Part shown: in pieces, positions 1 through 64,000 of the stretch | Numbering within the stretch: position 1 is the stretch's first letter | Layout of the letters: the number at the start of each line of letters is the position of its first letter | Origin: Vicinamibacterales bacterium | GTDB taxonomy: Bacteria > Acidobacteriota > Vicinamibacteria > Vicinamibacterales > 2-12-FULL-66-21 | Direction: 5' to 3' | Assembly (NCBI GenBank): GCA_036401215.1 | Contig: DASWVN010000164.1 | Span: 9,611 to 73,610 of the forward strand | DNA: 64,000 nucleotides | The notes under the pieces: generated by a model | The model's database searches: none | What the model was told of the DNA's origin: nothing | The model's input: only the letters and a program-made list of their open reading frames with translations | Position numbers and translations under genes: made by a program

Positions 1-850
1 CGTCGAGGGGCGGCGAGACAACTCCCGTGCCCTTGCACGCCGCGCAGCTGATGTCGACCTCCGCGCTGGGTTCCGTGTAGGGAAAGAAGCTCGGACGGAA
101 GCGCACGCTGCGGTCCTGCCCGAACAGCTCCTTCACGAAGATGTCCAGCGTGCCTTTGAGGTCCGCCAGCGTGACGTTCTCGCCGACGACCAGTCCTTCG
201 ACCTGCGTGAACATCGGCGTGTGCGTGAGATCGAGGTTGTCGCGGCGATACACGCGTCCGGGTGCGATCAGGCGCACCGGCGGCTGATGCTGTTCCATGT
301 AGCGGATCTGCATGCCGGAGGTGTGCGTCCGCAGCAAGGTCGCCGGGTTGCCGGCCGAGGAGCGGACGGGGGAGGACAGGTACAGCGTGTCCTGCATGTC
401 CCGCGCGGGATGCTCGGGCGGCATGTTGAGCGCTTCGAAGTTGTGGTAGTCGTCCTCGAGCTCGGGGCCTTCGATGACGAGGAACCCCATGCGCGTGAAG
501 ATCTGCTCGATCCGTTCGCGCAGGATCGTCAGCGGATGGCGATGCCCCGCGAAGGGTCTGCGTCCGGGCAGCGTGACGTCGACGGCCCCCTTGGGCCGCT
601 TCGTCGCCGCGGCCGCCGCCAGGCGGGCGTCGAGGTCGGTCTCGATTTCCTGTTTGAGTGCGTTGGCGAGCTGCCCGAGGCGCGGGCGTTCTTCCGGCGG
701 AGCCGCGCCGAGGTTCTTGAGCAGCCCTGAGACGAGCCCGCCCTTGCGCGCGAGGTACCGGTGGCGCACGGCGCGCAACTCGGCCTCGCTCGCCGCGGAC
801 GCGAGATCGGCCTTGAACTGGGACCTGAGGGAGTCGATCGAATCAGACAT
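1..850 (-). CDS. pheS: Phenylalanine--tRNA ligase alpha subunit (N-terminal ~283 codons; the C-terminus runs off the window start)
   Basis: Absent from the ORF track because it is truncated. My reverse translation from the ATG at 850 gives MSDSIDSLRSQF...FEALNMPPEHPARDMQDT...LLRTHTS...GRVYRRD...RFRPSFFPYTEPSAEVD, which are PheS class II motifs. It lies downstream of rplT, as in the conserved cluster. Confidence 0.9.
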   Translation of the reverse strand, partial: MSDSIDSLRSQFKADLASAASEAELRAVRHRYLARKGGLVSGLLKNLGAAPPEERPRLGQLANALKQEIETDLDARLAAAAATKRPKGAVDVTLPGRRPFAGHRHPLTILRERIEQIFTRMGFLVIEGPELEDDYHNFEALNMPPEHPARDMQDTLYLSSPVRSSAGNPATLLRTHTSGMQIRYMEQHQPPVRLIAPGRVYRRDNLDLTHTPMFTQVEGLVVGENVTLADLKGTLDIFVKELFGQDRSVRFRPSFFPYTEPSAEVDISCAACKGTGVVSPPLD

Positions 851-893
851 GGAAGATGGCCAATTTACCATCTTCCATTTTCCATTTTCAGCT

Positions 894-1289
894 TCAGGCG
901 TGCGCTTCAGTGGAAGCCTTCGCGCGCGTTACGGGCGGCTTGGCCTCGGCGGCGACCTGCGCGAGCTTCGCGAATGCGGCGGGCGAGGTGACGGCGATAT
1001 CGGCGAGCTGCTTGCGGTCGAGCGTGTTGCCCGCGGCGCGGAGGCCGGCAATCAGCTGACCGTAGGTCAGGCCGTTTTCGCGGGCGGCCGCGTTGATGCG
1101 GACGACCCACAGCCGGCGGAAGTCCCGCTTCTTGCGGCGGCGGCCGACGTACGCGTACTTCAGCGCGGTATCGACCGACTCCTTCGCGGCGCGATAGAGC
1201 TTGCTCTTGGTCTGGTAAAAGCCTTTGGCGCGTGCAAGCAGCTTCTTGCGCTTCGCCCGGCGGACATTTCCTCTTTTTACTCGCGGCAT
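894..1289 (-). CDS. rplT: 50S ribosomal protein bL20
   Basis: ORF track: [25 protein letters not shown]..., a classic L20 N-terminus. An AAGGA Shine-Dalgarno lies about 7 nt upstream. Confidence 0.95.
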
Positions 1290-1305
1290 CTTCGTGTCCT
1301 TACGC

Positions 1306-1500
1306 GGGTAGGGAACAGGGATCAGGGGACAGGGATCAGGGAACAGGGGACAGGGATCAGGGAACAGGGAACAGGGATGGGCTCACGTGAGACGCCCCCG
1401 CCGCTGTTCGTGCCTGCTTTCTGATCCCTACTCCCCGATCCCTACTTCCCGATCCCTGATCCCTGATCCCTACTCCCTGATCCCTGATCCCTGTTCCCTA
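1306..1500. repeat. Inverted array of GGGAWCA-type heptamers (G-rich arm 1306-1381, spacer 1382-1421, C-rich arm 1422-1500)
   Basis: Read directly. About 10 heptamer units per arm. The outer 19 nt TAGGGAACAGGGATCAGGG (1309-1327) is the exact reverse complement of 1482-1500. The spacer begins with the self-complementary CTCACGTGAG. Confidence 0.9.
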
Positions 1501-1692
1501 GTTGGGCAGCATCGTCCGCAGCTTCGCCTCGTCGGCGGCTGCCACGAGCGTCGTCCCCTTCAGCCCGCGCTTGCGGCTGCGGGTCTTGCTCGTGAGGATG
1601 TGGCGCTTGAACGCGCTGCTCCGCTTGAACTTTCCGGTGCCCGTCTTCTTGAACCGCTTGGCGGCCCCTCTATGCGTCTTCAGTTTCGGCAT
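1498..1692 (-). CDS. rpmI: 50S ribosomal protein bL35
   Basis: ORF track: [24 protein letters not shown]. An AAGGA SD lies upstream. Position between infC and rplT. Confidence 0.95.
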
Positions 1693-1706
1693 GACTGTCC
1701 TTCGGT

Positions 1707-1850
1707 GGTCCGGCTTCCGGCTCTGGGCTCCAGGCTTCCGGCCAGAAACAACCCTCTATTATCGCCTGAGATAGGGGGTCTTTGGCAACTGCCCGTCACG
1801 AAAGCAGAAAACCTCGGCCAAAAGCCGGAAGCCCAAAGCCTGCAGCCGGA
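1707..1850. repeat. Inverted repeat of GCCGGAAGC-type units (arms 1707-1743 and 1815-1850) with an inner hairpin
   Basis: GGTCCGGCTTCCGGCTCTGGGCTCCAGGCTTCCGGCC pairs against GGCCAAAAGCCGGAAGCCCAAAGCCTGCAGCCGGA. Inner stem CCCTCTAT/ATAGGGGG. Confidence 0.8.
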
Positions 1851-1856
1851 TATGGG

Positions 1857-2441
1857 CTACTCCGCTCCCGCCGGCCGTTCCTCGCGGGGTTTGGGCGCCG
1901 ATTTGCGGCTGGCCCGCCCCGAGAGGATCGTGTGCATCTGGTTGCCTTCCTGGCGAGGCTGCGTTTCCGCGATCGCCACGTCGCTCAGTTCCTCGATCAG
2001 CCGCTCCAGGATCCGTCGGCCGATCTCGGGATGGGCCATCTCGCGGCCGCGGAAGAAGATGGTCGCCTTGACCTTGTCCCCTTCAGCCAGGAACCGCTCG
2101 ATGTGCTTTTTCTTGAACTGGTAGTCGTGCTCGTCGACCTTGGGCCGGAACTTGATTTCCTTGACCTCGATGACCTTCTGGTGCTTCTTGGCCGTCCGGG
2201 CGCGCTTCTGCTCCTGGTACTGATACCGGCCGTAGTCCATGATCCGGCACACGGGCGGATTCGCCGTGGCTGCGATCTCGACGAGGTCGAGCCCCTTGCT
2301 GCGCGCGATGGCGAGCGCCTGCTGGGGCGGCATGATCCCGAGCTGCTGGCCGGTGTCGTCGATGACGCGCACCTCCCGCACCCTGATCCGTTCGTTGACC
2401 CTGACGCGGTCGTCGCGCCTGGGGCTGCGGTCGTAAGCGAT
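1857..2441 (-). CDS. infC: Translation initiation factor IF-3, probable non-canonical ATC (AUC) start
   Basis: The ORF track gives 1857..2381 from an internal GTG ([16 protein letters not shown]...). The frame stays open upstream and encodes [26 protein letters not shown], the usual IF-3 N-terminal segment. GGAGG (complement of 2447-2451) is followed after 5 nt by ATC (complement of 2439-2441). Confidence 0.75.
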
Positions 2442-2518
2442 AACTACCTCCTGAAAAAAGTCCGAACTCTGGACGCCGGATTCAGAACGGACGAATGACG
2501 CTCCATGGTTGTTCCACG

Positions 2519-4486
2519 CTAGGCGAACTGAACGTCTTCCTTCTTGCCGTCCTTCGTCTCCGACGTTTTGGCGGCGATCTCGCGCTGTGCTCCCTCGATG
2601 AACTCCGCCAGGCCGCGCGAACCCAGGTCGCCGGCGACCCGGCTGCGCACGGCCACTTTACCTTCGGTGGCCTCGCGATCCCCGATCACCAGCATATAGG
2701 GGATCTTCTGGAGTTGGGCCTCCCGAATCTTGAAGCCGATCTTCTCCTGCCGGTCGTCGAGCTCGGCCCGCAACCCGGCGGCCTCGAGCTGCGCCAGCAC
2801 GGTGCGCCCGTATTCGATGTGACGGTCGGCGATCGGCAGCACCGTCACCTGGACGGGCGCGAGCCACAGCGGGAACGCTCCCGCGTAATGCTCGATCAGC
2901 AGCGCGATGAACCGCTCGAAGCTGCCGAAGATCGCCCGATGAATGACGACGGGCGTGTGCTCCGCGTTGTCGGCGCCGATGTACTTCAGGCCGAAACGCT
3001 GCGGCATCTGGTAATCGAGCTGGATCGTGGCGCACTGCCACTTGCGGCCGATCGCGTCGGTGATGTCGAAGTCGATCTTCGGCCCGTAGAACGCGCCATC
3101 CCCCTCGTTGACCGAGTAGACCTGTCCGGCAGCCTCGAGCGCCTGCTTCAACGCCGCCTCGGCGTGGTCCCACGTCGAGATCTCGCCGAGGAACTCCGCC
3201 GGCCGCGTGGACAGCTTGGCTTCGTACTGTAAACCGAAGTCGCGGTACACGCGCTGCACCAGACGCAGCAGCGCCTCGACCTCCTCCGCGATCTGGTCCT
3301 CGGTCACGAAGCAATGCGCATCGTCCTGCGAGAACTGGCGGACGCGGGTGAGCCCGGTCAGCACGCCGGAGGCTTCATTCCGATGCAGCGGCGTCTGCTC
3401 GTGGAAGCGCAGCGGCAGGTCCTTGTAGCTGCGGACCTCGCTTGCGAAGACGAGCATGTGGCCCGGGCAGTTCATCGCCTTGACGCCCATCTCCTCGCCG
3501 TCGCGCCCTTCCACGAGGAACATGTTCTCGCGGTAGTGCTGCCAGTGGCCGGACGTCTCCCACAACGCCTTGTTGTAGATGAGCGGCGTCTTCAGTTCCA
3601 CGTAGCCGGCGGGGAAGAGCACTTCCCGCATGTAGTCGGCGAGCGTGTTGTAGAGCGTCGCACCCTTGGCGAGCCAGAACGTCGCGCCCGGCGCCCACGG
3701 GTGGAACGTGAACAGGCCGATGTCCTTGCCGACGCGCCGGTGATCGCGCTTCTTCGCCTCCTCGAGGCGATGCAGGTGCGCCTGGAGGTCCTTGTCGCTG
3801 AAGAACGCCGTGCCGTAGATGCGCTGCATCGGCTGGTTCTTCGCGTCACCCTTCCAGTACGCGTTCGACGTGCTGAGCAGCTTGAACGCCTTCAGCCGTC
3901 CGCTCGACGGCACGTGCGGCCCCACGCAGAAGTCGACGAAGGTCTCGCGGTCCTTGATCGTGTAGCAGGACACCGCGCGCTGGCCTTCGGTCTTCTCCTC
4001 GATCAGCTGCACCTTCAGCGGCTCGCCCCGATCCCCGAAGAAGCGGATCGCCTCGCTCCGGTCCCACATCTGTCGTTCGTAGGGGAGGTCCTGCGACGCC
4101 AGCTCCTTCATCTTCTTCTCGATCGCGTCCAGATCTTCCGGAACGAATGGACGATCGACGACGAAGTCGTAGAAGAAGCCTTCATCGGTCGCGGGCCCGA
4201 TGCCGCACTGCGCACCGGGGAAGAGGTTCGTGACCGCTGCGGCGAGCAGATGCGCCGTGCTGTGACGATAGACGTGCAGTCCCTCGGGGCTGTCCGGCGT
4301 GATGATGCGCACGCGCGCGTCCTGCGCGAGTGGATAGGTGAGATCGACGAGACGGTCGTCGACCTCCGCGGCAAGCGCCGCCTTCGCCAGACGAGGCGAG
4401 ATGGATGCCGCCAGCGCTCCCGGGGTCGTCCCGGCGGGCACGCGACGGCTGGAGCCATCGGGCAACGTGACGGTGATCTCTTGCAT
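2519..4486 (-). CDS. thrS: Threonine--tRNA ligase
   Basis: The ORF track frame is 2519..4627. I place the start at Met48 ([16 protein letters not shown], the canonical TGS-domain start), because the longer ORF would overlap the tRNA gene. Class II motifs are present throughout. Confidence 0.93.
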
Positions 4487-4504
4487 GGGGAGGGCTGGCT
4501 CGCC

Positions 4505-4536
4505 TTGCGGATACGTTCCTATCGCGGATGCGTTCC
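4505..4536 (-). promoter_or_regulatory. Duplicated 15-mer in the thrS 5' leader (GGAACGCAUCCGCGA / GGAACGUAUCCGCAA on the transcript)
   Basis: Plus-strand 4522-4536 and 4505-4519, with a 17-nt period, 19 nt upstream of the thrS ATG. Confidence 0.35.
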
Positions 4537-4582
4537 TGTTAATGGAGTCCTTCAGATTGTCGACCGGCATCGCCGAGTCGAG

Positions 4583-4659
4583 TGGTAGGCACGGGCAGAC
4601 TCGAACTGCCGACCTCCTGCGTGTCAAGCAGGCGCTCTAACCAACTGAGCTACGCGCCT
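4583..4659 (-). tRNA. tRNA-Val (anticodon GAC), CCA encoded
   Basis: Reverse complement reads AGGCGCGTAGCTCAGTTGGTTAGAGCGCCTGCTTGACACGCAGGAGGTCGGCAGTTCGAGTCTGCCCGTGCCTACCA. It has a 7-bp acceptor stem (one G-U), a D-loop AGCTCAGTTGGTTAGAGC, an anticodon loop TTGACAC and a T-arm GGCAG-TTCGAGT-CTGCC. Confidence 0.93.
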
Positions 4660-4692
4660 ATGTTCTGAAAACACTGGCTTGCCGGAACGAAG

Positions 4693-4701
4693 ATTCTAAC
4701 A
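4693..4701 (-). promoter_or_regulatory. Possible extended -10 (TGtTAGAAT) for tRNA-Val/thrS transcription
   Basis: The reverse complement of 4693-4701 reads TGTTAGAAT, about 34 nt upstream of the tRNA 5' end. No clear -35. Confidence 0.3.
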
Positions 4702-4708
4702 CAGGCCC

Positions 4709-5926
4709 TTACTGGTGCTGCTGGACCAGGATGGTGCTCTTTGCGTGTTTGACGGCGGCATCGAGCATCGGGTCCGACTCGGGGAGCGCCGCGCCGAACT
4801 CGACGTCGGGCTCGGCGACCGGAACATCCGGTTCGAGACCCTTGCCGTGGATCAGCTCACCGCCCGGCGTGTAGTAGCGGAGGTGGGTCAGCCAGAGACC
4901 GCGGTTCTCAGGGAGCTTCACGAGCTTCTGCTCGGCGGCGCGGCCGATGGTGTGTTCACCAATGAGGTCGGCGCGCTTGTTGCCGTCGAGCGCCGCCGCG
5001 AAGACTTCGGCCGCACCGGACGATCCCGCGCTCACGAGCACCTGGGCCGGGAGCGTAATCACGCCGTCACCGGCCTTCGCCGGCATCGACTGCGGGATCG
5101 CTTCCTTCTGGCCTTCGGCCGGACGGCCGGCCGTCGCGGTCACGGTTCCGGTCTTGATGAAGAGGCGGGCCGTCTCGATCCCGTGCTCGATCGCCCCTTC
5201 GGCCGTGCGGCGCACGTCGATCAGCAGCGTCTTCGCCCCCTGCCGTTCGAGATCGGCGGCGTGCTTCTTCACATCGGCGGCCGTCGATGGAGAGAAGAGC
5301 GGGATCCTGATATACCCGACCTCCGGCTCGAGCATCTTTGCCGTGACTGGAGGAGTCGAGCGGGCCGCTCGGACCAGCGTCACTTCGTGGGGATCCGCCG
5401 CGTTGCCGCGGATGATCGTCAGCGCCACCTTCGAACCCGGCTCGCCGCGCAACAGGCGCGAGCCTTCGAACACCGACATGTCACGGGTCGAGCGGCCGTC
5501 GATCGCACGGACGTAATCGCCCGTCTGAAGCCCCGCTTCCGCCGCCGGAGATCCATCCCGCGTCGCGATGATCCGAAGGTAATACTGCCGTGTGAGCTGG
5601 ATGCCGAGATCTCCCGCGTCGGGCGCCTTGCCCGACTCGACCTCCTTGACCTGCTCGGGCGTGAGATAGGCGCTGTCCGGATCAAGCCCTTCGGCGAGCC
5701 CGCGCATCGCCCCTTCCATCACGCGGTCGACGTCGACTTCCTCGACGTAGTACGACATGACCAGGCCGATCACATCCTGGAAGACTCGCAGGTGGCGGAG
5801 CGATTCGTCGTCGGTGCCGGCTGACGCCTTGCCGAGCAGACCGCCGATCAGCACGAACGCGAGGACCGGCGTCGAGATCAACAGCACCGACAGGCGAGTC
5901 TTGAAAGTCATGATGGACGCAACCAT
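4709..5926 (-). CDS. S41 (C-terminal processing peptidase, CtpA/Prc-like) family protein with PDZ domain; the catalytic dyad appears substituted
   Basis: N-terminal membrane anchor, a PDZ-like GLQTGDYVRAIDG segment and an S41 core LVSAGSSGAAEVFAAALDGNKRADLIGEHTIGRAAEQ. An alternative start at 5911 makes an ATGA overlap with the upstream stop. Confidence 0.8.
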   Translation of the reverse strand: MVASIMTFKTRLSVLLISTPVLAFVLIGGLLGKASAGTDDESLRHLRVFQDVIGLVMSYYVEEVDVDRVMEGAMRGLAEGLDPDSAYLTPEQVKEVESGKAPDAGDLGIQLTRQYYLRIIATRDGSPAAEAGLQTGDYVRAIDGRSTRDMSVFEGSRLLRGEPGSKVALTIIRGNAADPHEVTLVRAARSTPPVTAKMLEPEVGYIRIPLFSPSTAADVKKHAADLERQGAKTLLIDVRRTAEGAIEHGIETARLFIKTGTVTATAGRPAEGQKEAIPQSMPAKAGDGVITLPAQVLVSAGSSGAAEVFAAALDGNKRADLIGEHTIGRAAEQKLVKLPENRGLWLTHLRYYTPGGELIHGKGLEPDVPVAEPDVEFGAALPESDPMLDAAVKHAKSTILVQQHQ

Positions 5927-7050
5927 TGTAAGGGATCGACCGGCTGCCCGTCGATCCGTAACTCGAAGTATACAGAGGGGTTGCCGGCTGTGTTCCGGCC
6001 CGACGTCCCGACGTTCGTCCCAGCCGCGACCCGGTCCCCTCTACTGACGCTGATGGTGGCGAGGTGGCCGTAAAGCGACACCGCGCCGCCGCCATGGTCC
6101 ACGATGACGAGCTGGCCGTAGGCGCTGAACGGACCGGCGTGGGTGACGACCCCCTCGTGAACAGCCGCGACCGGACGCCCTTCGGCGAGCGAAATTTCGA
6201 TCCCGTTGCGTGAAAAGTCGATGCCGGGCATCCGGCTCGACACTTCGCGTCCAAAGCGGCTGACGACGAACCCGTCGGCAGGCCAGGGAAGCGCCCCTTT
6301 GAACGGGCGCATCGGCAGGTAGACCGTCGACAGATCCTGGTTCTGCGCAATCGCGGACTGAAGCCGCAGATAGGCGGCGTCCAGCTCAGCCGCCAGCTCA
6401 GCAGCCAGATCGCGGCGGGTTTCGATCGACTTCACCAGTTCGGCGCGCGAGGCGACCGCGCGATCCAGCGCGCCGCGCGCCGCCGCCGCTTCCGTGCGAA
6501 GCGCGTCAGCCTGCCGCTTCCGGTCTTCGAGCGTGACCTTCTCCTGCTCGAGCGCCGCGATCGTGCGCGCATGGTTCTCGATGCGGGTCCGATCGAGGTG
6601 GTCGAGGACGGACGCGGTCCGGAGGGCGCGGCCGATCGATTGGAGGTCGTCGGCGTCGAGCAGGAGGCGCCAGTATCCCGCGCGCCCCATCTTGTACACG
6701 CGCACCAGGCGTTCGGCGACGTCGGGTTCCTGCTGGTCGGCGCGCGCGCGAAGTTCTTCCGCACGTGCCGTCGCGTCCGCGATCTGTTTCTGGATCTGCT
6801 CGAGTTCCGCGTCGATCCCGGCCAGTTCCTCGGTTTTGATCTGCCGCTCCAGTTCGAGCGTGCGCAGGTCGTTGAGGATCGACTTCTCCTGAGTCGAGAG
6901 CGAGGCCGCTTCCTTGCGCAACGCGGCCAGGCGATCGGCGATCCGGCGTGTGGCGTCGGCCGGACGTTCCTGGGCCGCAGGCGCGCCGCCCGTGGCGGCG
7001 GCGATCAGGGCAAGGACGATGAGCGTGGCGAGTCGGGGCGCAGGGCTCAC
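5908..7050 (-). CDS. EnvC-like murein hydrolase activator (coiled coil plus degenerate LytM/M23 domain)
   Basis: Signal peptide, a long coiled coil (LELERQIKTEELAGIDAELEQIQKQI...) and a C-terminal LytM domain IVDHGGGAVSLYGHL...PSVYFELRIDGQPVDP. The HxH motif is replaced by VYF, and the first His of HxxxD is replaced (RMPGID). Confidence 0.8.
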   Translation of the reverse strand: MSPAPRLATLIVLALIAAATGGAPAAQERPADATRRIADRLAALRKEAASLSTQEKSILNDLRTLELERQIKTEELAGIDAELEQIQKQIADATARAEELRARADQQEPDVAERLVRVYKMGRAGYWRLLLDADDLQSIGRALRTASVLDHLDRTRIENHARTIAALEQEKVTLEDRKRQADALRTEAAAARGALDRAVASRAELVKSIETRRDLAAELAAELDAAYLRLQSAIAQNQDLSTVYLPMRPFKGALPWPADGFVVSRFGREVSSRMPGIDFSRNGIEISLAEGRPVAAVHEGVVTHAGPFSAYGQLVIVDHGGGAVSLYGHLATISVSRGDRVAAGTNVGTSGRNTAGNPSVYFELRIDGQPVDPLQWLRPS

Positions 7051-7063
7051 GTTGATTGCGGCT

Positions 7064-9127
7064 TCACCAGAGCGGCTTCCCGTCGATGTACGACGGGACC
7101 TGCAGGTCGAAAAACTTCAGGACGGTCGGTGCGATGTCCATGATCGACGGCGTCGCGGTGAGGATCGGCGTGCTGGTGATCAACACGCCGGCCGTCGTGG
7201 CAAAGTCGTATCCGCCGTGATCGCCGCTCCACTTCTTCATGTTGTCGTAGACGATCCCCTGCGGCGAGCCTCCGAGCGTGGTCTGCCATGACACGCGGTA
7301 GCCGTCTTCCATGCCCACCTGGAGTTCCGCGGCGTTGCCGATGTACTCGCCGCTGTAGATGTCGTCGCGCTGGTAGACCGCGCGGATGATCGGGGATCCA
7401 TCCTCGGGATCCGTCATCGTGAGCAGCTTCGCGCTCAATTCGCCGGCGAGCGCCTTCGACTCCGCGCCCGGCGAGACGATCCCCTTCGACTCGCGTCCGC
7501 GAAGATTGAAGTAGATCTGCCCGAGCCCCATCGCGTAGGCGCGCGTCCGGCTCCAGTCGACGTTCTCCCAGAACTCCCCGCCGCCGAACAGGTCGTCGAG
7601 CTTCTTCTCGCCCGGCTGCTGCCCCTGCACGACCATGTAGCCCTGTTGCACGAGCCAGGTGTTCAGGTTCACCGCCTTGCGCCAGGAGTGAAATCCGTGG
7701 TCCGAGACGATCATCAGCTGCGTGCCGGGTTCGAGATGTTCGAGCACCTCCGCAATAAAGGTATCGGCACGACGGTAGATCTTCTCGATGGCGTCCCCGT
7801 GCCGCGCCACGAGTGCGGGATCGTGCATGGGGTGTTTCGGATCGCGCAGCCGCCACATCATGTGCTGGACCCGGTCGGTGGTCTCGATGACGCCGACGAG
7901 CACGTCCCACTGCCGCGAGTCGATGCGATCCAGGATCACCTGCGCGCGGTCGTCGAACGCCCGGTACGAGTCCTCCATGAACTGGTCTTCGTTCATGCGC
8001 CCTTCGTTGAGCGGCCACGTGGCTTCGGCCCAGCCGAGCGTCCGGTAGTATCCGAGCCGCTTGAACAGGTCGCCCGCGAATGATTCCGGATACGACATCG
8101 GCACCGGCGGATCATCGGGCTTCCAGTTGACGGGCGAGATGTACAACTGCAGCTCGTCGTCGGCGTTCATGAGCAGCATCTGCGCCATCCCGTGGATGCG
8201 GATCAGGAAGTTCACGCGGAACTCCAGGTCGATCCAGCGGCTGATCCGGCCCTGTTCGAGGTCGATCGTCTGGCCGCCGATCTCGACCGTAGCGCGTTTG
8301 CCGCTCCGGTTCCACCGGATCGTCAACGGCAGCTTGATGTCTTCCTTCGTCTCGAGTTCCGCGATCTCCTTGCGGTCCGCATCGCTGATCGCGGATCCCT
8401 TGGCCCTGAGCGCGAGAATCCGCTGACGGACGACCGGGTTCGGCGGACCGACCAGTTCCGTGCGCGCGACGTCGCCGTCCATGACGAGCCGCCGCAGGAT
8501 CCCGCCCATCTCCGTATTGCCTTCTTCGTAGCGGCTCAAGTCGGTCGCATAGAACGAAAACGTCCCCATCGTTCCGCGGATGTCGGGGAGCGGGAGCCCG
8601 GAGAGTAGCTCTCCGTTCAGCACTTCCTCGGGCGGGAAGGTGACCGGCACGGTGAGAATGCTGGACCTCACGCCCGCCTGTCCGGCGGTGACCCAGAACG
8701 ACGTGCCGCCGCGGGTGGAGATGATCTTCGGCCGCGAGGTCGGGATGTAGTTGAACAGGAACTTCGGCGCTTCGCGCGTGACCATCCCGAGATCCGGGAA
8801 GTAGGTGTTGGTGTCGCGCACCAGGAAGTCGTAGATGTTGTGCTTGCCCGCGTTCACGCCCGTCGCGAACGAGGCCCACGCGGTTGGCGATTCCGGTGAG
8901 TGGGTCGTCGACAGCGGATAGAGCCCGCCCTGATCCGAGAGCTTCCTGAACGTCGGCAGCCGGCCCTGGTCCATCCATTCGCGGACAAGGTCCGGATCCA
9001 TGCCGTCGAAGCCGATGATCACCAGCTTCTGCGAGTACTGGCTTGACGGTGGCGTCCGGCTGCACGCGACCAGCATCAGCGAGGCAGCTGCCGCCATCAC
9101 GGACGCAAACAGGAATCGCATGTTCAT
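7064..9127 (-). CDS. Alkaline-phosphatase-superfamily lipoprotein (type I phosphodiesterase / nucleotide pyrophosphatase-like)
   Basis: Lipobox LMLVAC, then GFDGMDP, THSPESPTAWASFATG and IVSDHGF metal/nucleophile motifs typical of the AP/NPP fold. Confidence 0.7.
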   Translation of the reverse strand: MNMRFLFASVMAAAASLMLVACSRTPPSSQYSQKLVIIGFDGMDPDLVREWMDQGRLPTFRKLSDQGGLYPLSTTHSPESPTAWASFATGVNAGKHNIYDFLVRDTNTYFPDLGMVTREAPKFLFNYIPTSRPKIISTRGGTSFWVTAGQAGVRSSILTVPVTFPPEEVLNGELLSGLPLPDIRGTMGTFSFYATDLSRYEEGNTEMGGILRRLVMDGDVARTELVGPPNPVVRQRILALRAKGSAISDADRKEIAELETKEDIKLPLTIRWNRSGKRATVEIGGQTIDLEQGRISRWIDLEFRVNFLIRIHGMAQMLLMNADDELQLYISPVNWKPDDPPVPMSYPESFAGDLFKRLGYYRTLGWAEATWPLNEGRMNEDQFMEDSYRAFDDRAQVILDRIDSRQWDVLVGVIETTDRVQHMMWRLRDPKHPMHDPALVARHGDAIEKIYRRADTFIAEVLEHLEPGTQLMIVSDHGFHSWRKAVNLNTWLVQQGYMVVQGQQPGEKKLDDLFGGGEFWENVDWSRTRAYAMGLGQIYFNLRGRESKGIVSPGAESKALAGELSAKLLTMTDPEDGSPIIRAVYQRDDIYSGEYIGNAAELQVGMEDGYRVSWQTTLGGSPQGIVYDNMKKWSGDHGGYDFATTAGVLITSTPILTATPSIMDIAPTVLKFFDLQVPSYIDGKPLW

Positions 9128-9155
9128 GGCGCGGCGCCCATTGTACCCTTCATAG

Positions 9156-9617
9156 ATGCGGGCGCTTGGCGTCGATTACGGCCGGCGGAGGATCGGTCTC
9201 GCGCTCTCGGATCCGAGCGGACTGCTGGCGCGGCCGTGGAAGACGATCGCCCGCGCCGGCAATCCTTCGCAGGTGGCGCACGCGATTGCGGCCGAAGTCC
9301 GGCAGCTCGAAGCAGAGGGTGAGCCGGTCGGCGTGATCGTCCTCGGCTATCCGCGGCGCTTGAGCGGCGCGCCGAACGAGCAGACCGGCAGCGTCGAGAC
9401 GCTTGCGGCGCAGCTGCGGACGGTCATCACGCTGCCGCTGGTCCTGCAGGACGAGCGTTTGAGCAGCCGCGAAGCCGAGTCCCTGCTGGCGCGGCGTGAG
9501 AAGGACTGGCGAAAACGCAAGGCGCAGCTGGATGCGATGGCTGCGGCAGTCATCCTGCAGGACTACCTTGACGAGACCGCCCGCCCGAACGCGGGCCCGG
9601 AGGGTATCGATACGTGA
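9156..9617 (+). CDS. ruvX: Holliday-junction resolvase-like pre-16S rRNA nuclease RuvX/YqgF
   Basis: MRALGVDYGRRRIGLALSD..., the YqgF signature. Followed by mltG as in many bacteria. Confidence 0.88.
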   Translation: MRALGVDYGRRRIGLALSDPSGLLARPWKTIARAGNPSQVAHAIAAEVRQLEAEGEPVGVIVLGYPRRLSGAPNEQTGSVETLAAQLRTVITLPLVLQDERLSSREAESLLARREKDWRKRKAQLDAMAAAVILQDYLDETARPNAGPEGIDT

Positions 9618-10636
9618 AGCGGATCATTCTGTGGGGCGTGCTCGCGCTCGTCGTAGCCGTCGCGGCGGGAGCGGCATGGTTCTATACGAGTCTCGAACGG
9701 CCGTACAAGGGCTACGCGGAGGCGGAGACGTTCGTCGAAATTCCGTCCGGAACGGGCACCGCGGCGATGGCCCGTCGTCTGGCCGAGGCCGGGGTCGTCC
9801 GTTCTCCTGAGATCTTCCGCGCCGCGGTCTGGGCGCGCGGGGATTCCCGCCGCCTGCAGGCAGGGGAGTATCGCTTCGACCGGCCGATGTCGCCGGCCGA
9901 AGTCGTCGACAAGATCGCGCGCGGTGACGTTTACGTGCGTTCGTTGACGTTTCGGGAAGGGCTGACGATTCGGGAGAAGGCGAAGATCTTCGAGGACGCG
10001 GGCTTCGGTTCAGCGGCCGACTTCATCGCCGCGGCGAACAACGCGGACCTCGTCAAGGGATTCGACCCGGCCGCGAAGGACCTCGAGGGCTATCTCTTCC
10101 CCGACACCTACACGCTGCCGCGGACAGTGACCGCGGCGCAACTGATCGAACGCATGGTGGCCCGCTTCGAGAAGGTGCTCACGCCGGAGTTGCGCGAGCA
10201 GGCGGCGGCGCGCGGCCTGAACGTGCGCGAACTGGTCACGCTGGCCTCGCTGGTCGAGAAAGAAACCGCCAAGCCCGAGGAGCGCCCGATCGTTGCGGGC
10301 GTCTACACGAACCGGCTCAGGATCGGGATGGGCCTGCAGTGCGATCCGACCGTCATCTACGCGCTCATGCTCGAGGGCCGCTACGACGGCAACATTCGCC
10401 GCGCCGATCTCCAGATCGACAATCCGTACAACACCTACCGCTACGCCGGTCTGCCGCCCGGTCCCATCGCTGCTCCCGGCGCCGCGTCCCTGCACGCCGC
10501 CGCGAACCCGGCCGACGTCCCCTATCTCTACTTCGTCAGCCGCAACGACGGCTCACACGTCTTCTCGAAGACCCTCGACGAGCACAATCGGAACGTCTAC
10601 GACTATCAGATTCGGCGGCGCCCCTCGCCGCAGTGA
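9614..10636 (+). CDS. mltG: Endolytic murein transglycosylase MltG (YceG-like)
   Basis: N-terminal TM helix. YceG motifs LASLVEKET, AGVYTNRLRIGMGLQCDPTVIY, YNTYRYAGLPPGPIAAPG. 4-nt overlap with ruvX. Confidence 0.9.
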   Translation: MKRIILWGVLALVVAVAAGAAWFYTSLERPYKGYAEAETFVEIPSGTGTAAMARRLAEAGVVRSPEIFRAAVWARGDSRRLQAGEYRFDRPMSPAEVVDKIARGDVYVRSLTFREGLTIREKAKIFEDAGFGSAADFIAAANNADLVKGFDPAAKDLEGYLFPDTYTLPRTVTAAQLIERMVARFEKVLTPELREQAAARGLNVRELVTLASLVEKETAKPEERPIVAGVYTNRLRIGMGLQCDPTVIYALMLEGRYDGNIRRADLQIDNPYNTYRYAGLPPGPIAAPGAASLHAAANPADVPYLYFVSRNDGSHVFSKTLDEHNRNVYDYQIRRRPSPQ

Positions 10637-10637
10637 C

Positions 10638-11028
10638 GTCCGGCTTCCGGTTTTCGGCCTGCTGGGGGTTCATTGACCGCTGTTGCCGCGGCACACCGGT
10701 GGGCAGCGGTCGGCGGCCGGGGCGGCTGTCACGGGCCGACGGCTGTCGGCACTAAGAACACGAAGAACACAAGGGCCACGAAGAAGAGCACGACGCTTTT
10801 GGGTTGCTTCCGGTCACGTCGGACACTGGCTTCGGTTGAAAAACCAGCCGTGGTCATTCACCAGACAAACCAAAAGCTTCGTGATCTTCCTTAGTGTTCG
10901 TTGTGTTCTTTGTGGCCATCGTGCCCAAAAGCGTCGGCCCGTGCAGGCCAATCGACTTTGAGCTTGCAGCCCGTGCTGGCCGAAAGCCGGAAGCCGAGAG
11001 CCGGAACCCGGAAGCCGAACTCCGAATC
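10638..11028. repeat. ~390-nt composite imperfect palindrome filling the mltG / TonB-receptor convergent spacer
   Basis: The outer arms CGGCTTCCGGTTTTCGGCC (10641-10659) and 10978-10996 match 18/19 as a reverse complement. Middle pairing runs GTCACGGGCCGAC / GTCGGCCCGTG. The GAACAC-unit arms lie at about 10750-10790 and 10889-10918. Inner pairing runs GCTTTTGGGTTG / CAAACCAAAAGC. Confidence 0.8.
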
Positions 11029-11034
11029 ACGCGA

Positions 11035-13248
11035 TCAGAACCGGAACCCCAAGGTGAGACTCCCGGACCTGCCAGGCGCATATACCCACCGGTTGTCCGG
11101 GCTCGCGTAGTAGTCGTCGTCGAGCAGATTGCGGACGATGCCGCGGAGTTCGAGGCTGCGGTTGAAGCGCCAGCCGGCGCTCAGGTCGATGACGGTGGAT
11201 CCCGGCGCTTCGATTTCACTCGGGCCCGGACGATCGTCGTCGGCCGTGAACGACGCGCGCGCTTGAGTCCAGAGACGCTCGGTGAAAGTCTTTCTTGCGA
11301 GGACGAACACCGTGTCGGCCGAGATGTCGTCGAGTGGCTGGTCGTCGTCGAGCGCCTTGCCCCGGCTGATGTTGAGCCCGGCCTCGACGGCAAGGCCGCG
11401 TCCCAGATCGCTGCGTGCCTCGAGTTCGAAGCCGCGGACCTGTGCACGGCCGCGGTTGCGGAAGAAGAAGAAGTCCTCCTCAGCCTGATAACGCTCGACC
11501 AGGTCGGTGATCCGGTAGTGATAGACGTAGGCGCCGAACTGCGTGCGGCCGAGCGTGTAGTGCGTGGCGAAATCGAACTGCAGGCTCGTCTCGGGATCGA
11601 GGTCCGGGTTGCCGGTGATGAAGCCGCGCCCCGACGGTCCGCGGAAGTAGCGGTCCGACAATGTGGGATCGCGGAACCCGCGTGAGACCTGGCCGGTGAA
11701 GCTGAGCCCGCTGAACGGGCCGACGGTTACCGCGCCGAAACCCGAAAACGCTCCGTTCGACGTGTCACGGTCCCCGAAGAATCCACCCACGTTCTTCGTC
11801 GTGACCCGATCGCCGCGGACGCCGGCAGAGAGGCGCAGGATCTCCGAGGCTGCGAGGTCTCCCTGGGCATAGACGCCCAGATCGACTTTCCGCGCCGAGT
11901 CGACCGACAGATTGTTCTCTTCCTCGATGAGTGAGCCGTCGGTCGCATACAGGATGTTCGTGTCGATGGCTTCGAGGCCGTAGCGGCCGTTCACGTCCAC
12001 ACCGAACTCGAGACGAGCGCGGGCGAGATTGCGCGTACCGCTCGCCTTGACGTGAAAGTCCTTCGCGCTGACGTCAGCGCGTTCGATGCTCCGCCCACTC
12101 GTCGCCGTCGCGAAGCGGTCCTGGTCGGTCCGTTGGTCGAAAGTCCCGACGAAGCCGGTGATCGTCAACTGCTGGAGACCCGCGACGCCCGCGACCTCAT
12201 ACGACGTGGTCATCCGGTGCGAATTTTCGTAGGGATAGTAGAAGCGAACGGTTCGCGAGTTGTTCCGCGGACGTTCGATGTCGCGGCCGAAATCGCTCTG
12301 CCACCCGGCCGAGAACAACCCTGGCCCGAGCTGATGGTCGAAGCGCGTCAGGAAGCCGCGATCTTCCCAGCCAGAATTGAAAACGCGCTCGTCGCTCACC
12401 GGGCTGGCCCAATCGTCGGCTTCGCGAGCGCGTCCCTGAAAGAGGATGCCGCCACGCTCGAAGCCCTGGGACACTTCGACTGTCCCACGGCGTTGAGGGA
12501 TGCCACCGCCCCAGGTGCCGCTGCCGCTGATGCGGAGGGGCGTTCCGGGCTGGGCGCGGCGCGTTCGCACAGACACGACGCCGCCGAGCGCGTCGGAGCC
12601 GTAGGCTACCGAACCTGGACCGCGCGCGACGTCGATTCGCTCGAACGACGCCGGGTCGGCGAACGTCGCGCTGGGTCCGACGCGGCGCTCCGACGTGACC
12701 CTGCCGCCATCGATCAGGACGAGCGTCCGTCCGCGCGCCAGACCACGGATCGCCGGCACGGTGGCGTGCCCCTCGGAAACGACGTTCACGCCCGGGACGG
12801 TTTCGAGCGCCTGCATGAGGTTCTCGGGCAGCCGGCTCGAAATCTGCGTGGTCGACATCATCGTCGCGGCAGAGGCCGCGGAGGATGTGATGCTCGGCGC
12901 CGAGCCAATGACCGTGATGGATTCTTCTTCGAACGGTGTGATGCGAATATCCGTGGGCTCGCCCGTCAACGTCGTCACGTCGACGGGCTGAGTCACGGCG
13001 CCGCCGGGGAGCACGACCACGATCTGGAAGGGCACGGCGGGTGGAGGGCCCCACGTGAACCTGCCGTCAGCATCGGTCCGCGCGGTCGCGGAGAAGCCTG
13101 GAATCGTGACCGTCGCCCCGGCGATCGGTTTGCCGGTCTCGGAGTCGATGACCCGACCGGCGAATGGTTGTTGAGCGTCGGTCAGGGTGGCGGCAGGTCC
13201 GAGGCAGGCCGCGACGACGATGACGAGCACCGAGGCAATCCGGAGCAT
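11035..13248 (-). CDS. TonB-dependent receptor with N-terminal carboxypeptidase-regulatory-like domain
   Basis: Signal peptide; GRVIDSETGKPIAGATVTIPG (CarbopepD_reg-like); plug motifs (IRGLARGRTLVLIDG); beta-barrel ending in LTLGFRF. Confidence 0.85.
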   Translation of the reverse strand: MLRIASVLVIVVAACLGPAATLTDAQQPFAGRVIDSETGKPIAGATVTIPGFSATARTDADGRFTWGPPPAVPFQIVVVLPGGAVTQPVDVTTLTGEPTDIRITPFEEESITVIGSAPSITSSAASAATMMSTTQISSRLPENLMQALETVPGVNVVSEGHATVPAIRGLARGRTLVLIDGGRVTSERRVGPSATFADPASFERIDVARGPGSVAYGSDALGGVVSVRTRRAQPGTPLRISGSGTWGGGIPQRRGTVEVSQGFERGGILFQGRAREADDWASPVSDERVFNSGWEDRGFLTRFDHQLGPGLFSAGWQSDFGRDIERPRNNSRTVRFYYPYENSHRMTTSYEVAGVAGLQQLTITGFVGTFDQRTDQDRFATATSGRSIERADVSAKDFHVKASGTRNLARARLEFGVDVNGRYGLEAIDTNILYATDGSLIEEENNLSVDSARKVDLGVYAQGDLAASEILRLSAGVRGDRVTTKNVGGFFGDRDTSNGAFSGFGAVTVGPFSGLSFTGQVSRGFRDPTLSDRYFRGPSGRGFITGNPDLDPETSLQFDFATHYTLGRTQFGAYVYHYRITDLVERYQAEEDFFFFRNRGRAQVRGFELEARSDLGRGLAVEAGLNISRGKALDDDQPLDDISADTVFVLARKTFTERLWTQARASFTADDDRPGPSEIEAPGSTVIDLSAGWRFNRSLELRGIVRNLLDDDYYASPDNRWVYAPGRSGSLTLGFRF

Positions 13249-13294
13249 CCAAAAAGCGTGTACGGATCAGGTTTCTACTACCAGCCTGCGTAGC

Positions 13295-14179
13295 TCAGCG
13301 CTCGCTCCACTTGAGCTTCTCGCGAAGCACGTCGAAGTAGGTGCGCGACGGCGCCCGGATCAGCCGGACAGGACGGAGGCCGCGCTGCACGAGCACGTAG
13401 TCATCGGGCAGCAGCGGATGGCCCGATTGGCCGTCAAGGGTGACGTATAGCTCGTCGTTCGACGAGTTCGCCGCCGGCTGCACCCGGATCTCCGAATCCG
13501 CCGGGACGACGATCGGCCGGTTCGTGAGCATGTGCGGCGCGATAGGTGTGAGGAGCAGCGCGTCGACCCCGGGATGGACGATGGGGCCTCCCGCCGCGAG
13601 GTTGTAGGCGGTCGATCCGGTCGGAGTCGCGATGATGAGCCCGTCGGCGCGGACCCGCATCACCGGTTGTGCGCCGATCGCGACCGACAGATCGATGATC
13701 CGCGACAACGCACCCCTGGTGATGACGACGTCATTGAGCGCGAGCCGATCGGAGAAGACCTCGCCGCCGCGCATCGTCTGCGCACGCAACATCAGCCGCG
13801 GTTCGATCGAAGCCGTGCCCTCCAGCACCGACCCGAGCGCCTCGAACATCTCCGGCAGCGTGATCTCGGTGAGAAATCCCAGGCTGCCGAAATTGACGCC
13901 GAGAATCGGGATATCGACCCCGGCATTCGCGATGCGATCGGCCATGCCGATCAGCGTGCCATCGCCGCCAAGCACGACGACGAGATCGCAGGCGTTTGGC
14001 AGGTCGTCGCGGCTGCAGGTCGGCCGGTCGGCCGGGAGGCCAACCATGAGAGCGGTCTCGCTGTCGAAGATCGGCCGCACGCCGCGCGCTTCGAGCCATC
14101 CCGCCAGCTCCGCGACGATCCCGGCCGCTTCGGCGAGCCGCGTCTTCGCGACGATCCCCACTCGCTGTACATTGGACAT
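13295..14179 (-). CDS. nadK: NAD kinase
   Basis: The VVVLGGDGTL motif and an overall PpnK-like sequence. Confidence 0.9.
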   Translation of the reverse strand: MSNVQRVGIVAKTRLAEAAGIVAELAGWLEARGVRPIFDSETALMVGLPADRPTCSRDDLPNACDLVVVLGGDGTLIGMADRIANAGVDIPILGVNFGSLGFLTEITLPEMFEALGSVLEGTASIEPRLMLRAQTMRGGEVFSDRLALNDVVITRGALSRIIDLSVAIGAQPVMRVRADGLIIATPTGSTAYNLAAGGPIVHPGVDALLLTPIAPHMLTNRPIVVPADSEIRVQPAANSSNDELYVTLDGQSGHPLLPDDYVLVQRGLRPVRLIRAPSRTYFDVLREKLKWSER

Positions 14180-14192
14180 CCGTGTTCGATCC

Positions 14193-14954
14193 TCAGGGCA
14201 TGTGATGACGGAGGTGGAGCAGGAATTCGCGGTTGCCCTCCATCCCGGTCACGGGCGAGTCCACGAGCCCGGCGCGCGACAATCCTAGCGCATCGGCCGC
14301 CGCGGTCACCTCGGTGACGACGCGTGCATGGACGGCGGGGTCGCGAATGATCCCGCCCTTGCCGACCTCCTCGCGCCGCGCTTCGAACTGCGGCTTGACC
14401 AGCGCGACGACGTCCCCTGTGCGTTCCAGGAGTGCAGGCACGACGGGCAGGATGTGGCGAAGGGAGATGAACGAGACGTCGATCGTCACGACCCCGAAGA
14501 TCCTCGCGGCAGGAGGCAGGTCGTCGGGCGTCAGCGTCCGTGCGTTGACCCGCTCCATCACGATCACCCGTGGATCGTTGCGGATCTTCCAATCGAGCTG
14601 GCCGTGGCCGACGTCGAGCGCGACGACTGTTGCGGCGCCGCGCTGAAGGACGACGTCGGTGAAGCCGCCGGTCGACGCCCCGATGTCGAGCGCCGTCCGT
14701 CCGGTCACGTCGATGCGAAAGGCGTCGAGCGCATGCGCGAGCTTGAGACCGCCGCGGCTGACATACGGATGATCCGGCGCGGCGAGTGCGATGTCGGCGT
14801 CGGTCGGGACGGATGCGCCGGCCTTCGACACGACCTGTCCGTCGACGCGGACGCCGCCGGCAAGGATCAACGCCTGCGCACGGTCCCGAGAGGCCGCGAG
14901 ACCACGCTCGACGAGCAGCACGTCGAGCCGTGTCTTCTCCTTCCGGCCGGCCAC
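14193..14954 (-). CDS. tlyA: TlyA-family rRNA 2'-O-methyltransferase (hemolysin A-like)
   Basis: The ORF track frame is 14193..15236. I trim it to the GTG at 14954 (VAGRKEKTRLDVLLVERGLAASRDRAQALILAGGVRVDG, an S4 domain), because the upstream part overlaps ispA. FtsJ-like LDIGASTGGFTD motif. Confidence 0.85.
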   Translation of the reverse strand: MAGRKEKTRLDVLLVERGLAASRDRAQALILAGGVRVDGQVVSKAGASVPTDADIALAAPDHPYVSRGGLKLAHALDAFRIDVTGRTALDIGASTGGFTDVVLQRGAATVVALDVGHGQLDWKIRNDPRVIVMERVNARTLTPDDLPPAARIFGVVTIDVSFISLRHILPVVPALLERTGDVVALVKPQFEARREEVGKGGIIRDPAVHARVVTEVTAAADALGLSRAGLVDSPVTGMEGNREFLLHLRHHMP

Positions 14955-14961
14955 CAGCGTG

Positions 14962-15906
14962 TCAACTCTGACGCCGTACGACCCAGTGCGCCAGGGCCGG
15001 CAGCTGTCCCGAGAGACCTTCGGCCCCGAGCGCCGCGATCGCGCGATCGACGCATTCCGCCGCGAGTCGTTTGGAGCCGTCGAGTCCGTACAGCGCGGGA
15101 TAGGTCGGTTTGCCCGCGGCGGCGTCTTTGCCGGCGGTCTTGCCCAGGTCCGCCGACGCCCCTTCCACGTCGAGGATGTCGTCGACGATCTGGAACGCGA
15201 GGCCGATCTGACCGCCGTATTCCGCGATTGCCGCACATTGCGCGACGGTGGCGCCGGCCATCGCGGCGCCGGCGAGCGCCGAGGCCCGGATCAACGCCCC
15301 CGTCTTGCGCGCGTGCATGTCGCGCAGAGCCGCCTCCTCGAGAGCCGTCCTGTCCTCCGCGGCCGCGAGGTCGATCGCCTGCCCTCCGACCATCCCCGAG
15401 GCGCCGGCCGCTTCCGCGACCAGGCCGATCGCCACGATCTTGCGCTGCGCCAGCTCCTCGGAAGAAATTGCGCCCGACGCCCGCGGCTCGCGCGCGAGCA
15501 GCGCGAACGCTTCGGTCAGCAGGGCATCGCCGGCGAGGATCGCCAGCCCTTCTCCAAAGACGACGTGCGCGGTCGGGCGTCCGCGCCGAAGAACGTCGTT
15601 GTCCATCGCCGGCAGGTCGTCGTGCACGAGCGAGTAGGTGTGGATCAACTCGAGGGCGCACGCACAGGGCAGGGTCAGCTTGCGAACCGCCCCGGGGTCG
15701 CCGGAACCGGCGACCGCTATGGCTTCGGCGGCGGCGAGGGCGAGCAGCGGACGCAGGCGCTTGCCCCCGGCGAGCAGGCTGTATCGCATCGCTTCCCAGA
15801 CGCGAGCCGGTTCGCGCTCCTTCGGCACGAAGCGCTCGAGCGCGGCGTCCACCTCTTGCCGGTTGGTTTCGATCCAGGCCTGGAGTTCGCTCGTCGTGCT
15901 GTTCAC
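14962..15906 (-). CDS. ispA: Polyprenyl (farnesyl/geranylgeranyl) diphosphate synthase
   Basis: The two aspartate-rich motifs LIHTYSLVHDDLPAMD and FQIVDDILD. Confidence 0.9.
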   Translation of the reverse strand: MNSTTSELQAWIETNRQEVDAALERFVPKEREPARVWEAMRYSLLAGGKRLRPLLALAAAEAIAVAGSGDPGAVRKLTLPCACALELIHTYSLVHDDLPAMDNDVLRRGRPTAHVVFGEGLAILAGDALLTEAFALLAREPRASGAISSEELAQRKIVAIGLVAEAAGASGMVGGQAIDLAAAEDRTALEEAALRDMHARKTGALIRASALAGAAMAGATVAQCAAIAEYGGQIGLAFQIVDDILDVEGASADLGKTAGKDAAAGKPTYPALYGLDGSKRLAAECVDRAIAALGAEGLSGQLPALAHWVVRRQS

Positions 15907-16202
15907 CGGCGCCGCTCGCTCTCCTCCGCCTCCGCCCCTGCGGGGCTGCGGCGCGACGAGTCGTCGGTCTGCCCGAGCAATGACGGCGCCGGACGAAGCT
16001 CGCCGCGCTCGTTCAGCAGCTCGATCCTCCGTTCGGCCGATTCGAGAGTCGAATGGCAGAAGCGGGAGAGCTGCAGTCCGCGCTCGTAGAGTTCCATCGA
16101 GGTCTCCAGCGAGAGGTCGCCTTCCTCCATCTTGCGCACGATGCCATCGAGTTCGGCGAGCGCCGATTCGAAGTCCTTGATCGTTGGGTCCATTGGGTCC
16201 AT
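15903..16202 (-). CDS. xseB: Exodeoxyribonuclease VII small subunit
   Basis: FESALAELDGIVRKMEEGDLSLETSMELYERG, typical XseB. 4-nt overlap with ispA. Confidence 0.88.
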   Translation of the reverse strand: MDPMDPTIKDFESALAELDGIVRKMEEGDLSLETSMELYERGLQLSRFCHSTLESAERRIELLNERGELRPAPSLLGQTDDSSRRSPAGAEAEESERRR

Positions 16203-16229
16203 CCTTACGTCCTTCCCACCCGGATATAC

Positions 16230-16291
16230 CAGCTACTGATCCTGCCCGTTACAGCTGTCCCAGCTACTGATCCTGCCCGTTACAGCTGTCC
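16230..16291. repeat. Perfect 31-bp tandem duplication
   Basis: CAGCTACTGATCCTGCCCGTTACAGCTGTCC occurs at 16230-16260 and again at 16261-16291. Confidence 0.95.
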
Positions 16292-16388
16292 CAACGCCTC
16301 ACCGCAGAGAACGCCGGGGACGCAGAGACGTGTCTGTTGGCAGGCCGGGATTGCCTGACGCCGGAGTCAGTTTCTGGAGAGACGCTGA

Positions 16389-17795
16389 TCACGATTCCTC
16401 AGGGGACAAGACTTCGCACTGCAACTCTCCGCGCTGGACCGTCACCCGGACGCGTTCACCGGGCGCGACCTCCTGCGCATCGCGGACGATCGCGCTCCGG
16501 TCCGCGGTCCAGCACACCGCGTAGCCGCGGGCGAGGACGGCGAGCGGGCTCAGGTTTTCGAGCCGGCCGGCGAGGACGCGGAAGCGTGCATCGGCGCGCT
16601 CGCGCGTGCGCACCATCGCGGCGCGAAGCCGTTCGTCCGCCGCGGTCAGCCGCCCGCGGCTCACCGCCAGCCGTCGTCTCAGATCGTTCGCCTCGAGCCG
16701 CTGCCGCAGCGCGCGGAACTCGCGTTCGCGGCGCGCAAGCTGCGCGAGCACGCTGCGTCGCAGCTGGTGAGTGAGGTCCGACGCGTGCCGTCCGTACATC
16801 GCGAGCTGTGCATGCCAGCCCGCGAAGGCGCGCCGGCCGGTGAGCGACTGGACCGCGGCTCGCCGCGTGTGCAGTCCGTGACGGATGGCCGCATCGAGCC
16901 GGTGTTGCAGCCGGTCGATCCGAGAGCAGAACTCTTCCTTCGCGGCGATCACCATCTCCGCGGCCGCCGAGGGCGTCGGCGCACGCAGATCGGCGACGAA
17001 GTCGGCGATCGTGACATCGGACTCGTGTCCGACCGCGGAGATCACGGGGACTGGAGACGCGGCGATCGCACGGGCGACCACCTCTTCGTTGAAGGCCCAG
17101 AGATCCTCGATCGAACCGCCGCCGCGTCCCGCGATGATGACGTCCACGCCCGGCACCCGCGCGATGGCGCGCAGGCCGCGCGCCACGTCGCTTCCGGCCC
17201 CGTTCCCCTGGACGCGCACCGCGCGAATCACGAGGTGGGCATTCGGATGACGCCGCCGCAGCACCTTGATGATGTCGCGGATCGCCGCGCCGTCGAGCGA
17301 GGTCACGATGCCGATCTTGCGGGGAAGCGCGGGCAGCGGACGCTTCCGTTCCGCATCGAACAGCCCTTCGGCCTGCAACCGGTGTTTCAGTTGATCGAAC
17401 GCGAGCTGCAGCGCGCCGAGCCCCTGCGGCTCCATGTGCTCGCAGACGAACTGGTATTCCCCCTTGGGCTCGTAGATGCTCACGCGTCCGCGGGCGACGA
17501 CGCGCAGGCCGTCTTCGGGCTTGAACCGCAGGTAGCGGAGGGAGAGCCGGAACATGACCCCGCGAATCTGGGAGCGGTTGTCCTTCAACGTGAAGTACAT
17601 GTGCCCCGTGTTCCAGACCTTGCAGTTCGAGATCTCTCCTTCGACCCAGATCTCGCCGAGCTGTCCTTCGAGCAGGTCCCGGATGGAGGCGTTCAGCTGC
17701 GAGACGGTCACCACGCGGCGCGCGGGCGGCCGCGGCGGCGGCGCCGGTTCGTCGAACGGCTCGTCTTCGAACGGCTCGGAGAACAGATCAGACAT
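16389..17795 (-). CDS. xseA: Exodeoxyribonuclease VII large subunit
   Basis: OB-fold N-terminus (VSQLNASIRDLLEGQLGEIWVEGEISNCK) and RGGGSIEDLWAFNEE motif. Confidence 0.9.
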   Translation of the reverse strand: MSDLFSEPFEDEPFDEPAPPPRPPARRVVTVSQLNASIRDLLEGQLGEIWVEGEISNCKVWNTGHMYFTLKDNRSQIRGVMFRLSLRYLRFKPEDGLRVVARGRVSIYEPKGEYQFVCEHMEPQGLGALQLAFDQLKHRLQAEGLFDAERKRPLPALPRKIGIVTSLDGAAIRDIIKVLRRRHPNAHLVIRAVRVQGNGAGSDVARGLRAIARVPGVDVIIAGRGGGSIEDLWAFNEEVVARAIAASPVPVISAVGHESDVTIADFVADLRAPTPSAAAEMVIAAKEEFCSRIDRLQHRLDAAIRHGLHTRRAAVQSLTGRRAFAGWHAQLAMYGRHASDLTHQLRRSVLAQLARREREFRALRQRLEANDLRRRLAVSRGRLTAADERLRAAMVRTRERADARFRVLAGRLENLSPLAVLARGYAVCWTADRSAIVRDAQEVAPGERVRVTVQRGELQCEVLSPEES

Positions 17796-18597
17796 GCTGA
17801 GCGAGCCCGGCGACCTCCTGGTGGGACATGTTGATCCGCTCGATGCCGAGCGCCTTGCCCGTCGCAGGATCGGCCGTGATGATGATGGCGTTCAGACGCG
17901 CGGCGCCGGTCGCCGCTTCGAACTTCGATGGCATCCCCGTGACGAACCGGCTCAGCGCGGCGTCGACCGTCACGCCGATGATGGAGTCGTGGGGGCCGGT
18001 CATACCCACGTCGGTCAGGTAGGCCGTCCCTTTCGGGAGCAATCGCTCGTCGGCCGTCTGCACGTGCGTATGCGTGCCGAAGATCGCGGTGACCCGGCCG
18101 TCGAGGTGCCAGCCCATCGCCATTTTCTCTGACGTCGCCTCGGCGTGAAAGTCGACGACGATTACCCGCGCGCGTCCGCGCACGCTCTCGATTTCCTGAA
18201 GCACCCTGGCGAACGGGTCGTCGAGCGGCTGCATGAACACGCGTCCCATGACGTTGATCACGGCGACCGGTTCACCCGTCCGCGTCTGGCCCACCCAGGT
18301 TCCACGTCCGGGCACGCCGGCGGGAAAGTTCGCGGGCCGCAGCAGCCGCGGCTGGCGCGGGATGTATTCCAGGATCTCCTTCTTGTCCCAGACGTGATTG
18401 CCCGACGTCATCACGTCCACGCCGTATCGCAGGATCGTTTCGGCGATGTCGCCGGTGACGCCAAAGCCTGCGGCGGAGTTCTCCACGTTGGCGATGACGA
18501 GATCGATGTCGTGCCTGGCGACGAGCGCCGGGATGGCCCGGTGCGCGATCTCGCGTCCGGGCTTCCCGAAGATGTCGCCGATGAACAGGATCTTCAC
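17788..18597 (-). CDS. YmdB-like metallophosphoesterase (TIGR00282-type 2',3'-cyclic-nucleotide phosphodiesterase)
   Basis: MKILFIGDIFGKPGR...VIANVENSAAGFG...TSGNHVWD motifs. Confidence 0.85.
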   Translation of the reverse strand: MKILFIGDIFGKPGREIAHRAIPALVARHDIDLVIANVENSAAGFGVTGDIAETILRYGVDVMTSGNHVWDKKEILEYIPRQPRLLRPANFPAGVPGRGTWVGQTRTGEPVAVINVMGRVFMQPLDDPFARVLQEIESVRGRARVIVVDFHAEATSEKMAMGWHLDGRVTAIFGTHTHVQTADERLLPKGTAYLTDVGMTGPHDSIIGVTVDAALSRFVTGMPSKFEAATGAARLNAIIITADPATGKALGIERINMSHQEVAGLAQHV

Positions 18598-19035
18598 TCA
18601 GACGGACTCGACGGGAATGCGAATCTCGCGCCCGCGGCGGTCGGCGATTCGTGGAACGACGACGCGGAGTTCCCCGGCAGAGAGCGTCGCGCGGGCGGCA
18701 CCCGCATCGACGGCCCCCGCGATCCGGAACGCCCGCGTGAACCGGCCGAACGCGCGTTCGACGAGATGAAAGGCGGCATCCGCATGCTGGCAGGCCCGGG
18801 GCTTCTTCACGCCGGACACCAGGAGCGTGCCTCGCGAGAACACGACCATCAGCTGATCGGCGGTGACGCCGGGCAGGTCCATGATGATCTCGACCGAGTT
18901 CTGGGATTCGACGATGTCTGCCGGCGGATTGCATTCGCCCGGGGGCGCCGTCGAGCGTGCCTCGTCATCGAGGAGGTCGAAGATTCGCCGGAGATCGTCG
19001 GGCATTTCGCGGCGTTCGAGGTAGATGCGGGGCAT
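18598..19035 (-). CDS. Hsp20/alpha-crystallin family small heat-shock protein
   Basis: ACD core PPADIVESQNSVEIIMDLPGV...FGRFTRAFRI...ATLSAGELRVVVP. Confidence 0.85.
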   Translation of the reverse strand: MPRIYLERREMPDDLRRIFDLLDDEARSTAPPGECNPPADIVESQNSVEIIMDLPGVTADQLMVVFSRGTLLVSGVKKPRACQHADAAFHLVERAFGRFTRAFRIAGAVDAGAARATLSAGELRVVVPRIADRRGREIRIPVESV

Positions 19036-19099
19036 TGTTGAAATTGTACTTCGATGTGGCGTGTGGGGGCCGCTGCGGGCGTTCCGCGGTCCGTGGTGC

Positions 19100-19131
19100 G
19101 GGGTCCGGGGTCCGGGGTCCGGGGTCCGGGG
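19100..19131. repeat. (GGGGTCC)4GGGG tandem heptamer run
   Basis: Five GGGG tracts separated by TCC, followed by further G5-G6 tracts up to about 19170. Confidence 0.95.
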
Positions 19132-19183
19132 TGCGTCGTCCGGGGGCGTGGTGCGCGGGGGCAGGGGGGCTGTGTTTCGAGTA

Positions 19184-19206
19184 ATATGAGCTATATAGGC
19201 TCATAT
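19184..19206. promoter_or_regulatory. Perfect palindrome ATATGAGC-TATATAG-GCTCATAT (HAIR-like operator candidate)
   Basis: 8-N7-8 inverted repeat read directly. A third CTCATAT copy (19224-19230) lies inside the -35/-10 spacer. Confidence 0.5.
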
Positions 19207-19213
19207 AACGTGC

Positions 19214-19242
19214 TTGACATCCACTCATATATGGGCTATTAT
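19214..19242 (+). promoter_or_regulatory. Near-consensus sigma-70-type promoter for the hsp20 gene at 19303
   Basis: TTGACA (19214-19219), a 17-nt spacer, then TATTAT (19237-19242), within an AT-rich island in otherwise GC-rich DNA. Confidence 0.6.
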
Positions 19243-19302
19243 CGTGGCGATGATCTTTCCGGGCGGCAGCCCGGCCATAACGCTGTAAAGGAGGTAGGAG
19301 TC

Positions 19303-19734
19303 ATGGCAATTGTTCGTTGGGAACCCGCACGGGACCTGGCCACGATGGAGATCGACCGGTTGAACCGGATGTTCTCGAACTTCTTCGATGATCAGTTCGG
19401 GCGCACCTGGACACCGGCGGTCGATATCTACGAGACCGACGACCACGAGGTCGTGCTGAAGGCAGAACTTCCCGAGATGAAGCGGGAGGACATCAGCATC
19501 ACGTTCGAGAACCAGGTCCTGACGATCCGCGGCGAGCGCAAGCACGACGAGAGCATTCGGCGTGACCGGTACCAGCGCTTCGAGCGGTCGTACGGCACGT
19601 TCAGCCGGTCCTTCACCATTCCGTCCACGATCGACGCGGATCGCATCTCGGCGTCGTACAAGGACGGCGTGTTGACGGTGCGTCTCCCGCAGCGCGAGGA
19701 GGCGAAGCCGAAGCAGATCGCGGTCGCTGAATAA
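19303..19734 (+). CDS. Hsp20/alpha-crystallin family small heat-shock protein
   Basis: MAIVRWEPARDL...PAVDIYETDDHEVVLKAELPEMKREDISI...ERSYGTFSRSFTIP...ASYKDGVLTVRLP. GGAGG SD upstream. The ORF track frame 19054.. is trimmed to this ATG. Confidence 0.92.
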   Translation: MAIVRWEPARDLATMEIDRLNRMFSNFFDDQFGRTWTPAVDIYETDDHEVVLKAELPEMKREDISITFENQVLTIRGERKHDESIRRDRYQRFERSYGTFSRSFTIPSTIDADRISASYKDGVLTVRLPQREEAKPKQIAVAE

Positions 19735-19790
19735 CGCGACCTGCGGTCAGCGGACCGCGGTGCGTGCGCACGTCCCGGCACGCACCGCGT

Positions 19791-19886
19791 CCTTCGACTC
19801 GCTGCGCTCGCTCAGGGCGAGCCCTTCGACTCGCTGCGCTCGCTCAGGGCGAGCCCTTCGACTCACTTCGTTCGCTCAGGGCAGGC
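19791..19886. repeat. Three tandem 32-nt units CCTTCGACTCGCTGCGCTCGCTCAGGGCGAGC
   Basis: Units at 19791-19822, 19823-19854 and 19855-19886 (the third diverged). Related 39-nt cores occur at 31057-31095 and 31131-31169, and a truncated copy near 27385-27405. Confidence 0.9.
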
Positions 19887-19921
19887 ACCCGCGGACCGCG
19901 GAAAGTGTTAGTCTGAAGCCT

Positions 19922-20197
19922 ATGACGCAGACAGAGGAATCGATTGTCGAAGGCGGTGAAGGCAGCCAGGAGCTGGCCCCGCCGATCACCAGCCGTTTTC
20001 TCTTCGTTGACGTCGCCGCGCAGCGCGCCAAACAGTTGCGCCGCGGCGCCCTGCCGCGCATCGACCTGGGCCCCGGCCCCCACAAGCTCGAACGGGTCGC
20101 CATGGAGGAGGTCCGCGCCGGCCTCATCGACTATTCGCTCCCGCCCGGCCTCGAATCCGCCGCGGTCAGAGCCGAATACCAGCAGTCTCAAGAGTAA
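19922..20197 (+). CDS. rpoZ: DNA-directed RNA polymerase subunit omega (RpoZ-like)
   Basis: SRFLFVDVAAQRAKQLRRGA...HKLERVAMEEVRAGLI resembles NRFxLVxxAAxRARQL...VALxEIxxG of omega. The ORF track frame 19760.. is trimmed to this ATG. Confidence 0.65.
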   Translation: MTQTEESIVEGGEGSQELAPPITSRFLFVDVAAQRAKQLRRGALPRIDLGPGPHKLERVAMEEVRAGLIDYSLPPGLESAAVRAEYQQSQE

Positions 20198-20204
20198 TTT
20201 CGAG

Positions 20205-20285
20205 GCACGTAGCACCAGCACCAGCACGTAGCACCAGCACGTCGCACGTAGCACCAGCACGTCGCACGTCGCACGTCGCACGTGG
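20205..20285. repeat. Tandem GCACGTM / GCACCA 6-7-mer array
   Basis: GCACGTAGCACCAGCACCAGCACGTAGCACCAGCACGTCGCACGTAGCACCAGCACGTCGCACGTCGCACGTCGCACGTGG read directly. Confidence 0.9.
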
Positions 20286-20350
20286 CGGAACCCATCCACC
20301 CCATCTGGCGTAAATCCTTTCAGATAGCCAATCCCGAAAGGAGGACCCGC

Positions 20351-20689
20351 TTGCTGGAGATCGCCGCGTTGACGATCCTCGTGTTCCTGATCTGGGGTGC
20401 GCTCACGCTGGGCGTCCTGGTCTTGAAGGCGCTCCTGTGGCTGGTGCTGCTGCCCGTGCGGCTGATCGCCTACGCGCTCATCCTGCCGCTGTTCTTTCTC
20501 CTGAAGTTCGTCATCGGCGGGGCGCTCCTGCTGGTCCTCGGGCCGATCGTGGCGCTCGCAGCCATCGCGACCTTCCTTGCGCTGGCGGCGGCGGTCGTCA
20601 TTCCGCTGCTGCCGCTGGCCGTCGTGGCCTTCCTCATCTGGTTCGTGGTTCGTCTGGGGCGGGCGGAACCATCCCCGACCAGGGCGTGA
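20351..20689 (+). CDS. Hypothetical small polytopic membrane protein
   Basis: Three to four hydrophobic helices. A strong AGGAGG lies 6 nt before the TTG at 20351, in frame inside ORF track 20282..20689. The 3' end overlaps convergent gatA. Confidence 0.5.
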
Positions 20690-22094
20690 GCCGCTCGTAG
20701 GCGGCCGCGGTTCGAAACAGCGTGCTTTCGCCCCAGGCGGGCGCGGTGAACTGAAGCCCGACCGGCAGCCCGTCGGCAAATCCGCAGGGGACGCTGATCG
20801 CCGGGATGCCGGCGAGATTCGCGCTGACCGTGAAGAAATCCGCCAGATACATCTGCACCGGGTCGGCCAGCTTTTCTCCCAGACGGAACGCGGTCGTCGG
20901 ACTCGTCGGGGTGGCGATGACGTCGACCGTTTCGAACGCGCGGTCGTAATCCTGCCGGATCGCGCCGCGGACCTTCTGGGCCTTCACGTAATAGGCGTCG
21001 TAGTATCCGGCGCTCAGCACGTAGGTGCCGAGCATGATCCGCCGCTCGACCTCGTCGCCGAACATGCCGCGCGTCCGCGCGTACATCTCCGTCAGCGTGT
21101 CCGCGCCGGCGGCGCGCGTCCCGTAGCGGACGCCGTCGTAGCGACTCAGGTTCGAACTCGCTTCGGCCGTGACGATGATCGCGTAGGTGGAGGTCGCGTG
21201 CCGGCTGTGGGGAAGGTCGATGTCGCTGATCGTCGCCCCCTCGCTCCGAAGGACCTCGAGCGCTTCGTCGAACGCGCGGCGCACACCGTCGTCGACGCCG
21301 TCTTCCATCAACGTTCGCGGCACACCCACGCGGAGCCCGTGGATCGGCTGCTCGGTTGCGGCGGCGTAATCGTCCACTGGGACGCTGGAGGAGGTTGCGT
21401 CGCGCGGATCGCGGCCGGCGACGATTGACAGGCACAGGGCCGCGTCACGGACGGTGGCGCCGAACGTGCCGACCTGATCGAGCGACGACGCGAAGGCGAT
21501 CAGGCCGTACCGCGACACCCGGCCGTAGGTGGGCTTCAGCCCGACAATGCCGCACAGGGAGGCCGGCTGACGCACGGAGCCGCCGGTTTCCGAGCCGAGC
21601 GCGATCGGGACGGCTCCGCCAGCAACCGCCACGGCCGAGCCGCCGCTGGACCCGCCGGGAATGCGTGAAGGATCCCACGGATTGCGCACCGGGCCGAACG
21701 CCGAGTGTTCCGACGAGGAGCCCATCGCGAACTCGTCGCAGTTGGTCTTGCCGACGATCACCGCGCCGGCCGCTTCGAGCCGCGCGACCACGGTGGCGTC
21801 GTACAGTGGAACGTGGTGCTCGAGCGTACGGGAAGCGGCCGTCGTCCGCAGGCCCTTCGTGCAGATGTTGTCCTTGACGGCGACCGGCACGCCCGCCAGC
21901 GGTCCCTGGCGTGAGGTCGGATCCGCATCGAGCACGGCCGCGCGCGATCGCGCGCGCTCGCCGTCCACGGTGATGAACGCGTTCAAGGGGGCGAGACGCT
22001 CGATCCGTTCGAGCGACGCCGTACACACCTGATGTGCGGAGATATCGCCGTCCGCGATCGCGCGGCGCAGCTCGGCAGCGGTCCGGGCCGTCAT
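20634..22094 (-). CDS. gatA: Glutamyl-tRNA(Gln) amidotransferase subunit A
   Basis: Amidase signature [12 protein letters not shown] and full-length GatA-like sequence. Confidence 0.93.
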
Positions 22095-22390
22095 CCGTTC
22101 AGCACCCGTGGTACTTTGAACAGACCGTCAACTGGATCGGCGTCCGGCGCGGCGCGAAGCGCCTCGTCGCGCGAGAGCGACGGCTGCACGGTGTCATCAC
22201 GCGTGCGGTCATCCGCATCGCCCACGAAATCGGCCGCGTCGATCGCGCTGGTATCCACGGCGTTCACCTGTCGGGCAAACTCGAGGATGTCGCCGAGTTG
22301 CCGCGTGAATCGCTGCACCTGGTCTTCGCTGAGTTCGAGCCGCGCCAGGTGAGCGAGCCGTTCGACCTCGCTGCGTGTGATAGAAGGCAC
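22091..22390 (-). CDS. gatC: Glutamyl-tRNA(Gln) amidotransferase subunit C
   Basis: [26 protein letters not shown]... from the GTG at 22390. The longer ORF track version reads into a 10-mer repeat array. 4-nt overlap with gatA. Confidence 0.85.
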
Positions 22391-22404
22391 TTCTGGATGG
22401 TAGC

Positions 22405-22504
22405 AGCACCCCGATGCACCTTGAAGCACCCCGACGCACCCCGAGGCACCCTGATGCACCTTGAAGCACCCCGACGCACCCCGACGCACCCTGACGCACC
22501 TTGA
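22405..22504. repeat. Ten tandem 10-mers GCACCYYGAN (with a 40-bp higher-order period)
   Basis: gcaccccgat gcaccttgaa gcaccccgac gcaccccgag gcaccctgat gcaccttgaa gcaccccgac gcaccccgac gcaccctgac gcaccttgac. Confidence 0.95.
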
Positions 22505-22506
22505 CT

Positions 22507-23352
22507 ATGCCTATTCGACAGCCAGCCGTTGCCGGCACCTGGTACCCGGGAAGCGGAGGCGCCCTCGCGCGCGAGGTTGACGCCTACGTCGACGCCGCAT
22601 CCCCGGACCTCCAGGGCACCGTGCAGGCCGTGCTCGCGCCGCATGCCGGGTTGATGTTCTCCGGACCGGTCGCGGCCTGGTCATACAAGGCTGCCGCGGC
22701 GAGCCCGTACGATGTCGCGGTGCTCGTGGGTCCCTCGCATTACGAGGGCTTCGACGGATTCTCCGTCTGGCCGAGCGGAGCGTTCGAGTCGCCGCTCGGC
22801 GCGGCGCCCATCGCCGAGGACGTCGCGGCCCGGGTGCTGCGCTCGCCGATGGCGACCGACCGGCCGTCGGCGCACGCGCGCGAACACTCTCTCGAGATGC
22901 AGCTCCCGTTCCTCCGGCGCCTGCTGCCCGACGTTCCCATCGTGCCGATCGTGATCGGCTACCAGGTGCGCGAGACCATCGAGGCGTTGGCCGACGCGCT
23001 GACGGAGGCGGCGCAGTCGCGCCGTGCGCTCCTGGTCGCGAGCAGCGACCTCTCGCACTACTTCGACGCGAAGACCGCCGCATCTCTCGATGGGCGCGTG
23101 CAGGAGCGGATCGATCGTTTCGATCCCGACGGCCTCCTCGCGCTCTTCGAGCAGTACCCCGAGCAGGAGCGCGGGCGCCACGTGGCATGCGGGGGAGGAG
23201 CGGCCATCGCGGTGATGCTCGCGGCGCGTCAGCTCGGCTCCCGTCACGGACGGGTCCTGAAGTACGCCAACTCCGGCGACATCTCTGGCGACTACGACGC
23301 CGTCGTCGGATATCTTGCGGCCGCATTCGGCTCGTTTGGCGATGCTCGCTGA
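22507..23352 (+). CDS. amrB: AmmeMemoRadiSam system protein B (Memo-like)
   Basis: PAVAGTWYPG...APHAGLMFSGPVAAWSY...GPSHY...SSDLSHY motifs. A TTG at 22501 is an alternative start. Confidence 0.85.
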   Translation: MPIRQPAVAGTWYPGSGGALAREVDAYVDAASPDLQGTVQAVLAPHAGLMFSGPVAAWSYKAAAASPYDVAVLVGPSHYEGFDGFSVWPSGAFESPLGAAPIAEDVAARVLRSPMATDRPSAHAREHSLEMQLPFLRRLLPDVPIVPIVIGYQVRETIEALADALTEAAQSRRALLVASSDLSHYFDAKTAASLDGRVQERIDRFDPDGLLALFEQYPEQERGRHVACGGGAAIAVMLAARQLGSRHGRVLKYANSGDISGDYDAVVGYLAAAFGSFGDAR

Positions 23353-23878
23353 GGCGCAGCGGCAGTGGCTGCTGCGCGTCGCGCGGGAAGCGATCGAACG
23401 GCACCTTCATGGTGAAGGGGATCCGGACCTGCCGGATTCGGGTCTCCCGGACGCATCGGGCGTGTTCGTGACGATCAAGATCCGCGGAGAGCTGCGCGGC
23501 TGTCTGGGAGTGCTGGAGATGCGCGCGCCGCTCGTCGACGAAGTGGTCCGATGCGCACGGGATTCCGCGACCCTCGATCCCCGGTTCCTGCCGTTGACCG
23601 CGGACGAACTCCCGTCGGCAACGATCGACATCTCCATCCTCGGACCGCTCGAGGAAATCGATCCCGCCGCGGCGGACGCCTTCACCATCGGCCGGCACGG
23701 TCTGGTCGTCGAGCAGGGGCACCGACGCGGACTTCTGCTGCCGCAGGTCGCCGTCGAGTGGGGCTGGACGTCCGAGGAGTTCCTCGCCCACACGTGCCGC
23801 AAGGCCGGGCTGCCGGCGGATGGCTGGCGAAAGGGCGCGAAGGTCTTCCGCTTCGACGCCGAAGTGTTTGGTGAATAG
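23342..23878 (+). CDS. amrA: AmmeMemoRadiSam system protein A (AMMECR1 domain)
   Basis: GVFVTIKIRGELRGCLG...DPRF...GLLLPQV are AMMECR1 motifs. Overlaps the amrB stop. Confidence 0.85.
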   Translation: MLAEAQRQWLLRVAREAIERHLHGEGDPDLPDSGLPDASGVFVTIKIRGELRGCLGVLEMRAPLVDEVVRCARDSATLDPRFLPLTADELPSATIDISILGPLEEIDPAAADAFTIGRHGLVVEQGHRRGLLLPQVAVEWGWTSEEFLAHTCRKAGLPADGWRKGAKVFRFDAEVFGE

Positions 23879-23880
23879 CC

Positions 23881-24786
23881 GTGCCCCGACTTGGAGCGCA
23901 CATGTCGATTGCCGGCGGCCTGCCACGGGCCGTCGATCGCGCGCATGCGTCAGGGTGCGAAGCGCTGCAGATCTTCACGAAGTCGGCGGGGCAGTGGCGC
24001 GCCCGTCCGTTGCCGCCCGAAGAGATCGCGCTCTTCCGCGAGCGCGTAGTCGAAACCGGCATTCGTCCCGTCGTCGCGCACAACAGCTACTTGATCAACG
24101 TCGCGACGGCGCAACCGGAACTGAGGGCGCAGTCGATCGCCGCGCTGCGAGAAGAACTGGACCGGGCCGAAGCGCTCGGGCTCGACGCGCTCATCATGCA
24201 TCCCGGCTCGTACACCAGCGGCACTGAAGCGGACGGCCTGCGCCTGATCGCCGAGGCGCTGACTCGCCTCCTCGACGAGCGGCCGGACATGAAGCTGAAG
24301 ATCCTGCTCGAGCACACCGCGGGCCAGGGTACGAACCTGGGCCACCGGTTCGAACATCTCGCCGAGATCCTTCATCGGCTGAGCGGCACGCCCCGCGTCG
24401 GCGTCTGCCTCGACACGTGCCATCTGCTCGCCGCCGGCTATGACATCTGCACGCACGAGGGCTACCACGACACGTTCGACGAGTTCGACCGCATCGTGGG
24501 GATCGACCGGATCCGCGCGTTTCACCTCAACGACTCGAAGAAGCCGTGCGGCAGCCGCGTCGACCGCCACGAGCACATCGGGAAGGGCTGCCTGGGTCTC
24601 GAACCGTTCCGGCTGCTCCTGAACGATCCACGATTCACGGACCATCCGATGCTGCTCGAAACCCCGAAGCTCGAGACCCCTGAGAGCCGCAGGCGCGGCG
24701 ATGTGGATCCGTACGACGCCCGCAACCTTCGGACGCTGCGCAAGCTCATGCCCGCATCGCCACGCCGAACTAGTCGCCGTCGTTAG
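23881..24786 (+). CDS. nfo: Deoxyribonuclease IV (endonuclease IV)
   Basis: LGAHMSIAGG...IFTKS...VAHNSYLINVA...MHPGS...LLEHTAGQG...CLDTCH...HLNDS are Nfo metal-site motifs. Confidence 0.9.
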   Translation: MPRLGAHMSIAGGLPRAVDRAHASGCEALQIFTKSAGQWRARPLPPEEIALFRERVVETGIRPVVAHNSYLINVATAQPELRAQSIAALREELDRAEALGLDALIMHPGSYTSGTEADGLRLIAEALTRLLDERPDMKLKILLEHTAGQGTNLGHRFEHLAEILHRLSGTPRVGVCLDTCHLLAAGYDICTHEGYHDTFDEFDRIVGIDRIRAFHLNDSKKPCGSRVDRHEHIGKGCLGLEPFRLLLNDPRFTDHPMLLETPKLETPESRRRGDVDPYDARNLRTLRKLMPASPRRTSRRR

Positions 24787-25234
24787 AATCCTCTCGCTCG
24801 CCGTACTTATTCTGCGGTGTGACCTTGTCGATCCAGCGTTCGACCGGATTCAGCAGGATGAGAACGACGAGGGTGACGCCGGTTGCGATCATCGCAAGGT
24901 GATACTCCCCGCCGCCGACTGCCACCCCGATGGCGGCATTGACCCAGATCATCGCGGCGGTCGTCAGGCCACGGATGCCGCTGCCTGTCCGCATGATCGC
25001 GCCGGCCCCCAGGAACCCGATGCCGGTCACGATCTGTGCCGCGACCCTCGTAGGGTCGCCGCCTGATGAGAGCGACAGGTCGATCGACATCATCGTGAAC
25101 AGCGCCGCACCGATGGCGATCAGAATGTTGGTTCGCAGTCCGGCATACTTCTGCCGCCACTCGCGCTCGAACCCAAGCACCGCTCCCAGCGCCGCCGCGA
25201 GACACAATCGTTCGACAAGTTCCAGGTCGCTCAT
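24770..25234 (-). CDS. MgtC/SapB family membrane protein
   Basis: LAAALGAVLGFEREWRQKYAGLRTNILIAIGAALF, typical MgtC N-domain. Confidence 0.85.
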   Translation of the reverse strand: MSDLELVERLCLAAALGAVLGFEREWRQKYAGLRTNILIAIGAALFTMMSIDLSLSSGGDPTRVAAQIVTGIGFLGAGAIMRTGSGIRGLTTAAMIWVNAAIGVAVGGGEYHLAMIATGVTLVVLILLNPVERWIDKVTPQNKYGEREDSNDGD

Positions 25235-25329
25235 GCGTGGCTGTCCCTATTCCGTGTTTCCCCTCTGGCCCGTGTCTCTTCTGTGGCCTGGCATATGGCT
25301 TGCTCGGCTGACCTCAGGAGGCGAACTGC

Positions 25330-25473
25330 ATGCTCTGGACCATCGTCGTCGTGCTGCTGCTACTGTGGCTGTTCGGGCTCGTTCTCGACATTGCCGGCGG
25401 GCTCATTCACCTGCTGCTCGTCATCGCCCTGGTCGTGATCGTGTATCAGCTTCTGACCGGGAGGCGGGTCTGA
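25330..25473 (+). CDS. Small membrane protein of the lmo0937-like family (47 aa)
   Basis: Below the ORF-track size cutoff. My translation is MLWTIVVVLLLLWLFGLVLDIAGGLIHLLLVIALVVIVYQLLTGRRV. GGAGG lies about 9 nt upstream. Confidence 0.65.
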   Translation: MLWTIVVVLLLLWLFGLVLDIAGGLIHLLLVIALVVIVYQLLTGRRV

Positions 25474-25533
25474 CGGCTTCACGCGCCGGATTCGAGCCAG
25501 ATCCAAACGCGACCTGCTATCGTAAATCACCGC

Positions 25534-26241
25534 ATGGATGTGTTCCTCGTCCCGGTCGGCGTCGAAGCCTACGAACTGTATTGCGAGCACGTCGACGATG
25601 AACCTGAGGCGCCGGTGGAGGTTCCGGCCGGGTTCTGGGCGCGGCTCGATCCACGGTACCTGTTCTCGCGCCTTCGGGCCCGTTTCCACAAGGTGCTCGT
25701 CGAGGCCGAACGGGAGCGCCGCCGCGACCACGCGGCGAAAGCGGGAGACGGGTGGTTCGCACGGGTGAAGCGCCGCGCTATGCGCTGGGTCGCCGACAGC
25801 ATCGCCGAGCAGCGCCTGCTGTGGAACCTTCGCCGGCACGACCAGGCCGACCTTCACCATCCGGACGACATGCCGGGGGAGGCGGCGCAGGCGATCTGCC
25901 GGAAACAGCTGACGCGCGACTTCGAGAAGCATCGCTTGTGGCTGGTCATCGATGGCGTGCTCATGCTGGTGACGGGGGCGCTGGCCCTCGTGCCCGGGCC
26001 TAACATCCTTGGCTACTTCTTCGCGTTTCGAGTGGTGGGGCACTTGTTCTCGATCCGCGGCGCCAGGAATGGTTTGAACCGTGTCGCGTGGACGAGCGTG
26101 CCGAACCCGCCCTTGACCGATCTTCGCCGGGCGCTGTTGCTCGAACCCACGGCACGGCTGCGCGAGGCTGAAGCGGTCGCCATCCGTCTTCGTCTCGACC
26201 ATCTCGCGACCTTCTTTCAGCGGATGGCGCTGACGCAGTAG
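25534..26241 (+). CDS. Hypothetical protein with one or two central TM helices
   Basis: ORF track 235 aa with good coding character. WLVIDGVLMLVTGALALVPGPNILGYFFAFRVVGH is a hydrophobic hairpin. No family recognised. Confidence 0.55.
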   Translation: MDVFLVPVGVEAYELYCEHVDDEPEAPVEVPAGFWARLDPRYLFSRLRARFHKVLVEAERERRRDHAAKAGDGWFARVKRRAMRWVADSIAEQRLLWNLRRHDQADLHHPDDMPGEAAQAICRKQLTRDFEKHRLWLVIDGVLMLVTGALALVPGPNILGYFFAFRVVGHLFSIRGARNGLNRVAWTSVPNPPLTDLRRALLLEPTARLREAEAVAIRLRLDHLATFFQRMALTQ

Positions 26242-26288
26242 ATCCATCCGCGGGCGGTCCGCCGCGAGGTTGCTATACTGCGGACGTC

Positions 26289-27329
26289 TTGAGACTCAGC
26301 GAACTTGCCGAACGCCTCGAGTGCCGGCTCGAAGGGGACGGCACCATCGAAGTGGGCCGGGTCACCACCCTCGAAGAGGCCGGACCCGGCGATCTCACCT
26401 TCTTCACCAATCCGAAATACGCGGCGGCGCTGCGGCGTACGCGGGCGTCGGCGGTCATCCTCGGCGATGAGGCCGAAGCGGCGCCCTGCGCGATGCTGCG
26501 GACGCCGAATCCGTACCTGGCGTTTGCGCGCGCGGTCGGGATTTTCGCCGGTGATGCCCGCCCCCCGGCCGGGGTTCACCCGAGTGCCGTCGTCGCCGAG
26601 GACGCGGCCGTTGCCGCCGATGCGTCCATCGGGCCGCTCGCGGTCGTCGGGAGCGGTGCGCGTATCGGCGCGCGGACGATCGTGCACGCGCATGTCACGG
26701 TGGGGCCGTACGCAACGATCGGCGACGACTGCGTCATCCACGCCCGTGTGTCGATCCGCGAGCGCGTGCAACTCGGTCACCGCGTCGTCATCCAGGACGG
26801 CGCCGTCATCGGCAGTGACGGCTTCGGCTTCGCGCGGCGCTCCGACGGCTCGCATATGAAGATCCCGCAGGTGGGGGGCGTCGTCATCGAAGACGACGTC
26901 GAGATCGGCGCCAACACGACCATCGACCGGCCCGCCGTCGGGGAGACCCGCATCAGGGCGGGCGCGAAGATCGACAACCTGGTGCAGATCGCGCACGGCG
27001 TGACCATCGGTCACAACGTGCTCCTGGCGGCTCAAGTCGGGATCGCCGGCAGTTCGAGGCTCGAAGACTCGGTCACGCTCGCCGGGCAGGTGGGGGTGGC
27101 GGGTCACCTGACCATCGGCAAAGGGACGATTGCGACGGCGCAGACCGGCATCCCGAACTCGGTGGATGCGGGATCCTTCATTTCCGGGTACCCGGCCATC
27201 CCAAATCGCGACTGGCTGAAGTCGTCCGCCGTGTTCCGGAAACTGCCCGAACTGCGAAAGGCGGTTGCCGACCTCTCGGAGCGACTGACGGCCCTGGAGC
27301 AGCAGCTCGAGAAGGCTCGCGATAACTAA
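26289..27329 (+). CDS. lpxD: UDP-3-O-acylglucosamine N-acyltransferase
   Basis: LpxD N-terminal domain (LAERLECRLEGDG...) followed by left-handed beta-helix hexapeptide repeats and a C-terminal coiled coil. Confidence 0.9.
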   Translation: MRLSELAERLECRLEGDGTIEVGRVTTLEEAGPGDLTFFTNPKYAAALRRTRASAVILGDEAEAAPCAMLRTPNPYLAFARAVGIFAGDARPPAGVHPSAVVAEDAAVAADASIGPLAVVGSGARIGARTIVHAHVTVGPYATIGDDCVIHARVSIRERVQLGHRVVIQDGAVIGSDGFGFARRSDGSHMKIPQVGGVVIEDDVEIGANTTIDRPAVGETRIRAGAKIDNLVQIAHGVTIGHNVLLAAQVGIAGSSRLEDSVTLAGQVGVAGHLTIGKGTIATAQTGIPNSVDAGSFISGYPAIPNRDWLKSSAVFRKLPELRKAVADLSERLTALEQQLEKARDN

Positions 27330-27443
27330 CCCGGCGAGCCTCTGGGAGTTCGTCACCGCAGCCGCCCCTCCAGCTTCGTAGTCGGACCCTTCGCTCAGGG
27401 CAGGCCGGCTCTGCCTCGAGGCCGACCTTATAATGGTGGCTAC

Positions 27444-28814
27444 ATGCGAACGATCAATATCCGCCGCAGTATCAGTCTTTTGGCGGCTCTGGCGGTGCTT
27501 CTCGGCGCCAGTCCTGGTGCGTCCACTCCCAATCGTCCGAACAAACTCGAATACACGATGACCACGCTTCCGAACGGGCTGAAGGTGGTCCTGCACGAGG
27601 ACCACTCGACCCCGATCGTGCACGCGGAGTTGTGGTACCACGTCGGCTCGAAGAACGAGAAACCCGGACGCACGGGCTTCGCGCACCTCTTCGAACACAT
27701 GATGTTCAAGGGGTCCAAGAACGTGGAACCGGAGGGACATCCGTCCTGGATCTCGAGCGTCGGCGGTCAGAGCAACGCGACCACCAATGAAGACGCCACG
27801 ATCTACTGGCAGACCTTCCCGGCCCAGTACCTGCCGCTCGTGTTGTGGCTCGAGGCGGACCGGATGGCGACGCTGCGTATCGATGAGGCCGTCTTCAAGA
27901 ACGAGCGCGAGGTCGTGAAAGAGGAACGGCGGATGCGGGTCGACAATCAGCCGTTCGGACGGCTGAACGAGATCGTCTACGACCAGGCGTTCACGGTCCA
28001 CCCCTACAAGCACCCGACGATCGGCAGCATGGAAGACCTCGAGGCGGCCTCGATCGAGGACGTGCGCGACTTCTTCGACACCTACTACGTTCCCGAGAAC
28101 GCGACCCTCGTGCTGGCGGGTGATTTCGATTCCAAGGAAGCGCTGCAGCTCGTCGAGCAGTATCTGGGACGCGTGCCGAAATCGGATCGTCCGGTGCCGC
28201 GCGACATCCCGAAGGAGCCGCCGCAAACCAAGGAACGGCGCGTCCGCCTGGAGGAAAACTGGCCGCTGCCGGCCGTCGTCGTCGCGCACCACATCACCTA
28301 CGACGGCCATCCGGATTCCTATCCGCTCCACGTCGCGTCCAAGGTGCTGTCCGACGGACAAAGCTCGCGCATCTACCGTCAGCTCGTCTACGAGAAGCAG
28401 CTCGCGCTCGCGGCATCGGGCGGCGGCAACATCATCGAGCACCCGAACCTGTTCTTCGCCGTCGCCATCGTGCAGCCCGGCCGCACGCCCGAGGAAGCGG
28501 CTGACGCGCTGATCGCGGAACTCGACAAGTTGAGAAAAGAGCCGATCAGCGAAGCGGAGCTGCAGCAGGCCAAGAACCAGTTCGCACGGGATTACATCTT
28601 CAGCCGTGAATCGGTTGCGGACAAGGCGAGGACCCTCGCGCATGCGGTGGTCATCCATGACGACATCAAAACCGCGGACGCAGAATTCGACATCTTCATG
28701 AACATCACACAGGCCGATGTGCAGCGTGTGGCGCAGAAGTACTTCACCCCGGAGAACCGTCTGGTGCTGACGATCATGCCCAGGGGGTCGGGCGCCGGGG
28801 GAGGCCAGCAGTGA
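27444..28814 (+). CDS. M16 family zinc peptidase (pitrilysin-like, active-site subunit)
   Basis: Signal peptide and the inverted zinc motif HLFEHMMFKGS (HxxEH). Confidence 0.88.
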   Translation: MRTINIRRSISLLAALAVLLGASPGASTPNRPNKLEYTMTTLPNGLKVVLHEDHSTPIVHAELWYHVGSKNEKPGRTGFAHLFEHMMFKGSKNVEPEGHPSWISSVGGQSNATTNEDATIYWQTFPAQYLPLVLWLEADRMATLRIDEAVFKNEREVVKEERRMRVDNQPFGRLNEIVYDQAFTVHPYKHPTIGSMEDLEAASIEDVRDFFDTYYVPENATLVLAGDFDSKEALQLVEQYLGRVPKSDRPVPRDIPKEPPQTKERRVRLEENWPLPAVVVAHHITYDGHPDSYPLHVASKVLSDGQSSRIYRQLVYEKQLALAASGGGNIIEHPNLFFAVAIVQPGRTPEEAADALIAELDKLRKEPISEAELQQAKNQFARDYIFSRESVADKARTLAHAVVIHDDIKTADAEFDIFMNITQADVQRVAQKYFTPENRLVLTIMPRGSGAGGGQQ

Positions 28815-31027
28815 GGGCCGCGCGCGCGCTGGTCACGGCGGCGGCCTGCCTCATCGTCGCGTCGGCTGCGACGGCACAGGTTCCCGACTGGCCGACCGAA
28901 CGTCCACCACGTCCGCTCCCGGCCAGGGACGTCACCTTTCCGCCCTACGAGATCCGGACGCTCCCGAACGGCCTGCAGGTCATCGCGGTTTCGCATCACG
29001 AGCAGCCGGCGGTCAGCCTGCGGCTGATCATTCGGGCCGGATCCGCGCAGGATCCCGACAAGAAGACCGGCCTGGCGAACCTCGCCGCTTCGCTTCTCGA
29101 TCAGGGCACGACGACGAAGAGCGCGGAGCAGGTGGCGCAGTCGATCGACTCGATCGGCGGGGCGCTCGGTGTCGGGGCAGGAACCGACCTCACGTCGATC
29201 TTCGCCGCCGTCATGCGGAACAGTCTCGACGTCGGGCTCGACATCATCGCCGACATCGCGCGAAACCCGTCATTCGATCCTCAGGAGATCGAGCGCCAGC
29301 GGCAGCAGATGATCTCGGCGATGAAGGTCAGCTACGAGGACCCGGATTATCTCGCGGCGAGCGTGTTCGAACGGCTCGTGTACGGCTTCCATCCGTACGG
29401 CAAGCCGGATGCGGGCACGCCCGCCTCGCTGGCGGCGATCACGCGTGAGGACCTCGTCGCCTTCCACAAGCGATACTTCGGTCCGAACAACGCGATCCTC
29501 GCGGTGGTCGGCGACGTCACGGCAGAACAGGCGTTTGCCGGCGCCGAACGCGCGTTCGGCAAGTGGGAGAAGATCGAGGTGCCGATCGCGCCGGCCGGGG
29601 ACGTTCCGCCACCGACCCGGCGCGTCGTCATTATCGACCGTCCGGGAGCGGTGCAGACCGAGATCCGCGTCGGCCACGTCGGGCTTCCACGCAAGCACAA
29701 GGACTATCTTGCGCTCGACCTGGCGCTGAAGATCCTCGGAGGCGAGGGCGGCAACCGCCTGCACCGCGTGCTGCGCAGCGAACGAGGATTGACCTACGGC
29801 GCCGAGGCCGACATCCACGCGCTGAAGGACGCCGGCCATATCGTAGCCAGCACCGACACGCGGTCCGACACGACGGCCGAAGCCTTGCGGCTGATCGTCG
29901 ACGAGTTCGCGCGGCTCCGCAGGGAGCGCGTGCACCCGCGCGAGCTGGGTGACGCCCAGGCCTATCTCACCGGGAGCTTCCCGCTGACGATCGAAACGCC
30001 CGGTGCCATCGCGCTGCAGGTGCTCAATGCCGTCGTATACGGGCTCGATCTCCAGGAGCTGCAGACCTACCGCGAGCGCGTCAACAGTATTACGCCGGAA
30101 GACATTCAGCGGGTGGCGCAACTCTATCTGCACCCGGACCGGCTCTCGATCGTACTGGTCGGCGACGCCAACGTGTTCGCGAAGCAGCTTCCGGCCGTCG
30201 GCTTCGATCAGGTTGAGCGGATTCCGCTCTCCCAACTCGATCTCACCGCCGTGGACTTGCGCGCCCCATCCCGCGCCACGCCCGCACGCCGGGAGCCGCT
30301 GCGATTCGGGCCGCAGCTGGTCCCGGCATCGTTCACGAGCACGGCGCCGGCCCCGCAACCCGACGACACCAGGCGGCTGATCGAGAAGGCCATCGATGCG
30401 AAGGGAGGGCTCGAACGCCTGCGTTCGATCAAGACCGTACGGTCCGACTCTGAACTGATTTTCGCCACGCCCTCCGGCAATGCGAAGGTCAAGACGAAAG
30501 CGTACGTGCGCTACCCGGGCCAGTTCCGCGTGGATGCGGAAGGCCCCGACGGTCTGCGGATCCAGACCTTCGACAACGGAAGCGCGTGGGTCGGCGACGG
30601 CACCGGCGTCGAGGACGCGCCGCCGATGATCGTACGGATCATGGAGGCGAGCATTCAGCGTGACACTGTCGGTCTGCTGCTCGCGCTGATCGACAAGCGG
30701 GTGGCCGGCCAGCGTCTGAGCGACGTGCAGTTCGACGGCAAGGCGTGCCCCGCGCTCGAAGTTCAACTGAATCCCGCCGGCCGCGTCGTCCTCATTTTCG
30801 ATCCGGCGACCGGCCTCCTGGTCCAGCAGCGCTATGGTGGAGACGCCACCGAGGCGGCGACCGAAGAGCGGTTCAGCGACTACCGTCAGGTGGAGGGCCT
30901 CCAGGTGGCCCACCGAGCCATCCTCAAGCGCGCAAACAATCCCCCAGTCGAACGCCTCGTCCGCACCTTCGAGATCAACGTCCCCATCGAAGCGTCGTTC
31001 TTCAAGAAACCCGCTGACCGTCACTGA
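28811..31027 (+). CDS. M16 family peptidase-like protein lacking HxxEH, with a ~250-aa C-terminal extension
   Basis: M16 fold (GLANLAASLLDQGT in place of HxxEH). After about residue 480 there is an extra beta-rich domain (KGGLERLRSIKTVRSDSELIF...YVRYPGQFRVDAEGPDG...) that resembles LolA/RseB-like modules. That resemblance is a guess. 4-nt overlap with the upstream M16 gene. Confidence 0.8.
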   Translation: MRAARALVTAAACLIVASAATAQVPDWPTERPPRPLPARDVTFPPYEIRTLPNGLQVIAVSHHEQPAVSLRLIIRAGSAQDPDKKTGLANLAASLLDQGTTTKSAEQVAQSIDSIGGALGVGAGTDLTSIFAAVMRNSLDVGLDIIADIARNPSFDPQEIERQRQQMISAMKVSYEDPDYLAASVFERLVYGFHPYGKPDAGTPASLAAITREDLVAFHKRYFGPNNAILAVVGDVTAEQAFAGAERAFGKWEKIEVPIAPAGDVPPPTRRVVIIDRPGAVQTEIRVGHVGLPRKHKDYLALDLALKILGGEGGNRLHRVLRSERGLTYGAEADIHALKDAGHIVASTDTRSDTTAEALRLIVDEFARLRRERVHPRELGDAQAYLTGSFPLTIETPGAIALQVLNAVVYGLDLQELQTYRERVNSITPEDIQRVAQLYLHPDRLSIVLVGDANVFAKQLPAVGFDQVERIPLSQLDLTAVDLRAPSRATPARREPLRFGPQLVPASFTSTAPAPQPDDTRRLIEKAIDAKGGLERLRSIKTVRSDSELIFATPSGNAKVKTKAYVRYPGQFRVDAEGPDGLRIQTFDNGSAWVGDGTGVEDAPPMIVRIMEASIQRDTVGLLLALIDKRVAGQRLSDVQFDGKACPALEVQLNPAGRVVLIFDPATGLLVQQRYGGDATEAATEERFSDYRQVEGLQVAHRAILKRANNPPVERLVRTFEINVPIEASFFKKPADRH

Positions 31028-31199
31028 TCCCGGACCCGGACCCCGGACTCTGGACCCCACCCTTCGACTCGCTCCGCTCGCTCAGGGCAGGCACCCCGGA
31101 CCCCGGACCGCGGACCGCGGACCGCGGACCCCACCCTTCGACTCGCTCCGCTCGCTCAGGGCAGGCACCCCGGACCGCGGACCGCGGACCGCGGACAGC
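31028..31199. repeat. 74-bp tandem duplication made of a 39-nt core plus CGGACCS heptamer runs
   Basis: The core CCACCCTTCGACTCGCTCCGCTCGCTCAGGGCAGGCACC occurs at 31057-31095 and 31131-31169. CCGGACC / CGGACCG heptamers lie before, between and after the cores. Confidence 0.9.
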
Positions 31200-31211
31200 G
31201 ATAATGTCTCC

Positions 31212-32351
31212 ATGCGCGTGATGATCTCCTGTGGCGAGCCGTCCGGCGATTTGTACGCCGGCGCGCTGGCGTCCGAGATCCTGCGTCTCGAACCTTCCGC
31301 AACGATCACCGGCTTTGGCGGGGATCGCCTCGCCGCCGCGGGGGCCGGGCTGGTCGGCAACTTCAGCGGGCTGTCGGTAACGGGTCTGCTCGAGGTCGTC
31401 CGGCTGCTGCCACGAACCTACGCCACCTACAAGCGGCTGCTTGCCGACGCCGACACGATCCGCCCCGACGTCTTCGTGGCGATCGATTTCCCCGACTTCA
31501 ACTTCACCGTGGCTCGCGCGATGAAGAAGCGCGGGATCCCCGTCGTCTACTACATCAGCCCGCAGCTCTGGGCCTGGCGGGCCGGACGCATGAAGACGAT
31601 GCAGCGCATCGTCGATCGGATGCTGGTGATCTTTCCGTTCGAGGAGCAGATCTACCGCGCCGCCGGCGTCCCCGTCGAGTGGGTGGGACACCCGCTCTTC
31701 GACGTGCAGCCGGCGCAACAGGAGCGCGAGCCCTTTCTGCGCTCGCAGGACCTGGATCCCTCGAGGCCGGTCCTGGCGTTGCTGCCCGGCAGCCGCACGA
31801 ACGAACTCCGCGCGATTCTGCCAACACTGGCGCAGGCCGTTCCGGCCATCCGGGCGCGCGTCCCGCAGGCGCAGTTCCTCGTGGCGCGTGCGCCGCATCT
31901 TCGCGACGACTTGTTCACGCCCTTTCGCGAGCTGCAATCGAACGGCACGACGCTCCTGATGGTGAATGGACATGCCGACGATGTGCTGGCATCTTCGGAC
32001 GCGGCCATCGTGGCGTCGGGAACCGTCACGGTGCAGGCGGCGCTGCACGAGTGTCCAATGGTGGTCGTGTACCGGTTGTCGCCGCTGACGTACCGCGTCG
32101 GCAAGCCGTTCGTTCGCGTCGACACCTACGCGATGGCAAATCTCGTGGCCGGCCGGCGGATCGTCCCTGAGCTGATCCAGGACGGATTCACGCCGGAGGC
32201 CGCGACGGCCGAAGCGGTCCGGCTGCTGAGCGACCGTGCGTACGCCGATCGCGTGCGCGCCGATCTGCGCGAGGTCCGGAGCAAGCTCGGCGGACCCGGC
32301 GCGAGCCGCCGCGCGGCGGAGGCGGTGCTGGAAGTTGCTCGCGGGAAGTAG
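31212..32351 (+). CDS. lpxB: Lipid-A-disaccharide synthase
   Basis: MRVMISCGEPSGDLYAG...DFPDFNF...YYISPQLWAWR...GHPL are LpxB motifs. The ORF track frame 30834.. is trimmed to this ATG. Confidence 0.92.
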   Translation: MRVMISCGEPSGDLYAGALASEILRLEPSATITGFGGDRLAAAGAGLVGNFSGLSVTGLLEVVRLLPRTYATYKRLLADADTIRPDVFVAIDFPDFNFTVARAMKKRGIPVVYYISPQLWAWRAGRMKTMQRIVDRMLVIFPFEEQIYRAAGVPVEWVGHPLFDVQPAQQEREPFLRSQDLDPSRPVLALLPGSRTNELRAILPTLAQAVPAIRARVPQAQFLVARAPHLRDDLFTPFRELQSNGTTLLMVNGHADDVLASSDAAIVASGTVTVQAALHECPMVVVYRLSPLTYRVGKPFVRVDTYAMANLVAGRRIVPELIQDGFTPEAATAEAVRLLSDRAYADRVRADLREVRSKLGGPGASRRAAEAVLEVARGK

Positions 32352-32588
32352 GGATCAGGGATCAGGGAACAGGGTGAAACTCCGAATTCTGAACTCCGAA
32401 CTCCGAACTGACTTCGAATTCATAGTTCGGAGTTCATAATTCGGAGTTCATAGTTCGGAGTTCATAGTTCGCAGTTTTACCCGGTTCCTCATCCCCGAGC
32501 CCCCCATTCCCCATTCCCGTCCCTGATCCCTGATCCCCGATCCCTGATCCCTGACCCCTGATCCCTGTTCCCCGTTCCCTGTTCCCTC
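32351..32588. repeat. Nested two-family palindrome: outer GGGAWCA arms (32351-32374 / 32521-32588), inner AACTCCGAA / TTCGGAGTTCATA arms (32375-32410 / 32425-32477)
   Basis: Read directly. The centre carries GAATTC twice (32384-32389, 32416-32421). Confidence 0.9.
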
Positions 32589-32597
32589 GTTCTACAC

Positions 32598-33155
32598 TTG
32601 GTCATGCGATTCGCCGCTGTTCTTGCTGCCCTGATCCTGTTCGCGTCTTCGCTTTCCGCGACCGTCCTGCTCCCGGCCGAATTCCGCGAGATCGTCAATG
32701 GCTCCCAGATCATCGTTTACGGCCGCATTACCGACGTCCGCGCGGAATGGACGGACGGCCGCCGCCGGATCGAGAGCGTCGTCACGCTGCAGGCCGCCGA
32801 TTTCTATCGGGGGACGCCCGCGGAGCGCGTGACGTTCCGCGTGCCCGGCGGTCAGATCGGACGATACAAGAGCGTCACCGTCGGCGCGCCGGAGTTTCGC
32901 GCGGGAGACGAAGTCGTCCTGTTCCTGAGAGCGCGAGGTCCGGCCGTCCCGCAGGTGTTTGGTTTGAACCAGGGGGTCTTTCGCGTTCGCGTGGATACGC
33001 GTACGGGCCGTCGCCTCGTCACGCAGCCCATCTTGACGGCCCGTGCGGAAGCGCCGGAGCCAGTCGTCCGCGGTGCCGCGAACCGGCAGCCATTACCGCT
33101 GGAGCAGTTCGCGACGCGAGTGCGCACGGCGTTGCGTCAGGGAGGCGTGCGATGA
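32598..33155 (+). CDS. Secreted hypothetical protein
   Basis: Signal peptide MRFAAVLAALILFASSLSA (the ATG at 32604 may be the true start). Its stop overlaps the start of the next gene (ATGA). Confidence 0.55.
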   Translation: MVMRFAAVLAALILFASSLSATVLLPAEFREIVNGSQIIVYGRITDVRAEWTDGRRRIESVVTLQAADFYRGTPAERVTFRVPGGQIGRYKSVTVGAPEFRAGDEVVLFLRARGPAVPQVFGLNQGVFRVRVDTRTGRRLVTQPILTARAEAPEPVVRGAANRQPLPLEQFATRVRTALRQGGVR

Positions 33156-34153
33156 CGCGCCGCACTGTGTGGCTTGCCATTGCCTTCGCACTGCTGGCGT
33201 CGAACGATCCGGCATCCGCATACTTGAAGCTCGGCACGACCCTCGACGACCGGACCGTGACCCTGCGCTGGGAGGAGTTTCCGATCCGCTACTTCGTCAC
33301 GGATGCCGCCGGGGGCGGCGTGAGCGCCACCCAGCTGCGCGATGCGGTCGCTGCGGCGTTCGACACGTGGCACGCGGTGGAGACCGCCGACACGTCGTCG
33401 GAGTTCGTCGGATTCACCAACGCGCGTCCGAATGAGGACGATGGACTGACCGTGATCGGGTTTCTGGACCGTCCCGACCAGGATCGAACGCTCGGCGCGA
33501 CCTCGTTCCTCATCGACACGCTCACCGGCGAGATCGTCGAGGCGGAGATCTTCCTCAACTCCTTTTTCGACTGGACGGTGACGCCGAGTCCGGGCGTCGA
33601 TCGCTTCGACGTCGAGTCGATCGCGCTGCACGAGATCGGACACCTGCTCGGCCTCGGTCATTCGGCGCTCGGCGAGACCGAACTGCGGAGCGGCGGACGA
33701 CGGGTGATCGCGGCCGAAGCGGTGATGTTTCCGGTGGCGTTCTCGCCGGGGAGCACGATCGGGCGAACGCTGCGCGCCGACGACATCGCCGGCATCTCCG
33801 ACATCTATCCCAACTCGGTATTCCGCCGGGAGCGGGGGAGCATCAGTGGCCGCGTGACCAAGTCGGGTCAGGGCGTGCTCGGCGTGCACGTGATCGCCTT
33901 CAACCCGAGCACCGGCCGGATGGTCGGAGGCTTTACGCTGAGCGATGACGGCCGCTTCGTCATAGGAGGACTGGAGCCGGGGCCACATGTGCTGCGTGTC
34001 GAACCGCTGGATGACGGAGACATCGAGAGCTTCTTCGATCTGACGCTGAACATCGATACCGACTTCCGGGCGAAGTTCCACGATCGCATCGTCGTCGTTC
34101 CGCGAGGCGGCGGCACGCGTGATGTGACCATCAGCGTGCAGCCGAAGAGTTGA
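33152..34153 (+). CDS. Matrixin (M10) family zinc metalloprotease with C-terminal carboxypeptidase-regulatory-like domain
   Basis: Signal peptide; HEIGHLLGLGH (HExxHxxGxxH); Met-turn region AVMFP; C-terminal GSISGRVT...GLEPGPHVLRVEP. Confidence 0.85.
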   Translation: MTRRTVWLAIAFALLASNDPASAYLKLGTTLDDRTVTLRWEEFPIRYFVTDAAGGGVSATQLRDAVAAAFDTWHAVETADTSSEFVGFTNARPNEDDGLTVIGFLDRPDQDRTLGATSFLIDTLTGEIVEAEIFLNSFFDWTVTPSPGVDRFDVESIALHEIGHLLGLGHSALGETELRSGGRRVIAAEAVMFPVAFSPGSTIGRTLRADDIAGISDIYPNSVFRRERGSISGRVTKSGQGVLGVHVIAFNPSTGRMVGGFTLSDDGRFVIGGLEPGPHVLRVEPLDDGDIESFFDLTLNIDTDFRAKFHDRIVVVPRGGGTRDVTISVQPKS

Positions 34154-34176
34154 TGGCCGTGGTGAAGGAAAAAACC

Positions 34177-34866
34177 ATGATCCGGCCCCGTCCCGTCGTC
34201 CTGGTCAGCGCGCTCGCAGTGGTGCTGACGTGTGTGCCGGGCCTCGCCGCTGCGCAGGTGATCCCCGGCGGTGCCAGGCCGGGCAAGGGCACCGTGGAGT
34301 TCACCGGCGGCGGATTGTGGACGGCGGGCAAGAGCCACCCGTCGGTCCCCGCATCGCTCACGCCCAACCCCACGGGAGGGCAGTCATCGTTCGAGTTGTT
34401 CACCGCCGAACCACGAATCGGCCAGGCGTTCGGCGGGCAGGCATTGCTTGCGGTCTATCTCACGCCCTCGCTGGCGATCGAAGGAGGCTTTCAGTATTCG
34501 CGGCCGACGCTGGAGGTGAAACTCGGCGACGATTTCGAGGAGGCCGCCGACGTCACCGCGCGCTCGACGCTCGACTCGTACTTGTTCACCGGCTCGCTCG
34601 TCTATCACTTCGCCACGCGCGGCAACACGGTGCCGTTCATCGCCGCGGGGGCCGGCCACATCCGCGATGCGGCCGAGGGGTACGAGGTCGTCGAAACCGG
34701 CATCGAGTATCACGGCAATGTCGGCGTCAAATCGTGGTTCGGCCGCGTGCGTAAATGGGGATGGCGCGCCGAAGCCGGGATCTCGGTGCGGGACGGCGGG
34801 TTCAACTTCGACGACGACGTGCGGATCGCACCCCGAGCGGCGTTCTCACTCCTGTATCTGTTTTAG
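34177..34866 (+). CDS. Outer-membrane beta-barrel protein (OmpW/OmpA-barrel-like)
   Basis: AAGGA SD then MIRPRPVVLVSALAVVLTCVPGLAAAQ signal peptide. Alternating beta-strand pattern with C-terminal ...FSLLYLF. Confidence 0.7.
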   Translation: MIRPRPVVLVSALAVVLTCVPGLAAAQVIPGGARPGKGTVEFTGGGLWTAGKSHPSVPASLTPNPTGGQSSFELFTAEPRIGQAFGGQALLAVYLTPSLAIEGGFQYSRPTLEVKLGDDFEEAADVTARSTLDSYLFTGSLVYHFATRGNTVPFIAAGAGHIRDAAEGYEVVETGIEYHGNVGVKSWFGRVRKWGWRAEAGISVRDGGFNFDDDVRIAPRAAFSLLYLF

Positions 34867-35709
34867 CGGTTCGTCGGAGAGGTCGTAGTAAGCGATCGTC
34901 CGTCCGGCCCAATCGGCACCCGATTGGCCGTTCAGTCCGACGGCGACGCCGTCCTTCCATTCCAGCCTCGTTCGGTGCACGTGGCCGCAGAGCACGAGCC
35001 GCGCCCCCGACGCCGAGACCGCGTCCCAGAACCGGCTGCGGTGCGGTTCGGGGATCTCCATCGGCACCCGCACTTCGTTGATGACGTGACGCAGCCAGCC
35101 GGACGGCTTCCATTGAAACTGCGGCGCCTCGAGCGGGAAGTGGTGGACGAGCAGAAGGAGCGGACCGTCGTCGGGCAGGCCGCGCAGCCAGGTCAGCTCC
35201 CGCCGGCGTACCCTGCCGATGGCGTGGTGCACCGTGGTCGAGCGGAGACCGATCTTCAAAGGCCGCCAGGGGACCGGCACCGTATCGACTCCCGCGATCC
35301 GCCAGCCACCCGGCAGTGTCTTGACGAAGGGCGGCATCGATGCGACGCCTGGCGCGCGGCGTTCGACGGCGTTGTAGAACAGACGCTTTCTCAGCCTCAC
35401 GAGCGGCGGCGGGTCCCAGAATCGCAGCACGAGCCGCCAGAGATCCGCGGTGCGCCGGGGGTGGCCGCCGCTCGACGCCAGATCGTGATTGCCGTGGATG
35501 ATGGTCAGCCGGTTCGCGTCGAGGAAGTCGTGCGCGGCGAGTGCATCGAGCGCGCGATCCAGAAGGACGGGATCCCATCGGTCGAGCAGGTCGCCGGTGA
35601 TCGCCAGATGGGTGGGATGGTGCGCGGCAATCCGATCGAGCTGGCGCTTCAGCGCGCTGACGTCGTCGCTGTCCCGAAGGTGGAGATCAGACAGGTGGGC
35701 GATCAGCAC
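34846..35709 (-). CDS. Calcineurin-like metallophosphoesterase
   Basis: HLSDLH, TGDL, GNHD and CGHVH motifs. Confidence 0.85.
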   Translation of the reverse strand: MLIAHLSDLHLRDSDDVSALKRQLDRIAAHHPTHLAITGDLLDRWDPVLLDRALDALAAHDFLDANRLTIIHGNHDLASSGGHPRRTADLWRLVLRFWDPPPLVRLRKRLFYNAVERRAPGVASMPPFVKTLPGGWRIAGVDTVPVPWRPLKIGLRSTTVHHAIGRVRRRELTWLRGLPDDGPLLLLVHHFPLEAPQFQWKPSGWLRHVINEVRVPMEIPEPHRSRFWDAVSASGARLVLCGHVHRTRLEWKDGVAVGLNGQSGADWAGRTIAYYDLSDEPLKQIQE

Positions 35710-35786
35710 GCGTCATGATTATGTCCGGGGACAGCCTCGTTTTCACAACGGGCTGATCCCGGACATGGATGAGCTGTTCTCGTCGT

Positions 35787-36071
35787 TTACCGCTCGTCTT
35801 CGATGTAGTCACCCTCGGGGCGTGTCGAATCCGGGTTGCGCGTGCGATCCCGGTTGGTGCCGCGTTCCGGCAGCGCTTCCTGGTTGCCGATCTCGTCGGA
35901 CAGCGGACGATTGGTGATCCCGCCGGCATCCTCGCCGCTGCCCTCCTCGTAAAGGCGCTCCGGATGTTCGTCGCGGTCTGCATTCCTGACCGTATCCGGA
36001 TCCGACTCCCAGCGTTCCCCTTCTGCCTTGCTTTTGTTCGCGGCCTGGTTGGGCCGGTCCTGATCTGCCAT
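35787..36071 (-). CDS. Small highly charged, probably disordered hypothetical protein
   Basis: GGAGG lies 6 nt upstream of the ATG at 36071. MADQDRPNQAANKSKAEGERWESDPD... has no hydrophobic core. Confidence 0.45.
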   Translation of the reverse strand: MADQDRPNQAANKSKAEGERWESDPDTVRNADRDEHPERLYEEGSGEDAGGITNRPLSDEIGNQEALPERGTNRDRTRNPDSTRPEGDYIEDER

Positions 36072-36170
36072 CCTCAACCTCCGCTGTCATCTGTGGCAAG
36101 CTGCGTACCGCGCTGCCTCGACCGCTCGGCCGAACTTGAATGGCAACGCCCGTTGGGAAATGATTAAAGG

Positions 36171-38921
36171 ATGGCCTCGCTCAATTCCTTCAATTCGCGT
36201 CACCGTTTCACCGCCGGTGGCAGCTCCTTCGAGTTCTATAGCCTTCCGGCGCTCGAGCGCTCCGGCTATCCCGAAATCGCCAGGCTGCCGTACTCGCTCA
36301 AGATCCTGCTGGAGAACCTGCTGAGGCGCGAGGACGGGCGCTTCGTCAAAGGCGACCAGGTCGAAGCGCTGGCGCGGCGCGACGTGACCGCCGGTACACA
36401 CAAGGAAATTGCGTTCACGCCTGCGCGCGTTCTGTTGCAGGACTTCACGGGCGTTCCGGCCGTGGTCGATCTCGCGGCGATGCGCGACGGGATCGTGCGC
36501 CTCGGTGGCGACCCGGCGAAAGTCAATCCGCTGCAACCGGTCGAACTGGTCATCGACCACTCGGTGCAGGTCGATCACTACGCCGAACGAAACGCGGCCG
36601 ACCTGAACGCGGCGCTGGAGTTCGCGCGAAACAAGGAGCGGTACACGTTCCTCCGCTGGGGACAGGAGGCCTTCCGGAACTTCCGCGTCGTTCCGCCCGA
36701 CACCGGCATCGTCCACCAGGTGAACCTCGAATACCTGGCGCGCGTCGTCTTCCGCGAGGACTCGAACGGCGTCACGATCGCCTACCCGGACACGCTGGTC
36801 GGCACCGACTCCCACACCACGATGGTCAACGGGCTCGGCGTCGTCGGCTGGGGTGTCGGCGGCATCGAGGCGGAGGCGGCAATGCTGGGGCAGCCGATCT
36901 CGATGCTCATTCCCGACGTGATCGGCTTCCATCTCGTGGGACGTCTTCCCGAAGGCGCAACCGCGACGGACCTCGTGCTCACGATCACGGAACGGCTCCG
37001 CAAGTTCGGCGTCGTCGGCAAGTTCGTCGAGTTCTTCGGACCCGGCCTCGAGTCGCTGACCATTGCCGACCGTGCCACGCTCGGCAACATGTCGCCCGAG
37101 TACGGCGCGACGATCGCCATCTGCCCGATCGACGACATGACGCTCGACTACCTGCGGCTCACCGGCCGTGACGAGGCGCACGTGCAGCTCGTCGAGGCGT
37201 ACGCGAAGGAGCAGGGGCTGTTCAGCGGCGCCGGCGCGCCGGAGCCGGTCTACACGGCGACGATCGAGCTGGATCTTTCGACCGTCGAACCCAGCCTCGC
37301 CGGACCGAAGCGTCCGCAGGACCGCGTGTCGCTCCGCCAGGCGAAGAGCAAATTCGAGCAGGCGCTCGCCTCGATGCTGACCGACGGCAAAGCGGCGGCG
37401 CCGGCGGCGGCCGCCAGGCCGGGCGACGCGGCACCGGCGGCGGCATCCGCCGCGAGCGCCGCGGCGACCGCCACGCTCGAGCTGACCCCCGAGATCGACG
37501 ATCTCGATCATGGATCGGTCGTCGTCGCGGCGATCACGAGCTGTACGAACACGTCCAATCCGAGCGTCATGATCGGCGCCGGCCTGCTGGCGCGCAACGC
37601 GGTCCAGCGCGGGTTGACGGTGAAGCCATGGGTGAAGACGAGTCTCGCGCCGGGCTCGCTCATCGTCACCGAGTACTACAAGGCCTCTGGGCTGCTCCAG
37701 TACCTCGAGAAGCTCGGGTTCCACGTCGTCGGGTATGGGTGCACGACCTGTATCGGCAACAGCGGCCCGCTGCCCGACGAGGTGTCGAAGGCGGTCAGGG
37801 ACAAGAACCTCGTCGTCGTGTCGGTGTTGAGCGGCAACCGGAACTTCGAAGGACGCATCCAGTCGCAGGTGCGCGCGAACTACCTGGCCTCTCCGCCGCT
37901 GGTCGTCGCGTATGCGATCGCCGGGAAGATGCAGATCGATCTCACCAGCGAGCCGCTGGGCATCGGATCCGACGGCAAGCCGGTGTATCTGAAGGACATC
38001 TGGCCGTCGGAGCGCGAAATCCAGGAAACGATGCTCAAGTCGGTGAAGACCGAGATGTTCCAATCGAAGTACTCGGAAGTCTTCGACGGCGACGAGCGGT
38101 GGCGCGAGCTGCCGGTGCCGACGGGCGAGCAGTTCGCGTGGGACGATGAGTCGACCTACATCCGCAATCCTCCGTTCTTCGAGGGGATCACGCCCGAGCC
38201 TGCGGCGCCGGCCGACATCACGGGAGCGCGCGTGCTCGCCCTGCTCGGCGACAGCGTCACGACCGACCACATTTCACCGGCGGGAGCGATCCCGGCCGAC
38301 AGCCCCGCAGGGCAGTACCTCATCTCGAAGGGCGTGAAGCCGCGCGACTTCAACTCCTACGGCGCACGCCGCGGGAACCACGAAGTGATGATGCGCGGCA
38401 CGTTCGCCAACATCCGCCTCCGGAACCAGCTCGCGCCCGGCACCGAGGGGGGCTGGACGTCGCTGTTGCCGGACGGCGAGGTGATGAGCATCTACGATGC
38501 GTCGGTGAAATACCGCGAGCGCAACGTGCCGCTGGTCGTGATCGCGGGCAAGGAGTACGGCTCGGGCTCCTCGCGCGACTGGGCGGCGAAGGGCACGCTG
38601 CTGTTGGGGGTCAAGGCGGTCATTGCCGAGAGCTTCGAGCGCATTCACCGCAGCAATCTCGTCAACATGGGGATCCTCCCGCTGCGCTTCAAGGACGGCG
38701 AGACTGCTGCATCCCTGAAGTTGACGGGACGCGAGACGATCGAGATCCTGGGGCTGACCGATTCGCTGAAGGCTGGAGCGGAACTGACGGTGCGCGCCAC
38801 GGGTGAGGACGGCGCCGTTCGGGAGTTCACGGCGATTGCGCGGATCGATACGCCCGAGGAACTGGTCGCGTTCCGGCACGGAGGGATCCTGCCGTACGTG
38901 CTGCGGCAGCTGACGAAGTAG
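36171..38921 (+). CDS. acnA: Aconitate hydratase A
   Basis: 916 aa with full AcnA/IRP-type architecture: [45 protein letters not shown]. Confidence 0.95.
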
Positions 38922-39021
38922 GGAACAGGGAATAGGGACCAGGGATCAGGGAATAGGGATGGGGGGGGAATGGGGGATGAGGGTTACCCATCCCTCATGC
39001 CCCGTCCCCCATTCCTACTCC
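38921..39021. repeat. GGGAWYA heptamer array (38921-38982) with a short complementary C-rich arm (38990-39021)
   Basis: GGGAACAGGGAATAGGGACCAGGGATCAGGGAATAGGGATGGGGGGGGAATGGGGGATGAGGG ... ATCCCTCATGCCCCGTCCCCCATTCCTACTCC. Confidence 0.9.
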
Positions 39022-39028
39022 AGCCACC

Positions 39029-40060
39029 ATGCAAGCCGATCGGGTCAAAGCGCACGCGGCCGCGGCCGGATTCGATATCTGCGGTATCGCCCCACCTGCT
39101 GTCTTCCCCGAACTGTCGTTTCTGAAGGAGTGGATCGCGCTCGGCTACCACGGCGAGATGCACTACATGGCTCGCACGGCGGAGCGCCGGGCCGACGTGC
39201 GCGAGATCATGCCCACCGCGAAGGCCGTGATCATGCTCGGCACGGTCTACAACGCGCCGCGACCGTACTCCACCGCCAGCACTGATCCAGGCGACGCCGC
39301 CATCGCGCGATACGCGTGGGGAGACGATTACCACGTCGTGATCGAGGAGCGGATGCGGCGCCTCATCGAGGCGCTGGGCGAAGAGGCCGGCGCGTTCGAG
39401 TCGCGAGCCTACGTCGACACCGGTCCCGTGCAGGAGCGCGTCTATGCGAAATACGCCGGCCTGGGCTGGATCGGTAAGAACACGTGTCTGATCAATCGCG
39501 ACCTCGGGTCGTGGCTCTTCCTTTCGGCGATCATCTGCGACCTTCCGCTCGAGCCTGATACGCCGGCGCTGGACCATTGCGGCCGGTGCACGTTGTGCAT
39601 CGACGCGTGTCCGACCGGGGCGATCACGGCGCCGTATCGGCTGGACGCCAGGCGCTGCCTGTCGTATCTCACCATCGAGAACAAGGTGTCCATCCCGCTC
39701 GAATACCGGGACGCGGTCGGGGCTTATGCCTACGGCTGCGACATCTGCCAGGACGTCTGCCCGTGGAACCGAAAGGCAGCCGTGAGCCACGACGCTCCCT
39801 GGCAGCCCCGGGCCGGGCTCGACAGCCCCCGCCTGCTGGACCTCTGGACTCGGACGGATGACGGATTGCGCGCGCTGCTGAAGGGCAGTTCAATGAAGCG
39901 GGCGGGCGTCCGCCGGTTCCGGCGGAACCTGGCGACGTCGATCGGCAATTCCGGCGATCCGGCGGCCGCGGGGGAACTGACCCGCATGGACGAGGAGACG
40001 TGCAGGGATCCGCTCGTGGCCGAGCACGTCGCGTGGGCGGCGGAGAAGCTCGGTGGCTAA
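39029..40060 (+). CDS. queG: tRNA epoxyqueuosine(34) reductase
   Basis: CGRCTLCIDACPTGAI and CDICQDVCPWN ferredoxin motifs, plus a QueG N-domain. Confidence 0.9.
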   Translation: MQADRVKAHAAAAGFDICGIAPPAVFPELSFLKEWIALGYHGEMHYMARTAERRADVREIMPTAKAVIMLGTVYNAPRPYSTASTDPGDAAIARYAWGDDYHVVIEERMRRLIEALGEEAGAFESRAYVDTGPVQERVYAKYAGLGWIGKNTCLINRDLGSWLFLSAIICDLPLEPDTPALDHCGRCTLCIDACPTGAITAPYRLDARRCLSYLTIENKVSIPLEYRDAVGAYAYGCDICQDVCPWNRKAAVSHDAPWQPRAGLDSPRLLDLWTRTDDGLRALLKGSSMKRAGVRRFRRNLATSIGNSGDPAAAGELTRMDEETCRDPLVAEHVAWAAEKLGG

Positions 40061-40730
40061 GCGCAGCCGAGCTGGGCCTTCCCACGACCCGCGACCGGGC
40101 GAGCCGGTTTCGGAGTTGTTGCCCGATCGGCCGACGCTGGCGTCGGTCCGGGAAACCTCGAAGGGGTGCAAGGCCTGCGATCTTTACAAGCGTGGCACAC
40201 AGACCGTGTTCGGCGAGGGGCCCTCACGCGCGGAGATCATGATGGTCGGTGAGCAGCCAGGGGACGCCGAAGATGTGGCGGGCCAGCCGTTTGTCGGTCC
40301 GGCCGGGCGCCTGCTCGATCGCGCCCTCGAAGAAGCGGGGATCGACCGCTCGACCGTCTACGTCACGAATGTCGTCAAACACTTCAAATGGGAGCCGAGA
40401 GGCAAGCGCCGCATCCATGCCAAACCGAACGCCGCCGAAATCGGCGCGTGCCGTCCCTGGCTCGAGACCGAGATCGCGCTCGTGAAGCCGCGAGTGCTCG
40501 TCTGCCTCGGCGCCACTGCGGCCCAGGCGCTGCTGGGCCGCGGCTTCAAGGTCACGCAGCAGCGGGGCGAGTTCGTGGCTTCCGACCTGGCCCCGCTGGT
40601 GACCGCAACTGTCCATCCATCTTCCATCCTGCGCGCGTCCGACGACGAGTCGAGGCGCCGCGAGATGCAGGAGTTCGTCGCGGACCTCGCGAAGGTCGCG
40701 AAGACGCTCGCCCCACGGAGTAGCCCATGA
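40053..40730 (+). CDS. udgX: Family-4-type uracil-DNA glycosylase, UdgX-like (GEQPG motif plus KRRIH loop)
   Basis: CKACDLY...VFGEGP...MMVGEQPGDAEDVAGQPFVGPAG...VKHFKWEPRGKRRIHAKP...ACRPW...TVHPSSILR. Confidence 0.75.
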   Translation: MAKRSRAGPSHDPRPGEPVSELLPDRPTLASVRETSKGCKACDLYKRGTQTVFGEGPSRAEIMMVGEQPGDAEDVAGQPFVGPAGRLLDRALEEAGIDRSTVYVTNVVKHFKWEPRGKRRIHAKPNAAEIGACRPWLETEIALVKPRVLVCLGATAAQALLGRGFKVTQQRGEFVASDLAPLVTATVHPSSILRASDDESRRREMQEFVADLAKVAKTLAPRSSP

Positions 40731-41275
40731 CTGACGGATTCCGCCCGACCCTTCTTCTCTCCATGCCACAGATGCAGGACCCGAATTTCGCGAGGACCGT
40801 CGTGCTGCTCTGCGACTACGTGCCGGACGGCGCGTTCGGTCTGGTCCTGAACCGGCCGACCGACCTGCCGGCGAGCGAAATGGTGCGCCTCGATCCGCCG
40901 GTGTTGGCCGGTAACGCCTTGCCGTTGTTCATCGGCGGTCCGGTCCAGCCCGAGCGCGGGTGGATCCTCGTCGGAGAGCCGCCGGACGAAGCGGAGTTCC
41001 GGACGGTCATCGACGGTCTGTATCTCTCCACGTCACCGCAGTTGCTCCGGCGCGTGTTGCAGGCGAGGCCTGAACCGCGCGCACGCGTCGTGGCTGGTTA
41101 CGCGGGTTGGGGTCCGGGCCAGCTCGACGAAGAGCTGGCGCAGTCCTCGTGGTTGATGGCCGACGTACAACTCGACCTCGTATTCGACGTCGACGTGAAC
41201 GCGATGTGGGAGACCGCAATCCGGCGGCTGGGGGCCGATCCGCTGTTGCTGCAATCGAGTCCGGGCGTGCACTGA
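40727..41275 (+). CDS. YqgE/AlgH family protein (UPF0301)
   Basis: LLLSMPQMQDPNFARTVVLLCDY...GAFGLVLNRP; ATGA overlap with the upstream gene. Confidence 0.85.
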   Translation: MTDGFRPTLLLSMPQMQDPNFARTVVLLCDYVPDGAFGLVLNRPTDLPASEMVRLDPPVLAGNALPLFIGGPVQPERGWILVGEPPDEAEFRTVIDGLYLSTSPQLLRRVLQARPEPRARVVAGYAGWGPGQLDEELAQSSWLMADVQLDLVFDVDVNAMWETAIRRLGADPLLLQSSPGVH

Positions 41276-41357
41276 GGCGCGACGCGGCAGCGCTCCACGC
41301 GCGAACGGGTGGCACTTCGCTTGCAGTTCGCCTCCGCATTGTCTGAGGAGGCACTGA

Positions 41358-41858
41358 ATGGCGGAAGAAATGAATCCCCTCGAAGAATTGCTCGAAGATG
41401 AATTGAAGGATCTGTACAGCGCGGAAAATCAGATCATCAAGGCGCTGCCCAAGATGGCCAAGGCCGCGGCGGCGCCGGAACTGCGACGGGCGTTCGAGCG
41501 GCACCTCGAGGAAACCCGGCGGCAGGTCGAGCGGCTCGAACAGATCGGCCAGGAACTCGAGATCAAACTCACAGGCAAGAAGTGCAAGGGCATGGAAGGC
41601 CTCATCGCCGAAGGCCGCGAGATCATGGAGGAGGATCTCGAGGAGTCAGCGCTCGATGCCGGCCTGATCGGCGCCGCGCAGAAGGTGGAGCACTACGAGA
41701 TCGCCGCATACGGCACGGCGCGCACCCACGCCGAGATGCTCGGCTACAAGCGCGTCGCGAAGCTGTTGCAGCAGACGCTCAACGAAGAAGGCGCGACGGA
41801 CAAGAAGCTCACGCAGCTAGCCGAGAACGTCGTCAATTACGAGGCGGCGCACGCGTAG
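41358..41858 (+). CDS. Ferritin-like DUF892 (YciE/YciF) family protein
   Basis: LEDELKDLYSAENQIIKALPKM...FERHLEETRRQVERLE...VEHYEIAAYG; GAGGAGG SD. Confidence 0.85.
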   Translation: MAEEMNPLEELLEDELKDLYSAENQIIKALPKMAKAAAAPELRRAFERHLEETRRQVERLEQIGQELEIKLTGKKCKGMEGLIAEGREIMEEDLEESALDAGLIGAAQKVEHYEIAAYGTARTHAEMLGYKRVAKLLQQTLNEEGATDKKLTQLAENVVNYEAAHA

Positions 41859-41876
41859 TACTCTCGCTCGCCGTCA

Positions 41877-42118
41877 GGTGCTGCGTGCTGGGGTGCTGGG
41901 TGCTACGTGCCCGTCGGTGCTGAGTGCTCGGTGCGGTGCTGGGTGCAAGGTGCCGGGGTGCTTCGTGCAAGTGCCGGGTGCTACGTGCTGGTGCGGTGCT
42001 GGGTGCTGGTGTGGTGCTACGTGCACCCAGCACCGGGCACAGCACCCAGCACCGGGCACCGCACCAGCACCGGGCACCGCCCGGCACCCAGCACCCAGCA
42101 CCCAGCACCCAGCACCCG
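41877..42118. repeat. ~240-nt palindrome of GGTGCTG-type heptamers (left arm 41877-42024, right arm CAGCACC 42028-42118)
   Basis: Read directly. The apex lies at GTGCAC near 42022-42027. The right arm ends in five perfect CAGCACC units. Confidence 0.9.
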
Positions 42119-42123
42119 GCGAT

Positions 42124-43443
42124 TTACTTGTTGATGATTTCGAGAAGGTAGTCGGTCGCCACCTTTGATTTGGGCAGGTGCGTGAGGCGGGCGACGATTT
42201 CGCGTTTGAGGGCCGGGTCGTTTTCCTTGCGCGCGATGGCGACGAGGGCCGCGGCGTCGCCCTGCATGCCCAGCGCGGAGATCACGGCGCGCTTGATCGT
42301 CGGATCCTTCTCCGCCGCGTAAAGTTCCACCAGCGTGCTTGAAGAGGCACTGCCGTGCATCCCCAGGCTGCGGATGGCGGCGCGACGCAGTTCGGGATCC
42401 GGTTCCGATTTGGCGATCCCGGTCAGCCGGGCCGTGTTGCCTCCCATGGCCATGGCCGCAATGATCTGCCGCTTGATCTGCGGATCGGATTCCTTCGCGT
42501 AGAGCTGCGCCAGTTCCTCGTGGCCACCGTGCATCCCGAGCTGGCGCACGGCTTCGGCGCGGAGTTCGGGATTCTGCTCGGAGCGCGCGGCTTCGAGCAC
42601 TCGCGTCCGCTCACCCCCCATGCCGAGCGCCCGGATGATCTGCTTCTTCGCATCCACGTCGGTGGTCGATCCGTAGACCTCGACGAGGGTATTGCGGGCC
42701 TGCTGACCGCCGTGCATCCCGAGATACATGATCGCGCGGCTCTGAAGTTCGGGAGTCGCGTTGCCGCGAGCAATGCCCACGAGAACGTTCCGGGCCTGCG
42801 GTGAGTTGCTCTGCGCGAGCACGAAGAGCGCCCGCTCCTTGAGCTTCGGAGTGGCATTGCCGGTCAGGAGCTTCTCGAGCATGGGCACGGCCTGGTCCGG
42901 GGCGGAGTGCTGCAGCGCGGCGATTGCCATCAGCTTCAGGTCCTCGTCGGCCTGATCCTGCGGCCGCACCGGTTGTCCCGCATTGCGACGCACCTCCGCT
43001 TCGAGGGCTTGCGCCTGTTTGATGTAGCGGCTGTTCGGATGGTCGCGCGTCAGCGTCCCGATCGTCGTCAGGGCATCGGCGCGAAGCCCCTGCCGGTCCT
43101 GGGCGTAGGCTTTCCAGTACAGGGCCGCATCGGTGCGCGATCCCTTCTGCGCGAGGACCTCGTTGAACCGCTCGATCGCGCGCTCCCACTCGCTGTCGTA
43201 GATGTGCCGCATGGCGGCGTCGTAGACGCGATCCTCGCGGGCGCGCTGCCGGGCCTTCGCCGCTTCTGCGCGTTCAGCTTCGGCGAGCTTCCGGTCCTGG
43301 TCAGCAAAACCGGCGGCGAACCGCATCGAATGCGTCTTCGCCTCGAGCTGAAACCGCGTGCTCTCCGGCGGCTGGGCGAACGCCGGAGCGGCGGTGAGAA
43401 CGGTCCCAAAAACCAACGTGAACATCAGTGTGTGTGTCTGCAT
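42124..43443 (-). CDS. Secreted HEAT-repeat protein
   Basis: Signal peptide, a TPR-like N-part, then about 8 PBS-lyase/HEAT-like repeats (D/NPELRxxAxxxLGMHGG). Confidence 0.75.
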   Translation of the reverse strand: MQTHTLMFTLVFGTVLTAAPAFAQPPESTRFQLEAKTHSMRFAAGFADQDRKLAEAERAEAAKARQRAREDRVYDAAMRHIYDSEWERAIERFNEVLAQKGSRTDAALYWKAYAQDRQGLRADALTTIGTLTRDHPNSRYIKQAQALEAEVRRNAGQPVRPQDQADEDLKLMAIAALQHSAPDQAVPMLEKLLTGNATPKLKERALFVLAQSNSPQARNVLVGIARGNATPELQSRAIMYLGMHGGQQARNTLVEVYGSTTDVDAKKQIIRALGMGGERTRVLEAARSEQNPELRAEAVRQLGMHGGHEELAQLYAKESDPQIKRQIIAAMAMGGNTARLTGIAKSEPDPELRRAAIRSLGMHGSASSSTLVELYAAEKDPTIKRAVISALGMQGDAAALVAIARKENDPALKREIVARLTHLPKSKVATDYLLEIINK

Positions 43444-43480
43444 CGTGTCTATCCGTGTGCCGTGCCGTCGAAGGCAGCGC

Positions 43481-44236
43481 TCACGCTCCGGTCATGGCTG
43501 GTATCTGTTGCTTCTGCCGTTCCTTGATCGCCGAGGACACCACTCGCACCTTGAACAGCAGGTCCCTGGCGGCGATTCGCTGCTGCACCTGCGCCAGGTC
43601 CTCGCTCGAGAGCTGATCGGGGCTGGCCGCGACCTCGACGAGCAGCCGTTCGAGGTCGTCGAGGAGGTCCGTGATCGCGGCGTCACCGTGTTCGCTGGCG
43701 GTCTGACGATAGAGACGGTTGGCCGCCACGAGATCGAGCGCGCGCTCACGCTCCGTCGTGAGGTCGATCCCAGCGTCCTGCGGCTCCGTGCTGACGAGTT
43801 CGACCAGCATCGTCTGCGAACGCTCGAGGTGTTCTTCGAGATCGGCGAGCAGGATGGTTTCGCCGATGTCGGCGGCAGCCGTCTGCGATGGCGCGGGCTG
43901 CGAAAGGCGTCCCGCAACGAACGCCCCGGCGACCAGGACGATGACCGCCCCGAGCCACGCGAGATTGGCGGGGGAGAAGATGAACGCCGACAACCAGTTC
44001 CGGCGCTCCGGCAGCGCCGATTCCAACCGCGCCCACACCGTGCGTTCGAACCCCTCGGCCACGGCCGGCGCCGGCAACGTGTCGACCGCGGCCATTACCC
44101 GCTGCAGCCGGACATAGCTCCGATGGCAGTCGGTGCAGCCGGACAGGTGGGTGGTCACGCGGCTCTCGCCGGCCGCATCGAGTTCGCCGTAGTAGTGCAG
44201 AACGAGATCGTCCTCGGTCAGATGTGGCATGGTCAT
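43481..44236 (-). CDS. Anti-sigma factor (zf-HC2 type, single-pass membrane)
   Basis: HLSGCTDCHRSY zinc-finger motif and a central TM helix (WLGAVIVLVAGAFVA). Directly downstream of the ECF sigma gene. Confidence 0.75.
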   Translation of the reverse strand: MTMPHLTEDDLVLHYYGELDAAGESRVTTHLSGCTDCHRSYVRLQRVMAAVDTLPAPAVAEGFERTVWARLESALPERRNWLSAFIFSPANLAWLGAVIVLVAGAFVAGRLSQPAPSQTAAADIGETILLADLEEHLERSQTMLVELVSTEPQDAGIDLTTERERALDLVAANRLYRQTASEHGDAAITDLLDDLERLLVEVAASPDQLSSEDLAQVQQRIAARDLLFKVRVVSSAIKERQKQQIPAMTGA

Positions 44237-44239
44237 CTC

Positions 44240-44812
44240 TTACACGTCGGCCACGAACGGCTCCAGCGCGATCCGCATCTTGCGAACCGCCCGGAAGATA
44301 CTGTGCTTGGTCGCGTTGATCTTCAGACCCAGCGACTGGCTGATCTCCTCGATGGAGTGCCCCTCGAAATGCCGCAGGATGAAGGCGGCGCGCTCCATCT
44401 GGCTCAGGCTCGACATCGCCTGTGTGATCCGTGCCTGGACCTCGGTGCTCAACATCAGCCTCTCGGGAGACGCGCCCGTCGCATCCGTGCTCTCGATCCG
44501 CTCGCCGAAGCGGCTTTCACCCTCGGCTGGCGCGGTCTCGCGATGCGGACGCGCCCGGATCAGGTCGATCGAGCAGTTCACCGCGATCCGGTGCAGCCAG
44601 GTGCTGAAGTTGGCCCGCGACTCGAATCGCGACAACTGCCTGTATGCCTTCAGGAAGGTTTCCTGGACGACATCTTCAGCGTCCTGTGCGCTGCCGGTCA
44701 TCCGGTACGCCACCCGGTAGACAGCACGGCCATGGCGCTCCACGAGCGCACGGAAGGCTTCGCTATCACCGTCGCGCGCCAGCGCGACGGCGGCGGCGTC
44801 CGTTTGCGGCAT
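44240..44812 (-). CDS. ECF-type RNA polymerase sigma-70 family factor
   Basis: Region 2 (VYRVAYRMTGSAQDAEDVVQETFLKAY...FSTWLHRIAVNCSID) and region 4 (ILRHFEGHSIEEISQSLGLKINATKHSIFRAVRKM). Confidence 0.9.
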   Translation of the reverse strand: MPQTDAAAVALARDGDSEAFRALVERHGRAVYRVAYRMTGSAQDAEDVVQETFLKAYRQLSRFESRANFSTWLHRIAVNCSIDLIRARPHRETAPAEGESRFGERIESTDATGASPERLMLSTEVQARITQAMSSLSQMERAAFILRHFEGHSIEEISQSLGLKINATKHSIFRAVRKMRIALEPFVADV

Positions 44813-44820
44813 CCGGTCAG

Positions 44821-44847
44821 TTAGACGGGAATCAGGGGGGATGGTTA
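44821..44847 (-). promoter_or_regulatory. Possible ECF-type autoregulated promoter (TAACC-N15-CGTCTAA)
   Basis: The reverse complement reads GGCTAACCATCCCCCCTGATTCCCGTCTAA and ends 8 nt before the sigma-factor ATG. The AAC...CGT spacing is about 15 nt, slightly short of the usual 16-17. Confidence 0.3.
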
Positions 44848-44893
44848 GCCGATTTTACCGGGTCGGCCGGCCGGTTGTATCCGCTGACGACAC

Positions 44894-45073
44894 TCAAGTC
44901 AGCTGCGAATCCTTCTCGGCTCCGATCGCCGCAGGAGGGAGTGGTTCCGTCACGTTCTGAAGAACCTTTTTCGTTCGAGCGATTTCCGAGTGCAATGCTT
45001 CGATGCACGCTTGCTGAGTCTCATGGGGAGCGTCGCTGACGACTCCGCAGAACGGGCAGACGACTGCCTTCAT
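44894..45073 (-). CDS. Possible 59-aa CxxC small protein
   Basis: Below the ORF-track cutoff. My translation is MKAVVCPFCGVVSDAPHETQQACIEALHSEIARTKKVLQNVTEPLPPAAIGAEKDSQLT. GAGG lies about 8 nt upstream. Same strand as the flanking genes. Confidence 0.3.
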   Translation of the reverse strand: MKAVVCPFCGVVSDAPHETQQACIEALHSEIARTKKVLQNVTEPLPPAAIGAEKDSQLT

Positions 45074-45099
45074 CCAGGTACCTCGTGTTTCCTCGCAGA

Positions 45100-46056
45100 T
45101 CAGTCCCGTATCAGTGCAAGATCGAGTCCCATCGAGCGGTACACGAGCGGCAGGCCCTCTTCGAGGGGCGTGACGGCATAGCTCAGTTCCTGGATGCTAC
45201 GGGCGCTGTTCAATGTCCAATCGTGCCGAAAAATCTTCACGGTCCCGCGGGTGAGAAGAGGGGGCCGGCCGAACCAGCGTGCTCGGCGTTCCTCGAACGA
45301 ACCGATCGCTTCGGCGACGCGGAACGGAATGCGCCGGGGCAGCCGCCGCCCGGACAGATCGCGCACGATCTCGAACACCCGCATCTGGGATGCGTTCTCG
45401 CCTCCGGCCACGTACTCCCCTCGAACACCCGGCCGCGTTGCCGCTTCGACATGGGCCGCGGCGACGTCGTCCACGAATGCGTAGGACCATCGCCGGTCCG
45501 CGCCGATCACGCCGGGAAGCGTGCCGCGCAGGTGATCGCGGATCATGCGACCGATCAGGTTCCCCTCCGTATCGACACCGGGGCCGTAGACCACGCCGGG
45601 GAACAGGATGACGATCGGGTCGCCCGCGGCCGCGGCGCGTCGCGCCACGTCGAGCGCGGCCACCTTGGTGCGCTGGTAGTCGTTGCCCTCGAGTGGATCG
45701 CGGTGTCCGGCCGGTGGCAGCGCGAGAAACGATGACGTGTAGACGATCCGCTCCACGCCCGCGGTCCGCGCCGCGTCGAGTACGTTGACGAGGCCGTCGA
45801 CGTTCACCGCATCGAACTCGCGGGGATCAGGACGCCACAGGCTCACGAGCGCGGCGGCGTGGATCAGGGCGTCGACACGCTCGAGCGCGCGGCGCAGCGA
45901 AAGGGGATCGCGGACGTCGCCGTCGTACGGCGTGCCAGGCAATTGCGCGCGGCGCGCGCGGCGCGCGAAGACGATCGGCTGATGCCCTCGCGCGTGCAGC
46001 ATCCGCACGATCGCCGCGCCGAGATAACCCGTTCCACCGGTGACGAGGACCCGCAT
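45100..46056 (-). CDS. NAD-dependent epimerase/dehydratase (extended SDR)
   Basis: MRVLVTGGTGYLGAAIV Rossmann start (ORF track frame trimmed to Met33). YQRTK catalytic motif. Confidence 0.85.
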   Translation of the reverse strand: MRVLVTGGTGYLGAAIVRMLHARGHQPIVFARRARRAQLPGTPYDGDVRDPLSLRRALERVDALIHAAALVSLWRPDPREFDAVNVDGLVNVLDAARTAGVERIVYTSSFLALPPAGHRDPLEGNDYQRTKVAALDVARRAAAAGDPIVILFPGVVYGPGVDTEGNLIGRMIRDHLRGTLPGVIGADRRWSYAFVDDVAAAHVEAATRPGVRGEYVAGGENASQMRVFEIVRDLSGRRLPRRIPFRVAEAIGSFEERRARWFGRPPLLTRGTVKIFRHDWTLNSARSIQELSYAVTPLEEGLPLVYRSMGLDLALIRD

Positions 46057-46087
46057 GCCCGGAGAGATCGTTATATGCTTTTCATGA

Positions 46088-46951
46088 ATGTTCAAGCGGC
46101 AGCGGACCGGATCCGTCGTCTGCGCCTCGTGCGGTTCGCTCGTAGGCGTCAACGACGAGCAGTGTTATTCGTGTGGGCGCCGGAATCCCGGCCTGTGGGG
46201 CTACGCGCCGCTTCTGCGGCGGCTCGGGAACGATCTGGGCTTCGTGCCGATGATCGTGTACGGCTCGACCGGTTTGTACATCATCGCCCTTCTGCTCAGC
46301 CTGCTGTTCGGGCGGAACATCATGGGCGGCGGCAGCCCACTGGGCATTCTCGCGCCGGATCTCTACGTGCAGATCGGCCTGGGGGCAAGCGGGGCGCTGC
46401 CGGTCTTCCAGTTCGGACTGTGGTGGAGCATCCTGAGCGCGGGCTGGCTGCACGCGAGCATCCTGCACATCTTCATGAACATGATGTGGGTGCGGAGCCT
46501 CGGTCCCGTAACGGCGGACCTGTATGGCGGTCCGCGCATGGTCATCATCTACACGGCGGGCTCGGCCTGCGGCTTTCTTCTCAGCTCGATCCTCGGCCTG
46601 TTCCCGATCCCGAAGTTCGGGGCGCCGTTCACGGTCGGCGCATCGGCTCCCATCTTCGGTCTGCTGGGGGCGCTGATGTATTACGGCCGCCGCAGCGGGA
46701 GCAGCATGGTGCACTCCGAGGCGAAAGGGTACGCCGTCGCGTTGTTCGTGTTCGGGTTGATCTTTCCCGGCGTCGACAACGCCGCGCACGCCGGCGGCTT
46801 CATCGGCGGTTACGTCGCGGGGATGCTGATGGACCCGCTGAAGCCCGAGCGCATCAACCACATGGTCATTGCGCTCGCCTGCCTGATCGCGACGGTGCTC
46901 GCGATTCTGGCGTCGATCGTGACCGTGCTCCTGCCCGCCTTGCTGGCGTGA
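46088..46951 (+). CDS. Rhomboid family intramembrane serine protease with N-terminal zinc ribbon
   Basis: CASCG...CYSCG; WWSILSAGWLHASILHIFMNM; GASAPIFGLLGA (GxSxxxF); HAGGFIGGY. Confidence 0.85.
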   Translation: MFKRQRTGSVVCASCGSLVGVNDEQCYSCGRRNPGLWGYAPLLRRLGNDLGFVPMIVYGSTGLYIIALLLSLLFGRNIMGGGSPLGILAPDLYVQIGLGASGALPVFQFGLWWSILSAGWLHASILHIFMNMMWVRSLGPVTADLYGGPRMVIIYTAGSACGFLLSSILGLFPIPKFGAPFTVGASAPIFGLLGALMYYGRRSGSSMVHSEAKGYAVALFVFGLIFPGVDNAAHAGGFIGGYVAGMLMDPLKPERINHMVIALACLIATVLAILASIVTVLLPALLA

Positions 46952-47026
46952 GCGCTGGCGCGAATACAAGTCCGTGAGCGCCTGGCGCGAATACAAGTCC
47001 GTGAGCGCTAGCGCGAATACAAATCG
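46948..47026. repeat. Three tandem 26-27-bp units GTGAGCGC(C)TGGCGCGAATACAAGTCC spanning both convergent stop codons
   Basis: Units at 46948-46973, 46974-47000 and 47001-47026. Unit 1 contains the rhomboid TGA. Unit 3 contains the M64 gene TAG and its last 5 sense codons. Confidence 0.9.
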
Positions 47027-48423
47027 ATGATGCGCGAGATGGCGCGGCGGCACACGGCGCAGAACCCGACCGGGTTGCGCGTGAACATGATGCAGTCGGC
47101 CTGAGGGCGGTAGAGCCCCTTCGCTTCGTACGAGGCGCCTTCGAACGCACCGACCGCCTGGCCGTACTTCATCGCGGCCAGGAACTTCTCCTCGAAATCC
47201 TGCTGTTCGCGGAAGAGCGCATCCATCTCCTCCTCGGGCGCGTTGCGCGCGCGGATCTCGCGGCGCCGTTCCTGGAACTCGCGGCTGTGCTGTTCGAACT
47301 CGGCCTTGCTCCACGGCGTCGGCAGCGGCGTGCCAGGCGTGACCAGGTCCAGCCACTTGAGCCTCTTCGGATCCTTCAGAGCGGTGATGTTCGGTTCCCA
47401 CGGCTCCGGCCGATCGGTCGCACCCGTTTCGTAAGCGACGTCCGAGGTGTAGTACTCGTCGGCGAGCGCCGCGAAGTGATGCGCGAACTCGTGGACGAAG
47501 ACGTACTCCGAAAAGGCGCTGTCGACCGAGGTCGTCGCCTGATCGTTGAAAATACCCCCGCCGCCGTAGGTCCGTTCGTTGGCCAGGATCTCGATGAACT
47601 CGTACGGCGCGGCTGATGCGGCGTCGCGGAGCGCCCGGTTGTCGAGCGTCAGCATGTAGCGCTCGGAGTCGAAGATGTTGTACTGCGTGCCGAGCGGCGT
47701 CCGCTTGAAGACCCCGGCATTCGGCCGGTGCACGCCCGATACGGGGGAGGGAAGTTCCAGGCCGCGGACGTTGAAGTCGTTGCGCCGGCTTTTGAATGGC
47801 TCCTCGGCGAAGAGCGCGTCGAGCAGCCGCTTCGCGTCGGCCCGGAATTTCGGCATCTCATCGGCCGTGTAGCCGTCGCTGACGATCAGCAGGTCGACTT
47901 TCTGAGCCGGACTGCCGCTGTCGATGAGCGGCAGCACGCGTCCGGCATGCCGCTCGATGGCCGCGCGATTCACGAACCGGGACTCCGGATCGATGTCCGT
48001 GGTCCAGGCGGGTGCGAACTCGTCGTTCGCTCCACGCGTGTAGACGGTCACCTTCACCGCCATCCGCGGCCATGGGAACCGCAGCGACTCGTGGAAGGTG
48101 CGGTGAACGCTCTTCGCTTCGGCGGTGGTCTCCCATTCGCCGTAGATCGACGCGAACCCGCGCGAATAGAGCACGCGTCCGCTGGCGTCGCGTACGTCGA
48201 ACTTGTAGGGGCCGAGATTCGTCTCGTCGACGAGCTGCGTGTGGCTGCCGGCCCAGGGGCCGTCGTTCACCACGCCATCGAGCGCGAAGGTCTCGCCGGA
48301 ACGTGGCCCGCCCGTATGGAAGTAGTCCACACGCATCGTGTCGCTGGTGAAGTCGCGATCGTAGGACGCCGGCTGGCCCGAGGGCGCGAGGAGGAGCAGC
48401 ACCAGCAGCAGGAAGGGGCGCAT
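47008..48423 (-). CDS. M64 (IgA-peptidase-like) family metallopeptidase
   Basis: Signal peptide, M64 N-domain (MRVDYFHTGG) and VFVHEFAHHFAALADEY (HExxH). Confidence 0.8.
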   Translation of the reverse strand: MRPFLLLVLLLLAPSGQPASYDRDFTSDTMRVDYFHTGGPRSGETFALDGVVNDGPWAGSHTQLVDETNLGPYKFDVRDASGRVLYSRGFASIYGEWETTAEAKSVHRTFHESLRFPWPRMAVKVTVYTRGANDEFAPAWTTDIDPESRFVNRAAIERHAGRVLPLIDSGSPAQKVDLLIVSDGYTADEMPKFRADAKRLLDALFAEEPFKSRRNDFNVRGLELPSPVSGVHRPNAGVFKRTPLGTQYNIFDSERYMLTLDNRALRDAASAAPYEFIEILANERTYGGGGIFNDQATTSVDSAFSEYVFVHEFAHHFAALADEYYTSDVAYETGATDRPEPWEPNITALKDPKRLKWLDLVTPGTPLPTPWSKAEFEQHSREFQERRREIRARNAPEEEMDALFREQQDFEEKFLAAMKYGQAVGAFEGASYEAKGLYRPQADCIMFTRNPVGFCAVCRRAISRIIDLYSR

Positions 48424-48443
48424 GCGAAAAGTATAATCACCGC

Positions 48444-49472
48444 GTGCGTAAACCTGTCGTTCTCATCACGGGCGCCGGCGGCGAGATCGGTCACGGCCTG
48501 ATCGACCGCCTGTCGGGCCAGCAGCAGCACGCGACCGTCACGCTCGACGTGAGCCCGCTCGACGCACCTATCGCGTCGAAGGTCGATCGCGAGATCACCG
48601 GCTCTATCCTCGATCGGGCCGTCCTCGAGCGGATCCTCGCCGAATATCAGGTGGAGCTGGTGATCCACCTCGCTGCGCTACTCTCGACCCGCTCCGAGTT
48701 CACGCCCGTGACGGCGCACCAGGTCAACGTCGAAGGCACGCTGAACCTGCTCGAGTTCGCGCAGCACGAGGCAGAATTGCACGGCAAGCCGGTCGTCTTC
48801 ATCTATCCCTCTTCGATCGCCGCATACGGGCTGCCGGACCTCGAAACGAAACGCCGCGCGGGACGGGTCAAGGAAGACGAGTGGACGCACCCGACGACCA
48901 TGTATGGGTGCAACAAGCTGTATTGCGAGCAGCTCGGAACGTACTACGCGCGGCACTACAAGCAACTGGCTGCCGAGACGGCGTCGGGCCGGGTCGACTT
49001 CCGCTCCGTGCGGTTCCCGGGGCTCATCTCGGCGCTGACGGTCCCGTCCGGGGGGACGTCGGATTACGCCCCCGAGATGATCCACGCAGCCGCGCAGGGG
49101 GAGCCATATGCCTGCTTCGTGCGTCCCGACACCCGGATCCCGTTCTTGGCGTTGCCCGACGCCGTCGAGGCCCTTCTCGCGCTGGCAGCCGCGCCGCGCC
49201 AGGCGCTGACGCGGACCGCCTACAACGTCGCCGCCTTCAACCCGTCGGCCGAGGAGATCCGCGACGTAGTCGTCAACGCGTTCCCGGGAGCGCAGATCAC
49301 CTGGGAAACCGACCCGAAGCGGCAGGGGATCGTCGACTCCTGGCCCGAGGACGTCGACGACTCCGCCGCACGCGCCGACTGGGGATTCAAGCCCCGCTAC
49401 GACTTCGAACGTGCGTTCAGCGAGTACCTGATCCCGACGATCAAGCGGCGATACGAGGGTGCCCGTTTGTAG
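48444..49472 (+). CDS. NAD-dependent epimerase/dehydratase family protein (L-threonine 3-dehydrogenase-like extended SDR)
   Basis: VLITGAGGEIGHGL Rossmann motif; YGCNKLY (YxxxK). Confidence 0.8.
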   Translation: MRKPVVLITGAGGEIGHGLIDRLSGQQQHATVTLDVSPLDAPIASKVDREITGSILDRAVLERILAEYQVELVIHLAALLSTRSEFTPVTAHQVNVEGTLNLLEFAQHEAELHGKPVVFIYPSSIAAYGLPDLETKRRAGRVKEDEWTHPTTMYGCNKLYCEQLGTYYARHYKQLAAETASGRVDFRSVRFPGLISALTVPSGGTSDYAPEMIHAAAQGEPYACFVRPDTRIPFLALPDAVEALLALAAAPRQALTRTAYNVAAFNPSAEEIRDVVVNAFPGAQITWETDPKRQGIVDSWPEDVDDSAARADWGFKPRYDFERAFSEYLIPTIKRRYEGARL

Positions 49473-49743
49473 CCGCTCCTACGAGGTGCGGCGGCAGCCA
49501 CGGCACTGAACTTGTGGCTGCTGGGTGATTCGCGGAACCTGTCTCAATACCTCACCGGAGAGGACGCCGGGGGCGCAGAGGGCTTGTTGTTGGAACGGGG
49601 TGTGAAGCGCGCCGGGGTCGATCCCGATGGCGTTCACACCAGCGGGACCAACCCAAAGGTCTCTGCGTTCCTCCGCGTCCCCTGCGGTGTACGTGGTGAT
49701 GAGCAGCCGCAACCAGCAGGTTGTTACGAATTCAGGGGAGTGG

Positions 49744-50118
49744 CTATCCCCGCGAAGGAGCCGGTAACGGGATCCACTCGGGCGGAGGGGTGATCTCGGT
49801 GGCGGGCGTGTTGCCCGGATCCGGGCGTCCGCTGCCGGTGAGGCGGCTGATCGCGCGGACGGTCATGTCGTGATCGCAGGGGATCTGGCAGGAGAGGCGC
49901 ACGCCCGTGACGCCCTTCGTGGCCAGCACCTGCTGTTCCGCGACCGTCATCCGGTCGGGCTCGCCTTCGATGAACTCGACCCGGCATGTCGTGCAGCGTG
50001 CGTTCCCTCCGCACGCATGAAGAATGTCAACCTTCGCGTCCTGCTCGATGGCGAGGACCAGGCGTTTTCCATGTTCGATGTCGAACGTTCCGAACCCTTC
50101 AACGGTCAGTTTTGGCAT
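49744..50118 (-). CDS. 2Fe-2S ferredoxin
   Basis: HACGGNARCTTCRV...LSCQ cysteine pattern (C-x4-C-x2-C...C). Confidence 0.85.
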   Translation of the reverse strand: MPKLTVEGFGTFDIEHGKRLVLAIEQDAKVDILHACGGNARCTTCRVEFIEGEPDRMTVAEQQVLATKGVTGVRLSCQIPCDHDMTVRAISRLTGSGRPDPGNTPATEITPPPEWIPLPAPSRG

Positions 50119-50145
50119 AGAGAAGCATCATAACGTTCGCACGCT

Positions 50146-50333
50146 GAAACTCCGAACTATGAACTCCGAACGATGAACTGCGGAAACTCCGAACTATGAA
50201 CGCCGAACTATGAACTACAGAAACTCCGAACTGTGAACGCCGAACTATGAACTACGGAAACTCCGAACTATGAACGCCGAACTATGAACTGACGGCGCCA
50301 GTTCTGAGTTCGGCGTTCTGAGTTCGGAGTTTT
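50146..50333. repeat. Four tandem ~37-nt units built from AACTCCGAACTATG / AACGCCGAACTATG sub-repeats (50146-50294), plus one inverted arm (50301-50333)
   Basis: Read directly. The reverse complement of the right arm matches each unit at about 28 of 32 positions. Confidence 0.9.
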
Positions 50334-51996
50334 ACGCGGCCTGGGCTTTGTGCAGTTCCGCGGCTCGCTCGAGCGCCACGAGGATGTTCACGCAGATGTT
50401 GCCCTCGCCGACATGGCGATGGAACTCCGCCTGGCGCATGACTGCGGCCGGCTGCTCGCGGGCGCCGCAGAAGAGGATCGTCCGGCCGGAAGCCTGGACG
50501 CGGTCCGCGACTTCCTCGAGGGCCTTGAGTCCGGTGGCATCCAGCGCGGTCATGTTGCGGAGCCGGACGATGACGATCGGCGGCAGCCGGTCGACGCTGT
50601 CGGCGATCACCGCCACCTTGTCGGTCACGCCGAACAGCAGCGGCCCGTGGACCCTGAAGATCGCCACGTAGGACGGAATGTTCTTGTCCTGCAGGCTGTG
50701 CGCGCGGCTCGACTCGATGTAGTCCGACGTCACCATCGACACCGTCGTCGTGGCCGACACGCGGCGGATGTAGAGGAACGCGGCGAGGATCATCCCGACT
50801 TCGACCGCCACGGTGAGATCGGCGGAGACGGTCAGCGCGAAGGTGACGAGCCAGACGCTGATGTCGGTCTTGGTCATCTTCAGCAGCTGCGGGATCTCGT
50901 GCCACTCGCCCATGTTGTAGGCGACCACGAAGAGGATCGCCGCGAGCACGGCCATCGGGATGTAGCTGGCGAGCGGCGCGGCGGCCAGCAGGACCACCAG
51001 CAGCGTGACCGCGTGGATCATGCCCGCTATCGGAGTGCGGGCGCCCGCGCGGATGTTGGTCGCCGTCCGCGCGATCGCCCCCGTCGCCGGAAGGCCGCCG
51101 AAAATCGGGGACGCAATGTTCGCCACACCCTGGCCGATCAGTTCGACGTTCGGATTGTGCCGGTCGTTGCCCATCCGGTCGGAGACGACCGCTGACATCA
51201 GCGACTCGATCGCGCCGAGCGCCGCGACGGTGAGGGCCGGCCTGAGCAGCGACGGGATCAGGCCCGCCTCGAACTTCGGGAAGGTCGGATCCGGCAGGCC
51301 TCCAGGGATGCCGCCGAATCGGGATCCGATGGTGTCGATATCGAGCCCGAACGCCACCGCCGCAACGGTGCCGCCCAGCAGGGCGATGATGGTTCCCGGC
51401 ACCCGCGGCGCCACCTTGCGCAGCACGATGATGGTCGCGAGGGAGACGATCGCCAGGACCGTCGCCGCGGGAGAAATCGTGCCCGCATGCTGCACGAGGG
51501 CCGCCATGCGCTGCGCGAACTCCGAGGGGACCTCCGCCATGGAGATCCCGAAGAAATCGCGAATCTGAGTGCTCGCGATCAGCACGGCGATGCCGTTGGT
51601 AAAGCCAATGACGACCGGCCGCGGCAGGTATTTGACCGCCGCCCCCATGCCGGTGGCGCCGAGGATCAGGAGGATGACGCCGGCCATCATCGTGACCATG
51701 TAGAGGCCGGCCACGCCGAACTCCGCCACGATCCCCGCGACGACGACCACGAACGCACCCGTGGGGCCGCCAATCTGATAGCGGGATCCGCCGAGCGCGG
51801 AAATCAGGAATCCGGTGACGATGGCGCAGTAGATGCCGGCCTGCGGGGTGAGACCCGAGGCGATGGCGAACGCCATGGCGAGCGGCAGCGCGACCAGGCC
51901 GACGGTGACGCCAGCACTCAGGTCGTGCGCAAACGTCGATAACGAATAGTTTTTCAGCGCCAGCACCGAGGCCGGCGCCCAACGCGAAAACTTCAT
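50332..51996 (-). CDS. SulP family anion (sulfate/bicarbonate) transporter with STAS domain
   Basis: 554 aa; about 11 TM helices; SulP motifs (GLVALPLAMAFAIASG, GGPTGAF); C-terminal STAS (VIVRLRNMTALDATGLKALEEV). Confidence 0.9.
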   Translation of the reverse strand: MKFSRWAPASVLALKNYSLSTFAHDLSAGVTVGLVALPLAMAFAIASGLTPQAGIYCAIVTGFLISALGGSRYQIGGPTGAFVVVVAGIVAEFGVAGLYMVTMMAGVILLILGATGMGAAVKYLPRPVVIGFTNGIAVLIASTQIRDFFGISMAEVPSEFAQRMAALVQHAGTISPAATVLAIVSLATIIVLRKVAPRVPGTIIALLGGTVAAVAFGLDIDTIGSRFGGIPGGLPDPTFPKFEAGLIPSLLRPALTVAALGAIESLMSAVVSDRMGNDRHNPNVELIGQGVANIASPIFGGLPATGAIARTATNIRAGARTPIAGMIHAVTLLVVLLAAAPLASYIPMAVLAAILFVVAYNMGEWHEIPQLLKMTKTDISVWLVTFALTVSADLTVAVEVGMILAAFLYIRRVSATTTVSMVTSDYIESSRAHSLQDKNIPSYVAIFRVHGPLLFGVTDKVAVIADSVDRLPPIVIVRLRNMTALDATGLKALEEVADRVQASGRTILFCGAREQPAAVMRQAEFHRHVGEGNICVNILVALERAAELHKAQAA

Positions 51997-52081
51997 ATAC
52001 CTTCTTTGAATATTATCGGCGGGACAGAAGGACTATTTTAGCACAAATCTTGCAAGACCGCCAGTCCGGTAAGGGAAAACG

Positions 52082-52522
52082 ATGGCGGAAACCCTCATGC
52101 GAGAGATTTTGCTGCACGGCAGTCCGACGGAGGCGTTCGACCGCTCCGTCGTCTTTGCGCGAAAGATGGCCGAATCCTTCGGTGCGCGGCTCCACGTGCT
52201 CTACACGATCGAGGATCCCCTGTCGGCCGGCTGGACGGCCGAAGTCAGCGCCGAACGGCTCCCCGAAGTGCACGAGGCGATGGAGGCGGAAGCCCGCGAG
52301 CGGCTGGCGCGCTTCATTCCGCCCGGGGATCAGGAGCGTCTGGGCGTGCGGGTGGCGCTCACGCATGGTCCCGCCGGCGACGAGCTGGTTCGCTACACGG
52401 CCGAGAACGATATCGATCTGGCGATCGTCCAGGCGCGTGTCGGCGACAGGAAGGATCCCGATATCGACTACGCGCATGCGCTGCTGGAACGCGGTCGCTG
52501 CGCGGTCTTGATGCTCCGATAG
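52082..52522 (+). CDS. Universal stress protein (UspA family)
   Basis: Usp fold motifs ...LHVLYTIEDP...ENDIDLAIV... Confidence 0.75.
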   Translation: MAETLMREILLHGSPTEAFDRSVVFARKMAESFGARLHVLYTIEDPLSAGWTAEVSAERLPEVHEAMEAEARERLARFIPPGDQERLGVRVALTHGPAGDELVRYTAENDIDLAIVQARVGDRKDPDIDYAHALLERGRCAVLMLR

Positions 52523-52627
52523 GGATCAGGGATCAGGGATCAGGGAACAGGGAACAGGGAGTAGGGATCAGGGATCAGGGATCAGGGATCAGGGATCAGG
52601 ATCAGGGATCAGGGATCAGGGTAAGGG
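52522..52627. repeat. Single-orientation array of ~15 GGGATCA/GGGAACA heptamers filling the usp / aat convergent spacer
   Basis: Read directly. One unit is shortened to 6 nt (GGATCA). No complementary arm is present. Confidence 0.95.
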
Positions 52628-53215
52628 TTACGTAAAGGTCCGGTCCAATCTCAGGGCTTGCGCCAGCAGGCGCAGGTATCGCGGTCGCGGGATCTCGAGG
52701 GCGCCGAATTGTTCCAGGTGTTCCGTGGTCCACTGGGTGTCGAGCAGCATGAAGCCGCGGTCGCGCAGGCGCTCGACGAGCGCGACCAGCGCCACCTTCG
52801 ATGCGTCGGTGACGTGATGGAACATCGACTCACCGAAAAAGGCGCCGCCCAGCGCCACGCCGTATAAACCGCCCGCCAGACGTCCGTCCTGCCACGCTTC
52901 CACCGAATGGGCGAAACCGGCCTCGTGCAGAGCGCAGTAGCTTTCGAAGATTTCGGCGTCGATCCACGTTCCCGCGTCCAGGGGGTCTCGATCGGCTTCG
53001 GCGCACGCGCGGATCACCGCCTCGAAGTCGCGATTGATGACGATCTCGAAGGTTCCCCGCCGGACGACGCGGGCGAGCCGGCGGGGGACGTGGAAGGTGT
53101 CGAGAGGAATGATCCCGCGCGGATCAGGGGAGAACCATCGGATCTCGCCGTTGCCGACTGCCATCGGAAACCACCCGCTCGCGTACGCGGATACGAGCAG
53201 GTCAACCGGCAACAT
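52628..53215 (-). CDS. aat: Leucyl/phenylalanyl-tRNA--protein transferase
   Basis: YASGWFPM...WFSPDPRGIIPL...HVPRRL...GESMFH...LLDTQ motifs. The ORF track frame is trimmed to Met122. Confidence 0.88.
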   Translation of the reverse strand: MLPVDLLVSAYASGWFPMAVGNGEIRWFSPDPRGIIPLDTFHVPRRLARVVRRGTFEIVINRDFEAVIRACAEADRDPLDAGTWIDAEIFESYCALHEAGFAHSVEAWQDGRLAGGLYGVALGGAFFGESMFHHVTDASKVALVALVERLRDRGFMLLDTQWTTEHLEQFGALEIPRPRYLRLLAQALRLDRTFT

Positions 53216-53277
53216 CGAATCGGGCGTCCACTGCGCCGCTGGCTCCGTCCGGAGGCACGCCTCGTTCCCTGATCCCG

Positions 53278-53667
53278 TCAGTGCACCGTGTAGGGTTCGC
53301 TGAGCGTGAACGGCGCGATCTTCGCATCGAACCGCTCGCCGGTCTCCGCCACCATCTGGTAGGTCCCTTCCATCACCCCGAACGCCGTCGTCAGCGGACA
53401 CCCGGACGTATACACGAAAGACTCGCCCGGTTTCAGAATCGGTTGCTTCCCGACGACACCGGGGCCACGCACCTCCTCGACCTTGCCGTCGCCGTCGGTG
53501 ATGATCCAGTGACGGGTGAGCAGCTGGACCGTCTCGGACCCCTCGTTCGAGATCCGGATGGTGTAGAGAAAGAACCACTGGCTGCGGCCTGGCTCCGAGC
53601 GGTCTGGATCGAACTGCGACTCGACGTGCACCCTGACGCCGCGGGTGACCGCTTCCGAGGTAAACAT
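53278..53667 (-). CDS. apaG: ApaG (DUF525) protein
   Basis: VRVHVESQFDPDRSEPGRSQWFFLYTIRISNEG...LLTRHWIITDGDG...VRGPGVVGKQP...F.YTSG. The ORF track frame is trimmed to MFTSEAV. Confidence 0.88.
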   Translation of the reverse strand: MFTSEAVTRGVRVHVESQFDPDRSEPGRSQWFFLYTIRISNEGSETVQLLTRHWIITDGDGKVEEVRGPGVVGKQPILKPGESFVYTSGCPLTTAFGVMEGTYQMVAETGERFDAKIAPFTLSEPYTVH

Positions 53668-53673
53668 ACGTCC

Positions 53674-53889
53674 ATGATGAACGATTCCCGCGGACACGGG
53701 CAACCTGCGCCGCGCGAAGGGCTCTGTCCGGGCTGTGCGCACGTGCAGGTGATCACGAACGACCGCGGCTCGACCTTCTATCGCTGCCGCCTCTCCGCGA
53801 CCGACCCGCGCTTCCCGAAGTATCCGCGACAACCCGTCCTCGCATGCGGTGGTTACCGTCCACGGCAGCCGCCCGGGACGCCTGACTGA
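53674..53889 (+). CDS. Small Cys-rich conserved-looking hypothetical protein (71 aa)
   Basis: MMNDSRGHGQPAPREGLCPGCAHVQVITNDRGSTFYRCRLSATDPRFPKYPRQPVLACGGY. The CxxC...C...C pattern suggests a zinc-ribbon-like protein. It is the tail of ORF track 53281..53889. Confidence 0.45.
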   Translation: MMNDSRGHGQPAPREGLCPGCAHVQVITNDRGSTFYRCRLSATDPRFPKYPRQPVLACGGYRPRQPPGTPD

Positions 53890-53947
53890 CGTCAGCGACG
53901 GTCTCGCCGTCCTTCCTCCAGGAACCCGACGAGCTAGAATTGTCTTG

Positions 53948-55999
53948 ATGCACACTATCGAACCTGCCCGGATGAAGCCGGGGGTCGCGGCGGAGTCGCT
54001 GAAGGATTCGACCGCCCACGCTTCGCAGTCGCGCGGTCTGATTCGCGGGAAAGCGCTCATTTTCTGGGACCCCAAGAGCCTTCCCGGCACGAAGTTCGCG
54101 CGCAAGCTCGACGCGATCGATACGGACCAGATCACGCCGGCGGCCGACTGTGTGTCCGAGAGCCTCGAGACGCTCGACGAAAAGTGGAAGGCGGGTTCCT
54201 TCCGGTACCTGATGCCGGACTTCCGCGCGAGAGTTCACCGCGGCGAGAACTTCATCATCGCCGGTGACCGGTTCGCGATCGGGTCCTCGCGCGAGATGAG
54301 CCCGGCGGGGCTCAAGGGCGTGGCCGAAGAAGCCGGACTCGAGATGGTCGTCGTGGCCGGCAACAACATGGGGGACATCTTCCGGCGCAACGCCTTCAAT
54401 CTCGGCCTCCACGTCGTGCAGAGTCCTGAGGCGGTTGCCGACGCGCAGGACGGCGACGAGTTCTCCTTCGATCCCGTGACGCGTCACCTGCGCAATGAAA
54501 CGCAAGGCAAGGGCTACGATCCCGTTCCGCTCTCACCGAAGGAAGAAGAGATCCGTCGCAGCGGCGGCATCTTTGCGGTGGGCAGAAGCGAGTTCAAGAA
54601 GTCGGTCCTGACGCGGCCGTCGATCGACTGGCTCGATCCCGCGGATGCGCGGAAGATGACGTCGACCGAACAGATCATCTGGGCGCACCGGGTCGACAAA
54701 GACCTCCAGCCGTCCGATCTGAAGCCCGGCACGACGCTGCGCGTGTATGCGGACCTGCTTCCGGCCTCCGACGGCACGGCACCGTTCTCGATCCACACCT
54801 TCAACCAGATCACCGGCGGCAACACGATCTTTCCGCGCCAGGCGGCGATTGCGAACGATCACTTCGTGTTCACAGGCGTCGAGGCCGACGAGAAGCAGAC
54901 GAGCATCGGCCGCGAGTTCGCCAGGCTGCACGGCATCGAGAAGCCGTACTACGCCACGCCGGGCGACGGCATCTTCCATTTCTACTTCCCCGAACAGGGG
55001 CTGGTGATGCCCGGCCAGTTCATCCCCGGTGCGGATTCACACAGCCGCGCCTACGGCGCGTATGGGGCGGTGGGGATCGGCGTGGGTTCGACGACGCTCG
55101 GCTTCGGGTGGGCGACTGGTTACATCTACTTCACGCTCGCCAGGCAGCGCCGCGTCGTGTTTCGGGGAACCCTCCAGCCCTGGGTCGGCGGCAAGGACAT
55201 CGTGCTCGAACTGCTGCGGCGGTGGGGAGCGAAGCAGTCGCAGGGGATGTCGGTGGAGCTGGTCGACGCCGACAAACAGCTGCCGATTGCCTACCGCAAT
55301 ACGATCGCGAACATGATGGCGGAGGCGGAGGCGCTCAACGGGATCTTCGCGCCCGATGAGATCACCTACGCGTGGTATCAGCGCAAGGGGGTGACGGAGC
55401 TGCCGTATCCACCGTTTGCGCCAGGCGCGGACGTGGCGTGGGAGATCGACGAATCGTTCGCGCTCGACGACGTCCGTCCGATGATCGCGAAGCCGTTCAG
55501 TCCGGGCAACGCGTTCCCGGCCGAGGAGGTCGCACGCGAGCGGATCACCTTCGACAAGGCGATGATCGGCTCCTGCACGAACGGTTCGTACGACGACCTG
55601 CTGCAGGCGGCGTTCGTGCTGCGCGCGGCTCGGGACGCCGGCATGAAGAAGGTCGAACGTGAGTTCGCGATCTTCCCGGGATCCGGCGGCGTCGGCCGGC
55701 AGATCGAAGCGGGTGATCCGCGGCTTGGCGGCGAGTCGATCGCGGAGGTCTTCCGCTCCGTCGGCGGCAAGATCCGGCAGTCCTGGTGCGGCCCCTGCTT
55801 CGGGCAGGGCCCCGACGCGTTGACGAAGGGCCAGCGCGCCATTACGTCGTTCAATCGCAACTGGCAGAACCGGATGGGGCTCGGCGGCGAAGGCTACCTG
55901 GCGAGCCCCGCGGTCGTCGCAGCATCCGCTCTGGCCGGCTACATGGCCCCGCCCTCTGAACTCGGGCTGCGCTGGGATGCGGAGACGTTTGGAGTCTGA
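53948..55999 (+). CDS. Aconitase-family [4Fe-4S] hydro-lyase with permuted domain order (LeuD-like swivel domain N-terminal to the LeuC-like catalytic domains)
   Basis: N-terminus: DTDQITPA...IIAGDRFAIGSSREMSPAGL...GDIFRRNAFNLGL (small-subunit motifs). C-terminus: GADSHS, IGSCTNGS, CGPCFGQG (cluster ligands). Confidence 0.8.
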   Translation: MHTIEPARMKPGVAAESLKDSTAHASQSRGLIRGKALIFWDPKSLPGTKFARKLDAIDTDQITPAADCVSESLETLDEKWKAGSFRYLMPDFRARVHRGENFIIAGDRFAIGSSREMSPAGLKGVAEEAGLEMVVVAGNNMGDIFRRNAFNLGLHVVQSPEAVADAQDGDEFSFDPVTRHLRNETQGKGYDPVPLSPKEEEIRRSGGIFAVGRSEFKKSVLTRPSIDWLDPADARKMTSTEQIIWAHRVDKDLQPSDLKPGTTLRVYADLLPASDGTAPFSIHTFNQITGGNTIFPRQAAIANDHFVFTGVEADEKQTSIGREFARLHGIEKPYYATPGDGIFHFYFPEQGLVMPGQFIPGADSHSRAYGAYGAVGIGVGSTTLGFGWATGYIYFTLARQRRVVFRGTLQPWVGGKDIVLELLRRWGAKQSQGMSVELVDADKQLPIAYRNTIANMMAEAEALNGIFAPDEITYAWYQRKGVTELPYPPFAPGADVAWEIDESFALDDVRPMIAKPFSPGNAFPAEEVARERITFDKAMIGSCTNGSYDDLLQAAFVLRAARDAGMKKVEREFAIFPGSGGVGRQIEAGDPRLGGESIAEVFRSVGGKIRQSWCGPCFGQGPDALTKGQRAITSFNRNWQNRMGLGGEGYLASPAVVAASALAGYMAPPSELGLRWDAETFGV

Positions 56000-56005
56000 T
56001 CGCGC

Positions 56006-58024
56006 GTGAAACGGGCGCCGAAGGGCTCCGTCGCTCGGCACCCGTCACCGCCCCCGCGTCACGGCGCGCTTGCCATCCTGCTGGTCTGCGCCGGCCTGAT
56101 TGCCGCCAATTTCTTCATCTACCTGCAGACCCGTACTCACCCGTTCATCAACTTCGATGACGTCCAGTACGTTGTCGAAAACCGGAACGTCCTGGCGGGC
56201 GTCACTCCAAGCAGCCTGACCTGGGCGTTCACCTCGCCGCATGCCGGCAACTGGCATCCACTCACCTGGATCAGCCACATGCTGGACGTCGAGCTGTTCG
56301 GCCTCGACGCGGGCAAGCATCACCTCGTCAACCTCGGTTTTCACGCCATCAACTCGCTGCTGCTGTTCGCCGCGCTGCACCTCATGACGGGTGCACTGTG
56401 GCGCAGCGCGTTCGTTGCGGCGCTGTTCGCCGTCCATCCGACGCACGTCGAGTCGGTGGCCTGGATCGCGGAACGGAAGGACGTGTTGAGCACGTGCTTC
56501 TGGCTGCTCGCGATGATCGTGTACTGGAGATACACCCGGACCCGATCGAGCATCACCTACGCCGTCCTGTTGCTCGTCTTCGCCGGAGGACTGATGGCGA
56601 AGCCGATGGTGGTCACGCTTCCGCTCACGCTGCTGCTGCTGGACGTCTGGCCGTTGCGGCGCTTCGATGGAGAATCGGGGCGCCGGTTGCTGATCGAGAA
56701 GGTTCCGCTGTTTGCCATGGCGATCGCGTCTGGCGTGGTGACCTTCGCCGTTCAGCAGGCAGCCGGTGCGGTAAAGGCTCTCGAGGTGCTTCCGCCCTCA
56801 CGCCGGTTCGCCTCAGCCGTCCTCGGTTACGTCGAATACGTCGGTAAGACGATCTGGCCCGCAGACCTCGCCTTGCTGTATCCGCATCCGGCCGCGATCT
56901 CCTGGATGGCTGTCGCGATCGCCTTTGCGGCGCTCGTCGCGATCACTGTGGGCGTGCTTCGATGGAGTTCGGGAGACCGCGGCTATCTGCTGACCGGCTG
57001 GTTCTGGTTTCTCATTACGCTCGTGCCCGTCATCGGCCTGGTGCAGGTCGGCAGCCAGCGAATTGCCGACCGCTACACCTACGTCCCCACGATCGGCCTG
57101 TTCATCGTCGCGGCGTGGGGAGGCGTCGAACTGGTCCGCCGGTGGCGGATCCCGTCGGCGGCGGTCGCGATGACCGCTGTCCTGGTGCTTGGCGCGAATA
57201 CGGTGCTCGCACGGCAGCAGGCATCCCGCTGGGAGAGCAGCATCTCGATCTGGCGCCACACGGTTGCCGTGACTGCCGACAACGCCCGCGCACACAATCA
57301 TCTCGGGCACGCCCTCGCGGCTGCGGGACACGAGGATGAGGCGGCTCTGCACTACGAAACCGCGCTCGAGCTCAATCCCGACAGCCCCGACACGTTGAAC
57401 AATTACGGGGCGCTGCTTGCACGGCGCGGACAGCCGGCCGCTGCCGCGGACGCGTTCGCCCGCGCCGTCGAACTGGCCCCGCGTTTGCCTCACGCGCGCG
57501 AGAACCTGGCGCTGGCGCTGACGCAGACGGGACGTCCGCAGGAGGCGATCGGCTATTTCGCCGAGATCGCGCGTGAGGATCCGTCGAATGCGACGGCGCA
57601 CCGGCAGCTTGGCGTGGCGCTCGCGATGGCGGGGCAGTACGGCGAGGCCATCCTCGCGCTGCAGCGGGCGGTCGATCTGACGCCGGAGGATGCGGTCGCG
57701 CGCAATGCGCTTGGCGCGGCGCTGGGAGCCGCCGGACGCGACGCGGAGGCGCTGACGCAATACGAGCGCGCCGTGCGGCTCGATCCACAGTTGTTCGAGG
57801 CTCGCAGCAATTTCGGGCGGACGCTGCTCCGGACGGGACGAGCCGAGGAGGGAAACCGGGTGCTCTATGACCTCTCCGTCGAGCTTCTCGCAGCAGGGCA
57901 GCTGGAACCGGCGCTCCGGGAAATCGAAGTGATCCTGCAAAACGACCCGAACCATCCGGCCCGGGAGTTGCTCACCAGCCTCGCGGCGCGCCAGCGGGCC
58001 GCAGGGGCCCGGCGCGATAGGTGA
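56006..58024 (+). CDS. Membrane glycosyltransferase-like protein (PMT/TMTC-like, DUF1736-type N-domain) fused to C-terminal TPR repeats
   Basis: About 10 TM helices with FINFDDVQYVVEN and NWHPLTWISHMLD motifs, then at least 6 TPR units (NNYGALLARRGQPAAAADAFARAVELAP...). Confidence 0.7.
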   Translation: MKRAPKGSVARHPSPPPRHGALAILLVCAGLIAANFFIYLQTRTHPFINFDDVQYVVENRNVLAGVTPSSLTWAFTSPHAGNWHPLTWISHMLDVELFGLDAGKHHLVNLGFHAINSLLLFAALHLMTGALWRSAFVAALFAVHPTHVESVAWIAERKDVLSTCFWLLAMIVYWRYTRTRSSITYAVLLLVFAGGLMAKPMVVTLPLTLLLLDVWPLRRFDGESGRRLLIEKVPLFAMAIASGVVTFAVQQAAGAVKALEVLPPSRRFASAVLGYVEYVGKTIWPADLALLYPHPAAISWMAVAIAFAALVAITVGVLRWSSGDRGYLLTGWFWFLITLVPVIGLVQVGSQRIADRYTYVPTIGLFIVAAWGGVELVRRWRIPSAAVAMTAVLVLGANTVLARQQASRWESSISIWRHTVAVTADNARAHNHLGHALAAAGHEDEAALHYETALELNPDSPDTLNNYGALLARRGQPAAAADAFARAVELAPRLPHARENLALALTQTGRPQEAIGYFAEIAREDPSNATAHRQLGVALAMAGQYGEAILALQRAVDLTPEDAVARNALGAALGAAGRDAEALTQYERAVRLDPQLFEARSNFGRTLLRTGRAEEGNRVLYDLSVELLAAGQLEPALREIEVILQNDPNHPARELLTSLAARQRAAGARRDR

Positions 58025-60261
58025 ACACCATGAGCGCTCGTGTGTTCGTGCTGGTGTCGGCGGTCGCCGGAGTGCTCTCGCAGACTCAGGGCGGTCCTGC
58101 CGCCCGGCAGACGGTCCAGTTGACGGCGGGGATGGTGATCGAACGGTCGATCACGGTCCGGCCGGGGACGTACCGCATCCCCGCATCCGCGGACCTGAAG
58201 ATCCCCGCGCTCACCGTGCGTGGCGACAACATCGTCATTGACTTCAACGGCGCAACGCTCGCCGGTTCCGCCGAGGACGCGGATCCGGACCAGTTCGCCG
58301 GCATCGGCATCCTGGTCGAAGGGGGCAGCAGGGTGACGATCCGCGGGGCCACGATCCGCGGCTACAAGGTCGGGATCCTTGCCCGCAATTCACCCGACCT
58401 GCACATCACGCGGAACGATCTGTCCCATAACTGGAAGCAGCGCCTATACAGCGGGATCGAAAAGGAGAGCCTCGTCGACTGGATGTCGTACCACGACAAC
58501 GAGAAGGACGAGTGGCTCCGCTTCGGCGCGGCGATCTACCTGTCGAACTGCGATCGTGCCGAGATCGATCACAACACCATCGTCCAGGGACAGAACGGAC
58601 TGATGGCAACACGGTCGAGCGAACTGAAGATCTGGAACAACACGATCCAGTTCATGTCGTCGATCGGCGTCGGTCTCTACCGCGTGACCGGCAGCACGAT
58701 CATGCACAACCGAATCGACTGGTGCGTGCGTGGATACAGCCACGGCTTCTACAACCGGGGACAGGATTCCGCGGGGCTGCTGATGTACGAGCAGTCCAGC
58801 AACAACACCGTGGCCTACAACTCGATCACGCACGGTGGTGACGGACTGTTCCTCTGGGCGGGGCAGGCCACGATGGACACGGGCAAGGGCGGCGCGAACG
58901 ACAATGTCTTCGCCGAGAACGATTTCAGCCATGCGCCCACCAACGGCATCGAGGCGACCTTCAGCCGCAATCGCTTCATCCGCAATCGCGTCGAGGACAA
59001 CTGGCACGGGGTGTGGGGCGGTTACAGCTACGAATCACACTGGATCGACAACCGGTTCGCCCGGAACGCGGAAGGGATGGCGATCGAGCACGGCCAGAAG
59101 AACGTGATCGTGAGCAATGTGTTCGAGGAGGACGACACCGCCATTCGTCTGTGGCAGAACGCGACGCAGGATCCGAACTGGGGTTATCCGAAGAATCGCG
59201 ACACGCGCAGCCAGGGCTACACGATCGAAGACAACGTGTTCCGAGGAAACGCCACTGCCCTGGACATCCGTGACACCACCGGCGTCCGGTTGTGGCGCAA
59301 CAAGTTCGTGGAGACAGATGAACGGCTGAAGGTGGCCGGGAACACATCCGGTCTGCAGGACAGGCCGATCGACGATCCTGGTCGGGACTTCATCGTCCTC
59401 GACCACGAGGAGGCTCCCGCGAAGCTCCCCGACGGCATGGACCCGATGATCAAGGACGGCGAGCGGCGCGGCCGCCACACCATCATCGTGGACGAGTGGG
59501 GCCCGTACGACTGGAAGTCGCCGAAGCTGTGGCCCGTGCTCGAATCAGACGGCAAGCTGCCGTTCCAGCGGCGAGCGAAGGCGACGGGCCAGTTCGATGG
59601 ACCGGTGAAGCTGAACGTACTCGGGCCGCCGGGGACGTGGAAGCTGGCGTCCACCCGCGGCGCGGTGGTGACGCCCACGGAAGGCCGGGTCGGCGACGTC
59701 ATCGCCGTGATGCCAAACGAGGGCAGTGTGACCGACTACGAGATCGTGCTCTCGTATGTCGGCAGCGAGGTGACATCGCCGCGGGGCCGTGTCACGCCGG
59801 CCGGCGAGCCGCACACGTTCAGCTACTCGCACTTCTTCGCCCCGGCCGACTGGACGATCGACTTCTTCGAATACCCCGAGGCGGCGGACCCGGTGAAAGC
59901 TCCCGCTGCCTTCGAGAAGGTCCTGGCCGGGCGGCCGATCAAGACCATCAAGTCGGATCGGATCGACTTCCTGTCGGGCAGGGTATTGGAAGAAGGCGTG
60001 CCCAGCGACCGCTTCGCCTTCGTGGCGCGTGGCACGGTGGACCTGCCTCCCGGCGACTACACGATGGAGGTGATTTCCGACGATGGCGTGCGGGTGTGGG
60101 TGGATGGCAAGCTCGTCCTGGACGGCTGGGAGCCGCACGAGTCGCGCGTGGACCGCGTCGACATCACCGGCGGACGACGCTCGCTGAAGGTCGAATACTA
60201 TGAATCGGCCGGCTGGGCCGAGATCCGCGTCGATATCCAGCCACGGAGGATCCGCAAGTGA
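58021..60261 (+). CDS. Secreted right-handed parallel beta-helix repeat protein with C-terminal PA14 domain
   Basis: Signal peptide; repeated ...I.GN.I... beta-helix rungs (ITRNDLSHN, IDHNTIVQG, IWNNTIQF, IMHNRIDW, VAYNSITHG...). The C-terminal DGVRVWVDGKLVLDGW...LKVEYYESAGWAEIRV is typical of PA14. Confidence 0.75.
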   Translation: MNTMSARVFVLVSAVAGVLSQTQGGPAARQTVQLTAGMVIERSITVRPGTYRIPASADLKIPALTVRGDNIVIDFNGATLAGSAEDADPDQFAGIGILVEGGSRVTIRGATIRGYKVGILARNSPDLHITRNDLSHNWKQRLYSGIEKESLVDWMSYHDNEKDEWLRFGAAIYLSNCDRAEIDHNTIVQGQNGLMATRSSELKIWNNTIQFMSSIGVGLYRVTGSTIMHNRIDWCVRGYSHGFYNRGQDSAGLLMYEQSSNNTVAYNSITHGGDGLFLWAGQATMDTGKGGANDNVFAENDFSHAPTNGIEATFSRNRFIRNRVEDNWHGVWGGYSYESHWIDNRFARNAEGMAIEHGQKNVIVSNVFEEDDTAIRLWQNATQDPNWGYPKNRDTRSQGYTIEDNVFRGNATALDIRDTTGVRLWRNKFVETDERLKVAGNTSGLQDRPIDDPGRDFIVLDHEEAPAKLPDGMDPMIKDGERRGRHTIIVDEWGPYDWKSPKLWPVLESDGKLPFQRRAKATGQFDGPVKLNVLGPPGTWKLASTRGAVVTPTEGRVGDVIAVMPNEGSVTDYEIVLSYVGSEVTSPRGRVTPAGEPHTFSYSHFFAPADWTIDFFEYPEAADPVKAPAAFEKVLAGRPIKTIKSDRIDFLSGRVLEEGVPSDRFAFVARGTVDLPPGDYTMEVISDDGVRVWVDGKLVLDGWEPHESRVDRVDITGGRRSLKVEYYESAGWAEIRVDIQPRRIRK

Positions 60262-61019
60262 TCGAATCACTGAGCAATCCGCAGGTCTGGATCGGCCTCG
60301 GCACGCTGACGTTTCTCGAGATCGTGCTCGGCGTCGACAACGTCATCTTCATCTCGATCCTCTCCGGCAAGCTGCGGGAGCACGAGCAGGCGCGGGCCCG
60401 CCGGCTCGGCCTGCTCGGCGCGATGTTCACGCGCATCCTCCTGCTGTTCTCGCTCGCCTGGATCATCAGGTTGACCGCGCCCCTGTTCTCCATCCTCGAG
60501 CAGGAGATCTCCGGGCGCGACTTGATCCTCATCCTCGGCGGCCTGTTCCTGATCGGCAAGAGCACCTACGAGATCCACGACAAGCTCGAAGGGGAGGAAG
60601 GACACGCGTCGGCGAAGGTCGCATCGTCGTTCGCGAGTGTGATCGTTCAGATCATGCTCCTCGACATCGTGTTCTCGCTCGATTCGGTGATCACCGCCGT
60701 CGGGATGGTGGACGAACTCTGGGTCATGATCGCCGCGGTGATCATCGCGGTGGCGATCATGATGCTATCGGCGGAGCCGATCAGCGCGTTCGTCAACAAG
60801 CATCCAACCGTCAAGATCCTGGCGCTCAGCTTCCTGCTGCTGATCGGGCTCTCGCTCCTGATCGAAGGCTTCGACTACCACATTCCGAAGGGCTACATCT
60901 ACTTCGCCATGGGCTTCTCGGTGTTCGTGGAGATGATCAATCTGCGAATGAAGCGGGCGCGACAGCCGGTCGCCCTGCACAGCCGATACTCCGGCGATGC
61001 GATTGGGCCGGAAGCCTGA
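60258..61019 (+). CDS. TerC family integral membrane protein
   Basis: LEIVLGVDNVIFISIL and LLDIVFSLDSVITAVG paired TerC motifs. 4-nt overlap with the upstream gene. Confidence 0.88.
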   Translation: MIESLSNPQVWIGLGTLTFLEIVLGVDNVIFISILSGKLREHEQARARRLGLLGAMFTRILLLFSLAWIIRLTAPLFSILEQEISGRDLILILGGLFLIGKSTYEIHDKLEGEEGHASAKVASSFASVIVQIMLLDIVFSLDSVITAVGMVDELWVMIAAVIIAVAIMMLSAEPISAFVNKHPTVKILALSFLLLIGLSLLIEGFDYHIPKGYIYFAMGFSVFVEMINLRMKRARQPVALHSRYSGDAIGPEA

Positions 61020-61082
61020 AACAGTTTCGCCCGGCCCGGCGTCTTACCGTCGGTCACTACGATTTCTGGAGGTTTTCACTCG

Positions 61083-61778
61083 ATGAAGCGTCACGCACTC
61101 GTCCCCGCCGCACTGCTGGTGGTCATTACTGCAGGCATCCAGGCCCAGCCGTTACAGACAAGCTCAGGGCAGGTTCCGGCGGCGCCGGTACCGGCACAAC
61201 AGCAACAGCGGCCGGCCCCGCCTCCGCTCGGCCCCAATGAATGGCGCATCGATCGCAGCCACTCGCAGGCGAACTTCAGCGTCCGGCACAACGTCGTGTC
61301 GACCGTGCGCGGGCAGCTTGGGCCGATCAGCGGCAGGATCGACTATGACGGCAAGGACGTCCGGTCGATCGCTGTGGACGTGACGATCGACGTGACCGCC
61401 ATCAACACCGGCAACTCCGGGCGTGACAAGGACCTGCGGAGCGAGAACTTCTTCGACGTCACGAAGTTCCCCAACATGACGTTCAAGTCGAAGCGCGTCG
61501 AACCGGGTGCCAACGGCAAGTTCAAGCTGGTGGGAGACCTGACGATCCGCGACCAGACGAAAGAGGTCGTACTCGACGTCGAGGGTCCCTCGAACGTCAT
61601 GAAGACGCAGCGCGGCGTGCTGATCGGCGCCACCGCGACGACCACGATCACCCGGCAGGATTTCGGCATCCTCTACAACCGCATGATCGAAGCGCTTCCG
61701 GTCGTCAGCGATGAAGTGCAGGTGACCATCGACCTCGAACTCAATCGTCCGGCGCTGCCGGGCACGACACAGCAGTAG
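61083..61778 (+). CDS. YceI family periplasmic protein
   Basis: W.IDRSHSQANFSVRH...V.G.....G.I.YD......I.V.I....I.TGN..RD..L.S..FFDV..FP...F.S. Confidence 0.88.
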   Translation: MKRHALVPAALLVVITAGIQAQPLQTSSGQVPAAPVPAQQQQRPAPPPLGPNEWRIDRSHSQANFSVRHNVVSTVRGQLGPISGRIDYDGKDVRSIAVDVTIDVTAINTGNSGRDKDLRSENFFDVTKFPNMTFKSKRVEPGANGKFKLVGDLTIRDQTKEVVLDVEGPSNVMKTQRGVLIGATATTTITRQDFGILYNRMIEALPVVSDEVQVTIDLELNRPALPGTTQQ

Positions 61779-61780
61779 AC

Positions 61781-62668
61781 GTGCCCTTTCTTTCGGCCCT
61801 CGCCTCCGTTGTACTCGTGGTCGTTGCCGCGCAGGCGGTCCCCATGAGCGGGTACGTGCCCGAACGCGTCTACGACACGACACGGAACGCGTTCTCGGAT
61901 TTCGAAGTCATGCTCGCCGACCTTGCGACCGCCGACGTCGTGTTCGTCGGCGAGCAGCACGACGATCCGAACACGCACCGGTTGGAGGTGGCGATCCTCG
62001 AAGGGCTGAAGCAGAGAAAAGTCCCGCCGGTCGTCTCGCTGGAAATGTTCGAGCGGGACGTGCAGAGCGTGCTGGACGCCTATCTCTCGGGCTCCGCGTC
62101 CGAGGAAGAGTTGCTGAAGACCGCGCGTCCGTGGCCGCGGTACAAGACGGACTATCGCGGATTGGTCGAACTCGCGAAGGCCAATGGCTGGCCCGTGATT
62201 GCGGCGAACGTTCCGCGGCGGATTGCCGCCGCCGTCGCGAAAGCAGGCAGCGATGCGGTGGCGCAGCTGCCCGCGGACGACCGCGCGCTGGTGGCGAAAG
62301 AGCGGCAGTGCCCTGAGGACGCGTACTTCGAGCGGTTTGCAAAGACGATGGCGGGGCATCCCGCGCCGAACCAGACGCCGGACGAGCAACGCGCCATGAT
62401 TCTGCGCTACTACTGGTCCCAGTGCGTGAAGGACGAGACCATGGCCGAATCGATCGCCAGCGCCGTCGAGCGTGGAATTCCCGTCGTGCACTACAACGGC
62501 GCGTTCCACAGCGACTTCGGTCTCGGCACCGCCGAACGCGTCCGCCGGCGTCTTCCCGGCAAACGCATCGTCGTCATCTCGATGCTGCCGGTCGAGAACC
62601 TCGATCGGCTCGAGCCCGCCGGCGAGGACCTCCTGCGCGCCGACTATCTCGTCTACACGACAAAGTAA
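61781..62668 (+). CDS. ChaN-like (haem-binding uptake, Tiki-superfamily) protein
   Basis: VFVGEQHDDPNTHRLE...SLEMFERD...WP.Y..DYR.L.E.A......V.AAN.PR. Confidence 0.7.
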   Translation: MPFLSALASVVLVVVAAQAVPMSGYVPERVYDTTRNAFSDFEVMLADLATADVVFVGEQHDDPNTHRLEVAILEGLKQRKVPPVVSLEMFERDVQSVLDAYLSGSASEEELLKTARPWPRYKTDYRGLVELAKANGWPVIAANVPRRIAAAVAKAGSDAVAQLPADDRALVAKERQCPEDAYFERFAKTMAGHPAPNQTPDEQRAMILRYYWSQCVKDETMAESIASAVERGIPVVHYNGAFHSDFGLGTAERVRRRLPGKRIVVISMLPVENLDRLEPAGEDLLRADYLVYTTK

Positions 62669-62721
62669 ACTCCAAACTCCAGACCTTAAGACTTGGGCGT
62701 TGGGAATTGGGAGTTGGGAGC
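62667..62721. terminator. Short imperfect hairpin of AAACTCC / TTGGGAG heptamers between convergent stop codons (candidate bidirectional terminator)
   Basis: AAACTCCAAACTCCAGACC-TTAAG-ACTTGGGCGTTGGGAATTGGGAGTTGGGAG. It fills the spacer exactly between TAA (62666-62668) and TAA (complement of 62722-62724). There is no T-tract. Confidence 0.4.
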
Positions 62722-64000
62722 TTATTTGAGGCGATCCGGCATCTCAGCGATCACGTAGGCCATCACCCCGATCGCGCCGGACGCGCGCGCCATATCCATC
62801 GGGTCGATCTTGTCCACCGTGTCGGCGGGCGTGTGATGCAGGAGGAAGTAGTTCCCATCCACTTCCAGCGACATCGCCGGGATGTTGCCGGCTTCGACGC
62901 TCGGACCAATATCGGCGCCTCCACCTGACGGCCCGATCTGGTCCGCCTGGATCCCGCGTAGAAGCGTGGCGATATCGCGCACGCGGGCGCGGGCGCTCTC
63001 GCTGCCGCTGAAGCCAAACCCTGTCGGCCGGAACACGCCGGAATCGGATTCCAGCATCAGCACGTGATCCTCGAGTTGATCGCGGTAGCGGTCGCGGTAG
63101 GCCGTGCCGCCACGCAGGCCGTTCTCTTCGTTCGTCCAGAGCACGACGCGGACGGTGCGGCGCGGCCGCAGGTTCAACTTCTTCATGAGACGGAGCGCCT
63201 CCCACGTCACCACGCACCCGCCGCCGTCGTCGGTGGACCCCGTACCCACGTCCCACGAATCGATGTGCCCGCCGACGACGATCACTTCGTCGGGACGTTC
63301 ACGGCCGCGGATCTCACCGACGACGTTGAAGGAGTCGGCGTCGGGGAGCATGCGCGCGTCCATCTTGAGGCGGAGCCGGATCGTCGTGCCGCGATCCACC
63401 ATGCGCTGGAGACGATCGGCGTCCTCGGTAGTGATCGCGGCTCCGGGGATCTTCGGCAGGGCAGGATCGTAGTTCAGGCCGCCGGTGTGCGGCGTGCGCA
63501 GCCCTGGCGGGCCAACCGAGCGGACGAGCGCCGCCACGGCGCCGAGCGCCGCGGCGCGCGACGGTCCGGCGGACCGGTGACGGACCGTCTCGCCGTAGGT
63601 CGTAAACGGCACGTTGTAGAGGACGATCTTGCCCTTCACGCGGTCGCCCGCGGCATCCAGTTCCTGGAAGTTGCGGACGATCAGCAGTTCGCCTTCGACC
63701 CCCTCCGGTGGTGTTCCGACGCTGTTGCCGAGGCCGAGCATGACCAGCGAACTCTGGCGTGGCGAGACGATCTCGAGGCTCTCCTGTCCGCGTACCCAGT
63801 GCGGCACCTTCACCGGCTCCTTGCGAACGTTCTCCAAACCGTCCTTCTTCATCTGCTCGACGGCCCAGTCGATCGCGTCCTCCAGCGCCTGCGATCCACT
63901 CAGGCGATGGCCGAACGTGTCGCCGAGTTCGGCCAGCCGTTCCCAGGCGAAATTCGAGGACAGCGCTTCCCCGAGCAGTCGCGCTGCGGGTTCACGATAC
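62722..64000 (-). CDS. M28 family aminopeptidase (N-terminus runs off the window end)
   Basis: The ORF track starts at an internal Met. The frame stays open to 64000 (…RLLGEALSSNFAWERLAELGDTFGHRLSGSQALEDAIDWAVEQMKKDG…). Metal-site motifs GGHIDSWDVGTGSTDDGGG and WTNEENGLRG. Confidence 0.85.
   Translation of the reverse strand, partial: YREPAARLLGEALSSNFAWERLAELGDTFGHRLSGSQALEDAIDWAVEQMKKDGLENVRKEPVKVPHWVRGQESLEIVSPRQSSLVMLGLGNSVGTPPEGVEGELLIVRNFQELDAAGDRVKGKIVLYNVPFTTYGETVRHRSAGPSRAAALGAVAALVRSVGPPGLRTPHTGGLNYDPALPKIPGAAITTEDADRLQRMVDRGTTIRLRLKMDARMLPDADSFNVVGEIRGRERPDEVIVVGGHIDSWDVGTGSTDDGGGCVVTWEALRLMKKLNLRPRRTVRVVLWTNEENGLRGGTAYRDRYRDQLEDHVLMLESDSGVFRPTGFGFSGSESARARVRDIATLLRGIQADQIGPSGGGADIGPSVEAGNIPAMSLEVDGNYFLLHHTPADTVDKIDPMDMARASGAIGVMAYVIAEMPDRLK

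Follow-up and report, generated by a model that had tools for sequence, protein, structure and literature searches.

The lpxB gene, encoding lipid-A-disaccharide synthase, lies in a 64-kb stretch of DNA (hereafter, the window) from an uncultured soil acidobacterium of the order Vicinamibacterales. Reading the sequence directly, we found that the 252 bases between lpxB and the next gene are filled by two hairpin-forming arrays of 7-base repeats, the inner one lying within the outer (Table 1). The lpxB stop codon is the TAG at positions 32349 to 32351, and the first repeat unit takes its opening bases from it. As an earlier note on this DNA had claimed, this TAG runs straight into GGGAWCA units. 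Within the outer arms, an AACTCCG/CGGAGTT palindrome occupies 32375 to 32480 in total, its right end reading GTTTTAC. Its centre lies near 32413 and not at two GAATTC sites as had been proposed; these sites, at 32384 and 32416, are asymmetric about the centre, and the one at 32384 reads GAACTC in a sister assembly (L081).

What had been described as a 43-nt C-rich linker is not a linker but a run of degenerate heptamers (CCGGTT CCTCATC CCCGAGC CCCCCATT CCCCATT CCCG). These align in register with the C arm at 70 to 78% (family D1), and their reverse complement is, by eye, closely similar to positions 38950 to 38985. The stretch from 32481 to 32519 is the older, inner part of the C arm. The regular part has 9.7 CCCTGAT/CCCTGTT units, and with the degenerate heptamers in register the full arm is about 15 units long. 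TRF and the repeat finder returned the same set of arrays and inverted pairs. With at most one mismatch, GGGAWCAGGGAWCA matched 36 times (0.08 expected), and AACTCCGAACTNNG matched 18 times (0.31 expected); both heptamer families are therefore present far above chance.

Folding the whole spacer as RNA, a check proposed beforehand, gave one coaxial nested hairpin at −115.6 kcal/mol (z = −8.5), while the inner element alone folded at −59.7 kcal/mol (z = −9.8). In the folds, the very stable hairpins are followed by UUUUAC. If this long 3′ stem-loop of the transcript is active at all, it would be as a terminator, an insulator, or an mRNA-stabilising structure. A scan of positions 31000 to 33200 for terminator and promoter consensus sequences gave 0 hits. 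Rfam at its gathering threshold reported only a tRNA in the window and no family in the spacer; at permissive E-values, the spacer matched only miRNA-hairpin (generic hairpin) models, at 24 to 29 bits against thresholds of 57 to 100. The G arm holds 3.4 units with four G3 tracts on the sense strand, the minimal G-quadruplex motif (G3N4 x4). Judged by its sequence, GGGATCAGGGATCAGGGAACAGGG is a candidate quadruplex that may compete with the hairpin formed with the complementary arm. Downstream of the C arm, TACACT-N5-ATG is the sole part of the spacer conserved in relatives, most of which read TAGACTGC-N4-ATG. We assign TACACT, 5 nt before the ATG, a putative promoter role.

Table 1. Features of the lpxB spacer and related repeat loci, in window coordinates
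Feature	Positions	Strand	Basis
GGGAWCA/TGWTCCC palindrome, 41-nt non-repeat centre, TAG…CTA at both ends	1309..1500	.	Pattern matches, sequence read
lpxB (lipid-A-disaccharide synthase) CDS	31212..32351	+	Translation; Pfam hit PF02684 for identical and related proteins; 80 Vicinamibacterales genomes with an orthologue
Outer G arm, GGGATCA GGGATCA GGGAACA GGG	32351..32374	+	Sequence read, TRF, repeat finder
Inner element, left end and arm: TGA, then AACTCCG AATTCTG AACTCCG AACTCCG AACTGAC (five heptamers)	32375..32412	+	Colinear with L221 minimal element
Inner hairpin loop TTCGAA (approximate)	32413..32418	+	Fold
Right arm of the inner element (four TTCATAGTTCGGAG 14-mers) and its end, GCAGTTTTAC, with a short T tract	32419..32480	+	TRF, repeat finder, pattern matches
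Degenerate CCCNNNN heptamers (former "linker")	32481..32519	+	Family D1; TRF CCCCATT x2.4
Outer C arm, 9.7 regular CCCTGAT/CCCTGTT units, complementary to G arm	32520..32588	+	Repeat finders; identical in L098
TACACT-N5-ATG: −10-like box and start codon of downstream 183-aa signal-peptide protein	32593..32606	+	Spacer comparison with relatives
GGGAWYA array fused to aconitase TAG, then older G-rich/C-rich hairpin core	38919..39015	+	Core kept in relative L091
Inner-family copy B, lying between the stop of SulP (50332-50334, minus strand) and the start of the Fer2 gene (50118)	50145..50335	.	
GGGATCA array with one arm (14.6 units), fused to a TAG stop; flanking genes convergent	52520..52621	+	TRF, pattern matches

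The left half of the structure is also present in L081 (NCBI GCA_964618375.1) and the right half, independently, in L098 (Logan SRR11285378); it is therefore not an artefact of one assembly. Repeat-induced misjoining could still be suspected. Short-read contigs break inside arrays, with L081 ending in the inner palindrome and L098 starting in the C arm, and the gene upstream of the lpxB leader repeats is not the same in L081. However, three independent assemblies, compared base by base, agree for both halves and for the junction between the G arm and the inner element (GGG followed by TGAAAC in L081 as in the window), and copy B is spanned by L219. We consider such an artefact very improbable. 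The number of units varies between strains or assemblies. LpxB of L081 is identical to that of the window, but its G arm has ten units against three, an exact 49-nt (7-unit) indel; as with all our unit-number comparisons, this one rests on metagenome assemblies, and the 3 versus 10 units could partly be assembly collapse. With that proviso, it is a whole-unit length difference between close strains, as slippage would leave. The unequal outer arms noted before (24 versus 68 nt) are real in the window but specific to strain or assembly, and this difference identifies the inequality as copy-number variation. The upstream ACCGCGG arrays also differ in unit number between assemblies.

The structure is restricted to this lineage. 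We surveyed the lpxB spacer in 80 species and in the nearest protein relatives at 100, 90, and 87% identity, found by exact look-up. The orthologous spacer is usually about 9 nt long in the 80 species. The closest relatives (87 to 90% LpxB identity) carry a different, 21-mer repeat and neither GGGAWCA nor AACTCCG, and in the 87% relative TAGGG is already present at the lpxB stop. We looked for relatives without the inner element, as the earlier note had advised. Among the 80 species and the nearest relatives, none had the outer arms only, the inner element only, or any other intermediate state, so that insertion at the tip was not seen directly. Nothing in the spacer of the window aligned with those of the relatives except TACACT…ATGCG. 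A candidate linker remnant shared with the relatives' spacers (CGAGCCCCCCA resembling CGAAGCCCCCGCA) was set aside as too weak. Several other relatives carry unrelated repeats in the lpxB spacer, and in L002 and L036 heptamer arrays extend into the 3′ end of lpxB.

The two families are otherwise independent, as had been supposed. AACTCCG occurs without GGGAWCA at copy B, and GGGAWCA occurs without AACTCCG at four sites in the window (1309-1500, 38919-39015, 52520-52621, and 53263-53276); thus, the two are not always found together. Their composite was found only at the lpxB locus, in the window and a sister assembly, and GGGAWCA was in none of 80 metagenome loci with AACTCCG arrays. These observations, and the variable arm lengths, speak strongly against the idea that all 238 nt travel together as a single composite mobile unit, resembling a miniature inverted-repeat element whose ends are flanked by TA. 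TA does flank several GGGAWCA arrays (1309-1500, 38919-39015, and 52520-52623), but TAG and TAA stop codons account for these flanks, and the right flank at the lpxB locus is TCG. We hold the composite unit to be highly unlikely. Inverted ends are present, as in a miniature inverted-repeat element, with no target-site duplication visible at 32374/32375, where the earlier note had suggested looking, or at 32480/32481, and no transposase linked to the inner element in the 64-kb window. The flanks of the inner element (copy A) are GGG/CCG, complementary rather than direct; the CGC/CGC flanks of copy B are a 3-nt match to which we give no weight. A TA-duplicating (IS630-like) element was rejected, the TA flanks being stop codons and missing at the right end of the lpxB locus. 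An IS608-type TTAC target was also rejected, since TTAC lies at the 3′ end inside the element and not on the 5′ flank.

Arrays elsewhere gave information on how the heptamers arise. Period 7 is dominant: the window has 12 such arrays and 1.42 Mb of sequence from relatives has 67, against 0 to 7 for each of the other periods from 4 to 15. TAG is fused to the first unit in the lpxB spacer, at 38919, and at 52520. Across 81 genome pieces, 16 of 35 arrays had the adjacent stop codon in phase with their units, versus 9.5% in other registers (p ≈ 3e-8), and some repeat units contain the local stop codon itself. Paired G and C arms were found at 1309-1500, 32351-32588, and 38919-39015. Many arrays of the clade are single-armed (52520-52621, L002, and L041), so the hairpin cannot be a general requirement. 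At 38919, an 87% relative has the old G-rich core only, while the window has regular GGGAWYA units added between the TAG and the core. At copy B, the window differs from L219 by 23 nt, consistent with 37 minus 14, and the proteins are identical. The 49-nt and 23-nt differences with identical proteins, the units added at 38919, and the stop-codon phasing indicate that in-place slippage is the main process for heptamer arrays.

The inner palindrome belongs, as previously claimed, to the same family as the distant copy B. The long arm of copy B is made of four 37-nt units of five heptamers, and its short arm is of five heptamers. Orthologous sites form a series: the element is absent in L222 (88%), where the spacer is otherwise unalignable, is an 85-nt minimal palindrome in L221 (92%), and is expanded in L219, L220, and the window. 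SulP is 553 to 554 aa long throughout this series, so its stop codon is native, and this codon is the TGA/TAA-type end triplet at copy B. At the lpxB locus, neither terminal triplet of the inner element (TGA, or TAA as reverse complement) serves as a stop codon. The minimal element of L221 is colinear with copy A, and copy A shares with it and copy B the ends (TGA, AACTCCG … AGTTTTAC), the five-heptamer arm, the centre AACTGAC, and the 14-mer AACTCCGAACTATG; the ends common to the inner element and copy B can be written T[GA]AAAC…GTTTTAC. Given these shared features, the inner element is probably a copied-in member of the AACTCCG family. The comparison draws on two copies from this genome, and outside the repeat unit the shared ends amount to short stretches of about 9 to 10 nt; a shared function as A and T tracts, instead of a single ancestor, could account for their likeness. 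A metagenome pattern scan for further copies gave 80 loci, all from other organisms and none matching this genome. An inversion of copy B relative to L221, with the TGA and TAA ends swapped, was rejected because the marker heptamers AACGATG and AAYGCCG keep their sides.

No copying would be needed if slippage alone had produced the two families here, each independently, with their likeness to other loci due to a mutational or selective bias of the genome for certain heptamers. Different species do have different units in the same spacers, the local stop codon often seeds units, and AACTCCG-type arrays occur in unrelated metagenome contigs with a GC content of 0.37 to 0.69. However, this would leave unexplained why copy A shares non-repeat landmarks (TGA-, -TTAC, and AACTGAC), the five-heptamer arm, and AACTCCGAACTATG with copy B and L221. 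Array pairs have units matching within 1 mismatch in 17.6% of cases within a genome piece versus 5.3% between genomes, and neither 32375 nor 32480 has a stop codon from which the T[GA]A ends could have been seeded. Slippage alone thus seems to us an unlikely account of both families.

Taken together, we lean toward two hairpin-forming heptamer palindromes of different origin, the outer one grown in place by slippage and the inner one copied in at its tip. The outer (GGGAWCA)n … (TGWTCCC)n would be a simple-sequence array that grew from G-rich sequence beside the lpxB stop and whose unit number shifts through replication slippage. The inner element would be a copy of a small palindromic family from elsewhere, whose basic form of about 85 nt runs from T[GA]AAAC through five AACTCCG/AACTNNG heptamers, a short loop, and five complementary heptamers to GTTTTAC. 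This copy would have come to sit at the tip of the outer hairpin, its arms likewise expanding by slippage, and tip insertions might survive because the outer stem stays unbroken. Both families would have arrived after the split from relatives about 10% diverged in protein sequence, sparing only the stop of lpxB and, for the next gene, the −10-like box with the ATG. The nesting had been offered as a hint that the arrays arise by insertion. That idea fits the inner element, which looks copied in, but the arrays in general point to in-place slippage; insertion explains only part of the story, and the nesting is no evidence that arrays in general insert.

The order could also be the reverse. An AACTCCG terminator-like hairpin would have come first after lpxB, the G array would then have slipped from the native TAGGG, and the C arm would have been made or kept complementary by intrastrand template switching across the hairpin, so that the palindrome extends outward. 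The presence of TAGGG at the lpxB stop of the 87% relative fits this order, as do the regular units nearest the genes and degenerate units nearest the centre at 32481-32519 and 38919. Complementarity also runs past the stop into the coding sequence, GAAGTAG pairing with CTCGTTC at 5 of 7 positions (pair I5), and in L221 CGCG-TGA pairs with TTAC-GCG. Finally, the 1309-1500 palindrome has TAG…CTA at both ends, yet just one end can be a stop; the CTA at 1500 is one only if a weak 64-aa gene call (1498..1692, minus strand) is real. On the other hand, the 87 to 90% relatives lack the AACTCCG element, so at this site the inner element does not predate the outer. The unit variants of the two arms (ATC/AAC order) are not mirror images, against the prediction of simple fold-back copying, and template switching is a putative mechanism in this group. 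We regard the reverse order as possible but doubtful.

A more general and rather speculative proposal, to which we give a low probability, is that heptamer palindromes may be built outward from stop codons by slippage in 7-nt steps plus template switching, yielding terminator-like modules that are copied to other gene ends and home to hairpin tips, in Vicinamibacterales and perhaps many soil bacteria. If so, the nested lpxB locus would be a snapshot of that cycle, and its signature would be stop-codon phasing, vestigial stop codons at both palindrome ends, and stems running a few bases into coding sequence.

Seen alone, the double hairpin of this single spacer, in a single uncultured soil bacterium, is a curiosity. 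What makes it worthwhile is that it shows in good detail the turnover of non-coding DNA in Vicinamibacterales, where spacers of 9 nt in most species are filled by heptamer arrays within about 10% protein divergence, with units that vary by species, arrays that start at the stop, and lengths that differ between assemblies whose proteins are identical. Such arrays break short-read contigs, can mislead gene callers, and might be used to tell strains apart. Why repeats in bacteria favour a 7-nt unit is an old question, and the stop-codon phasing and the series of absent, minimal, and expanded forms offer concrete material with which to test it.

Unstable heptamer-repeat DNA is known from Xanthomonas, Nostoc, and Geobacter, and the locus is a local instance of it, not a new type of element. 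A literature search on Vicinamibacter repeats found nothing relevant. REP, BIME, and REPIN sequences and the Correia elements of Neisseria are short dispersed intergenic palindromes at gene 3′ ends; as RNA they form stem-loops able to end transcription or make mRNA more stable, and insertions into such elements are known. Here, in contrast, the arms are tandem heptamers in variable number, with no conserved REP-like sequence and no target-site duplication. GTAG, considered as a REP-type end, precedes 3 of 5 G arms, but the TAG there is the stop codon. The inner element resembles a two-way intrinsic (Rho-independent) terminator in having an A tract, a GC-containing stem, and a T tract directly after the stops of co-directional or convergent genes. 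Its stem is 30 to 60 bp rather than 5 to 15 bp and its T tract only 3 to 4 nt, and its terminator role is putative. Heterocystous cyanobacteria carry short tandemly repeated repetitive (STRR) heptanucleotide sequences with small dispersed repeats inside, as reported by Mazel and colleagues (1990) and Elhai and colleagues (2008). Those repeats are likewise said to comprise several intergenic heptamer families per genome with small mobile repeats nested in them, although phylum and units are different, and here it is palindromes, joined to stop codons, that the arrays make up.

In Geobacter metallireducens, multicopy elements consist of four or five tandem heptamers, including GGACCGG in 49 copies and the paired strand-switching sites MTYCTGA; their function is not known, and their authors proposed them as regulator binding sites (PMC2700814). 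Unlike the lpxB locus, they have a fixed small copy number, some are intragenic, and no nesting is described (PMC2700814). A close likeness is to the GGGNATC-type repeats found in Xanthomonas and Nostoc, whose 7-nt units contain a G3 tract, occur 2 to 26 at a time, and vary in copy number between close relatives (Rehm et al. 2015, PMC4692102). Those repeats are about 90% intergenic, lie mostly within 50 bp of a stop codon or overlap it, are under-represented between divergent genes, and frequently form convergent inverted pairs; they have G-quadruplex potential and no established function (PMC4692102). We count all these traits as common to the GGGAWCA arrays, with the quadruplex here meaning the sequence motif alone. 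Against the requirement of at least 2 tandem units (at least 14 bp) with a G3 tract, we found 3.4 units at 32351-32374 and 14.6 at 52520-52621, intergenic and at stops (lpxB spacer, 38919, and 52520), with inverted arm pairs at three loci. GGGATCA and GGGAACA are not the GGGAATC heptamer or (GGGANTN)n, having C and not T at position 6. By sequence, the GGGAWCA arrays are of the same class (G3N4) but a different family, the unit being neither GGGAATC nor GGGGAYT and the host an acidobacterium. The genome of the window also differs in having many unrelated heptamer families, most of them unable to form quadruplexes, and a second family nested in the hairpin tip.

In this Vicinamibacterales (Acidobacteriota) genome, with a G+C content of about 66%, lpxB is separated from the downstream gene by 252 nt, read directly from the sequence. 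The earlier note described this spacer as a GGGAWCA palindrome with an AACTCCG/CGGAGTT palindrome nested inside it, and that observation held as a whole with three corrections. Reading of the sequence bore out the fusion of the lpxB TAG to three GGGAWCA units. TRF and a repeat finder recovered the same arrays and inverted pairs, and both spacer motifs were far beyond chance, with 36 matches where 0.08 were expected and 18 where 0.31 were. An Rfam scan of the spacer matched no family, and Pfam gave no match for the downstream protein.

Features of the lpxB spacer and of the second member of the inner family (copy B)
Feature	Position	Strand	Description
lpxB	31212-32351	+	
Outer G arm	32351-32374		GGGATCA GGGATCA GGGAACA GGG, fused to lpxB stop TAG
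Inner left arm	32375-32412		TGA AACTCCG AATTCTG AACTCCG AACTCCG AACTGAC
Inner loop			TTCGAA, between left arm and 14-mers
Inner right arm	32419-32480		Four TTCATAGTTCGGAG 14-mers, ending in GCAGTTTTAC
Degenerate heptamers	32481-32519		C-rich
Outer C arm	32520-32588		9.7 regular CCCTGAT/CCCTGTT units
Spacer tail			After C arm: CGTTC, TACACT, TGGTC, ATG, in that order
Downstream gene	ATG 32604		183-aa protein, signal-peptide-like N-terminus
Copy B	50145-50335		Between SulP transporter stop and ferredoxin-domain gene start

When folded as RNA, as had been proposed, the whole spacer formed one coaxial nested hairpin (−115.6 kcal/mol, z = −8.5); the inner element by itself gave −59.7 kcal/mol (z = −9.8). 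What had been taken for a 43-nt linker parses as CCCNNNN units that match the C arm in register, with 70-78% identity (family D1). By eye, these heptamers closely resemble the reverse complement of the degenerate inner G arm at 38950-38985. Nor is the palindrome centred on two GAATTC sites: its true centre lies close to 32413, and a sister assembly has GAACTC in place of the site at 32384.

That assembly (L081, NCBI GCA_964618375.1) encodes an LpxB 100% identical to that of the window. It carries ten GGGAWCA units compared to three in the window, an exact 49-nt difference, although these counts derive from metagenome assemblies and call for some caution. The outer arms are very unequal in the window, as originally described, but this is not a fixed property. 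After the G arm, L081 shows the same junction as the window, GGG followed by TGAAACTCCG, and a Logan assembly (L098, SRR11285378) that starts within the C arm is identical to the window from there on. Since both agree with the window, the nested structure is real.

We then compared the spacer across related genomes. The gene order from lpxB to the downstream gene is kept in most of the 80 related species (L001-L080), where the two genes are most commonly about 9 nt apart (TAGACTGC-N4-ATG) and a -10-like TAGACT contains the lpxB stop. TACACT-N5-ATG is common to the window and its nearest relatives, and the fillings differ. The 21-23-mer CCGCACCCTCAGCGTCAGC occurs in four copies in the 90% group (L082-L087) and in one or two copies in the 87% group (L088-L097), and L002 (79%) has nine GCACCNN heptamers. 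Other species carry CCCTTTT, AACCGCC, CCAATGC or a TGATTCA/CAAATCA palindrome, with nested palindromes also in L047, L057 and L036. In an 87% relative the lpxB stop already reads TAGGG. These different fillings imply that the whole 238-nt structure originated within the lineage of the window; the species and contigs examined showed no intermediate state.

The L036 spacer is 516 nt (L036:11158-11675), with CACAGAAAAA/TTCTGTG-type 10-mer arms around a central segment whose translation ends AFIERFYDRERLHSSLNCQSP and weakly matches an integrase-core tail (rve_3, E = 0.07, below the Pfam cut-off). The centre of this palindrome may be a relic of an insertion sequence (transposase tail). In L002 (10892-10985) the array enters the lpxB 3' end and lengthens the predicted protein by about 10 residues, and in L036 (11100-11160) it adds codons, giving the tail …GTQVIATEEHR, which shows that arrays can extend beyond the original stop codon.

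For the inner family, the orthologous sites of copy B form a series. L222 (88% SulP identity) has no AACTCCG element, and L221 (92%) carries a minimal palindrome, about 85 nt long: TGA AACTCCG AACTACG AATGCCG AACTCAG AACTGCT, a short loop, five complementary heptamers and GTTTTAC. In the window and in L219 and L220 (100%), the distal arm is amplified in 37-nt units of five heptamers, and the element of the window exceeds that of L219 by 23 nt. All relatives have a SulP of 553-554 aa, which marks its stop position as native, and copy B is not flipped since the marker heptamers keep their sides. The inner lpxB element (copy A) is colinear with the L221 minimal element and shares its TGA-AACTCCG start. 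Its left arm has five heptamers with AACTGAC last, as in copy B, and it shares the AACTCCGAACTATG 14-mer in the long arm and the AGTTTTAC end. The family ends, T[GA]AAAC … GTTT[TC]A, flank a long stem with an A tract on one side and a T tract on the other, the layout of a two-way intrinsic terminator in which the A tract overlaps a stop codon. In copy A the terminal triplets do not serve as stop codons, consistent with a copy that came from a site where the triplet was a stop. On this sequence evidence, the best reading of the inner palindrome is that it was copied in and belongs to a small terminator-like family.

Separately, about 22 unrelated metagenome contigs of GC 0.44-0.50 (L100, L103, L110, L111, L114, L129, L137, L141, L142, L144, L147, L161 and L163 among others) carry a defined hairpin, TAGTTCGGAGTAATTAGTTCGGnGTTCGGAG, about 12 A/T-rich nt and AAACTCCGAACTCTGAACTCCGAACTCATAACT, and other metagenome contigs have GAACNNN-type heptamer arrays. 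AACTCCG-type heptamer hairpins are therefore widespread outside Vicinamibacterales.

For the outer family, TAG opens GGGAWCA arrays at 1309, 32349, 38919 and 52520. A TAG likewise comes before an array at 1500 (minus strand), although it serves as a stop codon only if 1498..1692, a weak 64-aa gene call, is genuine; two units follow TGA at 53263-53280. In the aconitase-QueG spacer, L091 (87%) has TAG GAGTGGGGAATGGGGGATGAGG… only; in the window, five or six regular GGGAWYA units separate TAG from the L091-type core. By this comparison, the 38919 array grew in place at its stop-codon-proximal edge. Together with the TAGGG of the relative and the 49-nt difference in L081, this indicates slippage as the main driver of the GGGAWCA family, and the best reading of the outer arms is a simple-sequence array that formed in place. 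The two units directly 3' of the TGA stop, GGGATCA/GGGAACG (53259-53280, minus strand), could be either a nascent or a decayed array of this family.

The two families are independent, as had been claimed, and are combined at the lpxB locus only, which argues against a single composite unit. The inner element may have inserted at the tip of a G/C hairpin that was already there, a site where insertion might be tolerated by extending the stem without breaking it. Alternatively, the outer arms may have grown around the inner element, as the nest does not fix the order of events. The idea that the nest signals insertion is partly supported, but the nest alone does not establish insertion as the origin of the arrays. 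Complementarity runs past stop codons into coding sequence in pair I5 of the repeat finder, in L221 (CGCG|TGA paired with TTAC|GCG) and at both ends of 1309-1500 (TAG…CTA); these few cases hint at template switching across hairpins.

The nested structure has a stop codon on one side and, on the other, a conserved -10-like box with an ATG close after. We infer only that its obvious role would be a 3' stem-loop terminating, insulating or stabilising the lpxB transcript. Single-armed arrays (52520-52621, L002 and L041) and rapid turnover suggest that much of the array DNA is tolerated, not selected. Lying a few bases from the ATG, the -10-like box leaves no space for a ribosome-binding site in the window (TACACT-N5-ATG, 32593-32606) or in the lpxB spacers of L001-L097 (for most species TAGACTGC-N4-ATG), and likewise at the ferredoxin-domain gene (TATGAT-N8-ATG, 50118-50135, minus strand), which suggests leaderless transcripts.

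Period-7 arrays are characteristic of this genome: at one threshold, the window has 12 and the 80 related species have 67 in 1.42 Mb, compared to 0-7 for each other period from 4 to 15. Across species the units are highly diverse (about 60 distinct canonical heptamers in 82 arrays); units agree within one mismatch in 17.6% of array pairs more than 600 nt apart inside one genome piece, versus 5.3% between genomes. Outside called genes lie 75 of the 82 arrays; the flanking gene ends are a stop and a start for 47, two stops for 16 and two starts for 6. In co-directional gaps, the median distance of the array complex is 10 nt to the upstream stop and 41.5 nt to the downstream start. Among 35 stop-abutting arrays in the window and L001-L080, 16 have a stop that matches the unit in register with one mismatch (TAG for CAG, TGA for TCA, TAA for CAA), compared to 9.5% for the other six registers (p≈3e-8 for stop-codon phasing). 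Some units contain a stop triplet: TAGTCAG (L072), TGATTGC (L036), TGATTCA (L065) and GTAGCCC (L022).

Cyanobacterial STRR repeats are an analogue of these arrays, as are REP/BIME and Correia-type elements. Our literature search found no paper describing such repeats in Vicinamibacterales. The closest description is of the G-rich heptamer repeats of Xanthomonas and Nostoc, which are likewise intergenic 7-nt G3 units of variable copy number, frequently in convergent inverted pairs and near or overlapping stop codons, with function unknown there (PMC4692102). However, their unit is GGGAATC rather than GGGAWCA, and the window genome also has many non-G families. Heptanucleotide families are also present in Geobacter metallireducens, where some occupy paired sites that switch strands (PMC2700814).

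The aconitase-QueG spacer is a second "hot" spacer (window 38922-39028, L030, L032, L036, L039, L061, L071, L072 and L091), with heptamer arrays of differing units, mostly palindromic, directly 3' of the aconitase stop in at least seven species. A third is found some 6.5 kb upstream of lpxB, in front of a gene that follows GCTATCGTC, in L003, L030 and L042 and, judged by position, probably in L032, L037 and L039. The 32-nt motif CCCTTCGACTCGCTSCGCTCGCTCAGGGCAGGC is interleaved with CCCGGAC/ACCGCGG heptamers in a 74-nt tandem repeat just upstream of lpxB (31029-31200) and in a 3-copy array at 19791-19882; it also occurs in other Vicinamibacterales species (L061:18660-18740, L077:17389) and in L081 (4561-4690). 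Heptamer counts differ between the window and L081; the latter also has another gene upstream of these repeats, either a rearrangement or a repeat-induced misjoin. Gene-end repeats at 41877-42117, 62665-62724, 20205-20283 and 22405-22504 comprise a GGTGCTG/GCACCCA palindrome between convergent genes, an AAACTCC/TTGGGAG palindrome with a TAA stop at the start of each arm, a GCACGTA/GCACCAG array and a 10/20/40-nt GCACCCCGAC array.

Follow-up and report, generated by a model that had tools for sequence, protein, structure and literature searches.

GGGAWCA heptanucleotide arrays begin on TAG stop codons in a Vicinamibacterales genome: the tightest example of a stop-proximal habit that was partly known

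The heptanucleotide families called STRR were reportedly described from cyanobacteria by Mazel et al. in 1990; several such families occur per genome, as tandem, intergenic arrays of unknown function. In the literature on STRR we found only fingerprinting uses, and we know of no description of STRR abutting stop codons. REP elements and BIMEs of Enterobacteria and Pseudomonas are single, conserved, imperfect palindromes of 20–40 nt that are mobilised by RAYT (a Y1 transposase) and affect mRNA stability, termination and rearrangements, while MITEs derived from Tc1/mariner/IS630 elements have terminal inverted repeats, a TA target-site duplication and near-constant copies. Direct TAACTGA heptamer repeats occur in Beggiatoaceae, cyanobacteria and Bacteroidetes (MacGregor 2015, PMC4679880). 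The closest described repeats are the G-quadruplex-forming GGGNATC heptameric SSRs (GGGAATC in Xanthomonas, GGGGAYT in Nostoc), which are ∼90% intergenic, lie nearer to the 5′ neighbouring ORF and have no known function (Rehm et al. 2015, PMC4692102). [quoted passage not shown] Our search of the literature on G-quadruplexes at bacterial stop codons and on STRR returned nothing closer than this study, and its stop-proximal coding-strand bias means that the property described below, for which the initial annotation of this DNA knew of no described element, had a precedent.

We analysed a 64,000-nt stretch of DNA (the window) from the MAG of a soil bacterium of the Vicinamibacterales, in which multi-unit GGGAWCA arrays occur at exactly four loci, each beginning on the TAG that ends a real gene. 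Like the repeats of Rehm et al. (arrays of 2 to >20 units; PMC4692102), these arrays (3–14 units) consist of a tandem 7-nt unit made up of GGG and a 4-nt loop, are intergenic and stop-proximal with the G-rich strand as sense, frequently form convergent inverted pairs, and differ in length and sequence between close relatives. They differ in their unit (GGGAWCA, with GGGAGTA and GGGAATA variants), in their host (Acidobacteriota: Vicinamibacterales and Acidobacteriaceae), in a stop distance that is here resolved to 0–10 nt and is exactly 0 in this genome, and in coexisting or nesting with several non-G-quadruplex heptamer families and building hairpins of 100–270 nt. The test of G-quadruplex formation for the Rehm class is CD spectroscopy and K+ dependence; in our arrays C and D, quadruplexes are ViennaRNA predictions. 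The window is STRR-like in its dispersed intergenic heptanucleotide tandem arrays of several families (at least seven of period 7 by TRF), but phylum and unit sequences differ, the defined STRR units being those of heterocystous cyanobacteria. TAACTGA repeats are likewise abundant intergenic heptamers with a fixed position at ORF boundaries, a patchy phylogeny and a presence in ribosomal-protein operons, but they lie a few nt upstream of starts, are A/T-rich, do not form G-quadruplexes and mostly occur in 2–6 copies (PMC4679880). REP elements and BIMEs share the dispersed intergenic hairpins, many of them located at the 3′ ends of genes and within operons, but tandem 7-mers of variable length and family do not fit a single palindrome. 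The GGGAWCA arrays are one of about eight STRR-like, microsatellite-like heptanucleotide families with which the intergenic regions of this genome are filled, and their TAG junctions are the tightest example of a stop-proximal habit already described in part, not a new stop-codon-targeting element.

A pattern search of the window for GGGAWCAGGGAWCA with at most two mismatches returned 44 matches against 1.3 expected, and TRF reported period 7, consensus AGGGAAC/AGGGATC, at the four loci, all of which are intergenic and abut stops. By Pfam, the upstream genes encode Aconitase, LpxB, Usp and Ribosomal_L35p (the starts of lpxB, aat and thrS were set by hand from Pfam and relatives). The initial annotation had held that all four arrays begin on the upstream TAG, and the junctions read as claimed: ...ACG AAG TAG GGAACAGGG at acnA (TAG at 38919-38921), ...GGG AAG TAG GGATCAGGG at lpxB (32349-32351), ...CTC CGA TAG GGATCAGGG at usp (52520-52522) and, on the minus strand, ...CCC AAC TAG GGAACAGGG at rpmI, whose stop is 1500..1498 and not 1501..1499. 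It is also correct that the TAGGGAW-type unit recurs internally, since GGGAGTAGGGATC is found inside arrays. Because the usp-TAG-GGATCA junction is identical in three independent short-read assemblies (L121-L123), all of which end within the array, the junctions are not assembly artefacts.

At acnA (36171..38921, plus strand; 916 aa, Pfam), array C (38919..38960, plus strand) has ∼6 units, the first holding the AG of the TAG, and is absent at the same site in the relatives L244-L246. It is followed in the acnA-queG spacer by an older hairpin with a GGGGAAT/GGGGGAT-type G-arm and a C-arm (38961..39015, plus strand), common to L244 by alignment and predicted to fold with the stem GGAATGGGGGATGAGGG/CCCTCATGCCCC..CATTCC; relative to L244, the window has an extra 42 nt between the TAG and this older repeat, and in the alignment the array's right edge shows no duplicated TA. 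The product is one residue shorter than the modal homologue tail (four residues follow the GGILPYVLR motif in only 2 of 95 homologues, five in 61). The lpxB gene (31203..32351, plus strand; 382 aa, Pfam) ends in ...EVARGK*, four residues shorter than in L244 and L246 by comparison of the junctions, and its last codons, GGG AAG TAG, are identical to the array-internal 14-mer GGGAAGTAGGGATC, of which array A holds an internal copy. On this TAG begins the GGGAWCA G-arm of hairpin B (32349..32376, plus strand), found by repeat search and folding, which is predicted to pair with a GGGAWCA arm that is C-rich on the plus strand (32520..32590, minus strand) and ends ∼15 nt before the ATG of the next gene (32605); an AACTCCG / CGGAGTT(CATAGTT) heptamer hairpin (32378..32476, plus strand), identified in the same way, is nested within.

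The C-terminus of Usp (52082..52522, plus strand; 146 aa), ...RCAVLMLR*, is native, as the Pfam profile reaches its last residue, and ...AVLxLR* is invariant in 19 homologues. Array D (52520..52627, plus strand) extends over ∼14 GGGAWCA units, without a complementary arm, from the usp TAG to the aat TAA (52630..52628, minus strand). L35 (rpmI, 1498..1692, minus strand; 64 aa) has the tail ...MLPN* and stops at the residue where its counterpart in L254, a relative free of the array, stops too. The right arm of hairpin A (1421..1500, minus strand; GGGAWCA/GGGAGTA units) holds the AG of the rpmI TAG (1500..1498) in its first unit, and the left arm (1308..1378, plus strand; GGGAWCA, ∼10 units, by repeat search and folding) begins TAGGGAAC at an edge where no gene ends, the start of rplT being 19 nt away. 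Of the G-array edges, the two on the side of a gene start read TA|GGG (1308) and GA|GGG (32587). None of the four proteins is greatly truncated or extended: Pfam profiles run to their ends and, against relatives, Usp and L35 end natively, so that the only losses are one residue in AcnA and four in LpxB.

Other heptamer families behave similarly. The AACTCC family had been said to meet genes at TAA, and it does so at ChaN (AAG TAA ACTCC, 62666) and, on the minus strand, at SulP (GCG TAA AACTCCG, 50334..50332). At the former, an AAACTCC ×2 / TTGGGAG ×4 hairpin (62666..62721, plus strand; repeat search and fold) fills the convergent spacer, with a 2-nt overlap with the ChaN TAA (62666-62668) and an end 2 nt short of the TAA of the minus-strand gene (62724..62722); at the latter, an AACTCCG / AACTATG heptamer hairpin array (50119..50334, minus strand) directly follows the stop. 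Two convergent spacers are indeed nothing but array from stop to stop (52523-52627 and 62669-62721). Besides the start-facing G-array edges, two further features had been overlooked. TCCCGGA/ACCGCGG heptamer arrays, interleaved with two 32-mer copies (31025..31202, plus strand), begin directly after the TGA of an M16 peptidase gene (31025) and end at the lpxB ATG, and a 2-unit GGGATCAGGGAACG GGGAWCA mini-array (53263..53276, minus strand) is separated by 1 nt from the preceding DUF525/ApaG TGA (53280..53278), an exception to the TAG pattern. This mini-array and array D form an inverted repeat around aat, which is inverted and flanked by inverted GGGAWCA repeats; the arrays appear to recombine with each other and to drive the aat inversion.

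Genome and metagenome scans placed these junctions among ∼250 arrays; all survey counts are samples among the matches listed, and the search patterns were biased towards arrays of at least four G-tracts. With the G-rich strand as sense, the listed arrays began ≤10 nt from a stop in 49/61 and 21/43 cases, and with the C-rich strand as sense in 4/37 and 2/35; the array start fell 0–9 nt after the stop in 52 of 64 listed matches. GGGAACA arrays were listed from many Nostocales in the genome scan, and G-sense arrays directly follow stops in both Acidobacteriota and cyanobacteria, the C-rich orientation not being flush in either. Packing of arrays against the coding boundary is thus real and well beyond chance, which upholds part of the earlier proposal that selection trims spacers to that boundary; symmetric trimming is not the whole story, however, because flushness is strongly orientation-specific. 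Among the matches listed, the G-strand 5′ edge lies at a median of 31 nt from divergent gene starts and the 3′ edge at a median of 101 nt from co-directional starts. In the window, hairpins A, B and C are convergent G-arm/C-arm pairs, and others are seen at, e.g., L154 and L172.

TAG is not the general rule for such arrays. TAG makes up 14 of 47 long-ORF stops there (30%), and the chance of four TAGs in four is therefore p ∼0.008; once the two other G-sense GGGAWCA junctions of the order are counted (the TGA in the window and a TAA in L117), 4 of 6 gives p ∼0.07. Across 290 ORFs of the order, TAG was not associated with G-rich downstream sequence (Fisher p = 0.31, with a crude ORF caller that over-counts TAG). 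Beside the 143 listed arrays of other Acidobacteria we found no stop-codon bias relative to background usage (18 TGA, 17 TAG and 17 TAA among the matches listed, vs 147/135/105). The first GGG of these 143 was preceded by CA in 90 and by TA in 22, with a stop of any type 5–9 nt upstream of the CA|GGG arrays, and a second count among matches listed gave CA in 43/146 and TA in 36/146; a universal TAG start was rejected, CA being the commoner in both counts. Within the order, flush stops also include TGA|C|GGGATCA, TAA|CAGGGATCA (L117), TAG|TTCCGGC (L249) and a TGA overlapping AACTCC (L252). TAG as a general rule accordingly falls, given the array after TGA at 53278-53280, the relative with TAA|CAGGGATCA and the background stop usage elsewhere. 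These frequencies would suit mere coincidence in a compact genome, with arrays filling short spacers, four of them happening to follow TAG and the overlap arising from a unit that starts with AG. We consider this unlikely, since exact flushness and strand specificity are far from random in the ∼250 arrays listed, and other families in the window abut or overlap stops too (TAA|ACTCC, TAA|AACTCCG, TGA|TCCCGGA).

At orthologous sites in the relatives L244-L256, GGGAWCA arrays are absent or different. Relatives with 85–91% identical AcnA have spacers of 0–90 nt vs 107–246 nt of array in the window, and the infC-rpmI and rpmI-rplT spacers, 0–9 nt in relatives, hold two-armed hairpins of 164–208 nt. 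In the closest relative that lacks a GGGAWCA array, TAG is already in place at acnA and lpxB (both L244) and at usp (L248, L252). The lpxB arrays replace the whole spacer instead of interrupting it, whereas rpmI-rplT, which in L254 reads AAT TAA GAGGACACC ATG, reads AAC TAG [190-nt hairpin] TACCCGCG TAA GGACACGAAG ATG in the window, so that a TAA and Shine-Dalgarno (SD) remnant is kept downstream of the array; L256 is arranged likewise with another G-rich family. Strains differ at the level of single units within one array, and the heptamer families of the window recur in relatives, although no locus among the 240 scan loci listed has the same mix. Judged from these comparisons, the arrays of the window are recent, lineage-specific and variable gains in spacers that otherwise measure 0–90 nt.

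Such gains could be insertions of non-autonomous mobile array or hairpin modules at the end of a coding sequence (at the TA of TAA/TAG or immediately ahead of the stop), each bringing its own stop, with the G of TAG coming from the element. The rpmI-rplT remnant in the window and its counterpart in L256 are what such insertions would leave, the usp junction allows the reading CGA TA|array|TA A GGG TTA, TA stands outside both arms of hairpin A, a GGGATCA array at L059 begins TAGGGATCA at a site where no gene ends, identical 14-nt super-units (AACTCCGAACTATG) occur at separate loci, and two-armed modules occupy spacers that measure 0–9 nt in relatives. We nevertheless regard this reading as improbable: the right edge of the acnA insertion lacks a TA against L244, the lpxB arrays replaced their spacer entirely, array-free relatives already have TAG for three of the four genes, strains vary unit by unit, 90 of 143 listed arrays elsewhere are CA|GGG with any stop 5–9 nt upstream, and flush TGA and TAA junctions exist within the order. 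A stronger form, in which self-propagating modules land precisely where a coding sequence ends and put their own stop in place of the native one (TA|G for G-rich families, TA|A for AACTCC families), seems to us very unlikely; the modules would then be a non-autonomous, stop-codon-targeting class without a described transposase, of which the TAA and SD downstream of the 190-nt hairpin would be the footprint. Hairpin A, as TA, terminal inverted repeats and TA, is MITE-like, and array D arguably has TA on both sides; unlike MITEs, the arrays have neither fixed length nor conserved interior and change copy number unit by unit. A MITE with TA target-site duplication was rejected, as no TA duplication is present at the acnA or lpxB arrays and units number 3–14 with unequal arm lengths.

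These comparisons divide the two remaining proposals of the initial annotation. That the element supplies the stop is in keeping with the shortening of AcnA and LpxB, the array-like LpxB end and the remnant downstream of rpmI, but not with the TAG already present in relatives at acnA, lpxB and usp, the invariant end of Usp or an L35 end like that of L254. Insertion specific for TA/TAG is not supported by the acnA right edge, the CA|GGG arrays or the background stop usage.

The arrays are predicted to fold into very stable hairpins whose stems (60–130 nt) begin at the stop codon, its first base included; the stem of hairpin A pairs from the T of the rpmI TAG, with an MFE of −130.6 vs −78 ± 5 for shuffled sequences. 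With the G-quadruplex energies of ViennaRNA, quadruplexes are predicted in arrays C and D (array D: MFE −36.0 with and −21.2 without). A preference for four G-tracts is a criterion of the Rehm class; among listed arrays outside the search-pattern selection, 2, 3, 4, 5 and 6 tracts were counted 76, 27, 22, 5 and 2 times, a shoulder at four but no peak. The hairpins do not resemble intrinsic terminators, as no T-run follows their 3′ arms (CCCTACCCGCGTAAGG; CCCTCGTTCTACAC; CATTCCTACTCCAGCC) and the stems are 60–130 nt long, and the arrays match no Rfam 15 family at gathering score, the sole match in the window being a tRNA (4586-4659). Structures so placed could act on translation, with a G-quadruplex or hairpin in the footprint of the terminating ribosome (0–10 nt) modulating termination, recycling and re-initiation, and the TAG overlap as the closest placement. 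Such a role is reportedly known for E. coli REP elements very near stop codons (Liang, Rudd and Deutscher, 2015), and it would suit stems whose pairing starts with the first stop-codon base, arrays within translationally coupled ribosomal-protein operons and, in the listed arrays, a sense-specific window of 0–10 nt far tighter than a terminator or 3′-end protector needs. It seems doubtful to us, however, as the arrays are not conserved in close relatives, the host genes are functionally unrelated, and the G-strand 5′ edge is anchored also near divergent starts, where no ribosomes terminate.

We favour, with little more than even confidence, heptamer microsatellites prone to G-quadruplex or hairpin formation whose 5′ edge is pinned to the stop by a boundary effect and not by targeting. 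Array length would change by slipped-strand mispairing, arrays would be copied or recombined between loci, and the 5′ edge would move upstream until it met the first constrained bases, i.e., those of the stop and of the final residues that the protein needs. CAGGGAW is one transition from TAGGGAW, and the GGGAGTA/GGGAATA variants already contain TAG, so that the first unit could take in a TAG stop or give rise to one anew, whereas other stops would leave 0–9 nt of degenerate unit before the array. Edge pinning together with unit register would thus account for the TAG coincidence in this very compact genome; a strand-specific function or mutational polarity would have to be added for the flushness of the G-rich orientation only. 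The role is most likely that of a gene-end nucleic-acid structure on the sense (non-template) strand, an RNA or hybrid G-quadruplex or a long hairpin, which would pause or terminate transcription or would protect or insulate the mRNA 3′ end; a precedent for G-quadruplexes of nascent RNA in transcription termination is indicated in PMC3488243.

Four observations sit less easily with slippage and pinning. Symmetric pinning alone leaves the G-only flushness unexplained; the edge medians of 31 vs 101 nt in the listed arrays fit polarity at the DNA level at least as well as RNA function; two-armed hairpins in spacers of 0–9 nt look more like a ready-made module than slippage in situ; and four exact TAG overlaps in four are still unlikely (p ∼0.008) with a free register.

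Heptamer repeats that hug stops on the sense strand are now found in three distant groups, i.e., xanthomonads, cyanobacteria and Acidobacteriota. Either they represent an unconventional signal for gene ends that is widespread in phyla with few classical terminators, in which case a G-quadruplex or long hairpin would affect RNA polymerase, ribosomes or exonucleases, or they mark a polar mutational process, and because their placement is sharp (0–10 nt) and orientation-specific, the question is testable. The arrays move the C-terminal ends of proteins by a few residues and break short-read assemblies, as in the usp contigs that end within the array; together with the apparent gene inversion, these effects are relevant to the annotation of MAGs and to genome evolution.

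The window is gene-dense (66% G+C), and by Tandem Repeats Finder period-7 arrays make up a large part of many of its intergenic spacers, totaling ∼1.3 kb and belonging to several families (AGGGAWC; AACTCCG; TCCGGGG/ACCCCGG/ACCGCGG; GGTGCTG/GCACCCA; GCACGTA; GCCGGAA; and TTGGGAG). The two-unit GGGAWCA pattern matched 44 times as compared to 1.3 expected, and its multi-unit arrays were confined to exactly four loci (rpmI-rplT and downstream of lpxB, acnA, and usp). In many cases a forward array precedes its own reverse complement, which allows the spacer to form a long imperfect hairpin; at 32349-32590 this hairpin is nested, with GGGATCA outer arms and AACTCCG inner arms. Predicted stabilities of array spacers far exceed those of shuffled controls, at −130.6 vs −78±5 kcal/mol for the rpmI-rplT spacer and −194 vs −129 kcal/mol for 41856-42126. 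The array after usp lacks a complementary arm, and G-quadruplexes are predicted for it. The sole long array of another period (10/20/40; GCACCCCGAC / GCACCTTGAA) lies at 22405-22504, upstream of a gene starting at 22501, and a second dispersed, non-heptamer family is the 32-mer CCTTCGACTCGCTGCGCTCGCTCAGGGCGAGC, present as three tandem copies at 19791-19882 and two further copies at 31058-31166 (between the M16 peptidase gene and lpxB), the latter interleaved with CCCGGAC/ACCGCGG heptamers. Separately, the longest thrS ORF (2519..4627) shares its 5′ end with part of a tRNA gene (4586-4659, minus strand, 70.6 bits), so the true thrS start must be farther downstream; the product in relatives is 641 aa.

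The initial annotation reported that all four GGGAWCA arrays begin on the TAG of the upstream gene, and the junctions (acnA, lpxB, usp, and rpmI) indeed read as described, after ORFs encoding genuine AcnA, LpxB, Usp, and L35. At rpmI the overlap stood but the coordinate did not, as the stop occupies 1500..1498 of the minus strand (the plus strand reads CTAG). The AACTCC-family junctions with TAA, after ChaN (62666) and SulP (50334..50332), were also borne out, as were two convergent spacers consisting wholly of array. Since the usp junction was found again in three independent short-read assemblies with contigs ending inside the array, the arrays are real and break assemblies; short-read assemblies of this lineage are systematically fragmented by them. 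In Logan contigs of the same strain (L121-L123), the usp contigs stop 27-28 nt inside the GGGATCA array, and the contig on the SulP side breaks off within the AACTCCG array. Three features were absent from the earlier account: a TCCCGGA array directly 3′ of the M16 peptidase TGA (31025-31027), a two-unit GGGATCAGGGAACG on the minus strand one base past the DUF525/ApaG TGA, and the left arm of the rpmI-rplT hairpin, which begins TAGGGAAC at 1308, where no gene ends. A second TA-initiated edge away from a stop was seen in genome-scan locus L059 (5340-5440, reverse-complement coordinates), where a YHS-like small gene ends in TAA and is followed first by CGAAGGG/TTAAGGG heptamers and next by a GGGATCA array beginning TAGGGATCA, the TAG of which is not a gene's stop.

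As 30% of the window's long ORFs stop at TAG, four TAG junctions out of four has p ∼0.008; counting also the mini-array after the DUF525/ApaG TGA and, from another Vicinamibacterales genome (L117), a TAA|CAGGGATCA junction makes this 4 of 6 (p ∼0.07). When species-representative genomes were scanned for (GGGAWCA)3GGG, at least 120 loci matched (hosts among the matches listed: Acidobacteriaceae, Terracidiphilus, Granulicella, Vicinamibacterales, Gemmatimonadales, Longimicrobium, many Nostocales and Oscillatoriales, and a few others), and at least 120 more, mainly from peat and soil, came from metagenomes scanned for a variant pattern, GGGAWCAGGGAGTAGGGAWCAGGG. Among the metagenome matches listed, the stops beside arrays were 18 TGA, 17 TAG, and 17 TAA (same-loci background 147, 135, and 105), and TAG was rejected as a general array start because the dinucleotide before the first GGG was CA in 90 of 143 arrays and TA in 22. 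With stop usage near background and no general TAG start, a stop-codon-targeting element of a new class is not borne out; that arrays abut stops is nevertheless real and non-random.

Among the metagenome matches listed, 64 arrays have the end of a long sense ORF no more than 150 nt upstream, and 52 of the 64 start 0-9 nt past that stop. Exact TAG overlap occurs in six of the 52 and TAA at −1 in three, and the main peak, at 5-9 nt, represents the stop followed by a single degenerate A-rich unit, as in TGAaaaagca|GGGAACAGGGAGTAGGG. Flushness with the stop is orientation-specific: among the matches listed, with the G-rich strand as the sense strand, the stop is no more than 10 nt from the array in 49 of 61 metagenome and 21 of 43 genome cases, as compared to 4 of 37 and 2 of 35 when the C-rich strand is sense. 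Where genes converge, each stop is followed by its own sense G-array, and both arrays are arms of one hairpin (metagenome matches listed). Median distances to gene starts, among the matches listed, were 31 nt from the G-strand 5′ edge to divergent starts and 101 nt from the 3′ edge to co-directional starts. Peat Acidobacteria (L124-L243, metagenome loci; e.g., L138, L162, and L179) carry a near-identical module with exactly four G-tracts (aaaagCA GGGAACA GGGAGTA GGGAACA GGG aacag) behind the stops of numerous unrelated genes across different metagenomes.

Syntenic contigs were available from relatives with AcnA 91% (L244), 86% (L245), and 85% (L246/L247) identical, and others were found via Usp (L248-L253) and L20 (L254-L256). 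The array-filled spacers of the window are short in relatives, which argues that the arrays are recent gains: 107 vs 16-43 nt as annotated for acnA-queG (the true L244 spacer is ∼90 nt), 246 vs 3-65 nt after lpxB, 175 vs 61-92 nt for M16-lpxB, 164 vs 0-2 nt for infC-rpmI, 208 vs 9-67 nt for rpmI-rplT, and 105 vs 23-122 nt for usp-aat. In relatives, these sites are often occupied by different heptamer families, such as (TTCCGGC)n abutting the SulP TAG in L249, (GGAGCCC)3 ahead of lpxB in L246, and GGGGAAT-type units 3′ of acnA in L244. This poor conservation of arrays between relatives, along with their anchoring next to divergent starts, speaks against a sense-strand structure as the cause of the flush G-orientation and makes mutational polarity or a mobile module a possible explanation. 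A general TA-duplicating insertion was without support: aligned with L244, the acnA array amounts to 42 extra nt between the TAG and an older shared repeat, and its right edge lacks TA, the lpxB arrays replace the entire spacer as far as a conserved TACAC motif, and strains differ unit by unit within arrays.

Evidence on whether the array supplies the stop, as had been proposed, is mixed. Against it, TAG is already present in the closest relatives at acnA (L244, L245), lpxB (L244), and usp (L248, L252), and comparison of C termini found native ends for Usp (...RCAVLxLR*, invariant in 19 homologues) and L35 (the same final Asn in the array-free L254). In its favor, the same comparison found AcnA and LpxB shortened: AcnA ends LTK* vs LTKQ*, LVRS*, and LVKA* in relatives (just 2 of 95 homologues are as short), LpxB ends EVARGK* vs EVARGRARVN* and EVASRAALAR*, and the last bases of lpxB, GGGAAGTAGGGATC, are an internal stretch of the rpmI-rplT array. 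Between rpmI and rplT, L254 reads AAT TAA GAGGACACC ATG and the window AAC TAG, hairpin, TACCCGCG TAA GGACACGAAG ATG; thus an L254-type stop and Shine-Dalgarno region persist as a remnant 3′ of the array, and rpmI itself terminates at a different codon, fused to the array. L256 has the same arrangement with a GGGGCCN array. Judging from these sequences, the difference may reflect array gain or a deletion in L254.

Genes of infC-rpmI-rplT are normally tightly coupled (spacers of 0-2 and 9 nt in L254), and with hairpins of 164 nt (1693-1856; GGCTTCC/CCGGAAG heptamers) and 208 nt (1290-1497; GGGAWCA) between them here, translational coupling and L20 autoregulation would have to differ or read through. 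The aat gene (52628-53276 region; minus strand, with its true start, MLPVD, at 53215) has the opposite orientation to that in L249-L253, where the order is usp+, aat+, DUF525−; L248 has the inverted order of the window. In the window, aat sits between inverted GGGAWCA repeats (the plus-strand array after usp and a minus-strand mini-array at 53263-53276), which suggests that recombination between arrays inverted it.

The best reading of the TAG overlap is that it marks the extreme, at zero distance, of a general tendency of G-rich heptamer arrays to begin, strand-specifically, at the stop. This very compact genome leaves no sequence between the stop and the first unit, CAGGGAW is a single transition away from TAGGGAW, and TAG is already part of the GGGAGTA/GGGAATA variants, which are common. 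An array edge could have advanced into genes able to spare a few C-terminal residues (AcnA, LpxB, and, in L256, perhaps L35), making the stop array-derived; at a constrained end (Usp), the native TAG would have merged into the first unit. The other families act the same way with stops that suit them (TAA|ACTCC, TGA|TCCCGGA). For the G-sense flushness, the most economical idea is a structure of the sense, non-template strand, in which an RNA or hybrid G-quadruplex, or a hairpin 5′ arm, would pause polymerase or protect the 3′ end; a mitochondrial precedent is the termination by a G-quadruplex in nascent RNA described in PMC3488243. The GGGAWCA arrays of Acidobacteriota are a further case of a known repeat class, which they describe more sharply, the G-quadruplex-forming GGGNATC heptamer repeats of Xanthomonas and Nostoc (Rehm et al. 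2015, PMC4692102).
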